Shown here: one piece after another, positions 1-27,353 of the stretch
Position numbering within the stretch: position 1 is the first letter of the stretch
How the letters are laid out: each line of letters opens with the position of its first letter
Assembly: GCA_041674325.1 (NCBI GenBank)
Contig: JBAYWA010000001.1
Location: 1-27,353 of the forward strand
Origin: Melioribacteraceae bacterium
Lineage (GTDB): Bacteria > Bacteroidota > Ignavibacteria > Ignavibacteriales > Melioribacteraceae
DNA length: 27,353 nt
Reading direction: 5' to 3'
Made by a program: the position numbers and the translations under genes
Notes under the pieces: generated by a model
What the model was told of the DNA's origin: nothing
Seen by the model: only the letters and a program-made list of their open reading frames with translations
Databases searched by the model: none

Positions 1-2
1 AG

Positions 3-2222
3 AATCTCAAAGGGACTATTTCCGGAAGAGTAATTGATGAGGTTTCAAACGAGCCTATACCGGGTGTTAATATTATTGTGATGGATTCTGAAAAGGGTGC
101 CGCAACAGACCTGGACGGCGAATTTAAGATATCCAATCTGGAAGCGGGCAATTATCAGCTGCGCATTTCAGCTCTCGGTTACAGCACAATTATCAAATCC
201 GATATAATAGTAAACAATGCAAAACCGACTGTTTTATTGATCAAAATGGTAGGCACATTGATTGAATTGGAAGGAGTGACTGTAAGATCCGGATATTTTG
301 AGATGGATCCAAGTGAAATTGGGAGCGTTGCCAATCTGAGTTATGAGGAAATTCGGCGTTCTCCGGGCGGCTTTGAGGATGTTGTCCGCGCCCTTTCTGT
401 TTTACCGGGTGTGGCGCAGGCAAGCGCGGGAAGAAACGATCTGGTTGTGCGGGGAGGCGCCCCTTCGGAAAACCTTTATATAGTCGATGGTTTTATTGTC
501 CCGAATATAAATCATTTCGGAACCCAGGGAGCAACCGGCGGACCGCTCAGTTTTATCAATCTTGATTTTGTGAGGGAGACAAGTTTTTCCAGCGGAGGAT
601 TCTCTTCTCACTACGGAGATAAACTATCATCAGTGCTTACAATCGATTTAAGGGAGGGAAGAAGTGACACTTTCGGCGGAAAAGGAACTATCTCAGCTTC
701 GCAATTCGGACTGAATCTGGAGGGCCCGATTGGGCAGAAAGGTAATTTTATATTCTCTCTGAGGCGGAGCTATCTTGATTTTATTTTCAACGCGGCCGGA
801 TTTAATTTCGTACCCGAATATTATGATGCGATGATTAAATTCAATTACGATATTGATTCTAAAAACAGGCTCTCGTATCTCTTCATTGGCGCTTTTGATA
901 AAGTGAAATTCAACAACAATAACTCAGATGATCTGTATGAAAATTCAAGAATACTCGGATCCGATCAGAATACATACATAACCGGACTCTCATACCGGAA
1001 ACTTTTTGATAAGGGGTATTTCAACTTATCGTTGAGCCGGAATTTTACCGATTATGATTCTTCGCAGCGCGATACGCTTTTTAATCCGATATTTTTGAAT
1101 AAATCGCGGGAAGGCGAGAACGAATTGAAAGGGGATCTGATTTATAAAATCTCATCTGAATCCGAATTGAATTTAGGTCTCTCCGCTAAGCTGATAAAAT
1201 TTTCCGCCGACATTAAGCTTCCGAATTTTACGACGAGCTTCGGTGAAAAGCTTAATATCACATCGCTCAATTCCGGGAGAAATTTTACAAAATTCGGATT
1301 TTATACACAGTATATAAATACAATGTTCGAGAGACTGAGAGTGAGTCTGGGAATCAGGGGAGATTACTTCAGCGGTATTAATACAGAATTATATTTTAGT
1401 CCGAGATTCTCATCTTCATTTATGCTCACTGAAATTTCCTCAGTTAATTTTAGCGCGGGCATTTATCATCAGAATCCCTCATATATTTGGCTCATTGCCG
1501 ATGATGCGAATAAAAATCTGAAAGCCGTCCGGGTAAATCAATTTGTTCTCGGATATGAAAGAATGCTGCAGGATGATCTGCGCGTTAAGGTTGAAGGCTT
1601 CTACAAAAAATATGAAGATTATCCCGCCAGTATGTTGCGTCCATATATTGTTCTGGCAAATACCGGAGCCGGTTACGGAGGCGGGGACGACAATTTCTCG
1701 GCATTCGGCCTCGAACCGCTGGCCAGCGCTGGAAAGGGGGAGGTTCACGGAATCGAATTTTCACTCCAAAAAAAATCATCGGACATTCCAAGCTATGGAA
1801 TTGTGAGTGTTACATGGAGCGAGTCGGTCTTTGCCGGATTGGACGGTGTTGAAAGGCCCGGCAGTTACAGTCAAAACTGGATTCTGAATTTAACCGGGGG
1901 ATATATTTTTAACAAAAAGTGGGAAGCTTCGTTCAAATTCAGATTTGCTACGGGCAATCCATATACTCAATTCAACACTGACGGGACTCAGAGTGTTATA
2001 AATTACAATATGTCGAGATTCGATTCCAATCATTCACTGGATGTAAGAGTAGACCGCCGATGGGATTTTGACGGATGGGCAATGATTACGTATATCGATA
2101 TTCAGAATATTTATAACCAAAAAAATACTTATACAATCCGCTGGGACTACAGAAAAGGAAGAGTAGCAGATCAGTCTTCAATAGGGCTGCTTCCGTCTAT
2201 CGGAGTAAGTGTGGAATTTTAA
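3..2222 (+). CDS. TonB-dependent outer-membrane receptor with an N-terminal carboxypeptidase-regulatory-like domain (5'-truncated by the window edge)
   Basis: The frame is open from position 3 (NLKGTISGRVIDEVSNEPIPGVNIIVM...), so the true start lies upstream of the ORF call at 78. It has a plug motif (LPGV...NDLVVRGGAPSENLYIVDG...NINHF), a barrel with LDVRVDRRW and YIDIQNIYN, and a C-terminal Phe (VSVEF). Confidence 0.92.
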   Translation, partial: NLKGTISGRVIDEVSNEPIPGVNIIVMDSEKGAATDLDGEFKISNLEAGNYQLRISALGYSTIIKSDIIVNNAKPTVLLIKMVGTLIELEGVTVRSGYFEMDPSEIGSVANLSYEEIRRSPGGFEDVVRALSVLPGVAQASAGRNDLVVRGGAPSENLYIVDGFIVPNINHFGTQGATGGPLSFINLDFVRETSFSSGGFSSHYGDKLSSVLTIDLREGRSDTFGGKGTISASQFGLNLEGPIGQKGNFIFSLRRSYLDFIFNAAGFNFVPEYYDAMIKFNYDIDSKNRLSYLFIGAFDKVKFNNNNSDDLYENSRILGSDQNTYITGLSYRKLFDKGYFNLSLSRNFTDYDSSQRDTLFNPIFLNKSREGENELKGDLIYKISSESELNLGLSAKLIKFSADIKLPNFTTSFGEKLNITSLNSGRNFTKFGFYTQYINTMFERLRVSLGIRGDYFSGINTELYFSPRFSSSFMLTEISSVNFSAGIYHQNPSYIWLIADDANKNLKAVRVNQFVLGYERMLQDDLRVKVEGFYKKYEDYPASMLRPYIVLANTGAGYGGGDDNFSAFGLEPLASAGKGEVHGIEFSLQKKSSDIPSYGIVSVTWSESVFAGLDGVERPGSYSQNWILNLTGGYIFNKKWEASFKFRFATGNPYTQFNTDGTQSVINYNMSRFDSNHSLDVRVDRRWDFDGWAMITYIDIQNIYNQKNTYTIRWDYRKGRVADQSSIGLLPSIGVSVEF

Positions 2223-3591
2223 ATCGCCTCTTCTTTTCCGGACCGGGTGGGGATTCCCAGATCATCCATTTTCCGGTAGAGTGAAGAGAGGCCTATTTCC
2301 AGCGCTTTGGCGGCCTCGTCTTTATTGTAATCAAATTTTCTGATGGTCTTCAGAATATGCTCCTTTTCAAAATCCTTTATAGCATCCTTAAGCGCGTCGG
2401 GATAGCCTTCCTGAATATTACCTCCTTTTATATGCTCGGCGAGGTCCGCAACTGTTATGGTTTCATTTGAAGCGAAGATTATCGCCCTCTCAATTACATT
2501 TTCCAATTCGCGAACACCGCCTCTCCAATCATGCGCTAAAAGTATTTTCATAGTTGCGTTATCAATACCAATTATCCTCTTACCCATCTCCTTACTGAAC
2601 TTCTCAATGAAATGGCTGACGAGGAGCGGGATGTCTTCCGACCGTTCATTTAAAGACGGGAGTTTTATCTCTATCACATTAAGCCGGTAATAAAGGTCCT
2701 CTCTGAATTCGTTGTCTTCGTCTTTTCAAACAAATCCTGATTTGTAGCCGCTATAATTCTCACATCCGTGGTGACGGATTTAATGCCTCCGACCGGAATG
2801 AACTCGCGGTCTTCTATTGCTCTAAGAAGCTTAACCTGAAGGTTAAGGGGCAGTTCCCCGATCTCATCAAGAAAAAGTGTGCCGCCGTCGGCGACTTTGA
2901 ATAGACCGGTTTTATCTTCTGTTGCTCCCGTAAACGATCCTTTCTTATGACCGAACAATTCACTCTCAATCAGATTTTCCGAGATGGCCCCGCAGTTTAT
3001 TGGCAGAAATATTTTTTCTTTTCTGCCGCTGTTTTTGTGGATAGCTTTTGCGACCAGTTCCTTTCCGGTACCGCTTTTCCCAAAAATTAAAACATTACTG
3101 TTAGTAGGGGCAACCTGAGAGATAATGTCGAAAACTTTTTTCATCGGCTGGCTCTTCCCGATAAGATTAGTAAATCCGGTATCGGAAGAGATTCTTTGTC
3201 TTAAAGATTTGTTCTCGGCTGCGAGCGTTTTATAGTCGATCAGTCTTTTTACTCTTATAATTACATCCTCAAATTCAACGGGCTTAATAAGATAATCATA
3301 AGCTCCGCAGCGCAGCGCGTCGATTGCAGTTTTTACGGAGGCAAATGCTGTCATTATGATAAAAAAAGTTTCCGGTGAAATTTTGGAGGAGGACTCGAGA
3401 AGCTGCATGCCGTCCAGTTTTGGCATTTTAATATCTGAAATCACAACATCATAAGAATTTTCCTGAATCTTTAACAAGGCCTCTTCGCCGTCTCCGGCTG
3501 TATCGGTAATGAAGCCCTCTTCGGCCAGAACCATTTTGAGGGAATCGCGGATCGGTTTCTCATCGTCGACTATAAGAATTTTTGAGGGCAT
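2219..3591 (-). pseudogene. Sigma-54-dependent response regulator (NtrC/AtoC family: receiver, AAA+, Fis HTH), interrupted by a 1-nt frameshift. This is either a pseudogene or a sequencing error.
   Basis: ORF 2674-3591 has the receiver (LIVDDE, SDIKMP), Walker A (GKSGTGKE), ESELFGH..GSFTGA and Walker B (LFLDEIGEL). The conserved NEFREDLYYRLNV continues in another frame and joins ORF 2219-2677 (IEIKLPSL, WRGGVRELENVIERA, HTH NKDEAAKALEIGLSSLYRKM). Confidence 0.85.
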
Positions 3592-3603
3592 TTTAACTCC
3601 AAC

Positions 3604-5103
3604 CTAATTTTCAATTATCGGAAGACTTATTCTGAAGGAACTTCCTTCATTCAGTTTACTTGCTACTTTTATTTCGCCGTTAAATCTTTTGATGATTCCA
3701 TAGCTGACAGAAAGTCCCAATCCGGTTCCTTTTCCAACTTCCTTTGTAGTGAAAAACGGATCAAAAATCTTTTCGGTTGTCTGTTCATCCATTCCGCAGC
3801 CGTCGTCCGATATCTCAACATAGATATTTTTTTTATCGAACTCGGATTTAAGAAAAATTGTTCCGTTCCCCTCGATAGCGTCAAGGGCGTTTATCAGTAT
3901 GTTTATGAAAACCTGAAGAAGCTGGTCGGCTGCAACGCTCACATTCGGCAGGTAATTTTTCAAATCGGTTTCAAATTTCACTTTACGGATTCTCTTATCA
4001 TACTTTACAATGCCGAGCGCCGTTCTAATTACATCGGTTACATCCTGAATTGCAGTTTCATAGCTGGGCGGACGGGAAAAATCAACAAGCTCCCGCACAA
4101 TTTTAGTTATACGGTCTATATTCTCTTTGATGTTGACCAGCTGCTCGCTCATAAAGCTGTCCTGGCTTCGCCTCTGAAGAATCTGCACCAGAGAAGAAAT
4201 TGAAGTAAGGGGATTGCCTATTTCGTGCGCCACTCCCGCCGCGAGCTGTCCTATAACAGCCAGTTTTTCCGACTGATCTATCTGTGCCTGCAGACGTTTG
4301 AATTCTGTATAGTCTTTAATAATAATTGAACGTCCGGCGTATTCGCCATTGCTGCTTGGCAGGCGAGAGACGCTAAGGCGTACTGTTATAAGCTCGCCGT
4401 TCTTCTTTTTCCGTTGAGTTTCCACGATACTCTTATAACCGATTGCTTTTGCCTCCTGGATGATCTGAGCCAGCTCTTTCAGGTACTCTTCTCCGTCGGG
4501 GATTAGCAGGGTTGAAGATTTTCCTAGTACCTCTTCTTCCGTATATCCGAATATTTTTTCCGCCCCTTTGTTCCAGGTTATGAATTTTTCATTCTGATCA
4601 ACCATCATAATCGCTTGATCTGAGGAATGGAGAATACTTTTTAGGTACTGTTGATTGAGTTCCAGCTTTGATGCAAGGCGGTCTCTGTCCAACGCTAACT
4701 CCTTCATCTTGGTATCCTGATGGAGAACGCCGTAGCGGGCGTAGATCTGTTCTATCAATTCGTCAAAAAAACCGAGGAGTATTACGGGATCCGTATTGCT
4801 CATCGCATCAATTTCGATAAAATTGAGAACTGCAAACCGGCCGTGACTGAATAGCTGGCTTACCTCAAGGAGGTTCAAATTTGCACCGGAAAAAAGTGTA
4901 TATGTGTCAATTAAATATTGGTCCGCCGATTTGTAATCACTCGTCTCTATCACATCAATGAATGAATTGAGGCTGCTCTCTACAAAAGTGCGAATTTGGG
5001 GTTCGGAAAGCTTTCCTGTAAAAATCGGAATCAGCTTGGCGCTCCAACTTTCGCTTATCGCATTGAAATATCTTGTTAGAAGTTCTATCAGTAATTTTTT
5101 CAT
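3604..5103 (-). CDS. Cytoplasmic PAS-domain sensor histidine kinase (HisKA + HATPase) with an uncharacterised N-terminal helical domain
   Basis: PAS-like segment (AIMMVDQNEKFITWNKGAEKIFGYTEEEVLGK), H-box AHEIGNPL, N-box QVFINILINALDA, G1 DDGCGM, F-box IFDPFFTTK and G2 GKGTGLGLS. No obvious transmembrane helix. It lies 12 bp upstream of the response regulator, whose start is preceded by GGAG. Confidence 0.93.
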   Translation of the reverse strand: MKKLLIELLTRYFNAISESWSAKLIPIFTGKLSEPQIRTFVESSLNSFIDVIETSDYKSADQYLIDTYTLFSGANLNLLEVSQLFSHGRFAVLNFIEIDAMSNTDPVILLGFFDELIEQIYARYGVLHQDTKMKELALDRDRLASKLELNQQYLKSILHSSDQAIMMVDQNEKFITWNKGAEKIFGYTEEEVLGKSSTLLIPDGEEYLKELAQIIQEAKAIGYKSIVETQRKKKNGELITVRLSVSRLPSSNGEYAGRSIIIKDYTEFKRLQAQIDQSEKLAVIGQLAAGVAHEIGNPLTSISSLVQILQRRSQDSFMSEQLVNIKENIDRITKIVRELVDFSRPPSYETAIQDVTDVIRTALGIVKYDKRIRKVKFETDLKNYLPNVSVAADQLLQVFINILINALDAIEGNGTIFLKSEFDKKNIYVEISDDGCGMDEQTTEKIFDPFFTTKEVGKGTGLGLSVSYGIIKRFNGEIKVASKLNEGSSFRISLPIIEN

Positions 5104-5288
5104 AAATTCAAGGGCAATTCCGTATGAATGGTTCTCCCACTTAGTAATGCGAAAAATAAAGAAAGATGCTTTAGAATGAAAGCCGGCTGGACCTATTGCT
5201 AATACATTCTACCATACTGGAACTGAAAAATTCTATCAATGTATAAGATTCAGTTTCGTTATCTTTGACTAAACAGTGGAAAATCACA

Positions 5289-6893
5289 ATGGAAAAAAGA
5301 GCTCTGACCTTAATAATAGTTTTTTTTGTTTCTTCGTTGATAATCGCATCAGATGAAATAATAGTCAAGTCCTCCCCCTCAAACGTCAAAGTTTTTCTCA
5401 GAGGCGCGCAGCTGCACCACTCTTCAAAAGTCAAACTGGAAAAGGGAATGAATGAAATTGTCTTTACCGGACTTGCCTCAAATATAGACCGCAACAGCAT
5501 CAGCTTTTCAACTAAAGGGGAAGCCGTAATTATTTCAGTCACACAACGGTTCGATTTTCTGCGTGCAAAGGAAAAAAGTCCACAGATAAAAATTTTGGAG
5601 GACTCGCTGGAGTCTCAAGTCAGATTGCTCACATTCAGCCAGAATGAAACTGAGGCACTAAAAGCAGAGATTGAATTAATACTGGCGAATAAAATTCTCG
5701 GGAATGAAAAGACCGGAGTATCGGTTCCGGATCTTCAAAAAATGGGTGAATATTACCGTAAACGGCTGACGGAAATAAAGAGTAAAATGTACGACCTTTC
5801 GTTAAACACGCAAAAGTACCAGAAAAATGTTGAGCGGATTCAGAATCAATTGAAAGAATTGAATAATAAACTTAATGTTCCAGTAAATGAAATTGTTGCT
5901 ACTGTATCGGCTAAATCAGCGGAAATTCTGGAAGCTGATCTATCATATCTGATTTACGATGCCGGATGGCTGCCGGCTTACGATTTAAGAGCAGAGAATG
6001 TATCATCACCGGTATCATTAAGTTATAAAGCCGAAGTCTGGCAGAACAGCGGATTTGACTGGGATGATACGAAGATAATTCTCTCAACAAGAAATCCTGC
6101 TTCAAATAATAATAAGCCTGAAATTAATACCTGGTTCTTGGATTTTGAACGGGCTCAGTTATATAAAGAGTTTAAATTGGGCGCTCAAAGAGGAGGGGCG
6201 GATAATGTAATGCAGGCAGTATCGGAAGTGGCGGCCTCTCCTAAAACTGAAACGATGGCCGATTTTTTCGATGTTCTTGAGACTCAGCTTTCATATGAGT
6301 TTACTCCTACAATTATTTATTCAATCCCGTCGGATAATAAGCCCCACACAATTTCGCTAAGGGAATTACTTATTCCGGCAAAATATGAATATTACAGCGC
6401 CCCTAAGCTTGATGATAACGCATTCCTTGTAGCGAAGCTGACAGATTGGAAAAACTATAATTTGCTTCCGGGAGAAGCTAATATCTATTTTGAAAATTCT
6501 TATGTTGGACAGACGCGCATCGATCCCGAAACAACTCTTGACACTCTTGTTTTTTCAATGGGACGCGATCAGAATATTTCAGCTTCCCGGGAAGTGCTGA
6601 AGGATTTTTCGGAAGATAAATTTCTGAGCAGCAATGTAGAACGGACATTTGCCTTCGAGATCAGAATTAAAAATAATAAAAAGGGGACGGTCAAAATTTT
6701 AACTGTGGATCAGATTCCCGTTTCGAAAAATGAAGATATAGTTGTTGAACTGGTTGATTCCTCCGGAGCGGCCTATGATCCAGGTTCTGGCAAAGTAAGC
6801 TGGAACATCGAAGTTGAGGGGGGAAAGTCGGTCGTGAAGAAATTAGTCTATTCAGTAAAATATCCGAAAGACAAAAAGATTCAGGGATTGTGA
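5289..6893 (+). CDS. DUF4140/DUF4139 exported protein (mucoidy inhibitor MuiA-like family)
   Basis: The ATG at 5289 gives a signal-peptide-like N-terminus (MEKRALTLIIVFFVSSLIIA). It has V.VFLRGAQL, a coiled-coil middle, AGWLPAYDLR, Y.A.VWQNSGFDW, LSTRNP, SIPSD, LLPGEANIYF and V.DQIPVSKNEDIV. Confidence 0.85.
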   Translation: MEKRALTLIIVFFVSSLIIASDEIIVKSSPSNVKVFLRGAQLHHSSKVKLEKGMNEIVFTGLASNIDRNSISFSTKGEAVIISVTQRFDFLRAKEKSPQIKILEDSLESQVRLLTFSQNETEALKAEIELILANKILGNEKTGVSVPDLQKMGEYYRKRLTEIKSKMYDLSLNTQKYQKNVERIQNQLKELNNKLNVPVNEIVATVSAKSAEILEADLSYLIYDAGWLPAYDLRAENVSSPVSLSYKAEVWQNSGFDWDDTKIILSTRNPASNNNKPEINTWFLDFERAQLYKEFKLGAQRGGADNVMQAVSEVAASPKTETMADFFDVLETQLSYEFTPTIIYSIPSDNKPHTISLRELLIPAKYEYYSAPKLDDNAFLVAKLTDWKNYNLLPGEANIYFENSYVGQTRIDPETTLDTLVFSMGRDQNISASREVLKDFSEDKFLSSNVERTFAFEIRIKNNKKGTVKILTVDQIPVSKNEDIVVELVDSSGAAYDPGSGKVSWNIEVEGGKSVVKKLVYSVKYPKDKKIQGL

Positions 6894-6911
6894 AGGTTTT
6901 GGCTTTTTACT

Positions 6912-6941
6912 CGCTGGCTCGGTAATTCGAGCCAGCGTTTT
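6912..6941 (+). terminator. Rho-independent terminator-like hairpin between the convergent DUF4139 and neuB genes
   Basis: A perfect 10-bp stem CGCTGGCTCG/CGAGCCAGCG (6912-6921, 6928-6937) with a 6-nt loop is followed by TTTT on the + strand. The flanking TTTACTC/GAGTAAA can extend the pairing. There is no U-tract on the - strand. Confidence 0.7.
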
Positions 6942-6983
6942 GAGTAAACCGGGAGAAAATCAAATCACGAAGATAGGTAGTAC

Positions 6984-7877
6984 TCAGGCGGTAATATTAG
7001 GTTTGATTTTTCTGAGTTTGTCTATGCTTTGATATTCACTGCCGTAGACTTTTTTCACTCCATCTCCCAGCGCTTTTTCAAGGTCGCGAATATCCTGAAC
7101 AAGTTTTAGCATTCCGTTCACCTCAACTGAAGCGGCCTGATCGGTTCCCCACATCGCGCGGTCTAGTGTAATATGCCTCTCAACAAAGGCGGCGCCCAGT
7201 GCGACCGCGCCGAGTGTCGGGGCTAAGCCGGTTTCATGTCCGGAATAACCGATAGGCACTTCCTGGAATTTTTCTTTGTACGTTTTTATCACATTCAGAT
7301 TTAACTCCTCCAGAGCGCATGGATAATTTGAAGTAGTCTGGGCGATCATCAAATTATCTGTGCTCAAAATTTCCACAGCTTCTTCAATCTCATCTATTGC
7401 GGACATGCCCGTGGAGAGAATTACGGGTCTTCCTGTGGCTTTAATTTTTCTGAGAAGCTTGTGGTCAGTCAGACAGGCAGAAGCGATTTTATGCATAACT
7501 GGTTTGAATTTTTCCATAAAGTTCAACGCCTCTTCATCCCAGGGAGAAGCAAACCAATCAATCCCTTTCTGCCTGCAATATCCATCAATCTCCAGATATT
7601 CTTCGAATCCGAATTCAACTTTATGGCGGTATTCGAGATACGTTATTCTTCCCCAGGGAGTTTCTCTTTCGATATTCCATTGATCTTTAGGCACGCACAA
7701 TTCGGGTGTTCGCTTTTGAAATTTAACAGCGTTGCAGCCGGCGAAGACGGCTCCGTCGATCAATTTTTTCGCGAGTTCCAGCGATCCGTTATGATTTATC
7801 CCGATTTCGGCGATAATATAAACGGGTTCTCCGTCTCCGATCCATCTATTTCCGACTTTAACTTTGCTAATTTTCAT
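6984..7877 (-). CDS. neuB: NeuB-family ulosonic acid (phosphate) synthase, short form lacking the C-terminal SAF/antifreeze-like domain
   Basis: Motifs IAEIGINHNGS, AVKFQKR, FASPWD, KIASA, ILSTGMS, TSNYP, IGYSGHE and VERHITLDR..WGTDQAAS. It is 297 aa and ends right after LGDGVKKV. Confidence 0.93.
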   Translation of the reverse strand: MKISKVKVGNRWIGDGEPVYIIAEIGINHNGSLELAKKLIDGAVFAGCNAVKFQKRTPELCVPKDQWNIERETPWGRITYLEYRHKVEFGFEEYLEIDGYCRQKGIDWFASPWDEEALNFMEKFKPVMHKIASACLTDHKLLRKIKATGRPVILSTGMSAIDEIEEAVEILSTDNLMIAQTTSNYPCALEELNLNVIKTYKEKFQEVPIGYSGHETGLAPTLGAVALGAAFVERHITLDRAMWGTDQAASVEVNGMLKLVQDIRDLEKALGDGVKKVYGSEYQSIDKLRKIKPNITA

Positions 7878-8410
7878 CTGCCCCTTTTATTAATTGTTTT
7901 TGCCTCGATAATTAATTCAGCCAGATCTCTGAAGGCCCCGCAACCGCCGTTACTTTCTACAACCACATCAACGATGTTTTTGGCAAACTTTGTAGCATCA
8001 TTTGGACAAGCTGAGAGACCAACACGCTTCAATATTTCCAGATCGTTTGTATCGTCACCGATAAATGCTATCTCCCCGGCACTCAGATTTTTTCTGTTGA
8101 TAATATCCTCTAGTGTCTTTTCCTTTTCATAAACTCCCATGTGCAGTTCATCAATATTTAACTTTTGAGCTCTTGATTTGACTATCAGGGTATTCTCACG
8201 GGTAATAATTCCGGTTTCAACCCCAACAAGTTTTTTCAGGCGTTCAACACCCATCCCGTCTCTTATAGAATACCGCTTCATCAATTCACCCTTTTCGGAA
8301 TAATAAACGCCGGTGTCCGTTAGAACGCCATCGACATCCGTTAAAAGCAATTTAATTTTAGAAGCGCGCTTAAGAAGCTGGCTCCTTGTCAATTTTTTTT
8401 TCATACTCAT
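7874..8410 (-). CDS. HAD phosphatase of the KdsC/YrbI family (probably a nonulosonate-9-phosphate phosphatase)
   Basis: Motif I DVDGVLTD, DGMG, motif II IITRE, K and motif IV AFIGDDTND. Its stop overlaps the neuB start (ATGA). Confidence 0.9.
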   Translation of the reverse strand: MSMKKKLTRSQLLKRASKIKLLLTDVDGVLTDTGVYYSEKGELMKRYSIRDGMGVERLKKLVGVETGIITRENTLIVKSRAQKLNIDELHMGVYEKEKTLEDIINRKNLSAGEIAFIGDDTNDLEILKRVGLSACPNDATKFAKNIVDVVVESNGGCGAFRDLAELIIEAKTINKRGR

Positions 8411-8476
8411 TCTATTCTTAAAGGTTCTTAAATCAATTTATCTTTTTTTATACTTTTTCCCTAATTACCCAAAATA

Positions 8477-9280
8477 TTACCAGCAGGTCCAGCCGCCATC
8501 GACAACAAGGTTTGCCCCGGTCATATAAATTGACGCGTCGCTGGCAAGGAAAATCAATGCTCCTCTATAATCCGAAGGATTTGCCATTCTTCCAAGCGGA
8601 GTTTTAGTCGAATATTTTTCAACGAAAAATTCATCCTGATTATTAAACACGCCGCCGGGTGTAAGAGTGTTAACGCGCACTCCATCCTTTCCCCAGTATG
8701 CAGCCAGATATTTAGTGAACATAATCACGGCCCCTTTTGTGGCGGAGTAAGCAGGCGGCTTATAAAAAGACTGTGATCCGTCCTCTTTGATATATAACGA
8801 TTGGTCCGGCGCTGTTAAACCGTATGTAGACGCTATGTTTATTATACTACCCGATCTTTGTTTTGCCATCTCAGTCCCTATAATCTGTGATGCTAAAAAA
8901 ACGCCGGTCAGATTCACATCAACAGATTTTTGCCACAATTCAAGAGGATAATTTTCAAATTTTGACTGTTCGCTTGCGGCTTTTGGATCTTCGAACATAT
9001 CATTAATTGCGGCATTGTTCACAAGGATATCAATTTGTCCGAACTTCCTGATTATTGTATCTTTTAAAATTTTGACCGATTCCGGTTTAGTCACATCAAG
9101 CGCGGCGCCGAGTGATTCTGTTGCAAGGGTTCCGGCAAAATTCACGCATCCGCTTTCGTCAATATCGGCCACTACGACATTCGCCCCTGCCTCACTTAGA
9201 GCACGGCAATGTTCCCGGCCTATCAAGCCGAGAGCTCCTGTAACGACCGCTGTTTTATTCTCCAGATTAAAAATATTCAT
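8477..9280 (-). CDS. Short-chain dehydrogenase/reductase (PtmA-like, probably NAD-preferring)
   Basis: TGALGLIG, an acidic residue after beta-2 (VADID), NNAA, INIASTYG, catalytic YSATK, VRVNTLTPGG and NLVVDGG. Confidence 0.92.
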   Translation of the reverse strand: MNIFNLENKTAVVTGALGLIGREHCRALSEAGANVVVADIDESGCVNFAGTLATESLGAALDVTKPESVKILKDTIIRKFGQIDILVNNAAINDMFEDPKAASEQSKFENYPLELWQKSVDVNLTGVFLASQIIGTEMAKQRSGSIINIASTYGLTAPDQSLYIKEDGSQSFYKPPAYSATKGAVIMFTKYLAAYWGKDGVRVNTLTPGGVFNNQDEFFVEKYSTKTPLGRMANPSDYRGALIFLASDASIYMTGANLVVDGGWTCW

Positions 9281-9293
9281 TCAGATCTCAAAT

Positions 9294-10628
9294 TTATTTT
9301 TTTACCGGTTTCATATTGAAATTATCCACTTTTCTAAACACTGGCAGCACAGGTTTTCCCAGAAGCATTTCCTTTAAATTATTTTTTTTGACCGCGTTTT
9401 TAAGGAACACAAGTGATTCTTCCAGCGCCTGGAGAGTGTAATTTACATCTGCATCGCTATGGGAAAAAGAAAGATTATGAAATCCCTGCCACAAAACGCC
9501 ACGTTTTATCATCTCCTGCTGCATCAGAGATTTCTGAATAAGGGGATCTCCCGCTTTTTCATCGAATGTAGCCATTGACCGCCAATTGTATCCGACAGCC
9601 TTCGTGTAATCCATTCCCAAATTCTGAGCTATTGTATTATATCCTTCCTTCAATTTTTTTCCCTGGTCGCTGAGATATTGAGGAACGTTTTTATCCCGCA
9701 GCTCCTCTATAGTTGCTTTCGTTGCCGCCAGAGAGAGTGCCTCGCCTCCGAACGTTGTATAAAAAAAGATATCATCATCAGCAAGATCCATAATTGATCT
9801 TTTACCTGTCAGAATAGAGATGGGCATTCCGTTGGCGACTGCTTTTGAGAAGGTTGCCAGATCCGGGGTAATTCCGAAATACTCCTGAGCCCCGCCGAGC
9901 GCCATTCTGAAACCCGTCCACATTTCATCGAATATAAGCACAATACTTTTTTCTTTACAGAGATCTGCCAGCTTATGCAGAAAATTATCTTTCGGCTCAG
10001 CAAATACAACTGGTTCCAGTATAATTGCCGCCACATCATCGTCAATCGATTTTCTTACAGAGTCGATGTCATTGTAATTAAAAGTATATGATATTGCCTG
10101 TACAGCTTCGGGTATTCCATGATTACGGGCGGTTACAGCTATGTACCAATCGTGCCATCCGTGGTAGCCGCAGCATAGAATTTTATTCTTCCCTGTATGA
10201 GCGCGTGCAAGACGGACTGCGGCACTTGTTGCATCAGCACCGGTTTTGCTGTACCGGACGGCTTCAGCATTCGGCACGACTTCCCTAATTAATTCCGCAA
10301 CTTCCACTTCAAGCGGGTGCATCATCGAAAAAGTAATTCCGTCTTTCAATTGTTCTTTTATCGCCGTGTCAATTTTGGGATAGGCATAGCCAAGTGAAAG
10401 GGGACCAACGCCCATCATGTAATCGATATATTCATTGCCGTCAACATCCCACACATGAGACCCGCTGCCCCGCACTAAATATTTGGGAGCTATCCCGTTC
10501 ACCCACTGACCGGGTCCCTTTGCAAGGGTTTGGGTGACTGATGGTATTAATCCAAGCGCGCGATTGTATAATTCGTCGGATTTAGAAATATCAGGATAAT
10601 TATTTTGAAGTGAAATTTTGTTCGGCAT
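9294..10628 (-). CDS. Class III PLP-dependent aminotransferase (glutamate-1-semialdehyde aminomutase-like), probably acting on a sugar
   Basis: VWDVDGNEYIDY..G.GPLSLG, GYHGW, ILEP, LIFDEMWTGFR and PLP-lysine TFSKAVANGMP. A GAGG RBS precedes the ATG. Confidence 0.92.
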   Translation of the reverse strand: MPNKISLQNNYPDISKSDELYNRALGLIPSVTQTLAKGPGQWVNGIAPKYLVRGSGSHVWDVDGNEYIDYMMGVGPLSLGYAYPKIDTAIKEQLKDGITFSMMHPLEVEVAELIREVVPNAEAVRYSKTGADATSAAVRLARAHTGKNKILCCGYHGWHDWYIAVTARNHGIPEAVQAISYTFNYNDIDSVRKSIDDDVAAIILEPVVFAEPKDNFLHKLADLCKEKSIVLIFDEMWTGFRMALGGAQEYFGITPDLATFSKAVANGMPISILTGKRSIMDLADDDIFFYTTFGGEALSLAATKATIEELRDKNVPQYLSDQGKKLKEGYNTIAQNLGMDYTKAVGYNWRSMATFDEKAGDPLIQKSLMQQEMIKRGVLWQGFHNLSFSHSDADVNYTLQALEESLVFLKNAVKKNNLKEMLLGKPVLPVFRKVDNFNMKPVKK

Positions 10629-10742
10629 AGTACCTCATAAATCAAACCGTCAGTTTTTGGAAAAAGTTCAGTCAACTTATCAAGATTAAGTGCAAAGTTA
10701 TGTGATCTCTTCCACACAATAATGATATTACTAAACTAATAG

Positions 10743-11654
10743 CTAATCTCTAGAAGCTAATCGCTTAAAAATTTTGCCAGCAATTCTATCAGCTGTAAAT
10801 CCCTCATACTCTAAAACATCATTCAGCAAACCCGGCCTGAACCACTTGTTCATCAAAGCGAAAGGGAGAACATCCGCGGTTTTTTTGTTCCTCAGAAGCA
10901 CTTCGGCAAGTATGGAATAGAGGCCGCCGGTAACAAAATGATCTTCCAGTGTAACGATCAATCTGCATTCTTCTGCCGCTCTCAGGATTGCGGCTTCGTC
11001 CACCGGTTTCGGTGTTCTAATATTAATCAGCCGTACCGATACCCCTTTTGATTCAAGTATCTCTTTTGCCTTGAATGCCTCTCCAAATAAAAAACCGTAA
11101 ACCAGAATTGCTACATCATTCCCGCCTCCAAAAACTTCTGCTTTTCCGATCTCAAAGCTGTTATGTTCCACTAAGTTTTTTGTATTGTTATACCGGATAT
11201 AGAATGGGGAAGGGCTTGTAAAAACTGCTTTCAGGCCTTTCAGCATATCGTCCTCGTCCGCGGGGCAGAATAGATTTACGTTTGGAATTCCTCTCATGAT
11301 TGAGACATCCTCGATTGCCTGGTGTGTTGGTCCGTTGCCGTCCGATAAAAATCCCGGTACCGCCCCTACAATTTTAACCGGAAGATTGGCAATTCCCACG
11401 TCGGTACGGATAAATTCGAATGCTCGCATCGTTAAAAATGTAGCAAGGGCATGAACAATCGGCGTCCTGCCGCGTAATGCCAATCCGGCAGCCATTCCTA
11501 TCATTGTCTGTTCGGTAATGCCCGTATCTATAAAATTATTTTTGATCAGAGGGGGAAGATTTCTGAAAGCTGCCCTGTTCTCCGAAGTCATTATTATATA
11601 ACGGTCATCATTATTTATAAGATCGAGTACAATATCTGCATATGTCATTATCAT
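10743..11654 (-). CDS. Transketolase-like ThDP enzyme, C-terminal (pyrimidine-binding and C) subunit
   Basis: DTGITEQTMIGMAAGLA, GPTHQAIED, FCPAD, YIR, IGKAEV, KPVD and LEDH..TGGL. ATGA overlap with the N-terminal subunit gene. Confidence 0.92.
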   Translation of the reverse strand: MIMTYADIVLDLINNDDRYIIMTSENRAAFRNLPPLIKNNFIDTGITEQTMIGMAAGLALRGRTPIVHALATFLTMRAFEFIRTDVGIANLPVKIVGAVPGFLSDGNGPTHQAIEDVSIMRGIPNVNLFCPADEDDMLKGLKAVFTSPSPFYIRYNNTKNLVEHNSFEIGKAEVFGGGNDVAILVYGFLFGEAFKAKEILESKGVSVRLINIRTPKPVDEAAILRAAEECRLIVTLEDHFVTGGLYSILAEVLLRNKKTADVLPFALMNKWFRPGLLNDVLEYEGFTADRIAGKIFKRLASRD

Positions 11655-12508
11655 CTCGCAACAATGGTTTCTGAAGTTAACTTGGTTTTTTTTGCGCCGT
11701 GCAATTCTTTGAGGAGCTGCTCAATCTCTTCCTGCTTGAAATTTACGAACCAGCGGTCTGCCCGTTTTTCTATGCTTGGCAATCCCTTGCCTCTAACCGT
11801 CTCGGCAATTACTACGGACACCTTACCTTTTTCGAATGGAAATTTTTTGAATGTCTCCTCCATCTTCTCAAAATTATGGCCGTTTACTTTTCTGACTCTG
11901 CATCCGAAAGCTTCAAATTTTTTGTTTAGCGGTTTGAGAGGAATTAAATCTTCAGTCTGCATATTAGCCTGAAACTGATTCCTGTCAACTACTATTAGCA
12001 AATTATCAAGATGATATGCAGATGCAACAAGAAGCGCTTCCCACATTGATCCTTCGTTAAGCTCTCCGTCTCCAACCACAACTACAACTCTGTTCTTTTG
12101 TTTGCGAAGTTTGCAGTCGATAGCAACTCCCATCGCGACTGAAAGATTGTGGCCGAGCGAACCGGAATGAAATTCTATGCCGGGAATGTTTCTGTTAGGA
12201 TGCCAGTAGATGAAATCATTTGTGCTCAGATGATTTTTCAGCCTTTCTTTTTCAAGCAGACCAATTTCTACATATGTGCCGTAGAGAGCCGGTACATCGT
12301 GTCCTTTCGAGAGGAAAAAGTAGTCCCTCTTGGGATCACTGAGATTTTCTTTGGATACTTTCAGAAATTCCTTATAGAGGTAAACTATCAGATCGGCACA
12401 GGAGAGGGATGCGCCGATAAAACAGCCGCCACGCCCGCTCATTCCGATAATATGTTCTCGGACTCTTAGCGCCGTTTCCTGTAATTCGAGTAATTTTTTT
12501 TTATTCAT
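11651..12508 (-). CDS. Transketolase-like ThDP enzyme, N-terminal (diphosphate-binding) subunit
   Basis: RDYFFLSKGH, HP...PGIE..SGSLG and the ThDP motif GDGELNEGSMWEA...LDNL..VVDRN. Also FG..V..VNGH and TVRGKG. Confidence 0.92.
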   Translation of the reverse strand: MNKKKLLELQETALRVREHIIGMSGRGGCFIGASLSCADLIVYLYKEFLKVSKENLSDPKRDYFFLSKGHDVPALYGTYVEIGLLEKERLKNHLSTNDFIYWHPNRNIPGIEFHSGSLGHNLSVAMGVAIDCKLRKQKNRVVVVVGDGELNEGSMWEALLVASAYHLDNLLIVVDRNQFQANMQTEDLIPLKPLNKKFEAFGCRVRKVNGHNFEKMEETFKKFPFEKGKVSVVIAETVRGKGLPSIEKRADRWFVNFKQEEIEQLLKELHGAKKTKLTSETIVAR

Positions 12509-13308
12509 TTTAAGTTCAATTTGTTTTTGTATTCGTCAATGTGATTAAGTTCATTAAGATGATTTTCGTACCAGTATTTACCTAGATATTTTCTGTTGAT
12601 TGAGGCAATTTCCGGTTTTCGTACAAGTAAATCTAATATATCGTTAAGACTAAAAGTAGGATTCCCGGGATAAAGTTCTTCATAAATATTTTTTATTAGC
12701 CGGTAATCCTCCTCATAATCGATTGTCCACCGATGGGAGGCTGAAAAATCCTTACCTGCCTCCCATCCTATATTTGCAACTCTGAATTTACCGGGATTTT
12801 CCCAGAAGTATGGGGTGGTGTGTTCGCGTTCAAAAGTCTTCCCGGCTTCTTTCCATGCGGTTATAAGTGCTTTAAAAGAAAAAATTTCAACATCGTTGCC
12901 GTCCGGATAGCTTGCCGGATGAAGGTTGCTGACATAATCGAATTTATCATTACTTTTAATAAAGAACGATAATACTTTGTCGATTATTCCCGGGTCAATC
13001 AGCGGGCAGTCGGAAGGAATTTTCACTACCGCATCTGCGCCGTACTTTTTGCCCGCCTCATAATGCCTGTCAAGAAGATCCGCCAGATTTCCCCTGAAGC
13101 ATTCAATCTTTTCCCTTTTGCACAATTCAGCCACCGGATCATCGTCTTTATACAGAGAAGTAGCAACAACAATCATTCCGGCTAATTTAGAAAAGGAGAC
13201 ACGTTCTGTCATCCGGAGTAGAAGAGGTTTACCCAGAATAGGCAGCATTATTTTTCCCGGTAATCTGGTAGATGACATTCTCGCCTGTATGACTGTAACA
13301 ATCTTCAT
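12505..13308 (-). CDS. SpsF-type acylneuraminate/ulosonate cytidylyltransferase (NTP_transf_3 family)
   Basis: IQARMSSTRLPGK, PSDCPLIDP, YPDGNDVE, REHTTPY and RWTIDYEED. ATGA overlaps on both sides. Confidence 0.88.
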   Translation of the reverse strand: MKIVTVIQARMSSTRLPGKIMLPILGKPLLLRMTERVSFSKLAGMIVVATSLYKDDDPVAELCKREKIECFRGNLADLLDRHYEAGKKYGADAVVKIPSDCPLIDPGIIDKVLSFFIKSNDKFDYVSNLHPASYPDGNDVEIFSFKALITAWKEAGKTFEREHTTPYFWENPGKFRVANIGWEAGKDFSASHRWTIDYEEDYRLIKNIYEELYPGNPTFSLNDILDLLVRKPEIASINRKYLGKYWYENHLNELNHIDEYKNKLNLK

Positions 13309-14312
13309 TTATAATCGAATTTTTTATGAATTTCGTCTAATGCTGCGTCAGGAAAATCAATTAAATATTTTCCCAGGCGAGCAATCCTTTCCGCGGATGA
13401 TCCGTTATTCTGGATAGGCTGCAGTTTTTTAAGTTGTTCGATATCGTAATATGAATGGACTTCTTTTCCCAGCGCCAGTCCGATATAAACCGTTGAAGAA
13501 AATTTTGTGATCAGGAGATCGCAGTTCGCGATCATATGATTGGTATTCCCTGTCGAAAAAACCAGAGCGCCCGGCGCTATCTCGCTAATCTCTTTTGAGG
13601 CGCGCTCAACGTTCTCATTTGGGTGCAATTTAAAGATAAGCTGCCTTCCCTTTGCGATATTCACACACTCTCTGATGAATTTTTTCCGGTTTTCGATTTT
13701 GTAGGTCTCTCTCGCATCCGAAGTGCAGACAAGAGCAAAATTTTTATGCGGAAAGTCATTATTCAGAAATTGTACGGCATTATCAAAATTCGGAATTCCT
13801 GTTACAATTATTTTTTCGGCTTTGGCCCCTTTGCGGATGAAAAAATCTTTGTAGCCGTAAGAAGCAACGCAGAACAACGTATATAAGTCGGACATCCCCA
13901 TTGTTGATGTGCTCGCCAGCCACCGGTAGAGTTTGAGATATTTAACCAGATAGAACATTAAATTTTCCGGATCGGTCATTCCCTCCTGAACCAGGATTAC
14001 TTTTTTGCCGCGTATATTTTTCGGCACAATCAGGTCCGCGCAGGTATAAACCAGGTCGTAATTATATTTTTCGCCCCGGTAATCCATCTCCAGACCGTTA
14101 TTTGACAGATATTCTTCAGTTTTCCAACGGAACGGCCCGTTCAGAATCGAAAATTTTCCGTACCCTCTACTCACTCCGTAATTGATCCAGCCGTCGCCGT
14201 AATAGGGAGTGAATAAACAATCGAATTCATTCAAATGCAGGGATATCTGATGCATCATGGAAGTCTGATTGAGCGAACCGCAAATAAAAAGAATTTTTTT
14301 CTTTGTCATCAA
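13305..14312 (-). CDS. Putative GT-B fold CMP-ulosonate glycosyltransferase (hypothetical protein)
   Basis: VQEG (109-111), IIVTGIPNFD, FKLHP (227-231) and ITKFSSTV..GLALGK (SST 272-274) resemble GT-B sialyltransferase and TagF-like motifs. It is the first gene of the coupled operon. Confidence 0.6.
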   Translation of the reverse strand: MMTKKKILFICGSLNQTSMMHQISLHLNEFDCLFTPYYGDGWINYGVSRGYGKFSILNGPFRWKTEEYLSNNGLEMDYRGEKYNYDLVYTCADLIVPKNIRGKKVILVQEGMTDPENLMFYLVKYLKLYRWLASTSTMGMSDLYTLFCVASYGYKDFFIRKGAKAEKIIVTGIPNFDNAVQFLNNDFPHKNFALVCTSDARETYKIENRKKFIRECVNIAKGRQLIFKLHPNENVERASKEISEIAPGALVFSTGNTNHMIANCDLLITKFSSTVYIGLALGKEVHSYYDIEQLKKLQPIQNNGSSAERIARLGKYLIDFPDAALDEIHKKFDYK

Positions 14313-14437
14313 AGGAAATATTTTTTCTTCTTCAAATTTAGCTATTTCTTTTCACAGATGAATGAACACTATGAAATGTTTGGAAGAATGCACTCTATTA
14401 ATTATAATGTCGGCAAATAATCTGAGTAAGAGATAAA

Positions 14438-15514
14438 ATGAATAACTTAGATCCCCGGCTGATGGTATATGGGGCAAACGGATATTCCGCGCAGCTGATA
14501 ATAGAGGAACTTATCGCAAGAAAGATCAATCCGGTCCTTGCCGGGCGGAATAAAGAAGAGGTAAGTTCGCTGGCTCAAAAATATAATTTGGAGTTTAAAA
14601 TATTTGACCTATCCGACGAGAAAGAAATCTTAGTATCGCTGGAAGGAATTCATACATTAATAAATTGCGCCGGCCCCTTTAAGTACACGGCTAAAGAACT
14701 AATGGAGGCCTGTCTGCAATCAAAAACGAATTATCTGGATATTACCGGGGAAATGCCGGTGATGCATCTGGCGTTTTCGATGATAGATAATGCCAGGGAG
14801 AAGGGTGTTGTAATTATGCCGGGTGTCGGGTTTGATATAATACCTACTGATTGTCTGGCAAAAAGATTAAGCGAAAGAATGCCTGATGCGGATAATCTTA
14901 AACTGGGTTTTTTAAATAAACGCGGAAAAATTTCAAGGGGTACGATGATTACAACTCTTGAATTTTTGGGCGGAACCGGGAAAATAAGACGCAATGGAAG
15001 AGTGATTGATTCAAAAATAGGCGAATTCAGAGTCAAATTTAAGAGGGGAAACTTTTCATTTAAAGGTATATCTATACCTTGGGGAGATGTCTACTCCTCG
15101 TATCACTCAACCGGAATAAAAAACGCTGAGGTGTATCTTGCCTTGCCGGGAGTGATAATTAAACTCCGTACAATTCTGCTTTTTGCTTTACGGTTATTAA
15201 AGATAGATTCGGTCAAAAATATTGTGAAGAATTACATCGGTAAAAATCTGACGGGGCCGGCAAAAGGGGAGCGTGATTCTGCCGAAACTTATATTTGGGG
15301 GCGTGTGGAATCGAAAGATGGAAGAAAAATCGAGGAGATCTACAGGGTGATGGAAGGTTATACACTTACTGCCAAGGGCGCCGCGGAATGTTCTGAGAGG
15401 GTATTGAATAATGAAGTATGTCCCGGCACATATACACCGTCTCTTGCTTTCGGAAGCGGATTTCTCGAACATTTTATAATCGAAAAAATTTATTCATCGG
15501 CCGGGGATATCTGA
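14438..15514 (+). CDS. Saccharopine dehydrogenase-like NAD(P)-binding oxidoreductase
   Basis: Rossmann motif VYGANGYSA, LAGRN, NCAGPF, YLDITGE, GVGFDIIPTD and SRGT..T. Confidence 0.85.
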   Translation: MNNLDPRLMVYGANGYSAQLIIEELIARKINPVLAGRNKEEVSSLAQKYNLEFKIFDLSDEKEILVSLEGIHTLINCAGPFKYTAKELMEACLQSKTNYLDITGEMPVMHLAFSMIDNAREKGVVIMPGVGFDIIPTDCLAKRLSERMPDADNLKLGFLNKRGKISRGTMITTLEFLGGTGKIRRNGRVIDSKIGEFRVKFKRGNFSFKGISIPWGDVYSSYHSTGIKNAEVYLALPGVIIKLRTILLFALRLLKIDSVKNIVKNYIGKNLTGPAKGERDSAETYIWGRVESKDGRKIEEIYRVMEGYTLTAKGAAECSERVLNNEVCPGTYTPSLAFGSGFLEHFIIEKIYSSAGDI

Positions 15515-15545
15515 CAGGGATATGAATGAAGCAGGAAATCAGGGA

Positions 15546-16826
15546 TTATTTTACCAATTCACCCTCTTTATAATCATACTCGCGTATTATTATTCCGCTT
15601 TCATCGTAAGTATAGCATTTACCTTCCAGAAGATTGTTCTTATAGCTCATCAGATCGGAAATGCCGCCGTCAGGAAAATACCTTTTAAGTAGTCCATCCA
15701 TTATACCTCCTTTATAATCAACCTCAGAGGCGATTTTACCGTTCTTAAAAAAGATTTTTACAGTACCATGGAGTTTGTCGTCGATGTAAATCCGTTCCGA
15801 TTCCAATTCTCCGGCGGGGTAAAAAGTTTTGGATTGGCCGCTCCGTATATCATCAATAAAATTTTCTTCCGCTGTTTTGAGTCCGGATTCATCAAAAATA
15901 ATAGCCGTTCCGTTTTTCATTCCGTTTCGATATGTCGAAATTTCCGCGAGCGTTCCCCCGTCGTGATAAAATTTACAATCTCCTTCAACGACGCCATTCA
16001 CATAATGCAATTCCGATTTAATGAATCCGCTTGGATAATAATCGGTTATCAGTCCATCCAGAAGGCCGTTACGGAAAAATACTTTTCTTCGAAGGGTGCC
16101 CTCATCCCAATATTCGTCAAAATTTTCTTCGACTTTACTGACTTTGCTTCCGTAGTCGAATCTCTCCCGCTTCACTATCTGTCCGTCGGCATATGTATCA
16201 ATTACTTTTATCTTCCCGTCGGGATAATAAAAGTATGATGTTCCATCGAGTTTGTCGTTTTTGTATTTTGCCTCGAGTGCCAGAGTACCGAAATCGGAGT
16301 AAACTTTACTTATTCCTTCGAGCTTATCGTTTATGTAATTCCGTTCGACCTCAACTTTGCCGTTCTCAAAAAAAATTTTGGATAAACCATTGAGTTTCCC
16401 TCCCCTGTAATTCCATACGGCCTGTAATTTGCCGCTCTTGTAGTAGGTTTGACTTGGTCCCTCCTGAATATTATCCAAATAGACGGGTTCTGCCCAAAGT
16501 TCGCCGGATTCATAATACCATTTTGAAAGGCCTTCCAATTTGCCATTCCGGTAATTCCACTCCATACTCTTAGTGCCGTCTTCAAAGTACCAGATGGAAA
16601 TTCCCTCCTCCTTGCCGTTTTCGAAGTTCCACTCTTTCCAGAGTTTTCCGCTTTCATAATATTCTTTATAGATTCCGATTCGAATTCCGTTAAGATAACT
16701 TCCCTCGGATTTCAGTCTTCCGTTCTGGTAGTATTCCTTTTTTACCTCTGCATTCTGCGCGGGTATTGAAGAAACCGAGATAAGTGCGAAAGTGATTATT
16801 GTGAAAAAGTTGATTTTCCGGCTCAA
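15546..16826 (-). CDS. Secreted MORN-variant repeat protein (YwqK-like repeats)
   Basis: TTG start, a signal-peptide-like N-terminus (…ITFALISVSSIPAQ) and 16 repeats of about 24 aa with the consensus x-x-Y-Y-x-x-G-x-L-x-x-E-x-x-Y-x-N-G-x-x-x-G. Confidence 0.85.
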   Translation of the reverse strand: MSRKINFFTIITFALISVSSIPAQNAEVKKEYYQNGRLKSEGSYLNGIRIGIYKEYYESGKLWKEWNFENGKEEGISIWYFEDGTKSMEWNYRNGKLEGLSKWYYESGELWAEPVYLDNIQEGPSQTYYKSGKLQAVWNYRGGKLNGLSKIFFENGKVEVERNYINDKLEGISKVYSDFGTLALEAKYKNDKLDGTSYFYYPDGKIKVIDTYADGQIVKRERFDYGSKVSKVEENFDEYWDEGTLRRKVFFRNGLLDGLITDYYPSGFIKSELHYVNGVVEGDCKFYHDGGTLAEISTYRNGMKNGTAIIFDESGLKTAEENFIDDIRSGQSKTFYPAGELESERIYIDDKLHGTVKIFFKNGKIASEVDYKGGIMDGLLKRYFPDGGISDLMSYKNNLLEGKCYTYDESGIIIREYDYKEGELVK

Positions 16827-16923
16827 GATTTATTCGATTTTATTTATACCGAAATTAAACACAAAAAAGTTAATGTGAAATGGAGAAGAGTTGTTTAAAT
16901 TTGCTCTTGGAAAAGGAGCAATT

Positions 16924-17325
16924 ATGTTTACCACCAAAGTTAAAGTCTATTTCTACGACGCGGACCCCGCCGGAATTATTTTCTACGCCAGTTTATTCAA
17001 ATTTGTTCACGCGGCGTATGAAGATTTTATGAGAGGATTGCATACCGAGCGGGATTATTTTTTCGATAAAGATTATATACTGCCGATAATTCACGCGGAG
17101 GCCGATTACGTAAGGCCGATTAAGGTCGGCGATGAATTGAGAGTTGATGTAGTCGTGAGTCTGCTGAAAAATTCTTCTTTTGAATTAAGTTATAAATTTT
17201 ACAAATCGGACGGACAGTTTACAGCAATCGCCAAAACGGTTCATGTTTGTGTGCAGAAAGATCAGTTCAAGAAAATTGAACTGCCGAAGGAATTTCTGGA
17301 AAAGATGAAGCTTAATCTAAATTGA
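16924..17325 (+). CDS. Hot-dog fold acyl-CoA thioesterase (4HBT class), probable DHNA-CoA hydrolase (MenI function)
   Basis: The ATG at 16924 follows an AAGGAG RBS. It has YFYDADPAGIIFY, HAEADY..P...GD.L.V and SSF.LSY. Its 3' end overlaps menE by 14 bp. Confidence 0.8.
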   Translation: MFTTKVKVYFYDADPAGIIFYASLFKFVHAAYEDFMRGLHTERDYFFDKDYILPIIHAEADYVRPIKVGDELRVDVVVSLLKNSSFELSYKFYKSDGQFTAIAKTVHVCVQKDQFKKIELPKEFLEKMKLNLN

Positions 17326-18808
17326 GCTCTTTGAGAAGTGCAGGACGGATTATTTTACCCATCTCATTTCTTGGCAGAATGGCGAGTTGAAAAATTCGTT
17401 TTGGTATTTTATATCCGGCGAGTTTTGTTTTTAAAAATTTTTTCAGATCATTCTCTTTAATATCAGCACATTCAACAGCCGCACAGACAATCTGACCCCA
17501 ATTTGAATCTTCTAAAGAAAAAACATAAACATCGCTGACTCCCGGGAATGTACTGATCGCGTTTTCGACTTCGGCACAGCTGACATTCTCGCCCCCGGTA
17601 ATTATAAGATCCTCACGTCTCGATTCAACGAACAGGTATCCATTATTATCAATTCTGCCTAAATCCCCGGTATGATACCATCCGTTTATAATTTTTCCGG
17701 CTGTAGCCTCAAAATCCTTGTAATATTCTTTGAACAAAGAATCCGAAGCGATATAAATTTCTCCCGACTCCGGCACCATCGAATTGGCCTCATCATTTTC
17801 AGGCAGACTGTGCTGAATCATAATTCTGTTCTGCCCCAAGGGCTTTCCTGATGAGGAGATGTAATTTCTGAAAGATGTTGCCGGCAGGGCGGTAACCATT
17901 GAACAAGTTTCAGTTGAGCCGTATACTTTTACAACCGGCCATCCTCTGTCAATTGCATCCAGATAGAGTTGTTCTTCCGACGGTCCTCCGCCCAGAAATA
18001 AAAATCTTAAATTTGAAGCCGGAGAGAAATTATTCTTTAATAAACGGTGAAGCATTGTTGGAACTAATGAGATGCACGTCGGACGAAATTGCCTAATCCC
18101 GGCAACGATATTCTCATATCTTAACCCGGAAGGGAACACAAGCGCGGAGCCGGAGATTAGTGAACGGATCAAAATCATAAATCCGCCGATATGAAAGAGA
18201 GGGAGGGAAGAGAACCAAATATCATCATCCGATAGCATCGCGAAAGAATCGGTTGCTTTAACGCTCTGATAGAGACTTCGGAATGTATGAACAACAGCCT
18301 TGGGATCGCCGGTGCTTCCTGATGTGAACATTATCAAAGAAGGATCAAGAGGAGAATAATCTGCTGACCTTAGCACATTATGCTTTTCCGGATTCGTAAC
18401 TATATGATCTTTTGTCTCCCGGAATGGAAAGTGAATTTTATCGGGAAAACTCAATTCTGAATATTGCGCCGCTGTTTTTTCATCAAAAATGAGAAATTTG
18501 ATCTCAACTTTGTTTATCTGCTTTTCAAGTTCGGCCGGCAGAAGTTGCGTGCTTATCGGAACAGGAACCGCCCCAATAATCCAGAGAGCATTTATGATAG
18601 TTAAAAAATTATAGTTGTGACTGAATAAAACAGCAATCCGGTCGCCCTTACAAATTCCATTGTCAATCATAAATTCAGCGGCGGCAAAACATTCATCCGC
18701 CAATTCCCCGTAAGTGATAATCCTATCTTCCAGAATCACCGCGTTTTTACCCGGCTGCTTTTCAGATTGTTCAATAATCCAATGCTTTGTACTTCCCGCG
18801 GATATCAT
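17312..18808 (-). CDS. menE: o-succinylbenzoate-CoA ligase
   Basis: Adenylate-forming motifs FTSGSTGDPKAV, LPLFHIGG, YGSTE, YHTGDLG, RREDLIITGGENV, AGYKIPK and NEMGKI. It is the last gene of the men operon. Confidence 0.9.
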   Translation of the reverse strand: MISAGSTKHWIIEQSEKQPGKNAVILEDRIITYGELADECFAAAEFMIDNGICKGDRIAVLFSHNYNFLTIINALWIIGAVPVPISTQLLPAELEKQINKVEIKFLIFDEKTAAQYSELSFPDKIHFPFRETKDHIVTNPEKHNVLRSADYSPLDPSLIMFTSGSTGDPKAVVHTFRSLYQSVKATDSFAMLSDDDIWFSSLPLFHIGGFMILIRSLISGSALVFPSGLRYENIVAGIRQFRPTCISLVPTMLHRLLKNNFSPASNLRFLFLGGGPSEEQLYLDAIDRGWPVVKVYGSTETCSMVTALPATSFRNYISSSGKPLGQNRIMIQHSLPENDEANSMVPESGEIYIASDSLFKEYYKDFEATAGKIINGWYHTGDLGRIDNNGYLFVESRREDLIITGGENVSCAEVENAISTFPGVSDVYVFSLEDSNWGQIVCAAVECADIKENDLKKFLKTKLAGYKIPKRIFQLAILPRNEMGKIIRPALLKELNLD

Positions 18809-19872
18809 AAGAGCTTCAGATCAAAAAAATTAGGATATGTCTCCGGATTAAAATCGATTCTCCCGTTTTTTATTACATACGGATCGGGGAATAGACTGTT
18901 CTTAAAATAATCCGAAGTATCGAGGCCATGGGGAAGGGAATGGTTAACTGAAGCAGCCAGAAACACTAAAGCGTTTTTTCCTACCGGACTTTCAAACGAT
19001 GAGGAGATAATAATTTTCTTTTTTTTCTTCTCCGCTTCTTTGATAAGTTTCAATGAGGAGAGGATTCCGCCCAGAATCATCGGTTTAAGGATAAGAAATT
19101 CAACATTGCAGTGATTTATCAGGTCTTCAGCTCTTTCAAATGAAACAAGCGATTCATCAAGTGCGATAGGTACGGGTGAATCTTCAATCAAATGGAAATT
19201 GCTGCACACAAATTCGCACGGTTCCTCAACGTAGTCGATATTAAATTGCTGGAAACGGTCAAGGTATTCCAACGCTTCATCAGCGCTCCATGCCCGGTTC
19301 GCATCCAGTCTCAAATTAATATTACCCCCGAATTCATTACGTATCTCCTTTAGGAGGAGAAAATCATCTAAAACATCATTCCGGCCTATTTTAATTTTAA
19401 ACGTGGTGAATCCATCACGAATCTTCCTCCTGATTTTATTCAGCACAAAATCCTTGCTGCCGATTCCTACAACAGCATTTGAAGGGACGGATAAATTAAA
19501 TTCATCAAAATAATCAGATAATATTTTTCTGTTCCGGAGGATTAACAGATTTACCAATGCCTGCTCAAAAGCGAATCGGAGTGACGGGGTAAGATTGTGT
19601 CTTACTGTAAAAACCTGGACCGATTCGAAATTATCGTCAATCTTTTCTCCCGGAATACGGGTCTGTAAACTTTCCAATAGTTGCTTCGAATCATCAAGAG
19701 ACTCACTGCTGAATCCGGGCAATGGCGAGCATTCTCCGGAAGCGCGGTTATTAAACTCGTCTCTCAATTCTATTATAAATCCGCTACGTTGACTTATTGT
19801 TTTTGTTGAAGTATGAAATGGAGATTGCAGATCGAGAGAAAAATAAATGTATTTAAATTCTGATATTGTCAT
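18805..19872 (-). CDS. menC: o-succinylbenzoate synthase (enolase superfamily)
   Basis: GECSPLPGFS.E, the KxK motif FKIKIG, metal ligands LDAN..W, VEEP and ALDES, LKP, and HGL.T. Confidence 0.9.
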   Translation of the reverse strand: MTISEFKYIYFSLDLQSPFHTSTKTISQRSGFIIELRDEFNNRASGECSPLPGFSSESLDDSKQLLESLQTRIPGEKIDDNFESVQVFTVRHNLTPSLRFAFEQALVNLLILRNRKILSDYFDEFNLSVPSNAVVGIGSKDFVLNKIRRKIRDGFTTFKIKIGRNDVLDDFLLLKEIRNEFGGNINLRLDANRAWSADEALEYLDRFQQFNIDYVEEPCEFVCSNFHLIEDSPVPIALDESLVSFERAEDLINHCNVEFLILKPMILGGILSSLKLIKEAEKKKKKIIISSSFESPVGKNALVFLAASVNHSLPHGLDTSDYFKNSLFPDPYVIKNGRIDFNPETYPNFFDLKLL

Positions 19873-20786
19873 AATAGAATTCCGGCTGCGAAAAGCAATC
19901 CATAGAGGGCTGATAGCTTGGCCGTAAGTTCCAGAGTCTTATTTAATTCGCTGCCCCTCTTTGTATAGATCATTCTGATCAACTTTACCGCGAGGGGTAA
20001 ACTCAGAAGGGGAAGAAAGACAAAAATTTCTTTTTTAAATGTAAAGTAAACTATAAAGAGTATAGAATAAGAAATCAGCATGAAAAAGAGGTACTGAAAT
20101 CGTCCGAACTTTTCCCCGAAAATCACAATAAGTGTTCTCTTTCCGTTTGAACTGTCCTCTTCCCGGTCCCGGTAATTATTGACTACCAGAATGTTTGTTA
20201 TTAATGCGCCCACCGGCACGGAAGCCCAGAATGCCATGGCGCTGAACTCATTTGCCTGCACATAGTAAGTGCCCACAGTTCCTACAAAACCGAAGAAAAG
20301 AAATACCGCAATATCTCCCAATCCGTTATAGGCCAATGGAAACGGACCTGCCGTGTATGCGATCCCGGCCAGAATTGAGAGAATTCCAATAATCAGTATG
20401 AACCAGCCGCTGTGAATTATCAGATACAAACCGAGGAGGAAACTTAAACCGAATGAAAAATATATTCCGAACTTCATCTCGTTGACAGACAGGAGTCCCG
20501 AGACAGTTGCTCTCTGGGGACCAACGCGGTCAGCTTTATCGGAACCGCGGAGGAAATCGAAAAGATCATTAACAAAATTAGTTCCGATTTGAATAAGCAG
20601 CGAACATAGAAGGGCAATTAAAGCCGCCAATGCATTAAATTTAAAATCATTAATCGCAATTGCAGATCCCACTACAACCGGAACAATTGCGGCTGCAAGA
20701 GTTCTTGGCCGGCTTGCCAGAATCCAGGCATTAGTTTTTGAGGTTAAATTATTCAGGGATTGAGCCATTCTTTGTCTTGTTTTCAA
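19869..20786 (-). CDS. menA: 1,4-dihydroxy-2-naphthoate polyprenyltransferase
   Basis: W..ASRPRTL, NFVNDLFD..RGSD...R.GP, YT.GP..LAY.GLGD and NNYRD..ED...GKRTL, with multiple transmembrane helices. An alternative start at MAQSL is possible. Confidence 0.93.
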   Translation of the reverse strand: MKTRQRMAQSLNNLTSKTNAWILASRPRTLAAAIVPVVVGSAIAINDFKFNALAALIALLCSLLIQIGTNFVNDLFDFLRGSDKADRVGPQRATVSGLLSVNEMKFGIYFSFGLSFLLGLYLIIHSGWFILIIGILSILAGIAYTAGPFPLAYNGLGDIAVFLFFGFVGTVGTYYVQANEFSAMAFWASVPVGALITNILVVNNYRDREEDSSNGKRTLIVIFGEKFGRFQYLFFMLISYSILFIVYFTFKKEIFVFLPLLSLPLAVKLIRMIYTKRGSELNKTLELTAKLSALYGLLFAAGILL

Positions 20787-20851
20787 TTCGATTAATCGGT
20801 TAATAAAGTGAGCAGCGAAGCATTCAGAGTGAATACTTCATATCTTTTTGA

Positions 20852-21685
20852 TTACGGCACCCTTGGAAATTTTTTGAAGTCCGGTTTCCGTTTTTCATTG
20901 TAGGCATTTTTGCCTTCCTGCGCCTCCTCGCTCATATAATAGAGCAATGTAGCGTTGCCGGATAGCTCCTGGATTCCGGCCTGTCCGTCCAATTCAGCGT
21001 TGAAAGCTGATTTGAGTAACCGGAGAGCCAGAGGACTCATTTCTAGAATTTCTCTTGCCCATTGAATACCTTCCGCCTCCAGTTGGTCGATTGGAACAAC
21101 CTTATTCACGAGTCCCATATCAAGCGCTTCCTTAGCATTATACTGACGGCAGAGAAACCATATCTCCCGGGCTTTTTTCTGTCCTACGATGCGTGCAAGG
21201 TAGCTGGCGCCGAATCCTCCGTCGAAACTGCCCACTTTGGGTCCGGTCTGTCCGAAGACAGCGTTATCCGCCGCAATCGACAGGTCGCAGACCACATGAA
21301 GTACATGCCCGCCTCCTATGGCATAACCAGCAACAAGCGCAATAACCGGCTTCGGGATGGAACGGATCTGCTTTTGAACATCGAGTATGTTCAGCCGTGG
21401 TACACCGTCTTTTCCGATATAACCTTTGTTCCCGCGAATCGATTGGTCGCCCCCGGAACAAAAAGCATATTTCCCGTCCTTAGATGGTCCTTTTCCTGTT
21501 AACAGAATTACTCCGATAGATGAATCTTCCCGCGCGTCAGCAAAAGCGTCAAAAAGTTCCAATGTTGTTTCCGGCCTGAACGCATTTCTCTTTTCGGGGC
21601 GGTTTATAGAAATCTTTGCAATACCATCCATCTTTTCGTAAATGATATCTTTATATTCTTTTGCGCTCTTCCAATCTAAACTCAT
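20852..21685 (-). CDS. menB: 1,4-dihydroxy-2-naphthoyl-CoA synthase
   Basis: [47 protein letters not shown] and EEAQEG..A..EKR.PDF. Confidence 0.97.
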
Positions 21686-21692
21686 TATTACC

Positions 21693-22511
21693 TTAAATAT
21701 TTTTCAGGAATTCATTTACTAATTTAGTAAAAACCTCAGGCTTTTCTAAGTGTACGTTATGCCCGCAATCCGAGACTGAATTATGCCTGGCGTCGGGTAA
21801 TTTTAATCTCATTTTTGTATTGATTGAAGTGTATTTTTTATCGTAATCTCCGGTAATGAGAAGTACGGGAAAGTTAAGCGATACTATCTTATCCCAGTAG
21901 CTCGTCATTAATCCGGTGCTGAAACTCATCAGTGAATTAGAGAGGCCCGTGACGCTATTTGCAATTCTTTTGCTTCTTACCTCTTTAAAGTTCGGAAGTT
22001 TTTTTAATGAATTAAATAATGGGGTATCAAACCAGAAATTAATAAATGATTCAACTCCCTCTTTCTTGATCTTTTCCGCAAAGAGATAATCTATCTCCAC
22101 TCTCTCTTTTTTCATGCAGATATCCTCGATTCCGGGAGTTGTGCTTTCAAGAACGGCGGCAATAATTCTGTCGGTGTGCTTAAGACTGTAAGAGAGTGCC
22201 ACGCGGCCTCCCATCGAATATCCGACCAGAATTACCTTCTCAAAATTCAGTTGAGAGAAAATAGAATCAAGGTGGCGGACAATTGCCGAGCAGGTATAAT
22301 GCATCTGATCTTTTGGAGAGTCTGTTGAGCCGTGTCCTATAAGATCGACAGCGACGGGGAAATATTTTTCCGGAAGCTGATCAACGATGAACTGCCAGTC
22401 CCCGGCATCCCCTGTAAAACCATGCAGAAAGATAACCGGGATTTTAGATTGTTCAAAGCTGGATTCATTTAAGAGAAGATTGAACTCGATATCTTCAACT
22501 TTTAATTTCAT
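21693..22511 (-). CDS. menH: SHCHC synthase (alpha/beta hydrolase fold)
   Basis: [28 protein letters not shown] and GHNVHLE. It sits between menD and menB. Confidence 0.9.
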
Positions 22512-24261
22512 TAATAAATCTTACAATTCGTTTTGCAACGGCGTTCCAGTAAATCTGACGCTGAAGTTTGGATTTTTTTGCGTCGGTCTGTATCTCAAGG
22601 ATGGTAAGGTTTCTATTCCTGGCAGACAATATCACTTTTTCTTTCAAATTAATCCAGCTTTTTATTCTATAATAGTCTCCGCCATAAGCTTTTACCAGTT
22701 TTTCAAAATTTAAGTCAACCGGCGTAGAGAAATTATTTTTGAAGACGTCTTTATATTCGGAGATCGGGAGTGATTCAAAAATGCCCCCTCCGCAATTATT
22801 AACCAGAATTATTGTTAGAGGAATCCCGTATTTTACTGCGTTGTGCAGACCGTTCAGATCGTGATAAAATGCCAAATCTCCGATAACCAGAAAGCTCCTC
22901 TCTTTTGACTTTGCGGCAATACCGAGTGCGGTAGAGTTAATTCCGTCTATTCCGCTGGCCCCTCTGTTTGTGTATACACTTAATTTCTTCTCAATCGGAG
23001 AGGCGAAGAAGTCGGCATCCCTTACCGGGAGCGAGTTGGAAATAATCAGATTTGACCCTGAAGGAACGGAATTTATTATCTCATTTAGAATCCTCCCTTC
23101 AAAAGGGAATTTCGAATTTAGGACTAATTTATTTTTAAGCTCTTCGGCAAAATTATTCATCACATGAAAATCGATCATCCAGCAGCTGTCTCTGTTTTTT
23201 CTCTCTTTTACCGCATCGAAAGATGCGTCGCAGAACAGTATCGGGTCTGCCTTAATTACTGTCTTTGCCGTAAGGGAAGGATCGTTTCTGTCTCCAAATT
23301 CATTTACTAAAATTTTTTCTGCTCTGGATCTTTTAAAGAATTCGAGCAAAGTGCTGGATGTAGGAGCTCCACCGAACTGAATTATCAATTCAGGATCGAA
23401 ATTTCTCTGAAAATCATCATTTCGGACGAGAGCCGTCAGATTGCCGGCAAAATTTTTCTTTGAGTGGCCGCCAAACCTGAGTGACGATGCACCGTCCGCA
23501 AAAATTGGATATCCGAATTTTTCCGAAAAGCGAACTAATTTTTTCGCGAAATCTTTTCCGTAATTACCGTAACCGACAATTATTAATCCTTTCTCCCAAT
23601 TCAGGAATTTTCCGGTGAGAGATTTATAGTCAATCTTAATTTGCGGGGCGGGTTTAATCTCAAACGATGAGCGGGTAAACACTCTTTCTATCTCCCCAAT
23701 CTCGATTTTATCCGTATAACTATTGGGTTCGAACGGTTTTTCGAAAGGCATATTGACATGAACCGGACCTCTCTCTGCGACACACGAAAAATGTATAGAG
23801 TCTTCGGCAATTTTTTTAATTGAAGTAAGCCTGCTTATATCGGGCAATCCGGCATCAACAAAATACCGGATATGATTCCTGTAGATATTATTCTGATTTA
23901 TTGTCTGGTTAGCCCCATTGTTTCTCATTTGATGCGGCCTGTCCGCAGTACAAATTATCAGCGGCACCCTGGAGTAATATGCTTCTATTATTGCCGGATA
24001 CAATTCCGCAACCGCGGTCCCTGATGTTGTAACAACCGCTACGGGGGAATTTGATTTCTTAGCGAGTCCGAGCGCAAAGAATGCCGAGGAGCGTTCGTCG
24101 ACTATGGGGAAGACATCGATCGACTTATTCGAAATGAATGCGAGAGTCAGTGATGTGCTTCTTGAACCCGGAGAGATGCAGGCATATCGTACGCCAAGCT
24201 GCGCCAGGCGGCTTACAAAAAGATCGCACCACACAATATTACGATTTATAGACAGTTTCAT
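22495..24261 (-). CDS. menD: SEPHCHC synthase (ThDP-dependent)
   Basis: The likely ATG is at 24261 (the track starts at TTG 24267). Motifs CISPGSRST, DERSSAFFALG, TTSGTA, TADRP, ANQTI.Q, GPVH.N, NSLPVRD, NRGASGIDG, GDLAFYHDLNG and NN.GGGIF. Confidence 0.96.
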   Translation of the reverse strand: MKLSINRNIVWCDLFVSRLAQLGVRYACISPGSRSTSLTLAFISNKSIDVFPIVDERSSAFFALGLAKKSNSPVAVVTTSGTAVAELYPAIIEAYYSRVPLIICTADRPHQMRNNGANQTINQNNIYRNHIRYFVDAGLPDISRLTSIKKIAEDSIHFSCVAERGPVHVNMPFEKPFEPNSYTDKIEIGEIERVFTRSSFEIKPAPQIKIDYKSLTGKFLNWEKGLIIVGYGNYGKDFAKKLVRFSEKFGYPIFADGASSLRFGGHSKKNFAGNLTALVRNDDFQRNFDPELIIQFGGAPTSSTLLEFFKRSRAEKILVNEFGDRNDPSLTAKTVIKADPILFCDASFDAVKERKNRDSCWMIDFHVMNNFAEELKNKLVLNSKFPFEGRILNEIINSVPSGSNLIISNSLPVRDADFFASPIEKKLSVYTNRGASGIDGINSTALGIAAKSKERSFLVIGDLAFYHDLNGLHNAVKYGIPLTIILVNNCGGGIFESLPISEYKDVFKNNFSTPVDLNFEKLVKAYGGDYYRIKSWINLKEKVILSARNRNLTILEIQTDAKKSKLQRQIYWNAVAKRIVRFINEIKS

Positions 24262-25606
24262 CTGCAAAGAGGTTTAGGATTGGTTTAAGTTTAAGTTCTA
24301 TCTCATTGTATTCAGACACAGGCTCCGAGCCATTAATCACTCCGCATCCCGCATATGCCAACAGTATATTTTTACGCAGCAGGGCTGAGCGGATTCCTAC
24401 CGAAAACTCAGCTTTACCCTCCAGATTAAACCAGCCAACGGCTCCCGCAAAAAGTCCCCGGTCAAATTTTTCAATTACATTAATAATGGAAAGCGCCTCC
24501 GTTTTCGGATAACCGCATACCGCAGGAGTGGGGTAAAGCAGTTCCAATAATGAAAAAAAAGAGATCCCGCTCTTAAGCCGCGCGCGTATCTGCGAATAGA
24601 GATGCTGTATGTTGGAATACTTTTTAATAACCGGCTGCGAATCAAAAAGTATCTTCTCTGTAACGGGTGTGAGCTGTGTGATGATAAAATCTACAACGCT
24701 TTTATGCTCGGCCAGATTTTTCTTATCGTGAAGGAGTTCATCCTCCAATATCTTATCTTCATCCGGAGAGGCGCCTCTTGATATTGAGCCTGCTAATGCG
24801 TCGGCTTCAATAAATTCATTATCGGCTCTGAAAAGTTTTTCGGGTGTCGCGCCGAAGAATATTGAACCTCCCGATTTGTAGGCGAAGATAGTGCAGTTCT
24901 CAAATCCGGTTTCCAGTTGTTCAAGCTGGAAAGAAAGATCCGGTGAACTGCTCAACTTAATTTCGTTGAATCGGGAGAGAACGACTTTATCGATTTTTTT
25001 TTGCGAAATCAGTTCAAGTGCGGTTCTTACCTGAGACGACCATTCATCTAGTCCTATACTTTTCCTGACTGAAAGAAGATGAGAAAAATCCTGCACATCC
25101 TGCTTCCGGGCTGATAAATAACTATCAACTTGAGAAATCGATTTTTCCATATCGTTCTCAAAGGAGTTGATAATTAAAAAATAATCTTCTCCGTTGCGAG
25201 TGCACAAAATTTGTGGAATGCTCCACTGAAGGAATGCAAAATCATTCCATACTTCGTTCGGCCGGCCGGATGGAAATTTTATTCCGCCGACGAAAAAAGG
25301 ATTGTCCGATTTTTTTATGTTTGAAATTATTTCGAAAGGGAGGTTGCGGATTAACGAATCAACGCCGGACAGATCTTTCAGATCATCTTTTTTTATTGAA
25401 TAAATTTCACCGGCGGAAACAAATGAATATTGCTCGGCGGGAATGCTCCAATAAAAAGAAAAATTTTCTTCATTTAAGAATTTTGATTTTATTGAAATGA
25501 AATCAGTTTCTGTTATCTGCTGAGAAAATGAAAAAAGCCGAGGTAATTTCGTCCGGGATTTTTCATTTTCAGCTATAAAATCATACAAAGTCTGTTTATT
25601 AAGCAT
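24239..25606 (-). CDS. menF: Menaquinone-specific isochorismate synthase
   Basis: FFGATPEKL, ALAGS, KNLAEH, IQHL, PTPAVCG, DRGLFAG.VGW, IRSA, YAGCGV and E...KL. It is the first gene of the men operon. Confidence 0.92.
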   Translation of the reverse strand: MLNKQTLYDFIAENEKSRTKLPRLFSFSQQITETDFISIKSKFLNEENFSFYWSIPAEQYSFVSAGEIYSIKKDDLKDLSGVDSLIRNLPFEIISNIKKSDNPFFVGGIKFPSGRPNEVWNDFAFLQWSIPQILCTRNGEDYFLIINSFENDMEKSISQVDSYLSARKQDVQDFSHLLSVRKSIGLDEWSSQVRTALELISQKKIDKVVLSRFNEIKLSSSPDLSFQLEQLETGFENCTIFAYKSGGSIFFGATPEKLFRADNEFIEADALAGSISRGASPDEDKILEDELLHDKKNLAEHKSVVDFIITQLTPVTEKILFDSQPVIKKYSNIQHLYSQIRARLKSGISFFSLLELLYPTPAVCGYPKTEALSIINVIEKFDRGLFAGAVGWFNLEGKAEFSVGIRSALLRKNILLAYAGCGVINGSEPVSEYNEIELKLKPILNLFADETVYKS

Positions 25607-25639
25607 CGGGAGCCATGTCAGAAATTTTGTTATTCCGCT

Positions 25640-25660
25640 GTTAATATAAATTATCCGGAC
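25640..25660. promoter_or_regulatory. Operator-like imperfect palindrome GT-N4-ATAAATTAT-N4-AC (copy 1)
   Basis: GTTAATATAAATTATCCGGAC, about 34 bp upstream of the menF start. The first 16 nt match copy 2 at 15 of 16 positions. Confidence 0.45.
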
Positions 25661-25754
25661 TTAGTTTCAAACCGGAATGATGTTATTGAGAAAAAAAGAT
25701 GAGAGGTTTTAAGGGTTTTTAACTATTGCTGCGAGGAAATGCCTTTTCTTTTTT

Positions 25755-25775
25755 GTAAATATAAATTATCTTAAC
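25755..25775. promoter_or_regulatory. Operator-like imperfect palindrome (copy 2)
   Basis: GTAAATATAAATTATCTTAAC has 8 of 10 symmetric pairs and lies in the menF/marR divergent intergenic region. Confidence 0.5.
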
Positions 25776-25887
25776 CGTGTATTTGAATAGATATAATTGA
25801 TAAAACTGAAATTTTATTATGGAGAGGGGTTAATATAAAAATCTTCAATTACTATTTTTAATTAACTTATCGAAAGAAAGGTGAAAT

Positions 25888-26313
25888 ATGGCTAGCGAAA
25901 AAAAACAATTGGCTTTGGAATTATGGGAGAAATTGTCAAAGGCCTATGACAAGTACAAAAGAATTCAAGCCAAACAGATGTTTGCGGAAAATCTGACCGC
26001 TCCTCAATTCGGGGTTCTGGAAATTCTGCACAAAACCGGACCGGTTCCGTTGAAACGATTGAGCGAAGAAATGATGGTAACCGGCGCAAATATTACCTGT
26101 GTAATGGATAATCTTGAAAAAGAGGGATTTGTAAAGCGGATTTATTCAAAAGAAGACAGACGAGTTATTCTTGCGGATCTCACTTCAAGCGGCAAAACAA
26201 AAATCGGATCCATCATGCCCAAGTACGCAGAAAATATTGCAACATTAACAGCTGTTCTTAACGACCACGAACAGAAAGAATTAGTAAAACTTTTGGGCAA
26301 ATTCCAAAGCTGA
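25888..26313 (+). CDS. MarR-family transcriptional regulator (MhqR-like)
   Basis: LT..QFGVLEIL, PL..L, NIT.VMD.LEKEG.V.R and EDRRV...LT..G winged-helix motifs. An AAAGGTGA RBS precedes the ATG. Confidence 0.93.
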   Translation: MASEKKQLALELWEKLSKAYDKYKRIQAKQMFAENLTAPQFGVLEILHKTGPVPLKRLSEEMMVTGANITCVMDNLEKEGFVKRIYSKEDRRVILADLTSSGKTKIGSIMPKYAENIATLTAVLNDHEQKELVKLLGKFQS

Positions 26314-26316
26314 TCT

Positions 26317-27165
26317 TTATTTTTGCTTAAAAACGAGAGCGCACCACTCGTCCATTTCGTTCTTCTCTAATTGCTCGAATCCCAATTGAGAATATTTTTC
26401 CGCAATATCATGCTCATCAACTATTAGAAGGCCGGATAATATCAGGGTTCCGGTCTTCTCTAATTTTTTCTTTATCTCTCCGGCAATTTCCAGAAGGATG
26501 TGTTTGTTTATATTGGCAACTATTAATCCAAACTCTTTTTCGGGAATCTGATTAATTTCGGCAAGCCTGATCTCAACTTTGCCCTCAAGATTGTTCGCTT
26601 TAACGTTTTCATTCCCGTTTAGAATACACCATTCATCATTATCAACGCACAGCGCCGAAGCGGCTCCAAGCATTACAGCGCCTATTCCGAGAACAGCCGT
26701 CCCGGATCCGACATCCAGAACTTTTTCTCCACCCTTAACATGTTTTTCAATAAGACTCAGAACGAGCCGCGTTGTCGAGTGTTCTCCCGTTCCAAAAGAC
26801 ATTTTGGGATCGATAGCAATTATAACCTGTCCCGGTTTCGAAGCATAATCTTTGAATGACGGTTTAATTACCAGGCGGTCGGTAACTTCAATAACACGTA
26901 CGTTCTTCTCATATTCGGCATTCCAATTTCGGTCTTCAAACGAATCTTCTTCAACGGCAAACGCGGAGATCTGATTCTCGGAAACGAGCTGATTTAATAT
27001 CCTCTCAATATCAGATTTTGCCACATTTTTCTGAGAGCCGGCAAATACAATTATTCCTGAATCCGTTTCGTTAATCCCGTCTATATCTAACTGCCAGAGC
27101 AGTCCGCAAATTTCATCGGTAATCATGGGATTCGTGAATATTTTAAATTGTTTATATGTTTTCAT
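26317..27165 (-). CDS. prmA: Ribosomal protein L11 methyltransferase
   Basis: RNWNAEY, IDPKMSFGTGEHSTT, the SAM motif VLDVGSGTAVL, D.D, N...N, VANIN and LILSGLL. Confidence 0.93.
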   Translation of the reverse strand: MKTYKQFKIFTNPMITDEICGLLWQLDIDGINETDSGIIVFAGSQKNVAKSDIERILNQLVSENQISAFAVEEDSFEDRNWNAEYEKNVRVIEVTDRLVIKPSFKDYASKPGQVIIAIDPKMSFGTGEHSTTRLVLSLIEKHVKGGEKVLDVGSGTAVLGIGAVMLGAASALCVDNDEWCILNGNENVKANNLEGKVEIRLAEINQIPEKEFGLIVANINKHILLEIAGEIKKKLEKTGTLILSGLLIVDEHDIAEKYSQLGFEQLEKNEMDEWCALVFKQK

Positions 27166-27180
27166 AGCACACCGGAATTT

Positions 27181-27353
27181 TTAATTGGATTCAAAAATTA
27201 ATTTACAAATCTCATCCTGAATTGATTTTGCGCGATCAGAGTCTCCCGTAAAATTTTGCATCAGTATCGAAAATGCAATGAGATGATTATTTCTGCTCCG
27301 CAGAAATCCGGATAAATTGCTTACGCCGCTCAGACTCCCGGTTTTCCCGTGAA
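27181..27353 (-). CDS. dacB: 3' end of a D-alanyl-D-alanine carboxypeptidase/endopeptidase (peptidase S13, PBP4), not in the ORF track
   Basis: The minus-strand frame from 27351 reads HGKTGSLSGVSNLSGFLRSRNNHLIAFSILMQNF...IQDEICKLIFESN*. This is the KTG triad followed by the typical S13 C-terminal pattern. Confidence 0.82.
   Translation of the reverse strand, partial: HGKTGSLSGVSNLSGFLRSRNNHLIAFSILMQNFTGDSDRAKSIQDEICKLIFESN

Follow-up and report, generated by a model that had tools for sequence, protein, structure and literature searches.

A widely conserved bacterial operon that probably makes an activated amino-deoxy ulosonic acid for the cell envelope

We analysed a stretch of 27,353 nucleotides from a Melioribacteraceae bacterium (the window), in which eight co-oriented genes form a tight operon that is both real and widely conserved. 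The families of its products suggest that the operon makes a CMP-activated, Kdn-type amino-deoxy ulosonic acid and passes this sugar to an acceptor in the cell envelope, a reading that we consider probable. The short NeuB would join PEP to a sugar phosphate, most likely Man-6-P, and the KdsC-type HAD would dephosphorylate the product to a free deaminated ulosonic acid. The SDR would then turn one hydroxyl into a carbonyl, which the class III aminotransferase would convert to a free amine; the cytidylyltransferase would make the CMP-sugar, and the GT-B protein would move the sugar, probably onto a membrane lipid.

The operon and its conservation

An earlier note, made from the sequence alone, had claimed eight co-oriented open reading frames on the minus strand. 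All eight are present at exactly the coordinates listed below, and domain assignment with Pfam and NCBIfam matched the families proposed for all cassette proteins but the first.

13305..14312, minus strand: GT-B fold protein (GT), 335 aa, operon gene 1; candidate CMP-ulosonate transferase
12505..13308, minus strand: SpsF/NeuA-type cytidylyltransferase (CT; PF02348, E 3.7e-27), for sugar-acid CMP activation
11651..12508, minus strand: transketolase-like ThDP enzyme, N-terminal (PP-domain) subunit (TK-N; PF00456), optional module
10743..11654, minus strand: transketolase-like ThDP enzyme, C-terminal (Pyr plus C domain) subunit (TK-C; PF02779 and PF02780), optional module
9294..10628, minus strand: class III (GSA-aminomutase-like) PLP aminotransferase (AT; PF00202, Aminotran_3)
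8477..9280, minus strand: classical SDR oxidoreductase (PF13561 and PF00106)
7874..8410, minus strand: KdsC-family C0 HAD phosphatase (TIGR01670), KDN-9-P-phosphatase-type
6984..7877, minus strand: short NeuB-family PEP-condensing synthase (PF03102, E 2e-76), no SAF domain
6912..6937, no strand: G+C-rich 11-bp hairpin between the convergent NeuB and DUF4139 genes
5265-6893, plus strand: DUF4140/DUF4139 protein, flanking gene
14438-15514, plus strand: saccharopine-dehydrogenase-like protein, the other flanking gene

Four of the cassette junctions overlap by 4 nt, and the remaining gaps span 13-114 nt. The hairpin is likely a bidirectional terminator that closes the operon. Both neighbours lie on the opposite strand and belong to families unrelated to the cassette, as the note had also held.

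The order GT-CT-(TK)-AT-SDR-HAD-NeuB was found again in 20 loci spread over different families within the phylum and in 80 named loci, including Ignavibacterium album, Melioribacter roseus, Rosettibacter primus and Nitrospirota MAGs. In total, about 100 loci share this order, the cultured I. album among them, which places the grouping far beyond chance; co-occurrence of the block, a check that the earlier note had named, reaches across numerous families and two or three phyla at the least. Counted over approximately 103 loci, GT and CT were each present in 95, AT in 89, SDR in 83, NeuB in 77, TK in 74 and HAD in 66, and an OlsE-like FA_hydroxylase gene followed NeuB in 54, that is, in most relatives. 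The conserved core comprises the GT-B protein, cytidylyltransferase, class III aminotransferase, SDR, HAD and short NeuB. Composition otherwise varies, the TK pair being optional and the ninth, OlsE-like gene common in relatives, so the cassette is not the fixed eight-gene unit first described; that inventory missed the ninth gene because the window is without it.

Natural fusions tie the steps of the pathway together. AT-SDR and HAD-NeuB are both fused in a single locus (L028). Among relatives that share 40-57% identity with the aminotransferase, the fusion partners are SDR, cytidylyltransferase, GFO oxidoreductase or GNAT, and the arrangements CT-AT, GFO-CT-AT and GNAT-CT-AT occur. A search of one literature library found no publication describing this gene set, in keeping with the earlier note, which knew of no characterised pathway that has it.

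A phosphorylated route resembling that of Kdn

In the Kdn route, known from Bacteroides thetaiotaomicron and Prymnesium parvum, Man-6-P is converted through Kdn-9-P and Kdn to CMP-Kdn (PMC6200933). The B. thetaiotaomicron enzymes are Kdn-9-P synthase BT1714, phosphatase BT1713 and a CMP-Kdn synthetase (UniProt Q8A710-Q8A712). The cassette shares with this pathway a NeuB-family synthase, a KdsC-type HAD phosphatase and a cytidylyltransferase, as well as a phosphorylated route with neither NeuC nor kinase, and the resemblance supports the proposal that it covers synthesis (NeuB plus phosphatase) and CMP activation. By sequence comparison, the HAD appears closest to Kdn-9-P phosphatase: its best PDB matches (3e81, 3e8m and 4hgo, E 1e-31), which we take to be Bacteroides BT1713, rank above KdsC enzymes. 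It scores 157.6 bits against the Kdn-9-P phosphatase equivalog NF058599, short of the cut-off of 180, and 135 bits against TIGR01670, over the cut-off. The NeuB has no Pfam match to PF08666, the SAF domain, and its best PDB match is 6ncs, a short NeuB of 290 aa. The affinity of the HAD and the missing SAF domain together support the phosphorylated route. The cytidylyltransferase, some relatives of which are fused to an aminotransferase, matches 6oew best among solved structures (E 2e-40), with KdsB enzymes ranking next.

The cassette goes beyond the CMP-Kdn pathway in having an SDR, a class III aminotransferase, the optional TK-like ThDP enzyme and a dedicated GT-B protein, and its relatives also have a lipid hydroxylase. 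Because NeuB, HAD and CT alone fit the three-enzyme Kdn route, the cassette might make ordinary Kdn or Kdo, with SDR, AT and TK as unrelated passengers. This is highly improbable, as AT and SDR hold the same positions in 83-89 of the roughly 103 loci, are fused to each other and to CT in other lineages, and give way in Chlorobiaceae to a pair of analogous function. A canonical KdsA is also encoded elsewhere in the same genome, so the cassette is not one for housekeeping Kdo.

NeuB-family condensation and CMP activation are common to the cassette and to the Neu5Ac (NeuC/NeuB/NeuA), pseudaminic and legionaminic pathways. The cassette is set apart from these by the lack of a 4,6-dehydratase, a DegT aminotransferase, an N-acetyltransferase and any clear NeuC, and by the combination of a phosphatase with a NeuB lacking the SAF domain. 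A GSA-aminomutase-like aminotransferase adjoining a cytidylyltransferase is also found in Pse/Leg-type clusters (L026 and L029), as in the Legionella Sg6 and Sg12 clusters (PMC3694923).

Oxidation and amination of the sugar acid

The closest precedent for the proposed order of steps is the Kdo8N pathway of Shewanella oneidensis, with KdnB, an Fe-ADH-type Kdo 8-oxidase, and KdnA, the 8-amino-3,8-dideoxy-octulosonate transaminase (5k8b). In both systems an ulosonic acid would be made, oxidised at a hydroxyl, transaminated and then CMP-activated. The cassette differs in that unrelated families, SDR and class III aminotransferase, replace KdnB and KdnA, in that the acid would come from NeuB and a Kdn-type phosphatase rather than KdsA, and in that a dedicated candidate transferase is encoded, so that WaaA is not implied. 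The amine is possibly at the terminal position, the carbon favoured by analogy with Kdo8N, which would yield a 9-amino-9-deoxy-Kdn-type acid isomeric with neuraminic acid.

The aminotransferase is 85-90% identical in more than 120 clusters and scores 389 bits against PRK06209, below the 486-bit cut-off. Its relatives at 45-54% identity occur in Pse/Leg-type clusters; as those sugars have no terminal CH2OH, these relatives must aminate a ketone, an observation against a terminal amine. The best NCBIfam matches of the SDR are PRK09186 and gluconate 5-dehydrogenase, both below cut-off; the named families nearest to it act by oxidising a secondary alcohol on a sugar acid, which likewise runs against the favoured reading.

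PRK09186, presumably the PtmA flagellin-modification family, would also fit amination before condensation. Following PtmA/PtmF-like or aminoDAHP-like logic, SDR and AT (with TK where a cassette has it) would make an amino-sugar phosphate to which NeuB adds PEP, and the amine would be internal, as in neuraminic acid. A precedent is the rifamycin aminoDAHP route, in which a transketolase and a PEP-condensing enzyme work together with an oxidoreductase, an aminotransferase and a phosphatase, and Jensen in 1991 reportedly found neuraminic acid in an aminoglycosphingolipid of Chlorobium limicola. Jensen 1991 is cited in PMC11762602. Early amination nevertheless seems quite unlikely to us: the Chlorobiaceae counterpart uses a KdnA-like enzyme, and characterised KdnA acts on the finished acid, Kdo; CT-AT fusions tie amination to activation rather than to precursor supply; and the TK is dispensable and without phosphate-binding residues.

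A counterpart in Chlorobiaceae

Orthologues of GT occur in 55 of the 63 genomes of one family (f20), which we identify as Chlorobiaceae because the FMO protein was present in all five genomes tested among those with the orthologue. In 8 of 8 loci, the Chlorobiaceae operon encodes an LPG_synthase_TM protein, GT, CTP_transf_3, an Fe-ADH and a DegT aminotransferase. The HAD-NeuB orthologues lie elsewhere in the genome, away from this operon, with NeuB (60-66% identity) adjoining the HAD gene, and five Chlorobiaceae genomes searched for the class III aminotransferase held no orthologue. KdnA (5k8b) is the best solved relative of the DegT enzyme, at E 2e-83, with the next at 4e-46.

Judged by these matches, Chlorobiaceae, the green sulfur bacteria, carry the same system, with an Fe-ADH and a KdnA-like transaminase in place of SDR and class III aminotransferase, an apparent non-orthologous displacement that is a new finding of this analysis; an Fe-ADH and a KdnA-type transaminase are also the pair of the Kdo8N pathway. 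The replacement of one pair by the other speaks for a route in which an amino-deoxy ulosonic acid arises by oxidation and then transamination. Together with the fusions, it supports the free amine that the earlier note had predicted on a KDN-like acid; the extended or branched skeleton, which the note gave as an addition or alternative, is not supported as a core feature.

The Chlorobiaceae Fe-ADH is not near any solved KdnB, 5k8c being absent among its matches at E<=1e-20; this observation goes against our overall reading.

An optional split transketolase

TK-N finds its best PDB match in 6yak, the split transketolase (EC 2.2.1.1) of Carboxydothermus hydrogenoformans, whose two-subunit architecture the cassette pair shares. 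As in that enzyme, the ThDP/Mg motifs, the cofactor-activating Glu and three active-site His are conserved: TK-N keeps the GDG/N cofactor motifs and the equivalents of His66 and His100, and TK-C those of Glu411 and His473. Unlike in transketolase, the two donor-binding His (His26 and His261) are Phe in 12 of 12 aligned TK-N orthologues, and the acceptor Asp (Asp469) is Asn in all TK-C orthologues. All four phosphate-binding residues are changed, His461 to Val, Phe, Ile or another non-His residue, with Arg358, Ser385 and Arg520 not conserved. The pair further departs from transketolase in lying inside a sugar-acid operon and in being dispensable. Its TK-N orthogroup is sharply delimited, with members at 58% identity or more and the next proteins at 41% or less. 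The pair is best described, from these residues, as a predicted accessory ThDP enzyme, optional to the cassette, whose substrate pocket has been rebuilt.

Approximately 19 otherwise intact cassettes, including those of M. roseus and R. primus, are without the pair; no homologue of TK-N at E<=1e-20 turned up in G097, a complete genome that carries the cassette, and two loci (L093 and L110) carry a different, unrelated 656-aa TK-like gene in the TK slot. The aminotransferase tree implies no fewer than 6 and as many as 13 changes in TK presence. Aminotransferases of TK-plus and TK-minus cassettes are 84-87% identical to that of the window, so their substrate is probably the same with or without TK. 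A skeleton extended or branched by the ThDP enzyme, as the note had supposed, is therefore not supported as a core feature, nor is TK shown to be a defining step, given its repeated loss among cassettes whose aminotransferases remained about 85% identical.

In the cassettes that have it, TK might still be integral, tailoring a shortened (e.g. 7-amino-heptulosonic) or lengthened amino acid sugar. SDR oxidation of the free ulosonic acid at its penultimate carbon would give a terminal ketol, the TK-like enzyme would remove a two-carbon unit (or add one, on an aldehyde), and the aminotransferase would aminate the new carbonyl. The loss of every canonical phosphate-binding residue fits the non-phosphorylated substrate produced after the HAD step, the pair always lies between CT and AT, and a second TK-like gene fills the same slot. 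We consider such tailoring unlikely, given the intact cassettes and the complete genome that do without TK, the repeated switching beside near-constant aminotransferases, and the replacement by Phe of both His that bind a ketol donor at its C1 hydroxyl, which argues against ordinary ketol transfer.

The first gene: transferase or epimerase

The first-gene protein has no Pfam match, with Epimerase_2 absent at E<=1e-3, and matches TIGR04396 and the BFO_1060 glycosyltransferase family weakly in NCBIfam. Its AlphaFold model has a GT-B fold (pLDDT 88). The structural matches (VIA Z) are UDP-GlcNAc 2-epimerase at 17.9 and NeuC at 17.7, then TagF at 14.8, TarL in the 14-15 range and polysialyltransferase at 14.0; this higher score against 2-epimerases and NeuC than against transferases is an observation against the favoured reading. 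It also qualifies the earlier statement that NeuC is missing, which holds insofar as the cassette has no clear NeuC. The family spans at least 590 stretches of species-representative genomes, and the motifs VQEGMTDPE, TGIPNFD and FKLHPNE are invariant in 17 orthologues. We propose the protein as a candidate CMP-ulosonate transferase, although from its model it may have a NeuC/2-epimerase-like role.

Were it a diverged NeuC/PseG-like nucleotide-sugar 2-epimerase or hydrolase supplying the hexose, the cassette would only make the CMP-sugar and the transferase would lie elsewhere. Beyond the structural ranking, hhalign gives 85% probability against epimerases, with equivalents of Asp95, Arg and His213 aligned, and two orthologues show sub-threshold Epimerase_2 matches. 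The DSGG-x-QEE nucleotide motif and the PEE motif of epimerases are missing, however, and the better sequence matches are to TIGR04396 and to BFO_1060, a family named as glycosyltransferase. D/E-D/E-G-like and HP motifs, typical of sialyltransferases (PMC7439481), are invariant. A free hexose would make the NeuB-fused HAD unnecessary, and in Chlorobiaceae this gene is tightly linked to those for CT and a flippase-like membrane protein. An epimerase or hydrolase is an unlikely assignment.

A probable lipid acceptor

Neither the window nor its 74%-complete genome contains the OlsE-like gene, an observation against a lipid link. A sphingolipid acceptor is unsupported, since a candidate serine palmitoyltransferase did not track the cassette: family f19 carries the cassette and gave no match. 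In favour of a lipid link, the OlsE-like hydroxylase gene follows NeuB in the 54 loci counted above, OlsF lies near the cassette in 14 loci, and LPG_synthase_TM/HpnL-like genes abut GT in 7 non-Chlorobi loci as well as in all 8 Chlorobiaceae loci. The amino-deoxy ulosonic acid proposed here would probably be attached to the cell envelope, on a lipid acceptor.

The cassette and its setting

An earlier note, made from the sequence alone, had placed the eight minus-strand ORFs exactly where they lie, and Pfam and NCBIfam assigned them to families; the genes on both sides were, as that note had stated, unrelated and on the opposite strand. The source is an Ignavibacteriales/Melioribacteraceae metagenome-assembled genome (MAG) that is 74% complete. 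Neighboring cassette genes overlap by 4 nt at four junctions, the widest gap is 114 nt, and an 11-bp hairpin 3' of NeuB probably terminates the operon.

Features of the window, with cassette genes in order of transcription
6984-14312, minus strand: the cassette
Gene 1, GT: unassigned 335-aa protein
Gene 2, CT: CTP_transf_3 cytidylyltransferase
Gene 3, TK-N: Transketolase_N
Gene 4, TK-C: Transket_pyr plus Transketolase_C
Gene 5, AT: Aminotran_3 (class III aminotransferase), GSA-aminomutase-like (PRK06209, 389 bits, under the model cut-off)
Gene 6, SDR: classical SDR
Gene 7, HAD: KdsC-family HAD
Gene 8, NeuB: PF03102, SAF domain absent
2219-3591, minus strand: sigma-54 response regulator as two ORFs with a 4 nt overlap (receiver and AAA+ core, 2674-3591; AAA-lid and Fis-type HTH, 2219-2677)
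6894-6983: NeuB, then the hairpin, then a DUF4139 gene, with nothing between
16891-17325: thioesterase gene beside the menaquinone operon
17312-25606, minus strand: menaquinone biosynthesis operon, with Pfam families that fit MenF, MenD, MenH, MenB, MenA, MenC and MenE
25888-26313: divergent MarR gene

A frameshift could account for the two ORFs of the sigma-54 regulator; otherwise its gene is truly split.

The cassette is conserved in other genomes

The TK-N orthogroup is discrete: about 40 of the 301 genomes of the phylum carry a copy with at least 58% identity, and ordinary transketolases reach at most 41%. Among 20 loci surrounding TK-N orthologues, 11 had the complete eight-gene set with its order unchanged and three lacked HAD only; the remainder were split, with NeuB and AT usually located elsewhere in those genomes. 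A pattern search derived from the GT alignment matched at least 590 stretches of species-representative genomes, and nearly all of the best 80 GT loci carried the cassette, including those of Melioribacter roseus, Ignavibacterium album, Rosettibacter primus and several Nitrospirota MAGs. Clustering of ORFs over about 103 loci placed GT in 95, CT in 95, AT in 89, SDR in 83, NeuB in 77, TK in 74 and HAD in 66. These counts bear out the earlier proposal that the genes belong together, as they co-occur in other genomes. In Melioribacteraceae, its own family, the cassette is an accessory trait, carried by 10 of 16 near-complete genomes. In the literature library searched, no paper described the gene set, and the M. 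roseus genome paper leaves the cluster unmentioned. We take the cassette to be a genuine pathway, conserved but not yet studied.

Several loci carried individual irregularities. Ignavibacteria-type cassettes with 60-70% identity were found in MAGs labelled Patescibacteria, Hyphomicrobiales, Caldilineaceae or Bacteroides (loci L065, L079, L080, L082, L093 and L110); L065 hardly differs from a Bacteroidota MAG, and these bins have probably been given the wrong taxonomy. One GT orthologue (L022:11233-12150, genome G073) has an in-frame TGA stop, which decay to a pseudogene or an error in sequencing could explain. One Melioribacteraceae cassette is interrupted by a 23S-rRNA-IVP family gene and a DUF2807 gene (L004:9614-9970 and L004:11400-12083), with the order otherwise intact.

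The transketolase-like pair is optional and altered

The earlier note had inferred a product with a free amine and/or an extended or branched skeleton. Our data do not support a transketolase-built extended skeleton as a defining feature, since the TK pair is optional. It is absent from about 19 otherwise intact cassettes, including those of M. roseus and R. primus, in which CT is followed directly by AT. The AT of these TK-minus cassettes is 84-87% identical to the window AT, the same as in TK-plus cassettes, and the AT tree implies at least 6, and as many as 13, switches between the two states. The TK-minus cassettes and the repeated changes of state rule out the pair as an obligatory pathway member. 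At L093 and L110 the TK slot is filled by a distinct, full-length 656-aa TK-like gene. This family (L093:4852-6822 and L110:11951-13921, two MAGs) has GSGHLGSS and PGKSHQ motifs, scores under the transketolase equivalog cut-off, and has paralogues outside the cassette in other Melioribacteraceae (L115, L116). In G097, a complete genome with the cassette GT, no TK-N homologue was found at E<=1e-20.

The references for a residue comparison were the split transketolase 6yak, the human enzyme and, from the same phylum, ordinary transketolase-like genes. Like transketolase (EC 2.2.1.1), the pair retains the ThDP/Mg motifs (GDG, N) and the cofactor-activating Glu of GITEQ, together with three His, but it differs in donor-binding, acceptor and phosphate-binding residues. 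In 12 of 12 orthologues the equivalents of His26 and His261 are both Phe and that of Asp469 is Asn, and the positions of Arg358, Ser385, His461 and Arg520 are all four non-conserved. In E. coli numbering, and from E. coli and yeast transketolase, we take these residues to contact the donor C1 hydroxyl (His26 and His261), the acceptor (Asp469) and phosphate (the other four); both donor-binding His are present in the ordinary same-phylum genes. Judged by its residues, the pair is not a normal transketolase, and it probably handles a non-phosphorylated substrate. Nor is it the host's ordinary transketolase, as catalytic and phosphate-binding residues are altered in every orthologue, the orthogroup is discrete, and many complete relatives lack it.

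Cassette-type TK pairs also occur alone. No consistent partner was found beside such lone pairs: the neighbors at L013, L020 and L021 vary (RmlD, IMPDH, UPP synthase, aspartate aminotransferase, an MGDG-synthase-like GT and OlsF). In the complete genome G213 the pair lies beside an MGDG-synthase-like GT28, a DUF6938 protein and an OlsF-like gene (L021:9460-16091), and GT, AT and NeuB were not found anywhere in that genome, so the pair may have a separate function connected with lipids.

A proposed Kdn-type route with an added oxidoreductase and aminotransferase

As the earlier note had argued, the cassette does not encode a Neu5Ac, Pse or Leg pathway as known: no Pfam family for a NeuC-type 2-epimerase, PseB/LegB dehydratase, DegT aminotransferase or N-acetyltransferase was present in the eight genes. 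A housekeeping Kdo pathway was ruled out, with a canonical KdsA, above cut-off, encoded on another contig. The best model match of the window HAD is Kdn-9-P phosphatase (NF058599, 157.6 bits, under the model cut-off of 180); its best PDB matches, ahead of KdsC enzymes, are 3e81 and 3e8m, which we take to be BT1713, and its TRE and K align with TGE and K there. NeuB, HAD and CT together mirror the route to Kdn known from B. thetaiotaomicron and P. parvum (PMC6200933), in which a NeuB-family synthase uses Man-6-P and PEP; the window NeuB belongs to that family. Relative to that CMP-Kdn pathway, however, the cassette adds an SDR and a class III AT that are conserved and found fused, which argues for a modified product rather than plain Kdn. 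A second, stronger NeuB-family match (326 bits, 354-residue open frame) lies on a separate contig of genome G000 (G000:C4:2473-3189, locus L001), making a second nonulosonic acid pathway, separate from the cassette, likely in that genome.

Fusion proteins link the steps. A search of 50%-identity representatives with AT returned many 40-57% relatives that are fusions, namely AT-SDR, CT-AT, GFO-oxidoreductase-AT, GFO-CT-AT and GNAT-CT-AT, and one metagenomic locus (L028) holds a whole cassette with AT and SDR fused and HAD and NeuB fused. From these fusions we infer that the phosphatase would act on the NeuB product, that the oxidoreductase and AT would form a functional pair, and that amination would be coupled to CMP activation. 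CT-AT fusions are present in classical Pse/Leg-type clusters too, and Legionella O-antigen clusters contain a GSA-aminomutase-like gene adjoining a cytidylyltransferase (PMC3694923). The AT module is therefore a recurrent, uncharacterized tailoring unit of nonulosonic acids.

This tailoring logic mirrors the KdnB/KdnA route to 8-amino-Kdo (Kdo8N), although the window has an SDR in place of the Fe-alcohol dehydrogenase (Fe-ADH) KdnB and an Aminotran_3 enzyme in place of the DegT-type KdnA. The pathway is best filed with the Kdn/Kdo8N kind. The aldehyde that KdnA aminates is the terminal one of Kdo, and class III aminotransferases are typically omega-transaminases; by analogy we favor an amine that would sit at the terminal carbon.

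A counterpart in Chlorobiaceae

GT orthologues with about 50% identity were present in 55 of 63 genomes of family f20. The FMO protein occurred in all five f20 genomes tested, identifying the family as Chlorobiaceae. At eight of eight loci, spanning three genera, the Chlorobiaceae GT lies in an operon with genes for an LPG_synthase_TM protein, a CTP_transf_3 cytidylyltransferase, an Fe-ADH and a DegT-family aminotransferase. HAD and NeuB orthologues form a separate pair, with NeuB 61-66% identical to that of the window; neither a class III AT orthologue nor an SpsF-like CT orthologue was found in the five Chlorobiaceae genomes searched. The best solved relative of the DegT enzyme is KdnA (5k8b, 8-amino-3,8-dideoxy-octulosonate transaminase; E 2e-83, next match 4e-46), a feature of the Chlorobiaceae counterpart and not of the window. 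In Shewanella the partner of KdnA is KdnB, an Fe-ADH-family Kdo 8-oxidase (PMC5125639); compared with solved structures, the Chlorobiaceae Fe-ADH had no close match to any solved KdnB. GT, HAD and NeuB therefore accompany two unrelated oxidase/aminotransferase pairs. We regard this as the best evidence for a role of the pair in oxidizing and then transaminating the ulosonic acid.

The first gene: transferase or epimerase

The model of the first gene has a confident GT-B fold. An epimerase- or hydrolase-like role draws on remote structural similarity: UDP-GlcNAc 2-epimerases were among the Foldseek matches, along with TagF-like capsule polymerases and SpsB; in VIA-align, 2-epimerases and NeuC scored Z 17-18, against 14.7-15.3 for PglA, TagF and TarL and 14.0 for a polysialyltransferase; and profile comparison with epimerases gave 85% probability over 154 columns. 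The epimerase nucleotide motif, however, is absent from GT. Sequence models on the transferase side (TIGR04396, BFO_1060 glycosyltransferase family) matched weakly, and the family HMMs scored far under cut-off (36 against 125 bits and 25 against 200 bits). Sialyltransferase-like and TagB-like nonulosonate transferases combine a GT-B fold with D/E-D/E-G, HP and S-S/T motifs. In GT orthologues QEG, HP and SS show little or no variation; QEG and HP are described as hallmarks of sialyltransferases (PMC7439481). On balance we read the first gene as a transferase, with a confidence somewhat better than even.

A possible lipid acceptor

Lipid-related genes recur around the cassette. In 54 loci a ninth gene, following NeuB, encodes an FA_hydroxylase whose best NCBIfam match, far under cut-off, is the ornithine-lipid hydroxylase OlsE. 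OlsF-like ornithine-lipid synthases lie near the cassette in 14 loci, and LPG_synthase_TM (HpnL-like) membrane proteins adjoin GT in seven. The OlsE-like gene is absent from the window and was not found in the 74% complete source genome. In relatives the OlsE-like gene follows NeuB (L004:14575-18460, L006:4077-4832), at L004 with OlsF and GH10 genes also preceding the DUF4139 gene; compared with these, the direct order of NeuB, hairpin and DUF4139 gene in the window suggests that the segment carrying the OlsE-like gene was deleted.

A sphingolipid acceptor was assessed by co-occurrence of the cassette with the serine palmitoyltransferase model NF047600. Matches under cut-off, probably Kbl/BioF-like, occurred in nearly all genomes with or without the cassette and so did not discriminate, and family f19 has the cassette and no NF047600 match. 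The sphingolipid acceptor is unsupported, as these matches do not track the cassette.

A 1991 study of Chlorobium limicola reportedly found neuraminic acid, of which 9-amino-Kdn is an isomer, in an aminoglycosphingolipid. The 1991 report is cited in PMC11762602. A speculative reading, which we consider rather unlikely, is that the cassette and its Chlorobiaceae counterpart are a head-group pathway for a ganglioside-like membrane lipid, in which a free-amine nonulosonic acid (neuraminic acid or 9-amino-Kdn) would pass from its CMP donor to lipid, and TK, where kept, would edit the carbon skeleton of the free, non-phosphorylated ulosonic acid. We know of no transketolase-family member that performs such an edit. 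If true, this reading would explain the 'neuraminic acid' of the C. limicola lipid.

Significance

The Chlorobiaceae version of the cassette is new from the present analysis. It points to concrete candidate genes behind the amino sugar acid, so far unexplained, in the aminoglycolipid of green sulfur bacteria, and Chlorobaculum is genetically tractable. The TK-plus and TK-minus strains form a natural set that could show how a sugar acid is altered by a transketolase-like enzyme whose active site has been rewritten. If our interpretation is correct, many environmental bacteria of the Bacteroidota group, including Ignavibacteria, Chlorobiaceae and Kapabacteria-like lineages, and some Nitrospirota would bear an undescribed free-amine, sialic-acid-like envelope sugar, made by a route that is independent of Neu, Pse and Leg and that evolved twice with differing oxidase/transaminase pairs.

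What the first reader, a model, noticed from the sequence alone, without database searches (positions are those of the whole stretch)
8477..10628. SDR plus class III aminotransferase: a possible hydroxyl-to-amine converting pair
Seen: adjacent genes, 13 bp apart. Established: Shewanella makes 8-amino-Kdo with a dehydrogenase (KdnB, a metal-dependent ADH) and a class III aminotransferase (KdnA). Canonical nonulosonate pathways use DegT-family aminotransferases instead. Inference: an analogous oxidation and transamination of a KDN-like acid using an SDR in place of KdnB. This could give an amino-KDN or even unacetylated neuraminic acid by a new route. No acyltransferase is encoded, so the amine may stay free and neutralise surface charge.
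Basis: partly seen in the sequence, partly recalled or inferred. Interest (0 to 1): 0.6.

Follow-up and report, generated by a model that had tools for sequence, protein, structure and literature searches.

The report
Coupled dehydrogenase-aminotransferase for amino-Kdn sugar

Summary
In detail: an intact class III aminotransferase (AT3, 444 aa) lies 13 bp from a short-chain dehydrogenase (SDR, 267 aa) in an 8-gene operon of a Melioribacteraceae-like genome. The pair is tightly coupled: adjacent in 34 of 35 carrier genomes of the class, and fused in 30 protein clusters elsewhere. AT3 is not HemL. The SDR belongs with ulosonate-locus SDRs, a family in which ElaC and EpaB act at C8 of nonulosonates. 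The phosphatase carries the Kdn-9-phosphate signature.

Best reading: redox plus transamination on the side chain of a Kdn-type sugar, probably giving 8-amino-Kdn, CMP-activated and probably lipid-bound (0.5). Main rival: the remodelled transketolase, almost always present, makes the carbonyl that is aminated (0.28).

No paper on the cassette was found in the library searched. This scan has already reported the cassette on other DNA at least ten times.

The parts
9294..10628 (-). Class III (GSA-aminomutase-like) PLP aminotransferase, 444 aa; member of a clade tied to ulosonate loci; not HemL
   Evidence: PF00202; best NCBIfam PRK06209 389 bits, cut-off 486; TIGR00713 hemL 250, cut-off 527; residues and tree
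8477..9280 (-). Classical SDR, 267 aa, NAD(H)-type (D39), with the extended substrate loop of PtmA/ElaC-like ulosonate SDRs
   Evidence: PF13561; best NCBIfam PRK09186 186.6 bits, cut-off 255; residue map and tree
7874..8410 (-). HAD phosphatase, closest to B. thetaiotaomicron Kdn-9-P phosphatase; E72 and K83 align with its E56 and K67
   Evidence: E72 60/60, K83 59/60
6984..7877 (-). Short NeuB-type PEP-condensing synthase, 297 aa, no C-terminal SAF domain
   Evidence: PF03102 257 bits only; below NeuB and PseI cut-offs
12505..13308 (-). SpsF-type cytidylyltransferase (putative CMP-ulosonate synthetase)
   Evidence: PF02348; a 44% paralogue sits next to a PseI-like synthase on contig C4 of the same genome; SpsF role in PMC7439481
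11651..12508 (-). Transketolase-like N subunit; thiamine-binding residues kept, both catalytic histidines (E. coli H26 and H261 equivalents) replaced by Phe (F30, F254)
10743..11654 (-). Transketolase-like C subunit; phosphate-binding residues and the D469 equivalent lost (N107), H473 equivalent kept
   Evidence: fused to AT3 in P0001-P0006
13305..14312 (-). GT-B fold protein without a Pfam family; ulosonyl transferase or NeuC-like epimerase/hydrolase, undecided
   Evidence: model pLDDT 93.9; Z 17.9 NeuC, 15.1 TagF, 13.2 polysialyltransferase; weak BFO_1060 transferase hit E 8e-6
6912..6937 (.). Terminator-like hairpin (11 pairs) between the end of the operon and the convergent muiA-family gene
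   Evidence: pattern match only

Best explanation
SDR and AT3 act one after the other on the same carbon of a nine-carbon Kdn-type ulosonate. The short NeuB condenses PEP with a hexose 6-phosphate, the HAD enzyme removes the 9-phosphate, and the SpsF-type enzyme adds CMP. The NAD-dependent SDR oxidises a side-chain hydroxyl, most likely at C8, and AT3 traps the ketone as an amine, which pulls the unfavourable oxidation. The expected product is an 8-amino-Kdn type sugar (same mass as neuraminic acid), transferred by the GT-B protein to a membrane acceptor, probably a lipid. Shown: intact genes, families, tight coupling, fusions, exclusion of HemL, conserved residue pattern. Inferred: substrate, carbon position, direction of the SDR, free versus CMP-bound stage, acceptor. 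The role of the transketolase-like enzyme is not explained by this model.
For: Coupling. Thirty clusters of natural AT3-SDR fusions with AT3 55-64% and SDR 51-62% identical to the window proteins; the five contexts read are all this cassette or its close form. The SDR falls in a supported clade (97/94) of mostly ulosonate-locus SDRs. Most members have 22-29 residues between catalytic Ser and Tyr, against 13 in ordinary SDRs. Its Y153, Y163, P175, Q215, F219, Y223 reproduce the spacing of ElaC Y147, Y157, P165, Q205, F209, Y213, which the authors model around CMP-8-keto-legionaminate (PMC13656337). EpaB and AciE, also SDR-type, are tied to C8 epimerisation (PMC12053666). The sister clade of AT3 is fused to Gfo/Idh/MocA dehydrogenases, SpsF, NeuB, DegT and GNAT domains, so this aminotransferase type repeatedly pairs with a sugar oxidoreductase. 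The HAD signature points to nine carbons. One fusion cassette has no transketolase, and none of either type was found in its genome. Lipid link: fatty-acid-hydroxylase-family gene in 31 of 35 carrier genomes and only 1 non-carrier; flippase-like, PAP2, LplT and acyltransferase neighbours.
Against: No biochemistry. ElaC is proposed to reduce, with the Gfo/Idh/MocA partner oxidising; if this SDR keeps that facial preference it would not oxidise the native C8 epimer of Kdn. The same loop and residues occur in apparently catabolic SDRs on Klebsiella and Sinorhizobium plasmids, so they do not prove CMP binding or C8. ElaC itself was not aligned; the match rests on residue spacing and on PRK09186 members from legionaminate loci. 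A transketolase-like gene is beside 33 of 35 copies and is also fused to AT3, which this model leaves idle. The window's genome lacks the hydroxylase at this locus and no copy was found in its 74% complete assembly.
Confidence: 0.5

Rival explanations
1. Three-enzyme arm: the SDR makes a carbonyl on the ulosonate, the remodelled thiamine enzyme adds (or removes) a two-carbon unit there, and AT3 aminates the new carbonyl. The product is a chain-extended, branched or shortened amino-ulosonate. SDR and AT3 then act on different carbons and there is no simple hydroxyl-to-amine swap.
For: Transketolase-like genes beside 33 of 35 copies. A second, fused type fills the same slot in many loci. Nine of 11 tested genomes of this class without a cassette copy carry that second type elsewhere at 52-57%; it was not found in 3 cassette-free relatives. 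C-subunit-AT3 fusions exist. Both types lack the D469 and H461 equivalents, so the acceptor is not an ordinary aldose phosphate.
Against: One Gemmatimonadales cassette with the AT3-SDR fusion has no transketolase. The split type has lost both catalytic histidines. The second type could be an unrelated lineage trait; the class-wide test used a strict threshold.
Confidence: 0.28
2. Precursor route: transketolase, AT3 and SDR build an amino-aldose phosphate before NeuB acts. If that were mannosamine 6-phosphate the product would be unacetylated neuraminic acid.
For: No kinase, NeuC-annotated gene or DegT enzyme in the operon. The SAF-less NeuB lacks the domain that contacts N-acyl groups (own knowledge). 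An aminoglycosphingolipid is reported from Chlorobium limicola (cited in PMC11762602); that its sugar is free neuraminic acid is from memory and could not be read.
Against: The transketolase-like enzyme has lost its phosphate-binding residues. The SDR resembles enzymes acting on finished nonulosonates. Free neuraminic acid cyclises and is unstable (own knowledge).
Confidence: 0.12
3. The pair, with the thiamine enzyme and the hydroxylase, builds the acceptor (an amino-polyol or sphingoid-like lipid backbone), and the sugar transferred is plain Kdn.
For: Lipid-type neighbours; two Phe residues in the transketolase-like active site; class III relatives include enzymes for long-chain substrates.
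Against: Close SDR relatives are fused to cytidylyltransferase, NeuB and Gfo domains, not to lipid enzymes; the AT3 sister clade sits in sugar loci; the hydroxylase is missing in 4 of 35 carriers, this genome included.
Confidence: 0.08
4. AT3 is the haem-pathway glutamate-1-semialdehyde aminomutase HemL and its position is incidental.
For: Best PDB matches are GSA aminomutases; no other hemL is in this 74% complete assembly.
Against: 250 bits against a cut-off of 527. Four of four tested relatives carry a separate hemL at 562-609 bits as well as the cassette gene at 238-254. The clades are separate and about 30% identical; the gating loop is 9 residues shorter; W237, F209 and K37 replace HemL residues. 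AT3 was found in only 35 of 121 genomes of the class.
Confidence: 0.02

Closest known systems
Kdo8N pathway of Shewanella oneidensis (KdnB, KdnA, KdsB; Gattis 2013, summarised in PMC4402001)
   Same: Proposed logic: oxidise a ulosonate hydroxyl at C8, transaminate, activate with CMP; no acetyltransferase in the cluster.
   Different: KdnA is DegT-type, here class III. Kdo C8 is a primary alcohol, Kdn C8 a secondary one. The cassette has its own NeuB, phosphatase, GT-B protein and transketolase-like enzyme; kdsA is elsewhere in the genome.
ElaABC (8-epi-legionaminate, PMC13656337) and EpaAB / AciE (8-epi-pseudaminate, 8-epi-acinetaminate, PMC12053666)
   Same: SDR of the same broad family with the extended loop and matching Tyr, Gln, Phe positions; linked to a cytidylyltransferase; keto intermediate on the side chain.
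   Different: There the SDR pairs with a Gfo/Idh/MocA or aldo-keto reductase and the outcome is epimerisation. Here the partner is an aminotransferase. K174 replaces the residue that lines ElaC's 7-N-acetyl pocket (M164), the loop is 4 residues longer, and the PRK09186 cut-off is not reached.
CMP-Kdn pathway of Bacteroides thetaiotaomicron (Kdn-9-P synthase, phosphatase, CMP synthetase; PMC6200933)
   Same: NeuB-type synthase plus HAD phosphatase with the E56/K67 pair plus cytidylyltransferase.
   Different: Synthase lacks the SAF domain, the cytidylyltransferase is SpsF-type, and four extra genes (AT3, SDR, two transketolase-like subunits) are inserted.
HemL (glutamate-1-semialdehyde 2,1-aminomutase)
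   Same: Fold, PLP lysine, nearest solved structures.
   Different: About 30% identity, separate clade, altered substrate residues, shorter gating loop, coexists with true hemL.

Membership tests
HemL | Score above TIGR00713 cut-off (527 bits) | tested here: not met
   249.7 bits
HemL | Groups with hemL of related genomes and keeps its substrate residues and gating loop | tested here: not met
   separate clades; loop 31 versus 40 residues; substitutions at positions 33, 34, 37, 209, 237, 288
HemL | Aminomutase activity or hemL complementation | not testable with these tools
   needs bench work
KdnA/KdnB (Kdo8N) system | Aminotransferase of the KdnA (DegT/DnrJ/EryC1) family | tested here: not met
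   5k8b matches a PF01041 query at E 8e-31; the window enzyme matches only PF00202
KdnA/KdnB (Kdo8N) system | Fe-containing alcohol dehydrogenase KdnB | tested here: not met
   partner is an SDR; no PF00465 match over cut-off in the incomplete own genome
KdnA/KdnB (Kdo8N) system | KdsB-type synthetase and eight-carbon substrate | tested here: inconclusive
   cytidylyltransferase far below KdsB cut-offs; phosphatase closer to the Kdn-9-P enzyme; substrate not measurable
PtmA/ElaC-type C8 SDR (PRK09186) | Score above NF006619 cut-off (255 bits) | tested here: not met
   186.6 bits, though the best of 214 families; a control from a legionaminate locus passes at 268.8
PtmA/ElaC-type C8 SDR (PRK09186) | Extended loop and conserved Tyr, Pro, Gln, Phe pocket residues | tested here: met
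   against PRK09186 members; spacing against ElaC numbers; also met by catabolic relatives, so not specific
ElaABC/EpaAB epimerase module | Second oxidoreductase (Gfo/Idh/MocA or aldo-keto reductase) in the cluster | tested here: not met
   none in the operon or among recurring neighbours of 80 loci
Bacteroides-type CMP-Kdn pathway | HAD phosphatase with the E56/K67 pair | tested here: met
   E72 and K83 align with the positions mutated in PDB 4hgq and 4hgr; conserved 60/60 and 59/60; that this pair marks nine-carbon specificity is from own knowledge
Bacteroides-type CMP-Kdn pathway | Score above NF058599 cut-off (180 bits) | tested here: not met
   157.6 bits, best hit
Bacteroides-type CMP-Kdn pathway | Synthase uses mannose 6-phosphate | not testable with these tools
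   needs assay
Canonical transketolase | H26, H261, D469 and phosphate-binding residues (E. coli numbering) | tested here: not met
   F30, F254, N107, Y5, V99 in the window proteins; conserved in about 50 orthologues
Bacterial CMP-ulosonate transferases (GT-B) | GT-B fold with acidic-Gly and His-Pro motifs, closer to sialyltransferases than to epimerases | tested here: inconclusive
   fold and invariant Q109, E110, G111, H230, P231, S272 present, but the best structural matches are NeuC and 2-epimerases

The most novel reading that the evidence does not exclude
The cassette makes a so far undescribed amino-ulosonic acid, either 8-amino-Kdn or a chain-extended or branched form built by a remodelled thiamine enzyme, and attaches it to a membrane lipid as a ganglioside-like head group. 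It occurs in 35 of 121 sampled genomes of this class and in loci labelled as at least eight phyla. It would be the first class III aminotransferase shown to aminate a sialic-acid-like sugar.
Probability: 0.35. Interest if true: 0.72.

Novelty: new variant of a known kind. Interest (0 to 1): 0.5.

Why it matters
If true, it adds a new sugar and a new enzyme combination to the sialic-acid family, built from enzymes unrelated to KdnA/KdnB. It would also name a widespread unknown amino-lipid or surface glycan of soil, freshwater and wastewater bacteria. It corrects a common mis-annotation: many genes labelled glutamate-1-semialdehyde aminomutase in sugar loci belong to this separate clade. It is directly testable: cultured carriers exist (Melioribacter sp. 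OK-6-Me, Mucilaginibacter sp. L3T2-6, Taibaiella koreensis, Arcicella sp. LKC2W, Methylomagnum ishizawai), and single-chain AT3-SDR fusions make the coupled assay simple. A regioselective enzymatic route to amino-Kdn would be useful in glycochemistry.

Tried and rejected
1. Primary KdnA/KdnB papers could not be read, so the family of KdnA was tested by sequence against the PDB.
2. Link to the Chlorobium aminoglycosphingolipid: the paper is not held, and the cassette was not found in Chlorobiaceae-sized genomes. The locus labelled Prosthecochloris (L051) lies in a family with only 5 genomes in the sample, so its label is doubtful. Dropped.
3. Co-occurrence with serine palmitoyltransferase: a below-cut-off homologue is in 120 of 121 genomes. 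Uninformative.
4. Single-sequence fold of the GT-B protein failed (pLDDT 39); the alignment-based fold worked but did not separate transferase from epimerase.
5. The class-wide search for the second transketolase type used a strict threshold that can miss split matches, so it gives only a lower bound.
6. Literature searches for the gene combination found no description; the library lacks most subscription journals.
7. The promoter scan was at chance level.
9. No complex prediction was sent: natural fusions already show linkage.

Full report
Observation. The window holds an eight-gene operon on the minus strand, 14312 to 6984. In order: a GT-B protein, an SpsF-type cytidylyltransferase, two transketolase-like subunits, a class III aminotransferase (AT3, 10628-9294), an SDR (9280-8477), a HAD phosphatase and a short NeuB. 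AT3 and SDR are intact, 13 bp apart, and keep their catalytic residues. The closest loci (78-87% AT3 identity) come from Ignavibacteria and Melioribacter genomes. The assembly is 74% complete.

The pair is a real unit. All 47 full-flank loci chosen by AT3 also hold the SDR, GT-B protein, SpsF and NeuB; the phosphatase is in 39 and the transketolase-like genes in 36. Among loci chosen by the SDR, 42 of 43 with enough upstream sequence have AT3 before it. In 121 genomes drawn from the class, 35 have the AT3 orthologue and 34 of these have the SDR next to it; related genomes are not independent, so this is a profile and not a statistic. Thirty protein clusters are natural AT3-SDR fusions in the same order, and the five whose contexts were read lie in this cassette. 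Record labels span Ignavibacteriota, Bacteroidota, Chlorobiota, Acidobacteriota, Nitrospirota, Chloroflexota, Pseudomonadota, Gemmatimonadota and Desulfobacterota; most are unverified labels of assembled genomes.

AT3 is not HemL. It scores 250 bits against a cut-off of 527. Four relatives carry a true hemL elsewhere as well as the cassette gene. The two form separate clades at about 30% identity; AT3 has a gating loop nine residues shorter and an aromatic pocket (W158, W161, Y162, F209, W237, F288). Its sister group is fused to Gfo/Idh/MocA dehydrogenases, SpsF, NeuB, DegT and GNAT domains, so the whole clade is tied to sugar oxidoreductases and CMP activation.

AT3 is also not a KdnA relative. 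The KdnA structure 5k8b is found by a DegT-family query at E 8e-31 and is not among the best 60 matches of AT3 (the remaining 134 weaker matches were not shown). The Kdo8N pathway remains a model for the logic only (PMC4402001).

The SDR says where the chemistry may happen. Its best family is PRK09186, below cut-off. In a tree it sits in a supported clade with SDRs from legionaminate loci, an elaABC-like triple, and fusions to cytidylyltransferase, Gfo and NeuB domains. One long-branched ordinary SDR also fell in that clade. These SDRs share a long loop and a set of Tyr, Gln and Phe residues whose spacing matches those the ElaC authors place around CMP-8-keto-legionaminate (PMC13656337). EpaB and AciE are further SDR-type enzymes tied to C8 (PMC12053666). 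C8 is thus the best guess. Two cautions apply. Apparently catabolic SDRs share the pattern. And ElaC is proposed to reduce, so D39 (NAD preference) does not fix the direction.

The core points to a nine-carbon, non-acylated sugar. The phosphatase is closest to the Kdn-9-phosphate phosphatase of B. thetaiotaomicron and keeps the two residues mutated in its structures. The NeuB has no SAF domain. Kdo synthesis (kdsA) is encoded elsewhere, and a separate pseudaminate-like cluster lies on contig C4.

The transketolase-like enzyme complicates the two-step story. It keeps the thiamine site but has Phe in place of both catalytic histidines and has lost the phosphate and D469 sites. It lies beside 33 of 35 copies. 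A second, fused type replaces it in many loci, or lies elsewhere in 9 of 11 genomes of this class that lack it in the cassette. It can be fused to AT3. One Gemmatimonadales cassette lacks it altogether. It may therefore supply the carbonyl that AT3 aminates; this is the main rival.

Acceptor and fate of the amine. No polysaccharide export genes recur near the cassette. The recurring neighbours are a fatty-acid-hydroxylase-family gene (31 of 35 carriers, 1 non-carrier), a small multidrug transporter, flippase-like and PAP2 genes, and acyltransferases. This favours a lipid acceptor. It also means the amine may be acylated in some hosts. In this genome the hydroxylase is missing at the locus and no such acyltransferase was found. 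The GT-B protein folds confidently but is as close or closer to 2-epimerases than to sialyltransferases, so the transfer step is inferred.

Unacetylated neuraminic acid. I followed a remembered lead, the aminoglycosphingolipid of Chlorobium limicola (cited). The cassette was found in only 10 of 108 Chlorobiales genomes, none of the size typical of Chlorobiaceae. There is no support for this product here, though it is not excluded.

Verdict. A genuine, widespread, uncharacterised dehydrogenase-aminotransferase module that most likely aminates a Kdn-type ulosonate. It works like Kdo8N synthesis but is not a member of that system, of HemL, or of the ElaABC epimerases. It is a new variant of a known kind. 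No paper on it was found in the library searched. Earlier reports of this scan describe the same cassette on other DNA; they were used as leads only. The tests added here are the fusion evidence, the KdnA correction, the ElaC comparison and the negative Chlorobium test. Interest 0.5.

Noticed in passing
window 2219-3591 (-): A sigma-54-type response regulator appears split into two ORFs (305 and 152 aa) that overlap by 4 bases, suggesting a frameshift (assembly error or pseudogene).
   Followed up: no
window 17312-25606 (-) and 16891-17325 (+): By reading the translations, a complete classical menaquinone operon (menF, D, H, B, A, C, E) with a thioesterase; looks ordinary, not checked against families.
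   Followed up: no
window 6894-6983: The fatty-acid-hydroxylase-family gene that follows NeuB in the same-genus genome G087 and in most relatives is absent here; only 90 bp with a hairpin remain.
   Followed up: partly
L096 1-4168 (own genome contig C4): Second ulosonate cluster: PseC-like, PseG-GNAT fusion, PseI-like NeuB and an SpsF-type synthetase 44% identical to the cassette copy.
   Followed up: partly
L225 9001-14271: Gfo/Idh/MocA-SDR fusion with a cytidylyltransferase-HAD fusion and a short NeuB but no aminotransferase: a candidate pathway for an epimer of Kdn.
   Followed up: no
L187 5992-7718 and L219 4164-5813: SDRs about 40% identical with the same extended loop sit beside a lyase or aldolase, a sugar kinase and an isomerase or dehydratase on Klebsiella and Sinorhizobium plasmids: a possible unknown catabolic route for a sugar acid.
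   Followed up: partly
L186 11391-14453: The Methylomagnum plasmid copy of the cassette is followed by LplT, a GNAT N-acyltransferase and a lysophospholipid acyltransferase.
   Followed up: partly
L013 8044-10023; L097-L101: A fused transketolase type that keeps both histidines but lacks the D469 equivalent takes the place of the split enzyme in many cassettes, or stands alone in genomes whose cassette lacks one.
   Followed up: partly
G080 C2 479225-480034; G023 C116 14292-15035: Possible remnants of lost cassettes: a transketolase-like N subunit with an internal stop, and a lone hydroxylase, in genomes where AT3 and SDR were not found.
   Followed up: no
own genome C363 3-1046: A serine-palmitoyltransferase-like gene below the family cut-off is present in 120 of 121 genomes of the class, hinting at sphingolipid-like lipids in this group.
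   Followed up: partly
L045 1-2882 (-): An inverted, fragmented second copy of the first four cassette genes lies upstream of the intact cassette in a Nitrospirota assembly.
   Followed up: no
window 15546-16826 (-): 426 aa secreted-looking protein made of short repeats of the MORN-like type.
   Followed up: no

Follow-up and report, generated by a model that had tools for sequence, protein, structure and literature searches.

What can a transketolase-like enzyme be doing in an operon for a putative ulosonic acid when the residues with which transketolases hold their sugar substrates have been replaced? The question is raised by a 27,353-nt stretch of contig JBAYWA010000001.1 from a Melioribacteraceae bacterium, referred to here as the window; all features described below lie on its minus strand. 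The enzyme is encoded by two genes, one for an alpha subunit of 285 aa (11651..12508; Pfam Transketolase_N, 91 bits) that carries the ThDP diphosphate-binding (PP) domain, and one for a beta subunit of 303 aa (10743..11654; Transket_pyr, 91.9 bits; Transketolase_C, 69.3 bits) that carries the pyrimidine-binding (Pyr) and C-terminal domains. These extents and the split architecture agree with an initial annotation made from the sequence. The top PDB matches are the two components of a solved split transketolase, the N-terminal component for alpha (6yak chain A, E 2.8e-46) and the C-terminal component for beta (6yaj/6yak, E 4.6e-39). The alpha ORF overlaps its neighbors by 4 nt on either side, the beta ORF (ATGA) and an upstream cytidylyltransferase gene.

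The operon opens with a putative transferase (13305..14312; weak TIGR04396 match) whose family assignment is not firm and which is found at the equivalent place in some 40 loci. It is followed by an SpsF/KdsB-type cytidylyltransferase (12505..13308; Pfam CTP_transf_3; PDB 6oew, E 2e-40) directly upstream of transketolase alpha. Directly downstream of beta lie a class-III, glutamate-semialdehyde-aminomutase-like aminotransferase (9294..10628; Pfam Aminotran_3), which has transaminases of amines, ketones, and aldehydes among its relatives in the PDB, and then a short-chain dehydrogenase/reductase (SDR) assigned by profile match (8477..9280). A HAD phosphatase resembling KdsC and KDN-9-phosphate phosphatase (7874..8410) comes next, with 157.6 bits against NF058599 (cut-off 180) and 135 bits against TIGR01670 (cut-off 107), and the final gene encodes a short NeuB-type synthase that lacks a SAF domain (6984..7877; Pfam NeuB, 257 bits; PDB 6ncs, E 3e-41). 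Scans for promoter-like and terminator-like sequences within the operon returned hits at chance level. The product of this cassette would be a CMP-activated, aminated ulosonic acid of the Kdn/Kdo type, made via a phosphorylated intermediate. The NeuB-type synthase, KdsC-like phosphatase, and cytidylyltransferase parallel those of the CMP-Kdn pathway via Kdn-9-phosphate in Bacteroides thetaiotaomicron, which, unlike the cassette, is not known to include a ThDP enzyme, aminotransferase, or SDR.

Structure prediction places the two subunits in the transketolase family. When alpha and beta are joined by X and modeled as one chain with AlphaFold (pLDDT 79.8, pTM 0.81, with the active-site loops as the low-confidence parts), the model superposes on human transketolase with a TM-score of 0.87, on bacterial and Plasmodium transketolases at 0.77–0.81, and on 1-deoxyxylulose-5-phosphate synthase (DXS) at 0.46–0.48; in this predicted model, the PP, Pyr, and C domains are arranged as in transketolase. 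Profile scores set the pair apart from housekeeping enzymes. Against the NCBIfam transketolase equivalog NF004559 (cut-off 488 bits), alpha scores 208 bits and beta 147 bits, while a canonical split alpha subunit alone reaches 342 bits and a natural fusion from the same clade 367 bits. The alignment that includes the natural fusion P0123 was built from fused or joined chains only. The dxs model scores slightly above the transketolase model for beta (158 vs 147 bits). The same genome encodes a separate, full-length canonical tkt with GHPG, GPLGQ, THDS...GEDGPTHE, and LTRQ motifs.

In order to compare active sites, residue equivalences were taken from HMMER alignments to split transketolase (PDB 6yak/6yaj), human transketolase (3mos), and E. 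coli DXS (2o1s), and conservation was assessed in 42–43 distinct orthologues sharing 46–90% identity and in 36 other split transketolase-like proteins. The initial annotation had the cofactor and donor residues intact, which was borne out codon by codon for alpha His70, His103, Gly146-Asp147-Gly148, and Asn177 and for beta Glu48 and His111. The ThDP-Mg binding motif from GDG (146–148) to Asn177 (11978..12073) is complete, with Asp147 and Asn177 invariant in the clade and in the other split proteins alike, as is the cofactor-activating glutamate, beta Glu48 of GITEQ (11511..11513; E. coli Glu411). Alpha His70 of SKGH (12299..12301), equivalent to E. coli His66, is present in 43/43 clade members and 36/36 other split proteins, and the His100 equivalent is retained as His103 in Tyr101-Trp102-His103 of the WHP motif (12200..12208), although the two aromatics ahead of it are clade-specific, with x-Gly in the other proteins. 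Also invariant is beta His111 of GPTHQ (11322..11324), equivalent to His473. Together, alpha and beta carry the GDG-X(25-30)-N signature, the activating glutamate, and the donor hydroxymethyl ligands His66 and His100 of a transketolase, as well as its His473, and they probably form a ThDP/Mg-dependent alpha2-beta2 enzyme like the solved split transketolase. The residues fixed in the clade are those of the cofactor machinery and of the pocket wall on which the two-carbon intermediate would rest its hydroxymethyl group.

The opposite side of the pocket, which in transketolase faces the C3/C4 hydroxyls of the ketose, the acceptor carbonyl, and the sugar phosphate, has been rebuilt. Cys29-Phe30 (12419..12424) occupies the Gly-His of GHPG, with Phe30 opposite human His37 and, in textbook numbering, E. 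coli His26. This column is Phe in 41 of 43 clade members (Tyr in one, a gap in one) and His in 34/34 aligned split proteins outside the clade. Trp253-Phe254 (11747..11752) replaces the Trp-His of WHG (human His258, E. coli His261), with Trp in 43/43 and Phe in 40/43 members, the remainder having Tyr, Ile, or Leu. Here the assignment of Phe254 to His261 made in the initial annotation stands in the HMMER alignment but is uncertain by one residue, since a gap-free MAFFT alignment sets Trp253 opposite the histidine; in either register the histidine is lost, as alpha 236–262 contains no His at all. Across 43 distinct members, His appears at neither histidine site; every other split transketolase-like protein examined has it. 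Beta Asn107 (11334..11336) lies opposite the aspartate in (E)DGxxHQ (E. coli Asp469, DXS Asp427) and is Asn in 42/42 members; outside the clade the column holds Leu (18), Asp (9), Tyr (5), or Trp (2), and never Asn. The Phe30 and Asn107 assignments first made by eye therefore held under proper alignment, with no His at the His26 and His261 positions and no Asp at the Asp469 position.

Further substitutions accompany these three. Arg91, the salt-bridge partner of Asp469 in the E. coli enzyme (PMC5073344), is replaced by alpha Leu94 (Leu in 38/43 members vs Arg in canonical proteins), next to a new clade-specific histidine, His93 (42/43; Tyr, Leu, or Phe in other split proteins; His93-Leu94, 12227..12232). 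Within the canonical phosphate site of Arg358, Ser385, His461, and Arg520, only the last is retained, as beta Arg154 (11193..11195; 42/42). The position of Ser385 is Ala, and the His of ATHAG (His461) is beta Val99 (11358..11360) in a column that is unconserved in the clade (Val 20, Ile 13, Phe 8, Ser 1). Val99 had been read as the His461 equivalent from the start, and correctly so; Tyr5, assigned at the same time to Arg358, in fact lies three residues past it and aligns with the Tyr, Phe, or Ser found there in other transketolases. The Arg358 position itself is Ile2, or falls before the start codon in most relatives, and the alignments indicate that Arg358 is lost rather than swapped for Tyr. 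In place of the ADL(A/S)PS loop (E. coli Asp381-Leu382-Ala383), beta carries Glu25-Asn26-Arg27 (11574..11582; Glu 42/42, Asn 42/42, Arg 40/42), of which Arg27 is new. Two more histidines are specific to the clade: beta His68 (11451..11453), two residues ahead of the Phe434-equivalent position, is invariant (42/42; Ser, Asn, or Cys in other split proteins), and alpha His114 (12167..12169), just ahead of the GSLGH cofactor loop, is present in 35/43 (Ser, Asn, Pro, or Ala elsewhere). In sum, the His26/His261 pair, the Asp469 and Arg91 residues, and the phosphate site apart from Arg520 are lost, and the NF004559 cut-off is not reached.

Loss of two textbook catalytic histidines, together with the absence of the enzyme from the cassettes of four genomes, could indicate that the operon has retained a pair of subunits that are catalytically dead or serve a structural purpose only. 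We consider this highly improbable. The ThDP-Mg motif, the activating glutamate, and the equivalents of His66, His100, His473, and Arg520 are invariant across phyla and new invariant residues are present, which suggests an active site that is changed and not decayed.

Nor is the signature a matter of chance: its residues are fixed across 42–43 orthologues and never occur in the 36 other split transketolase-like proteins. A phylogenetic tree places all His-type proteins to the same side of a branch supported at 98% (SH-aLRT), and when 301 genomes of the phylum are compared, identity to the alpha subunit of the window is bimodal, with 40 genomes at 58% or above and the next at 41% or below. The enzyme belongs to one discrete clade, whose cultured carriers include Hymenobacter negativus, Arcicella rigui, Mucilaginibacter sp. 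SP1R1, and Spirosoma telluris. That it could be an ordinary second isoenzyme of the pentose-phosphate pathway is suggested by Pfam domains above their cut-offs and by public records that label its relatives “transketolase”. This is extremely improbable given that His26, His261, Asp469, Arg358, His461, and Ser385 are all changed, that the equivalog cut-off is missed, and that the gene context is specific to the cassette. Because the host has its own canonical transketolase, the conclusion already drawn in the initial annotation, that this is not the pentose-phosphate enzyme, is well supported by these comparisons.

The clade is tied to its gene context. Its 42 loci span at least 8 phyla, and wherever the contig is long enough the cassette genes adjoin, mostly in the same order. 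By comparison, 38 His-type loci contained no clear cassette homologue, only weak SDR or aminotransferase matches (26–28%) at two of them. The aminotransferase orthologue is present in 39/40 sampled genomes carrying the enzyme, and this co-occurrence persists even where the cassette genes are scattered across the genome. The signature is therefore strongly NeuB-linked, as the initial annotation had raised, but not exclusively so: in one complete genome the enzyme is present while both NeuB and the aminotransferase are absent. The enzyme may act on general metabolites, or the copy in that genome may be a relic. Pfam annotation of the genes around divergent or fragmentary members (L016, L024, L056) and in the genome with only the transketolase (L102) gave no functional clue, and searches joining transketolase with nonulosonic or sialic acid synthesis found no paper on the cassette or the enzyme; a paper on Leptospira nonulosonic acids does not mention transketolase.

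Such proximity to the aminotransferase speaks for an alternative in which the transketolase builds the carbon skeleton in line, making an unusual alpha-hydroxyketone (a ketose or ketol) whose keto group is then aminated by the class-III enzyme, before or after the NeuB condensation. The analogy would be with AniP/AniQ in anisomycin biosynthesis or with the aminoshikimate (AHBA) pathway and its split transketolase. Transketolase beta and aminotransferase genes are consecutive in the standard cassette, in one genome with a scattered cassette the transketolase pair and the aminotransferase still form a single co-directional string, and solved relatives of the aminotransferase act on ketones or aldehydes lacking an alpha-carboxylate. 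Even with the AniP precedent, we find such a role unlikely, because four genomes encode a transferase-cytidylyltransferase-aminotransferase-SDR-phosphatase-NeuB cassette from which both transketolase genes are cleanly missing. The six proteins of these cassettes are no more diverged from those of the window than are those of transketolase-containing cassettes at equal distance (for example, 66/69/85/82/78/76% vs 67/68/85/82/71/78% identity), and one would not expect the aminotransferase, SDR, NeuB, cytidylyltransferase, and transferase to lack extra divergence in this way had any of the five relied on the transketolase product for its substrate.

The enzyme is thus a usual but dispensable part of the cassette. 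Since it can be absent from the cassette and occurs once in a complete genome without NeuB, a compulsory role on the ulosonate, which the initial annotation had offered as one possible substrate, is doubtful. Dispensability could instead reflect promiscuous neighboring enzymes, or a different product made by the four cassettes that lack the transketolase.

The rewritten pocket can be set beside known systems. Split transketolases used in biocatalysis (PMC13663882), among them that of Carboxydothermus hydrogenoformans (6YAK/6YAJ), have the same two-gene alpha/beta architecture and share the ThDP motif, activating glutamate, and His66, His100, His473, and Arg520 equivalents with the enzyme of the window. 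The C. hydrogenoformans enzyme, however, has GHPG, WHG, and EDGASHQ (His26, His261, Asp469) where ours has Phe, Trp-Phe, and Asn, differs in the Ser385 loop and at His461, shares about 40% identity, and belongs to a separate clade. E. coli TktA and human TKT likewise share the predicted fold, domain arrangement, and cofactor chemistry, while their acceptor, C3/C4-hydroxyl, and phosphate ligands are rewritten in the window. Positions changed in the clade are those altered in engineered E. coli transketolases (D469T/E/Y, S385Y, R520Q, H26Y), in which substrate use was shifted away from phosphorylated sugars and toward aldehydes that are non-phosphorylated, aliphatic or aromatic (PMC5073344); S385Y/D469T/R520Q is, like AniP/AniQ (PMC11387542), a precedent for a rewritten pocket that takes a 2-oxo-acid donor and a non-phosphorylated partner next to a transaminase; the engineered variants, though, retain His26 and His261 as carbonyl ligands, both of which the natural clade has lost. 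AniP is a natural transketolase-family carboligase without the His-rich sugar-binding motif that uses a 2-oxo-acid donor and a non-phosphorylated acceptor and acts beside a transaminase, dehydrogenase, and glycosyltransferase (PMC11387542). Likened here by description only, it is a single chain with Trp at Asp469, Asp at Arg520, and His at His261 (PMC11387542), positions that are Asn, Arg, and Phe in the window. By analogy, the engineered enzymes (PMC5073344) and AniP (PMC11387542) point to a non-phosphorylated or non-alpha-hydroxy partner. The acceptor-side rewrite fits such a partner, and in this respect the initial proposal of a non-phosphorylated, deoxy, or ketone acceptor finds partial agreement, except that invariant beta Arg154 and the new Arg27 leave room for an anionic substrate, which could be a phosphate or a carboxylate.

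A pocket of this kind might also trim the sugar tail. The SDR would oxidize the penultimate side-chain hydroxyl of the ulosonate to a ketol, the transketolase would take this ketol as a ketose-type donor and remove two carbons, and transamination of the resulting aldehyde would leave a terminal amine like that of Kdo8N. Retention of the terminal CH2OH ligands His66 and His100 and loss of the phosphate ligands are in keeping with this, Asn107, in place of Asp469, could serve as hydrogen-bond donor toward a ring oxygen, and the aromatics Phe30, Tyr101, Trp102, and Phe254 could stack on a pyranose ring. In the transketolase mechanism, however, the His26/His261 pair deprotonates the C3-OH during ketol cleavage, so the chemistry proposed is the one that most needs the pair that is gone; the lack of extra divergence in transketolase-less cassettes again argues against a step of this kind, and we regard it as decidedly unlikely.

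Asn at the Asp469 position recalls phosphoketolase (XFP), where this residue belongs to an NG(F/P)(S/T)HQ motif shared with the clade (DHNGFSHQ in phosphoketolase itself) and forms part of the nucleophile site (PMC6435721). Dihydroxyethyl-ThDP could be dehydrated to acetyl-ThDP and the acetyl group passed to the newly installed amino group; were serine the amino donor, the by-product hydroxypyruvate would supply the N-acetyl group as well. His97 and His142, the dehydration residues of phosphoketolase, correspond to His66 and His100 and are invariant in the clade, the His473 equivalent is also shared, and neither Pfam nor NCBIfam profile matches reveal an N-acyltransferase in the cassette. Such chemistry would account for both dispensability and coupling to the aminotransferase. 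Clade-specific His114 had been a candidate for the phosphoketolase His142 equivalent, and an L-INS-i alignment ruled this out by placing His64, His97, and His142 opposite transketolase His26, His66, and His100. Dropping it reduces the resemblance to the Asp-to-Asn change: of the phosphoketolase constellation His64, His320, Tyr501, Asn549, and His553, only the Asn549 and His553 equivalents match, together with those of His97 and His142, phosphoketolase retains His64 and His320 (His26 and His261 in transketolase) where the clade has Phe, size and domains differ, and the XFP central domain has no Pfam match in either chain. With the His64 and His320 equivalents lost, the likeness comes down to one convergent residue. 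We know of no ThDP-dependent N-acetyltransferase, and acetyl-CoA is available in every cell. Acyl transfer by this route is therefore very unlikely, and equally slim are the chances that the clade represents a novel type of ThDP enzyme, partner to an amine transaminase and consumer of hydroxypyruvate, that N-acetylates a fresh amino-ulosonate via acetyl-ThDP. If true, the enzyme together with the SDR and aminotransferase would derive an N-acetyl amino sugar of the sialic-acid type from a Kdn-type sugar, using neither acetyl-CoA nor a hexosamine precursor.

On the donor side, DXS, which uses pyruvate, has Phe or Tyr in place of His100 (PMC13663882), whereas His103 is retained in the window. Although the Arg520 equivalent (DXS Arg478) is common to both, DXS keeps its His26 and Asp469 equivalents and, with its active site inside a single chain, is arranged unlike the predicted model (TM 0.47). 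We count the invariant His100 equivalent in favor of a hydroxylated donor. The donor would then be a small hydroxylated compound that gives rise to a dihydroxyethyl-ThDP carbanion. Hydroxypyruvate is the likeliest candidate, and its decarboxylation does not require the lost histidine pair. Simple carboligation is not obviously favored, because docked aldehydes hydrogen-bond both His26 and His261 (PMC5073344) and the loss of both should slow ligation to a carbonyl.

The explanation that we favor, at a probability of about 0.5 for the whole, is that the clade comprises ThDP enzymes accessory to the operon that use a hydroxypyruvate-type donor in an off-line step. Transfer or release of the two-carbon unit would be coupled to the class-III aminotransferase and would lie off the main line of the pathway, as a side reaction or late tailoring and not in the supply of the NeuB substrate. 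The four transketolase-less cassettes without extra divergence are counted for this accessory position. Fold, residue pattern, clade, cassette linkage, and dispensability are what the comparisons show, while catalytic competence, donor, partner, and place in the pathway are what we infer from residues and gene neighborhoods.

His26, His261, and Asp469 are treated as near-universal in transketolase, one of the most thoroughly studied ThDP enzymes. Members of the clade are natural starting points for biocatalysis, because engineers who want to broaden the substrate range of transketolase mutate the very positions that are changed in them. Carriers of the cassette are bacteria of soil, water, and sludge. 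Across many phyla, the clade has replaced all three residues with its cofactor machinery under strict conservation, which points to an undescribed ThDP reaction within a widespread, uncharacterized pathway for a sialic-acid-like surface sugar.

The transketolase-like (TK) proteins are encoded on the reverse strand by two open reading frames, an alpha chain of 285 aa (11651-12508; Pfam Transketolase_N) and a beta chain of 303 aa (10743-11654; Transket_pyr and Transketolase_C). The two frames overlap by 4 nt (ATGA), as do the alpha start and the stop of the upstream gene. Close homologues carry names that assign the contig to Ignavibacteria. The pair lies within a closely packed, eight-gene operon (6984-14312, reverse strand) that encodes, in order, a putative transferase, an SpsF/KdsB-type cytidylyltransferase, TK alpha, TK beta, a class-III aminotransferase, an SDR, a KdsC/KDN-9-P-phosphatase-like HAD enzyme, and a short NeuB that lacks a SAF domain. 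Just past NeuB, before the convergent DUF4139/MuiA-like gene, a perfect hairpin with an 11-bp stem (8 G-C pairs; 6912-6937) is likely a bidirectional terminator closing the operon. A second NeuB of canonical length (354-aa frame, Pfam NeuB 327 bits) is encoded elsewhere in the same genome (G000:C4:2473-3189), and this bacterium probably synthesises at least two ulosonic acids. Elsewhere in the window, an NtrC-type sigma-54 activator (2219-3591, reverse strand) is present as two frames overlapping by 4 nt, one with the receiver and AAA domains (2674-3591) and one with the AAA lid and a Fis-type HTH (2219-2677); the gene may be genuinely split, or a frameshift or assembly error may account for the two frames. 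A menaquinone operon (17312-25606, reverse strand) encodes MenF, MenD, MenH, MenB, MenA, MenC, and a MenE-like protein as judged from Pfam domains, and a MarR gene (25888-26313) is divergent from it.

The closest solved relatives of the TK pair are the Carboxydothermus split transketolase chains 6yak/6yaj (E values of 2.8e-46 for alpha and 4.6e-39 for beta), followed by human transketolase and DXS. The predicted architecture is of transketolase type, because an AlphaFold model of the two chains joined by X (pLDDT 79.8, pTM 0.81), whose low-confidence stretches are the active-site loops, superposes on human transketolase with a TM-score (by query) of 0.87 and on bacterial and Plasmodium transketolases at 0.77–0.81, versus 0.46–0.48 on DXS. 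At 208 and 147 bits, the two chains miss the 488-bit cut-off of the NCBI transketolase equivalog, a model to which a natural fusion from the same clade scores 367 bits and a canonical split alpha chain alone 342 bits. The genome also encodes a canonical full-length tkt, split across two contig ends, with the motifs GHPG, GPLGQ, THDS...GEDGPTHE, and LTRQ. The pair belongs to the transketolase superfamily and fold, and does not show the catalytic features by which a transketolase is defined. The claim of the initial annotation that this is not a pentose-phosphate transketolase is well supported, and the missed cut-off and the separate tkt speak against the rival reading of an ordinary isoenzyme.

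Residue equivalences were taken from HMMER alignments of the TK chains to 6yak and human transketolase. They pair alpha Phe30 with the GHPG His, alpha Phe254 with the WHG His, beta Asn107 with the EDGxxHQ Asp (Asp427 in E. coli DXS), and beta Val99 with the ATHAG His, positions that we take from textbook numbering to be E. coli TktA His26, His261, Asp469, and His461. In published accounts, the sugar hydroxyls and the aldehyde oxygen form hydrogen bonds with these residues (PMC11387542; PMC5073344). The window pair retains alpha His70, His103, and GDG with Asn177, as well as beta Glu48 and His111. The alignments therefore bear out the initial annotation on the kept cofactor and donor residues and on the replacements at His26, Asp469, and His461. 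Its placement of Phe254 at His261 holds in the HMMER alignment, but an ungapped MAFFT alignment shifts the register by one, to Trp253; either way the residue is aromatic, with no His nearby. Its assignment of Tyr5 to Arg358 fails, since Tyr5 aligns with Tyr/Phe/Ser three residues after that Arg, whose position is Ile2 or, in most relatives, upstream of the start codon. The rewriting of the substrate-binding residues is wider than had been claimed: Leu94 stands at the position of Arg91, which forms a salt bridge with Asp469; His103 is preceded by Tyr101-Trp102; Asp381-Leu382-Ala383 of the Ser385 loop becomes beta Glu25-Asn26-Arg27; and clade-specific histidines are gained at alpha 93 (42/43), alpha 114 (35/43), and beta 68 (42/42).

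A search of 1.84 billion cluster representatives recovered a small group with Cys/Ser-Phe and Trp-Phe/Ile motifs, while all other split TK-like proteins among the matches listed have His-His. Scanning one genome per species with the window's alpha chain identified 42 loci at 55–87% identity, from Ignavibacteriota, Bacteroidota, Chlorobiota, Chloroflexota, Acidobacteriota, Myxococcota, Pseudomonadota, and others, with the next matches at 44% or below. Among 301 genomes of the phylum, 40 encode a protein at least 58% identical and the remainder reach at most 41%. In a maximum-likelihood tree, a branch with 98% SH-aLRT support places all sequences with His at the His26 and His261 positions (His-type) on one side. 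Counted over distinct sequences, the clade has Phe30 in 41 of 43 (His in all 34 aligned others), Trp253 in 43/43, Phe254 in 40/43, and beta Asn107 in 42/42, where the others have Leu (18), Asp (9), or Tyr (5) and never Asn; the beta Val99 position is unconserved (Val/Ile/Phe). Neither group varies at His70, His103, Asp147, Asn177, beta Glu48, beta His111, or beta Arg154. Judged from these sequences, the signature is that of a discrete clade and not of chance. The other split TK-like proteins are themselves heterogeneous, with Asp469 kept in only a quarter, in agreement with a reported natural D469L split transketolase (PMC13663882). Most of those fetched (L057-L097) lack Asp469 and His461 and keep His26 and His261, with Leu, Tyr, or Trp at 469 plus a THH motif; the split TK-like family is not uniform in function, with Streptomyces and Chloroflexota providing examples.

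When the eight cassette proteins were searched against all fetched loci with tblastn, clade loci with sufficient flank proved to carry the rest of the cassette, with gene order almost always conserved, while the 38 His-type loci gave only two weak matches (SDR or aminotransferase, 26–28%). Distant clade members (46–50% identity) have rearranged cassettes with the same partners. One version among these distant members has the NeuB-CBS-SAF-AP-endonuclease fusion known from Leptospira interrogans, where it was described with no mention of a transketolase (PMC3438082); in the variant locus L013:5620-11721 this fusion (744 aa, CBS-NeuB-SAF-AP-endonuclease) lies beside the aminotransferase, cytidylyltransferase, and clade TK. 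A rearranged cassette at L010:996-13657 runs aminotransferase, HAD, TK alpha, TK beta, SDR, cytidylyltransferase, and NeuB; after NeuB come a LIC12162-family protein, a B12-binding radical SAM enzyme, a flippase, another cytidylyltransferase, and a SPASM radical SAM enzyme. The aminotransferase orthologue occurs in 39 of the 40 enzyme-carrying genomes of the phylum sample. Chloroherpetonaceae-like genomes have all cassette genes in scattered positions, and in one of them the TK pair and aminotransferase share a co-directional gene string. Cassettes from other phyla (L009:1559-12224, L056:3362-7062) are flanked by the lipid-related genes FA_hydroxylase, LPG_synthase_TM, and an MMPL transporter, genes of a type absent beside the cassette in the window. 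Our literature search found no published description of the cassette or its TK pair.

In four genomes from two families (L098-L101; G057, G185, G177, G149) the aminotransferase orthologue is present and a clade TK is not. The gene order there is transferase, cytidylyltransferase, aminotransferase, SDR, phosphatase, and NeuB, with just 16–217 bp at the site of the two TK genes; the TK is an accessory member of the cassette. The six remaining proteins are no more diverged from those of the window than are their counterparts in TK-containing cassettes at matched distance (66, 69, 85, 82, 78, and 76% in this order for TK-less L098; 67, 68, 85, 82, 71, and 78% for TK-containing L108). Had the TK product been the substrate of any cassette enzyme, as in an in-line cascade of TK and then transaminase, adaptation of that enzyme would be expected. 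From the lack of extra divergence in the TK-less cassettes, we place the TK outside the main route, or else at a late step that the downstream enzymes do not sense; the same comparison speaks against the rival reading of tail trimming. Conversely, the complete single-contig genome G213 carries a full-signature pair (L102:9560-11349; 61% and 52% identity by MAFFT), and searches of it found neither a NeuB homologue (E 1e-10 or better) nor an aminotransferase match (E 1e-60 or better). This pair stands alone, near lipid genes including an MGDG-synthase-like glycosyltransferase and an OlsF-like bifunctional acyltransferase. The link between the signature and NeuB is thus strong and not exclusive.

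In transketolases, His26 and His261 deprotonate the donor C3 hydroxyl and bind the acceptor carbonyl. Docking also places the acceptor carbonyl at these residues (PMC5073344). The kept equivalents of His66, His100, and His473 suggest that the hydroxymethyl and carbonyl of a C2 unit are still held, and pyruvate-using DXS has Phe or Tyr at the His100 position (PMC13663882), so a hydroxylated C2 intermediate is likely. A 2-oxo-acid donor such as hydroxypyruvate needs neither His26 nor His261 in its first half-reaction, and loss of Asp469/Arg91, Arg358, His461, and the Ser385 loop suggests that recognition of a D-configured 2-hydroxy aldose phosphate has been removed. Several gained aromatic residues and two conserved arginines (beta Arg27 and beta Arg154) would fit a partner in ring form or one bearing a carboxylate. 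Phosphoketolase-like acyl transfer draws on the Asn found in phosphoketolase at the position of Asp469 (DHNGFSHQ, from a relative's genome), a residue that contributes to the nucleophile site (PMC6435721); phosphoketolase retains the His26 and His261 equivalents that the clade has lost, so the likeness comes down to a single residue. A dead subunit would fit the lost residues and sits poorly with the invariant cofactor and donor residues. Among the rivals, the in-line cascade ranks first, followed by tail trimming, phosphoketolase-like acyl transfer, a dead subunit, and, last, an ordinary isoenzyme. AniP, which works beside a transaminase, has a transketolase pocket rebuilt in nature to take a 2-oxo-acid donor and an acceptor that is not phosphorylated (PMC11387542), which shows that such rebuilding has happened at least once before. 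The best explanation is that the pair would be a specialised, catalytically competent ThDP enzyme, forming a hydroxylated C2 carbanion, probably from hydroxypyruvate, in an accessory step that may be coupled to the aminotransferase within an as yet undescribed pathway to a CMP-amino-ulosonate.

Follow-up and report, generated by a model that had tools for sequence, protein, structure and literature searches.

A GT-B-fold protein heading a Melioribacteraceae ulosonate cassette is a candidate CMP-ulosonate-to-lipid transferase

The window analyzed here, a stretch of 27,353 nucleotides from a Melioribacteraceae bacterium (positions 1 to 27,353 of contig JBAYWA010000001.1, assembly GCA_041674325.1), contains an eight-gene ulosonate cassette of a kind found in several phyla, headed by a gene for a GT-B-fold protein that we refer to as the transferase. 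The operon and its boundary comprise the following features.

13305..14312 (-): GT-B transferase gene, 335 codons from a TTG start; first gene of the operon
12505..13308 (-): KdsB/NeuA-type cytidylyltransferase gene (CTP_transf_3), whose ATG overlaps the transferase stop codon
10743..12508 (-): split transketolase-like pair, which cassettes of other lineages may lack
8477..10628 (-): class III aminotransferase and SDR genes, a presumed hydroxyl-to-amine pair
6984..8410 (-): genes for a KDN-9-P-phosphatase-like HAD enzyme and a NeuB-family synthase, the last of the operon
6912..6937: G+C-rich hairpin in the gap where neuB and a DUF4139 gene converge; likely operon end

The stop codon of the transferase gene and the start codon of the cytidylyltransferase gene share an ATGA overlap, and the two genes are translationally coupled. 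At the other end of the operon, the phosphatase/NeuB region matches NF058599 (157.6 bits) and PF03102 (257 bits). The codon that follows the TTG of the transferase gene is ATG, and a database copy of the protein (P0002) has 334 residues; the true start is therefore probably at 14309, which would make the earlier residue numbering one too high. Motif residues are counted here from the TTG.

13980..13988 (-): Q109-E110-G111, where an N-domain strand ends, with E110 as a candidate catalytic base
13782..13802 (-): TGIPNFD, residues 171–177, an inter-domain segment
13620..13634 (-): FKLHP (K-x-H-P), residues 227–231, a presumed nucleotide-phosphate contact
13491..13499 (-): S272-S273(-T274), the S-S/T motif in LITKFSS, resembling the D-Y-S-S of TagF-type enzymes
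13380..13418 (-): P-x-Q-N-x-G-x-S-A-x-x-I-A, residues 299–311, a family-specific C-terminal motif

An earlier note on this DNA had picked out QEG, FKLHP and SST as the three motifs of bacterial sialyltransferases, together with TGIPNFD at the domain junction. All four sequences are found at these residues and, when scored in 46 full-length proteins, each representing a cluster at ≤50% identity, all prove to be conserved in the family, with the exception of T274. In QEG, Q109 is kept in 44/46 representatives, E110 in 40/46 and G111 in 39/46; in TGIPNFD, the corresponding values are 43/46 (T171), 45/46 (G172), 44/46 (P174) and 43/46 (D177). FKLHP varies more (K228, 34/46; H230, 33/46, with replacement in 13/46; P231, 42/46), and its HP dipeptide occurs only once in the whole protein. 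S272 and S/T273 are each conserved in 32/46 representatives, whereas T274, the last letter of SST, is kept in just 5/46 and is therefore incidental. The C-terminal motif, by comparison, is kept at P299 (40/46), Q301 (39/46), A307 (38/46), I310 (39/46) and A311 (39/46). Where the earlier reading fails is in the first motif: a strict D/E-D/E-G pattern is absent from the transferase sequence, because its first position is the near-invariant glutamine. The HP and S-S/T motifs of sialyltransferases are thus present, whereas D/E-D/E-G is represented by its second acidic residue and glycine only. With glutamine allowed, the ordered triad ([DEQ][DE]G, then HP 80–180 residues on and S[ST] a further 25–70 residues on) arises in 0.2% of 20,000 shuffles of the transferase sequence.

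The transferase is present in single copy in 20 of 20 same-genus genomes (69–78% identity) and belongs to a family of 6293 clusters at 90% identity, with members in Ignavibacteriota, Chlorobiaceae and their relatives, Bacteroidota, Acidobacteriota, Myxococcota, Desulfobacterota, Planctomycetota, NC10 and other groups. Identity of ~50–60% is maintained across more than eight phyla. Scans of the sequence for transmembrane segments and amphipathic helices detected no membrane anchor, and our literature search found no paper describing the family.

In the AlphaFold model (pLDDT 89.1, pTM 0.87), the transferase adopts a GT-B fold with two Rossmann-like domains and an inter-domain cleft, as the earlier note had expected. 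TGIPNFD follows strand 168–170 and lies between the two Rossmann-like halves, which fits its proposed place at the domain junction; weak HMM matches pair it with the TG.P..D segment of 2-epimerases. Foldseek returned more than 465 PDB matches at E ≤0.001, and all among the matches listed are GT-B proteins. UDP-GlcNAc 2-epimerases and NeuC score highest (Z 16–17.8), followed by TagF/TarL (Z 14.8–15.4), ordinary GT-B transferases (Z 13–15, with MurG, MGD1 and PimA at 13–14), the polysialyltransferase 5WC6 (Z 13.3, 257 residues aligned) and WaaA (2XCI; Z 12.8). The 2-epimerases and TagF, the two families that the earlier note had named as potential evidence against its proposal, are the closest structural neighbors, at Z 17.8 and ~15, but they lead ordinary GT-B transferases by just 2–3 Z units, at 11–18% identity. 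Donor classes are not separable by the fold search, as Z declines smoothly from 17.8 for the epimerases to ~12.

The transferase falls below the cut-off of every curated Pfam and NCBIfam model, and to that extent the earlier suggestion of an unclassified family stands. Several models match below threshold. TIGR04396 (surface carbohydrate biosynthesis protein) reaches 36.1 bits against a cut-off of 125 (E 4e-9), with residues 213–309 matching positions 214–309 of the 427-position model; NF046086 (BFO_1060 family) reaches 25.2 bits against 200 (E 8e-6, residues 208–274); and the gathering thresholds of PF02350 (Epimerase_2) and PF04464 (Glyphos_transf) are 30.6 and 22.1 bits, against scores of 16.4 (E 0.004, residues 145–253) and 12.6 (E 0.064, residues 219–276 only), respectively. 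FKLHP lies inside the PF04464, TIGR04396 and NF046086 matches. Many homologs carry a precomputed PF04464 match, placing the family at the edge of that model, and some bear the source annotation ‘CDP-glycerol glycerophosphotransferase family’. Among PDB sequences, phmmer aligned only Cps3D (8QOY, a TagF-like polymerase; E 0.015); no sialyltransferase matched at E ≤10, and a profile built from the family alignment found nothing significant (best E 0.12). At the level of sequence, the sub-threshold signals from TIGR04396, NF046086, PF04464 and Cps3D point to enzymes with a CMP leaving group.

Gene neighborhoods elsewhere extend this picture. Cassettes in Ignavibacteriota, Bacteroidota, Acidobacteriota and Myxococcota share one gene order, namely transferase, cytidylyltransferase, (transketolase), aminotransferase, SDR, phosphatase and NeuB, and in three non-orthologous cassettes the transferase adjoins a cytidylyltransferase and an oxidoreductase/aminotransferase pair. 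A Syntrophobacteraceae locus encodes transferase, CTP_transf_3, DegT, SDR, NeuB and an MsbA-like ABC exporter; four Chlorobiaceae genomes from three genera have a flippase-like gene, transferase, CTP_transf_3, Fe-ADH and DegT. We also gathered 80 related loci with the fused homolog P0124 as query, a sample biased to relatives of P0124. An N-terminal LPG_synthase_TM (flippase-like) domain is fused to the transferase or encoded directly upstream in 19 of these 80 loci, and such a gene is directly upstream in the four separately fetched Chlorobiaceae loci as well; one form of the transferase is fused to an FA_desaturase domain. Sphingolipid-type genes occur nearby in 35 of the 80 loci, in clusters that contain PKS, ABC-2 exporter, AMP-ligase-ACP-Spt fusion, KdsR-like, bCerS-like and CerR-like genes. 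On the basis of the flippase-domain fusions and sphingolipid clusters, the acceptor is probably a membrane lipid and not LPS or a glycoprotein.

The window's genome has adjacent Spt-like and bCerS-like genes, which makes ceramide a likely acceptor in this organism; one same-genus genome has a CerR-like/Spt-like/bCerS-like triad. A bCerS-like gene is present in 279 of 301 genomes of the phylum sample and in 40 of 41 relatives, so its co-occurrence with the transferase proves nothing, and we regard a phylogenetic profile against it as uninformative about the acceptor. Nor can ceramide be the acceptor everywhere. The five genomes of one family (f19) and a further genome (G195) carry the full cassette, and at E 1e-40 a bCerS-like gene is absent from both f19 and G195; no Spt-like gene was found in f19 either, the best matches being at 32–36% identity in four genomes with none in the fifth. 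The cassette product, likewise, is not a universal donor. In the sphingolipid-cluster clade we found no NeuB, and five of its genomes (whole chromosomes in two cases) have neither a cytidylyltransferase nor an aminotransferase of the cassette type; the donor there must therefore differ. CMP-Kdo is possible in that clade, as a KdsB-type match is strong in four of the five genomes and weak in the fifth.

We put at about even the chance that the transferase moves a CMP-activated (amino)ulosonate to a membrane lipid, and it is the gene context that carries the argument. The protein would act as a soluble or peripheral cytoplasmic GT-B enzyme whose C-terminal domain holds the CMP-activated donor via K-x-H-P and S-S in the manner of TagF-type enzymes and bacterial sialyltransferases. 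The donor would most likely be a CMP-activated (amino)ulosonic acid made by the products of the seven downstream genes. With E110 of the invariant Q-E-G as the putative base, the sugar acid could be transferred to a membrane-lipid hydroxyl, probably that of a ceramide-type lipid in this organism, with release of CMP. The lipid product could then be moved outward by a flippase or exporter of the kind fused or adjacent in other lineages. As a whole, the earlier interpretation of this protein as a CMP-ulosonate transferase is partly supported.

The same donor could also be used on a surface glycan, such as LPS core, O-antigen, capsule or a protein O-glycan, which is the direction of the earlier reading, with the operon logic unchanged. 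The closest named family by sequence is that of the Tannerella O-glycan Pse/Leg transferases (PMC5420450), f19 combines the cassette with no detectable Spt or bCerS, no lipid gene was seen beside the window's operon, and no flippase-like partner was found in the order and genome to which the window belongs (a PF03706 match on contig C348 is of another, unrelated type). We nevertheless think this outcome unlikely: no other genes of glycan assembly (Wzx/Wzy, GT2/GT4, polymerases) lie alongside in any context examined, flippase-like domains, lipid exporters and sphingolipid genes are what recurs beside the transferase, and the identity maintained across phyla is unusual for a strain-variable glycan enzyme. 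If the enzyme instead used an NDP-hexose such as a UDP-sugar to glycosylate a lipid, in the manner of MurG, MGD1 or PimA, the ulosonate would be added otherwise or never. Such a donor would explain the clusters and genomes that lack NeuB or a dedicated cytidylyltransferase with no need for CMP-Kdo, and would be in keeping with the Z scores of those three enzymes and with top structural matches that bind UDP. It is quite improbable, however, given that the transferase is the sole transferase-like gene in three CMP-ulosonate cassettes and is translationally coupled to a cytidylyltransferase. Moreover, the C-domain motif, F/Y-S-S after K-x-H-P, fits CMP-releasing enzymes of the TagF type and differs from the signatures of UDP-dependent GT-B families, which are G-rich or of the form E-x7-E.

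There is a slim chance that the protein is a TagF/TagB-like phosphotransferase for which a CDP-activated donor supplies the phospho-alcohol or phospho-acid, with a lipid as acceptor and a phosphodiester head group as product. All adjacent cytidylyltransferases are of the CTP_transf_3 type (KdsB/NeuA/PseF-like), which yields CMP-ulosonates and not CDP-alcohols; NeuB-family synthases stand alongside them, and no TagD/IspD/LicC-type enzyme was seen nearby. In favor of such a phosphotransferase are the sub-threshold PF04464 match and Cps3D alignment, the precomputed PF04464 matches and source names of homologs, the TagF and TarL structural scores and the precedent of Caulobacter, in which CDP-glycerate is the precursor of sphingolipid head groups (PMC12275187). 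That the enzyme is a NeuC/PseG-like nucleotide-sugar hydrolase or 2-epimerase supplying the aldose for NeuB is very improbable, even though UDP-GlcNAc 2-epimerases and NeuC are its top structural matches and PF02350 aligns below threshold. V-Q-E-G and TG.P..D do resemble the H-V-E-A-G and TG segments of epimerases, but the epimerase nucleotide motif D-S-G-G-x-Q-E-E is replaced by F-S-S, and the PF02350 score falls well short of its cut-off. In addition, other lineages have membrane domains of flippase-like and desaturase-like types joined to the transferase, and the KDN-9-P-type phosphatase of the cassette indicates a sugar-phosphate route for which NeuC is unneeded. The family also occurs in genomes without any NeuB, and we rejected a NeuC-like role on account of the sphingolipid-cluster clade.

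Transfer of a CMP-ulosonate to lipid has parallels among characterized enzymes. WaaA (GT30; 2XCI) and KpsS/KpsC (GT107) transfer a CMP-3-deoxy-2-ulosonate to lipid at the cytoplasmic face before export, as we propose here, although the lipids they modify are lipid A precursors or lyso-phosphatidylglycerol; the likeness to GT107 is a matter of general background, and we detected no sequence relationship with WaaA. TagF/TagB-type enzymes (PF04464; 3L7I TagF, 8VA1 TarL, 8QOY Cps3D) have a common GT-B-like two-domain fold and, like the transferase, K-x-H-P followed by aromatic-S-S in the C-domain; the CMP leaving group and membrane-anchored acceptor would be further likenesses. In contrast to them, the transferase is a single short protein that lacks polymerase extensions and lies in a context of CMP-ulosonate and not CDP-glycerol or CDP-ribitol synthesis. 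The sialyltransferases of GT38, GT52 and GT80 share the GT-B fold, the order of HP and S-S/T and an N-domain acidic residue followed by glycine, but they have no detectable sequence similarity to the transferase, whose first motif is Q-E-G, and in structure searches they score lower than epimerases, TagF and ordinary GT-B enzymes. The 2-epimerases and NeuC (PF02350; 1V4V, 3OT5, 5ZLR; Z 17.5–17.8 over ~280 residues, 15–16% identity) share TG.P..D and H-P segments, whereas the transferase lacks their nucleotide motif, occurs without NeuB and is found fused to membrane domains. Genetic evidence for Pse/Leg (nonulosonate) transfer exists for Tanf_01245/TFUB4_00887 of Tannerella forsythia (PMC5420450). 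These proteins, in which a TagB-like GT-B domain carries D/E-D/E-G-type and HP motifs, are likewise encoded beside CMP-nonulosonate synthesis genes, but they are 442–445 residues long, their target is a protein O-glycan (ManNAcA acceptor) and not a lipid, and their model NF046086 covers only residues 208–274 of the transferase. An analogy with Caulobacter CpgA was dropped, as that step is assigned to a CDP-alcohol-type transferase (PMC11324152).

If the transferase does use CMP-ulosonates to modify lipids, thousands of unannotated proteins would gain a function, the purpose of an unstudied NeuB/transketolase/aminotransferase cassette would be explained, and bacteria would have a widespread means of capping outer-membrane lipids with sialic-acid-like sugars, linking bacterial nonulosonic-acid and sphingolipid biology. 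More speculatively, the family could be the missing head-group transferase for bacterial ganglioside-like lipids, in which an amino-ulosonic acid is glycosidically linked to ceramide. An aminoglycosphingolipid was reportedly described from Chlorobium limicola in 1991, and its sugar is said to be neuraminic acid; our literature search found no text naming that sugar, and to our knowledge the genes for this lipid have never been assigned. We tentatively suggest that the Chlorobiaceae ortholog may make it and that the Ignavibacteria enzyme may make a related lipid from the amino-Kdn-type sugar of the cassette, a possibility that would give a 35-year-old orphan lipid of green sulfur bacteria a testable gene candidate. 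The Kdo8N pathway of Shewanella oneidensis (KdnA 5K8B, KdnB 5K8C) similarly couples oxidation of an ulosonate alcohol to transamination before CMP activation, although Shewanella Kdo8N reaches the LPS core via WaaA and not via this transferase family, and the pair in this window is an SDR and a class III aminotransferase. The Chlorobiaceae operon resembles the Kdo8N pathway in encoding Fe-ADH and a close KdnA relative: the best solved relative of its DegT protein is the Kdo8N transaminase KdnA (5K8B), at E 1.6e-75, with the next match at 1e-46.

The protein encoded by the ORF at the head of the window's ulosonate operon is best placed in a TagF-like, unclassified GT-B family, with a putative role as a lipid-directed CMP-ulosonate transferase. 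Two features delimit the operon:
13305-14312, minus strand: transferase ORF, 335 codons from TTG
6912-6937: hairpin at the operon end
Translation probably starts at 14309, since an ATG directly follows the TTG and the database sequence is 334 residues long. Through an ATGA overlap, the stop codon runs into the start of the next gene, a CTP_transf_3 cytidylyltransferase, which is followed by genes for a split transketolase-like pair, a class III aminotransferase, an SDR, a KDN-9-P-phosphatase-like HAD enzyme and a NeuB-family synthase. The same gene order, sometimes lacking the transketolase pair, occurs in other Ignavibacteriales families, Bacteroidota, Acidobacteriota and Myxococcota. Homologues form 6293 clusters at 90% identity (466 representatives at 50%) and span at least 10 phyla at about 50–60% identity. 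Each of 20 genomes of the window's genus carries one copy, and 101 of 301 sampled genomes of the window's phylum have the gene, including 55/63 in family f20, which is the green sulfur bacteria since all five f20 genomes tested carry the FMO bacteriochlorophyll protein. Divergent from the transferase lies a saccharopine-dehydrogenase-like NADP-binding protein (14438-15514, plus strand), retained in two same-genus genomes and absent from the cassette elsewhere.

The strongest argument about the donor comes from gene company: in each of three independent cassettes, the transferase goes with a cytidylyltransferase together with an oxidoreductase/aminotransferase pair whose ancestry varies, a recurrence that argues for a CMP-activated amino-ulosonate. 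In the window's cassette, the partners are the cytidylyltransferase, SDR and class III aminotransferase. A Syntrophobacteraceae locus combines the transferase with CTP_transf_3, a DegT aminotransferase, an SDR, NeuB and an MsbA-like ABC exporter. Four green sulfur genomes, representing three genera, share a conserved operon in which the transferase and CTP_transf_3 are joined by a flippase-like LPG_synthase_TM gene, an Fe-ADH and a DegT aminotransferase, with a divergent AMP-ligase alongside:
L116:6297-11556: green sulfur operon of FMO-positive family f20; also in L117, L118 and L119
By a wide margin, the closest solved relative of this DegT enzyme is the Kdo8N transaminase KdnA (5K8B; E 1.6e-75 versus 1e-46 for the next), and the Fe-ADH weakly matches the Kdo 8-oxidase KdnB (E 1e-14). 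Orthologues of the cassette phosphatase (47–50% identity) and NeuB (60–67%) lie elsewhere in these genomes, where no orthologue of the class III aminotransferase was found. The operon looks like a Kdo8N-type amino-ulosonate pathway directed at a lipid. About 1.1 kb downstream, beyond one intervening gene, an 804-residue TIR, NB-ARC and TPR protein (L116:2734-5148, minus strand) resembles an NTPase involved in defence or signalling.

An AlphaFold2 model built from a 26-sequence alignment (pLDDT 89.1, pTM 0.87) has two Rossmann-like halves and falls firmly within the GT-B superfamily by Foldseek and VIA-align, which confirms the fold that the earlier note expected. UDP-GlcNAc 2-epimerases and NeuC score highest (Z 16–17.8), followed by PglA (15.1), TagF/TarL (14.8–15.4), MurG (13.7), polysialyltransferase 5WC6 (13.3), MGD1 (13.2), PimA (12.9) and the Kdo transferase WaaA (12.8). 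The fold does not single out a donor, because identity is 11–18% everywhere and Z falls smoothly. No curated Pfam or NCBIfam model reached its cut-off, as suits the unclassified family proposed earlier; membership of GT38, GT52 or GT80 is not established. A grouping with 2-epimerases or TagF, which the earlier note had set against its own reading, appears in the Z ranking for both families and stays below cut-off in PF02350 (16.4 bits versus 30.6) and PF04464 (12.6 versus 22.1). TIGR04396 (36.1 versus 125) and NF046086, the BFO_1060 family (25.2 versus 200), also fall short. Two members of that family, Tannerella forsythia Tanf_01245 and TFUB4_00887, are pseudaminic/legionaminic acid transferases by genetic evidence and have TagB-like domains with D/E-D/E-G and HP motifs (PMC5420450); the transferase shares their HP motif, whereas their D/E-D/E-G is Q-E-G here.

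QEG (109–111), TGIPNFD (171–177), FKLHP (227–231) and SST (272–274), numbered from TTG, are all present where first reported, and 0.2% of shuffled versions of the sequence contain a comparable ordered triad. Across 46 full-length sequences, each representing a cluster at 50% identity or less, most positions are conserved: Q109 44/46, E110 40/46, G111 39/46, G172 45/46, H230 33/46, P231 42/46, and S272 and S/T273 32/46 each, T274 being the exception. The claim of all three sialyltransferase-like motifs therefore holds for HP and S-S/T and fails for strict D/E-D/E-G, since Gln almost invariably fills the first place. A family-specific motif, P-x-Q-N-x-G-x-S-A-x-x-I-A (299–311), is equally conserved, and the protein lacks transmembrane segments.

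Several of the long homologues are extended at the N-terminus by an LPG_synthase_TM domain, and single ones are fused to an FA_desaturase domain or a class III aminotransferase fragment. Among 80 loci found with a fused homologue as query, and hence biased toward its relatives, 19 have a flippase-like domain fused to the transferase or encoded immediately upstream, and 35 have sphingolipid-type genes nearby without ulosonate genes. Four separately fetched Chlorobiaceae loci also have the flippase-like gene directly upstream; no such partner was found in the window's own order. Sphingolipid-type clusters usually contain a PKS, phosphopantetheinyl transferase, ABC-2 exporter, LtaS-like membrane sulfatase-family protein, radical SAM/SPASM enzyme, KdsR-like reductase, GNAT-type bCerS-like acyltransferase, CerR-like reductase and an AMP-ligase–ACP–aminotransferase fusion whose top NCBIfam match is serine palmitoyltransferase; Spt, bCerS and CerR act in bacterial ceramide synthesis (PMC11087976). 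Their transferases form one clade nested among cassette-linked sequences. The supercluster (Desulfobacterota, Phycisphaerae, NC10 and others) is seen at:
L027:2386-14948
L040:11-11790
L042:47-17841
In five genomes of this clade, no NeuB, cassette-type cytidylyltransferase or aminotransferase orthologue was found; a KdsB-type gene is strong in four and a weak match in the fifth. The donor there must differ from the cassette product, with CMP-Kdo the obvious candidate.

Spt-like and bCerS-like genes are adjacent in the window's genome (contig C363 of G000; L096/L097), both occur in 9/9 green sulfur genomes, and a same-genus genome has a CerR-like/Spt-like/bCerS-like triad with the CerR-like gene divergent (L158:7160-10650). 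The presence of the bCerS-like gene in 40/41 relatives suggests that ceramide synthesis is a core trait of the window's order; since almost the whole phylum has that gene, its co-occurrence with the transferase carries no weight. Ceramide is ruled out as a universal acceptor, because family f19 has the whole cassette yet no detected Spt-like or bCerS-like gene, and in genome G195, which has the cassette, we found no bCerS-like gene. Sphingolipids are known from Chlorobium. According to a title cited in PMC11762602 (see also PMC10626005), Jensen et al. (1991) reported a 'novel aminoglycosphingolipid' in Chlorobium limicola. Our literature search found no paper assigning genes to this lipid or describing the transferase family. 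The sugar of the C. limicola lipid is reportedly neuraminic acid.

Other activities fit less well. A NeuC-like enzyme, for all its structural proximity, is contradicted by transferases in genomes without NeuB and by fusions to membrane domains. The sole PDB sequence match, the TagF-like polymerase Cps3D (E 0.015, aligned over LITKFSS and what follows), recalls a TagF-like phosphotransferase, which is contradicted by the consistently KdsB/NeuA/PseF-type cytidylyltransferases nearby. A UDP-sugar lipid glycosyltransferase is possible, but would leave three ulosonate cassettes without a transferase. With CMP-ulosonate as donor, the acceptor in the window's genome could, though less probably, be a surface glycan rather than a lipid.

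Elsewhere in the window, a menaquinone-type run (17312-25606, minus strand), unrelated to the transferase finding, encodes a chorismate-binding enzyme, MenD-like TPP enzyme, alpha/beta hydrolase, enoyl-CoA hydratase family protein, MenA-like prenyltransferase, MenC-like enzyme and MenE-like ligase, the last weakly cross-matching AMP-ligases of the lipid clusters. An NtrC-type sigma-54 activator (2219-3591, minus strand) appears split into two ORFs with a 4-base overlap, probably by a frameshift or assembly error:
2674-3591, minus strand: REC and most of the AAA+ domain
2219-2677, minus strand: AAA lid and HTH_8
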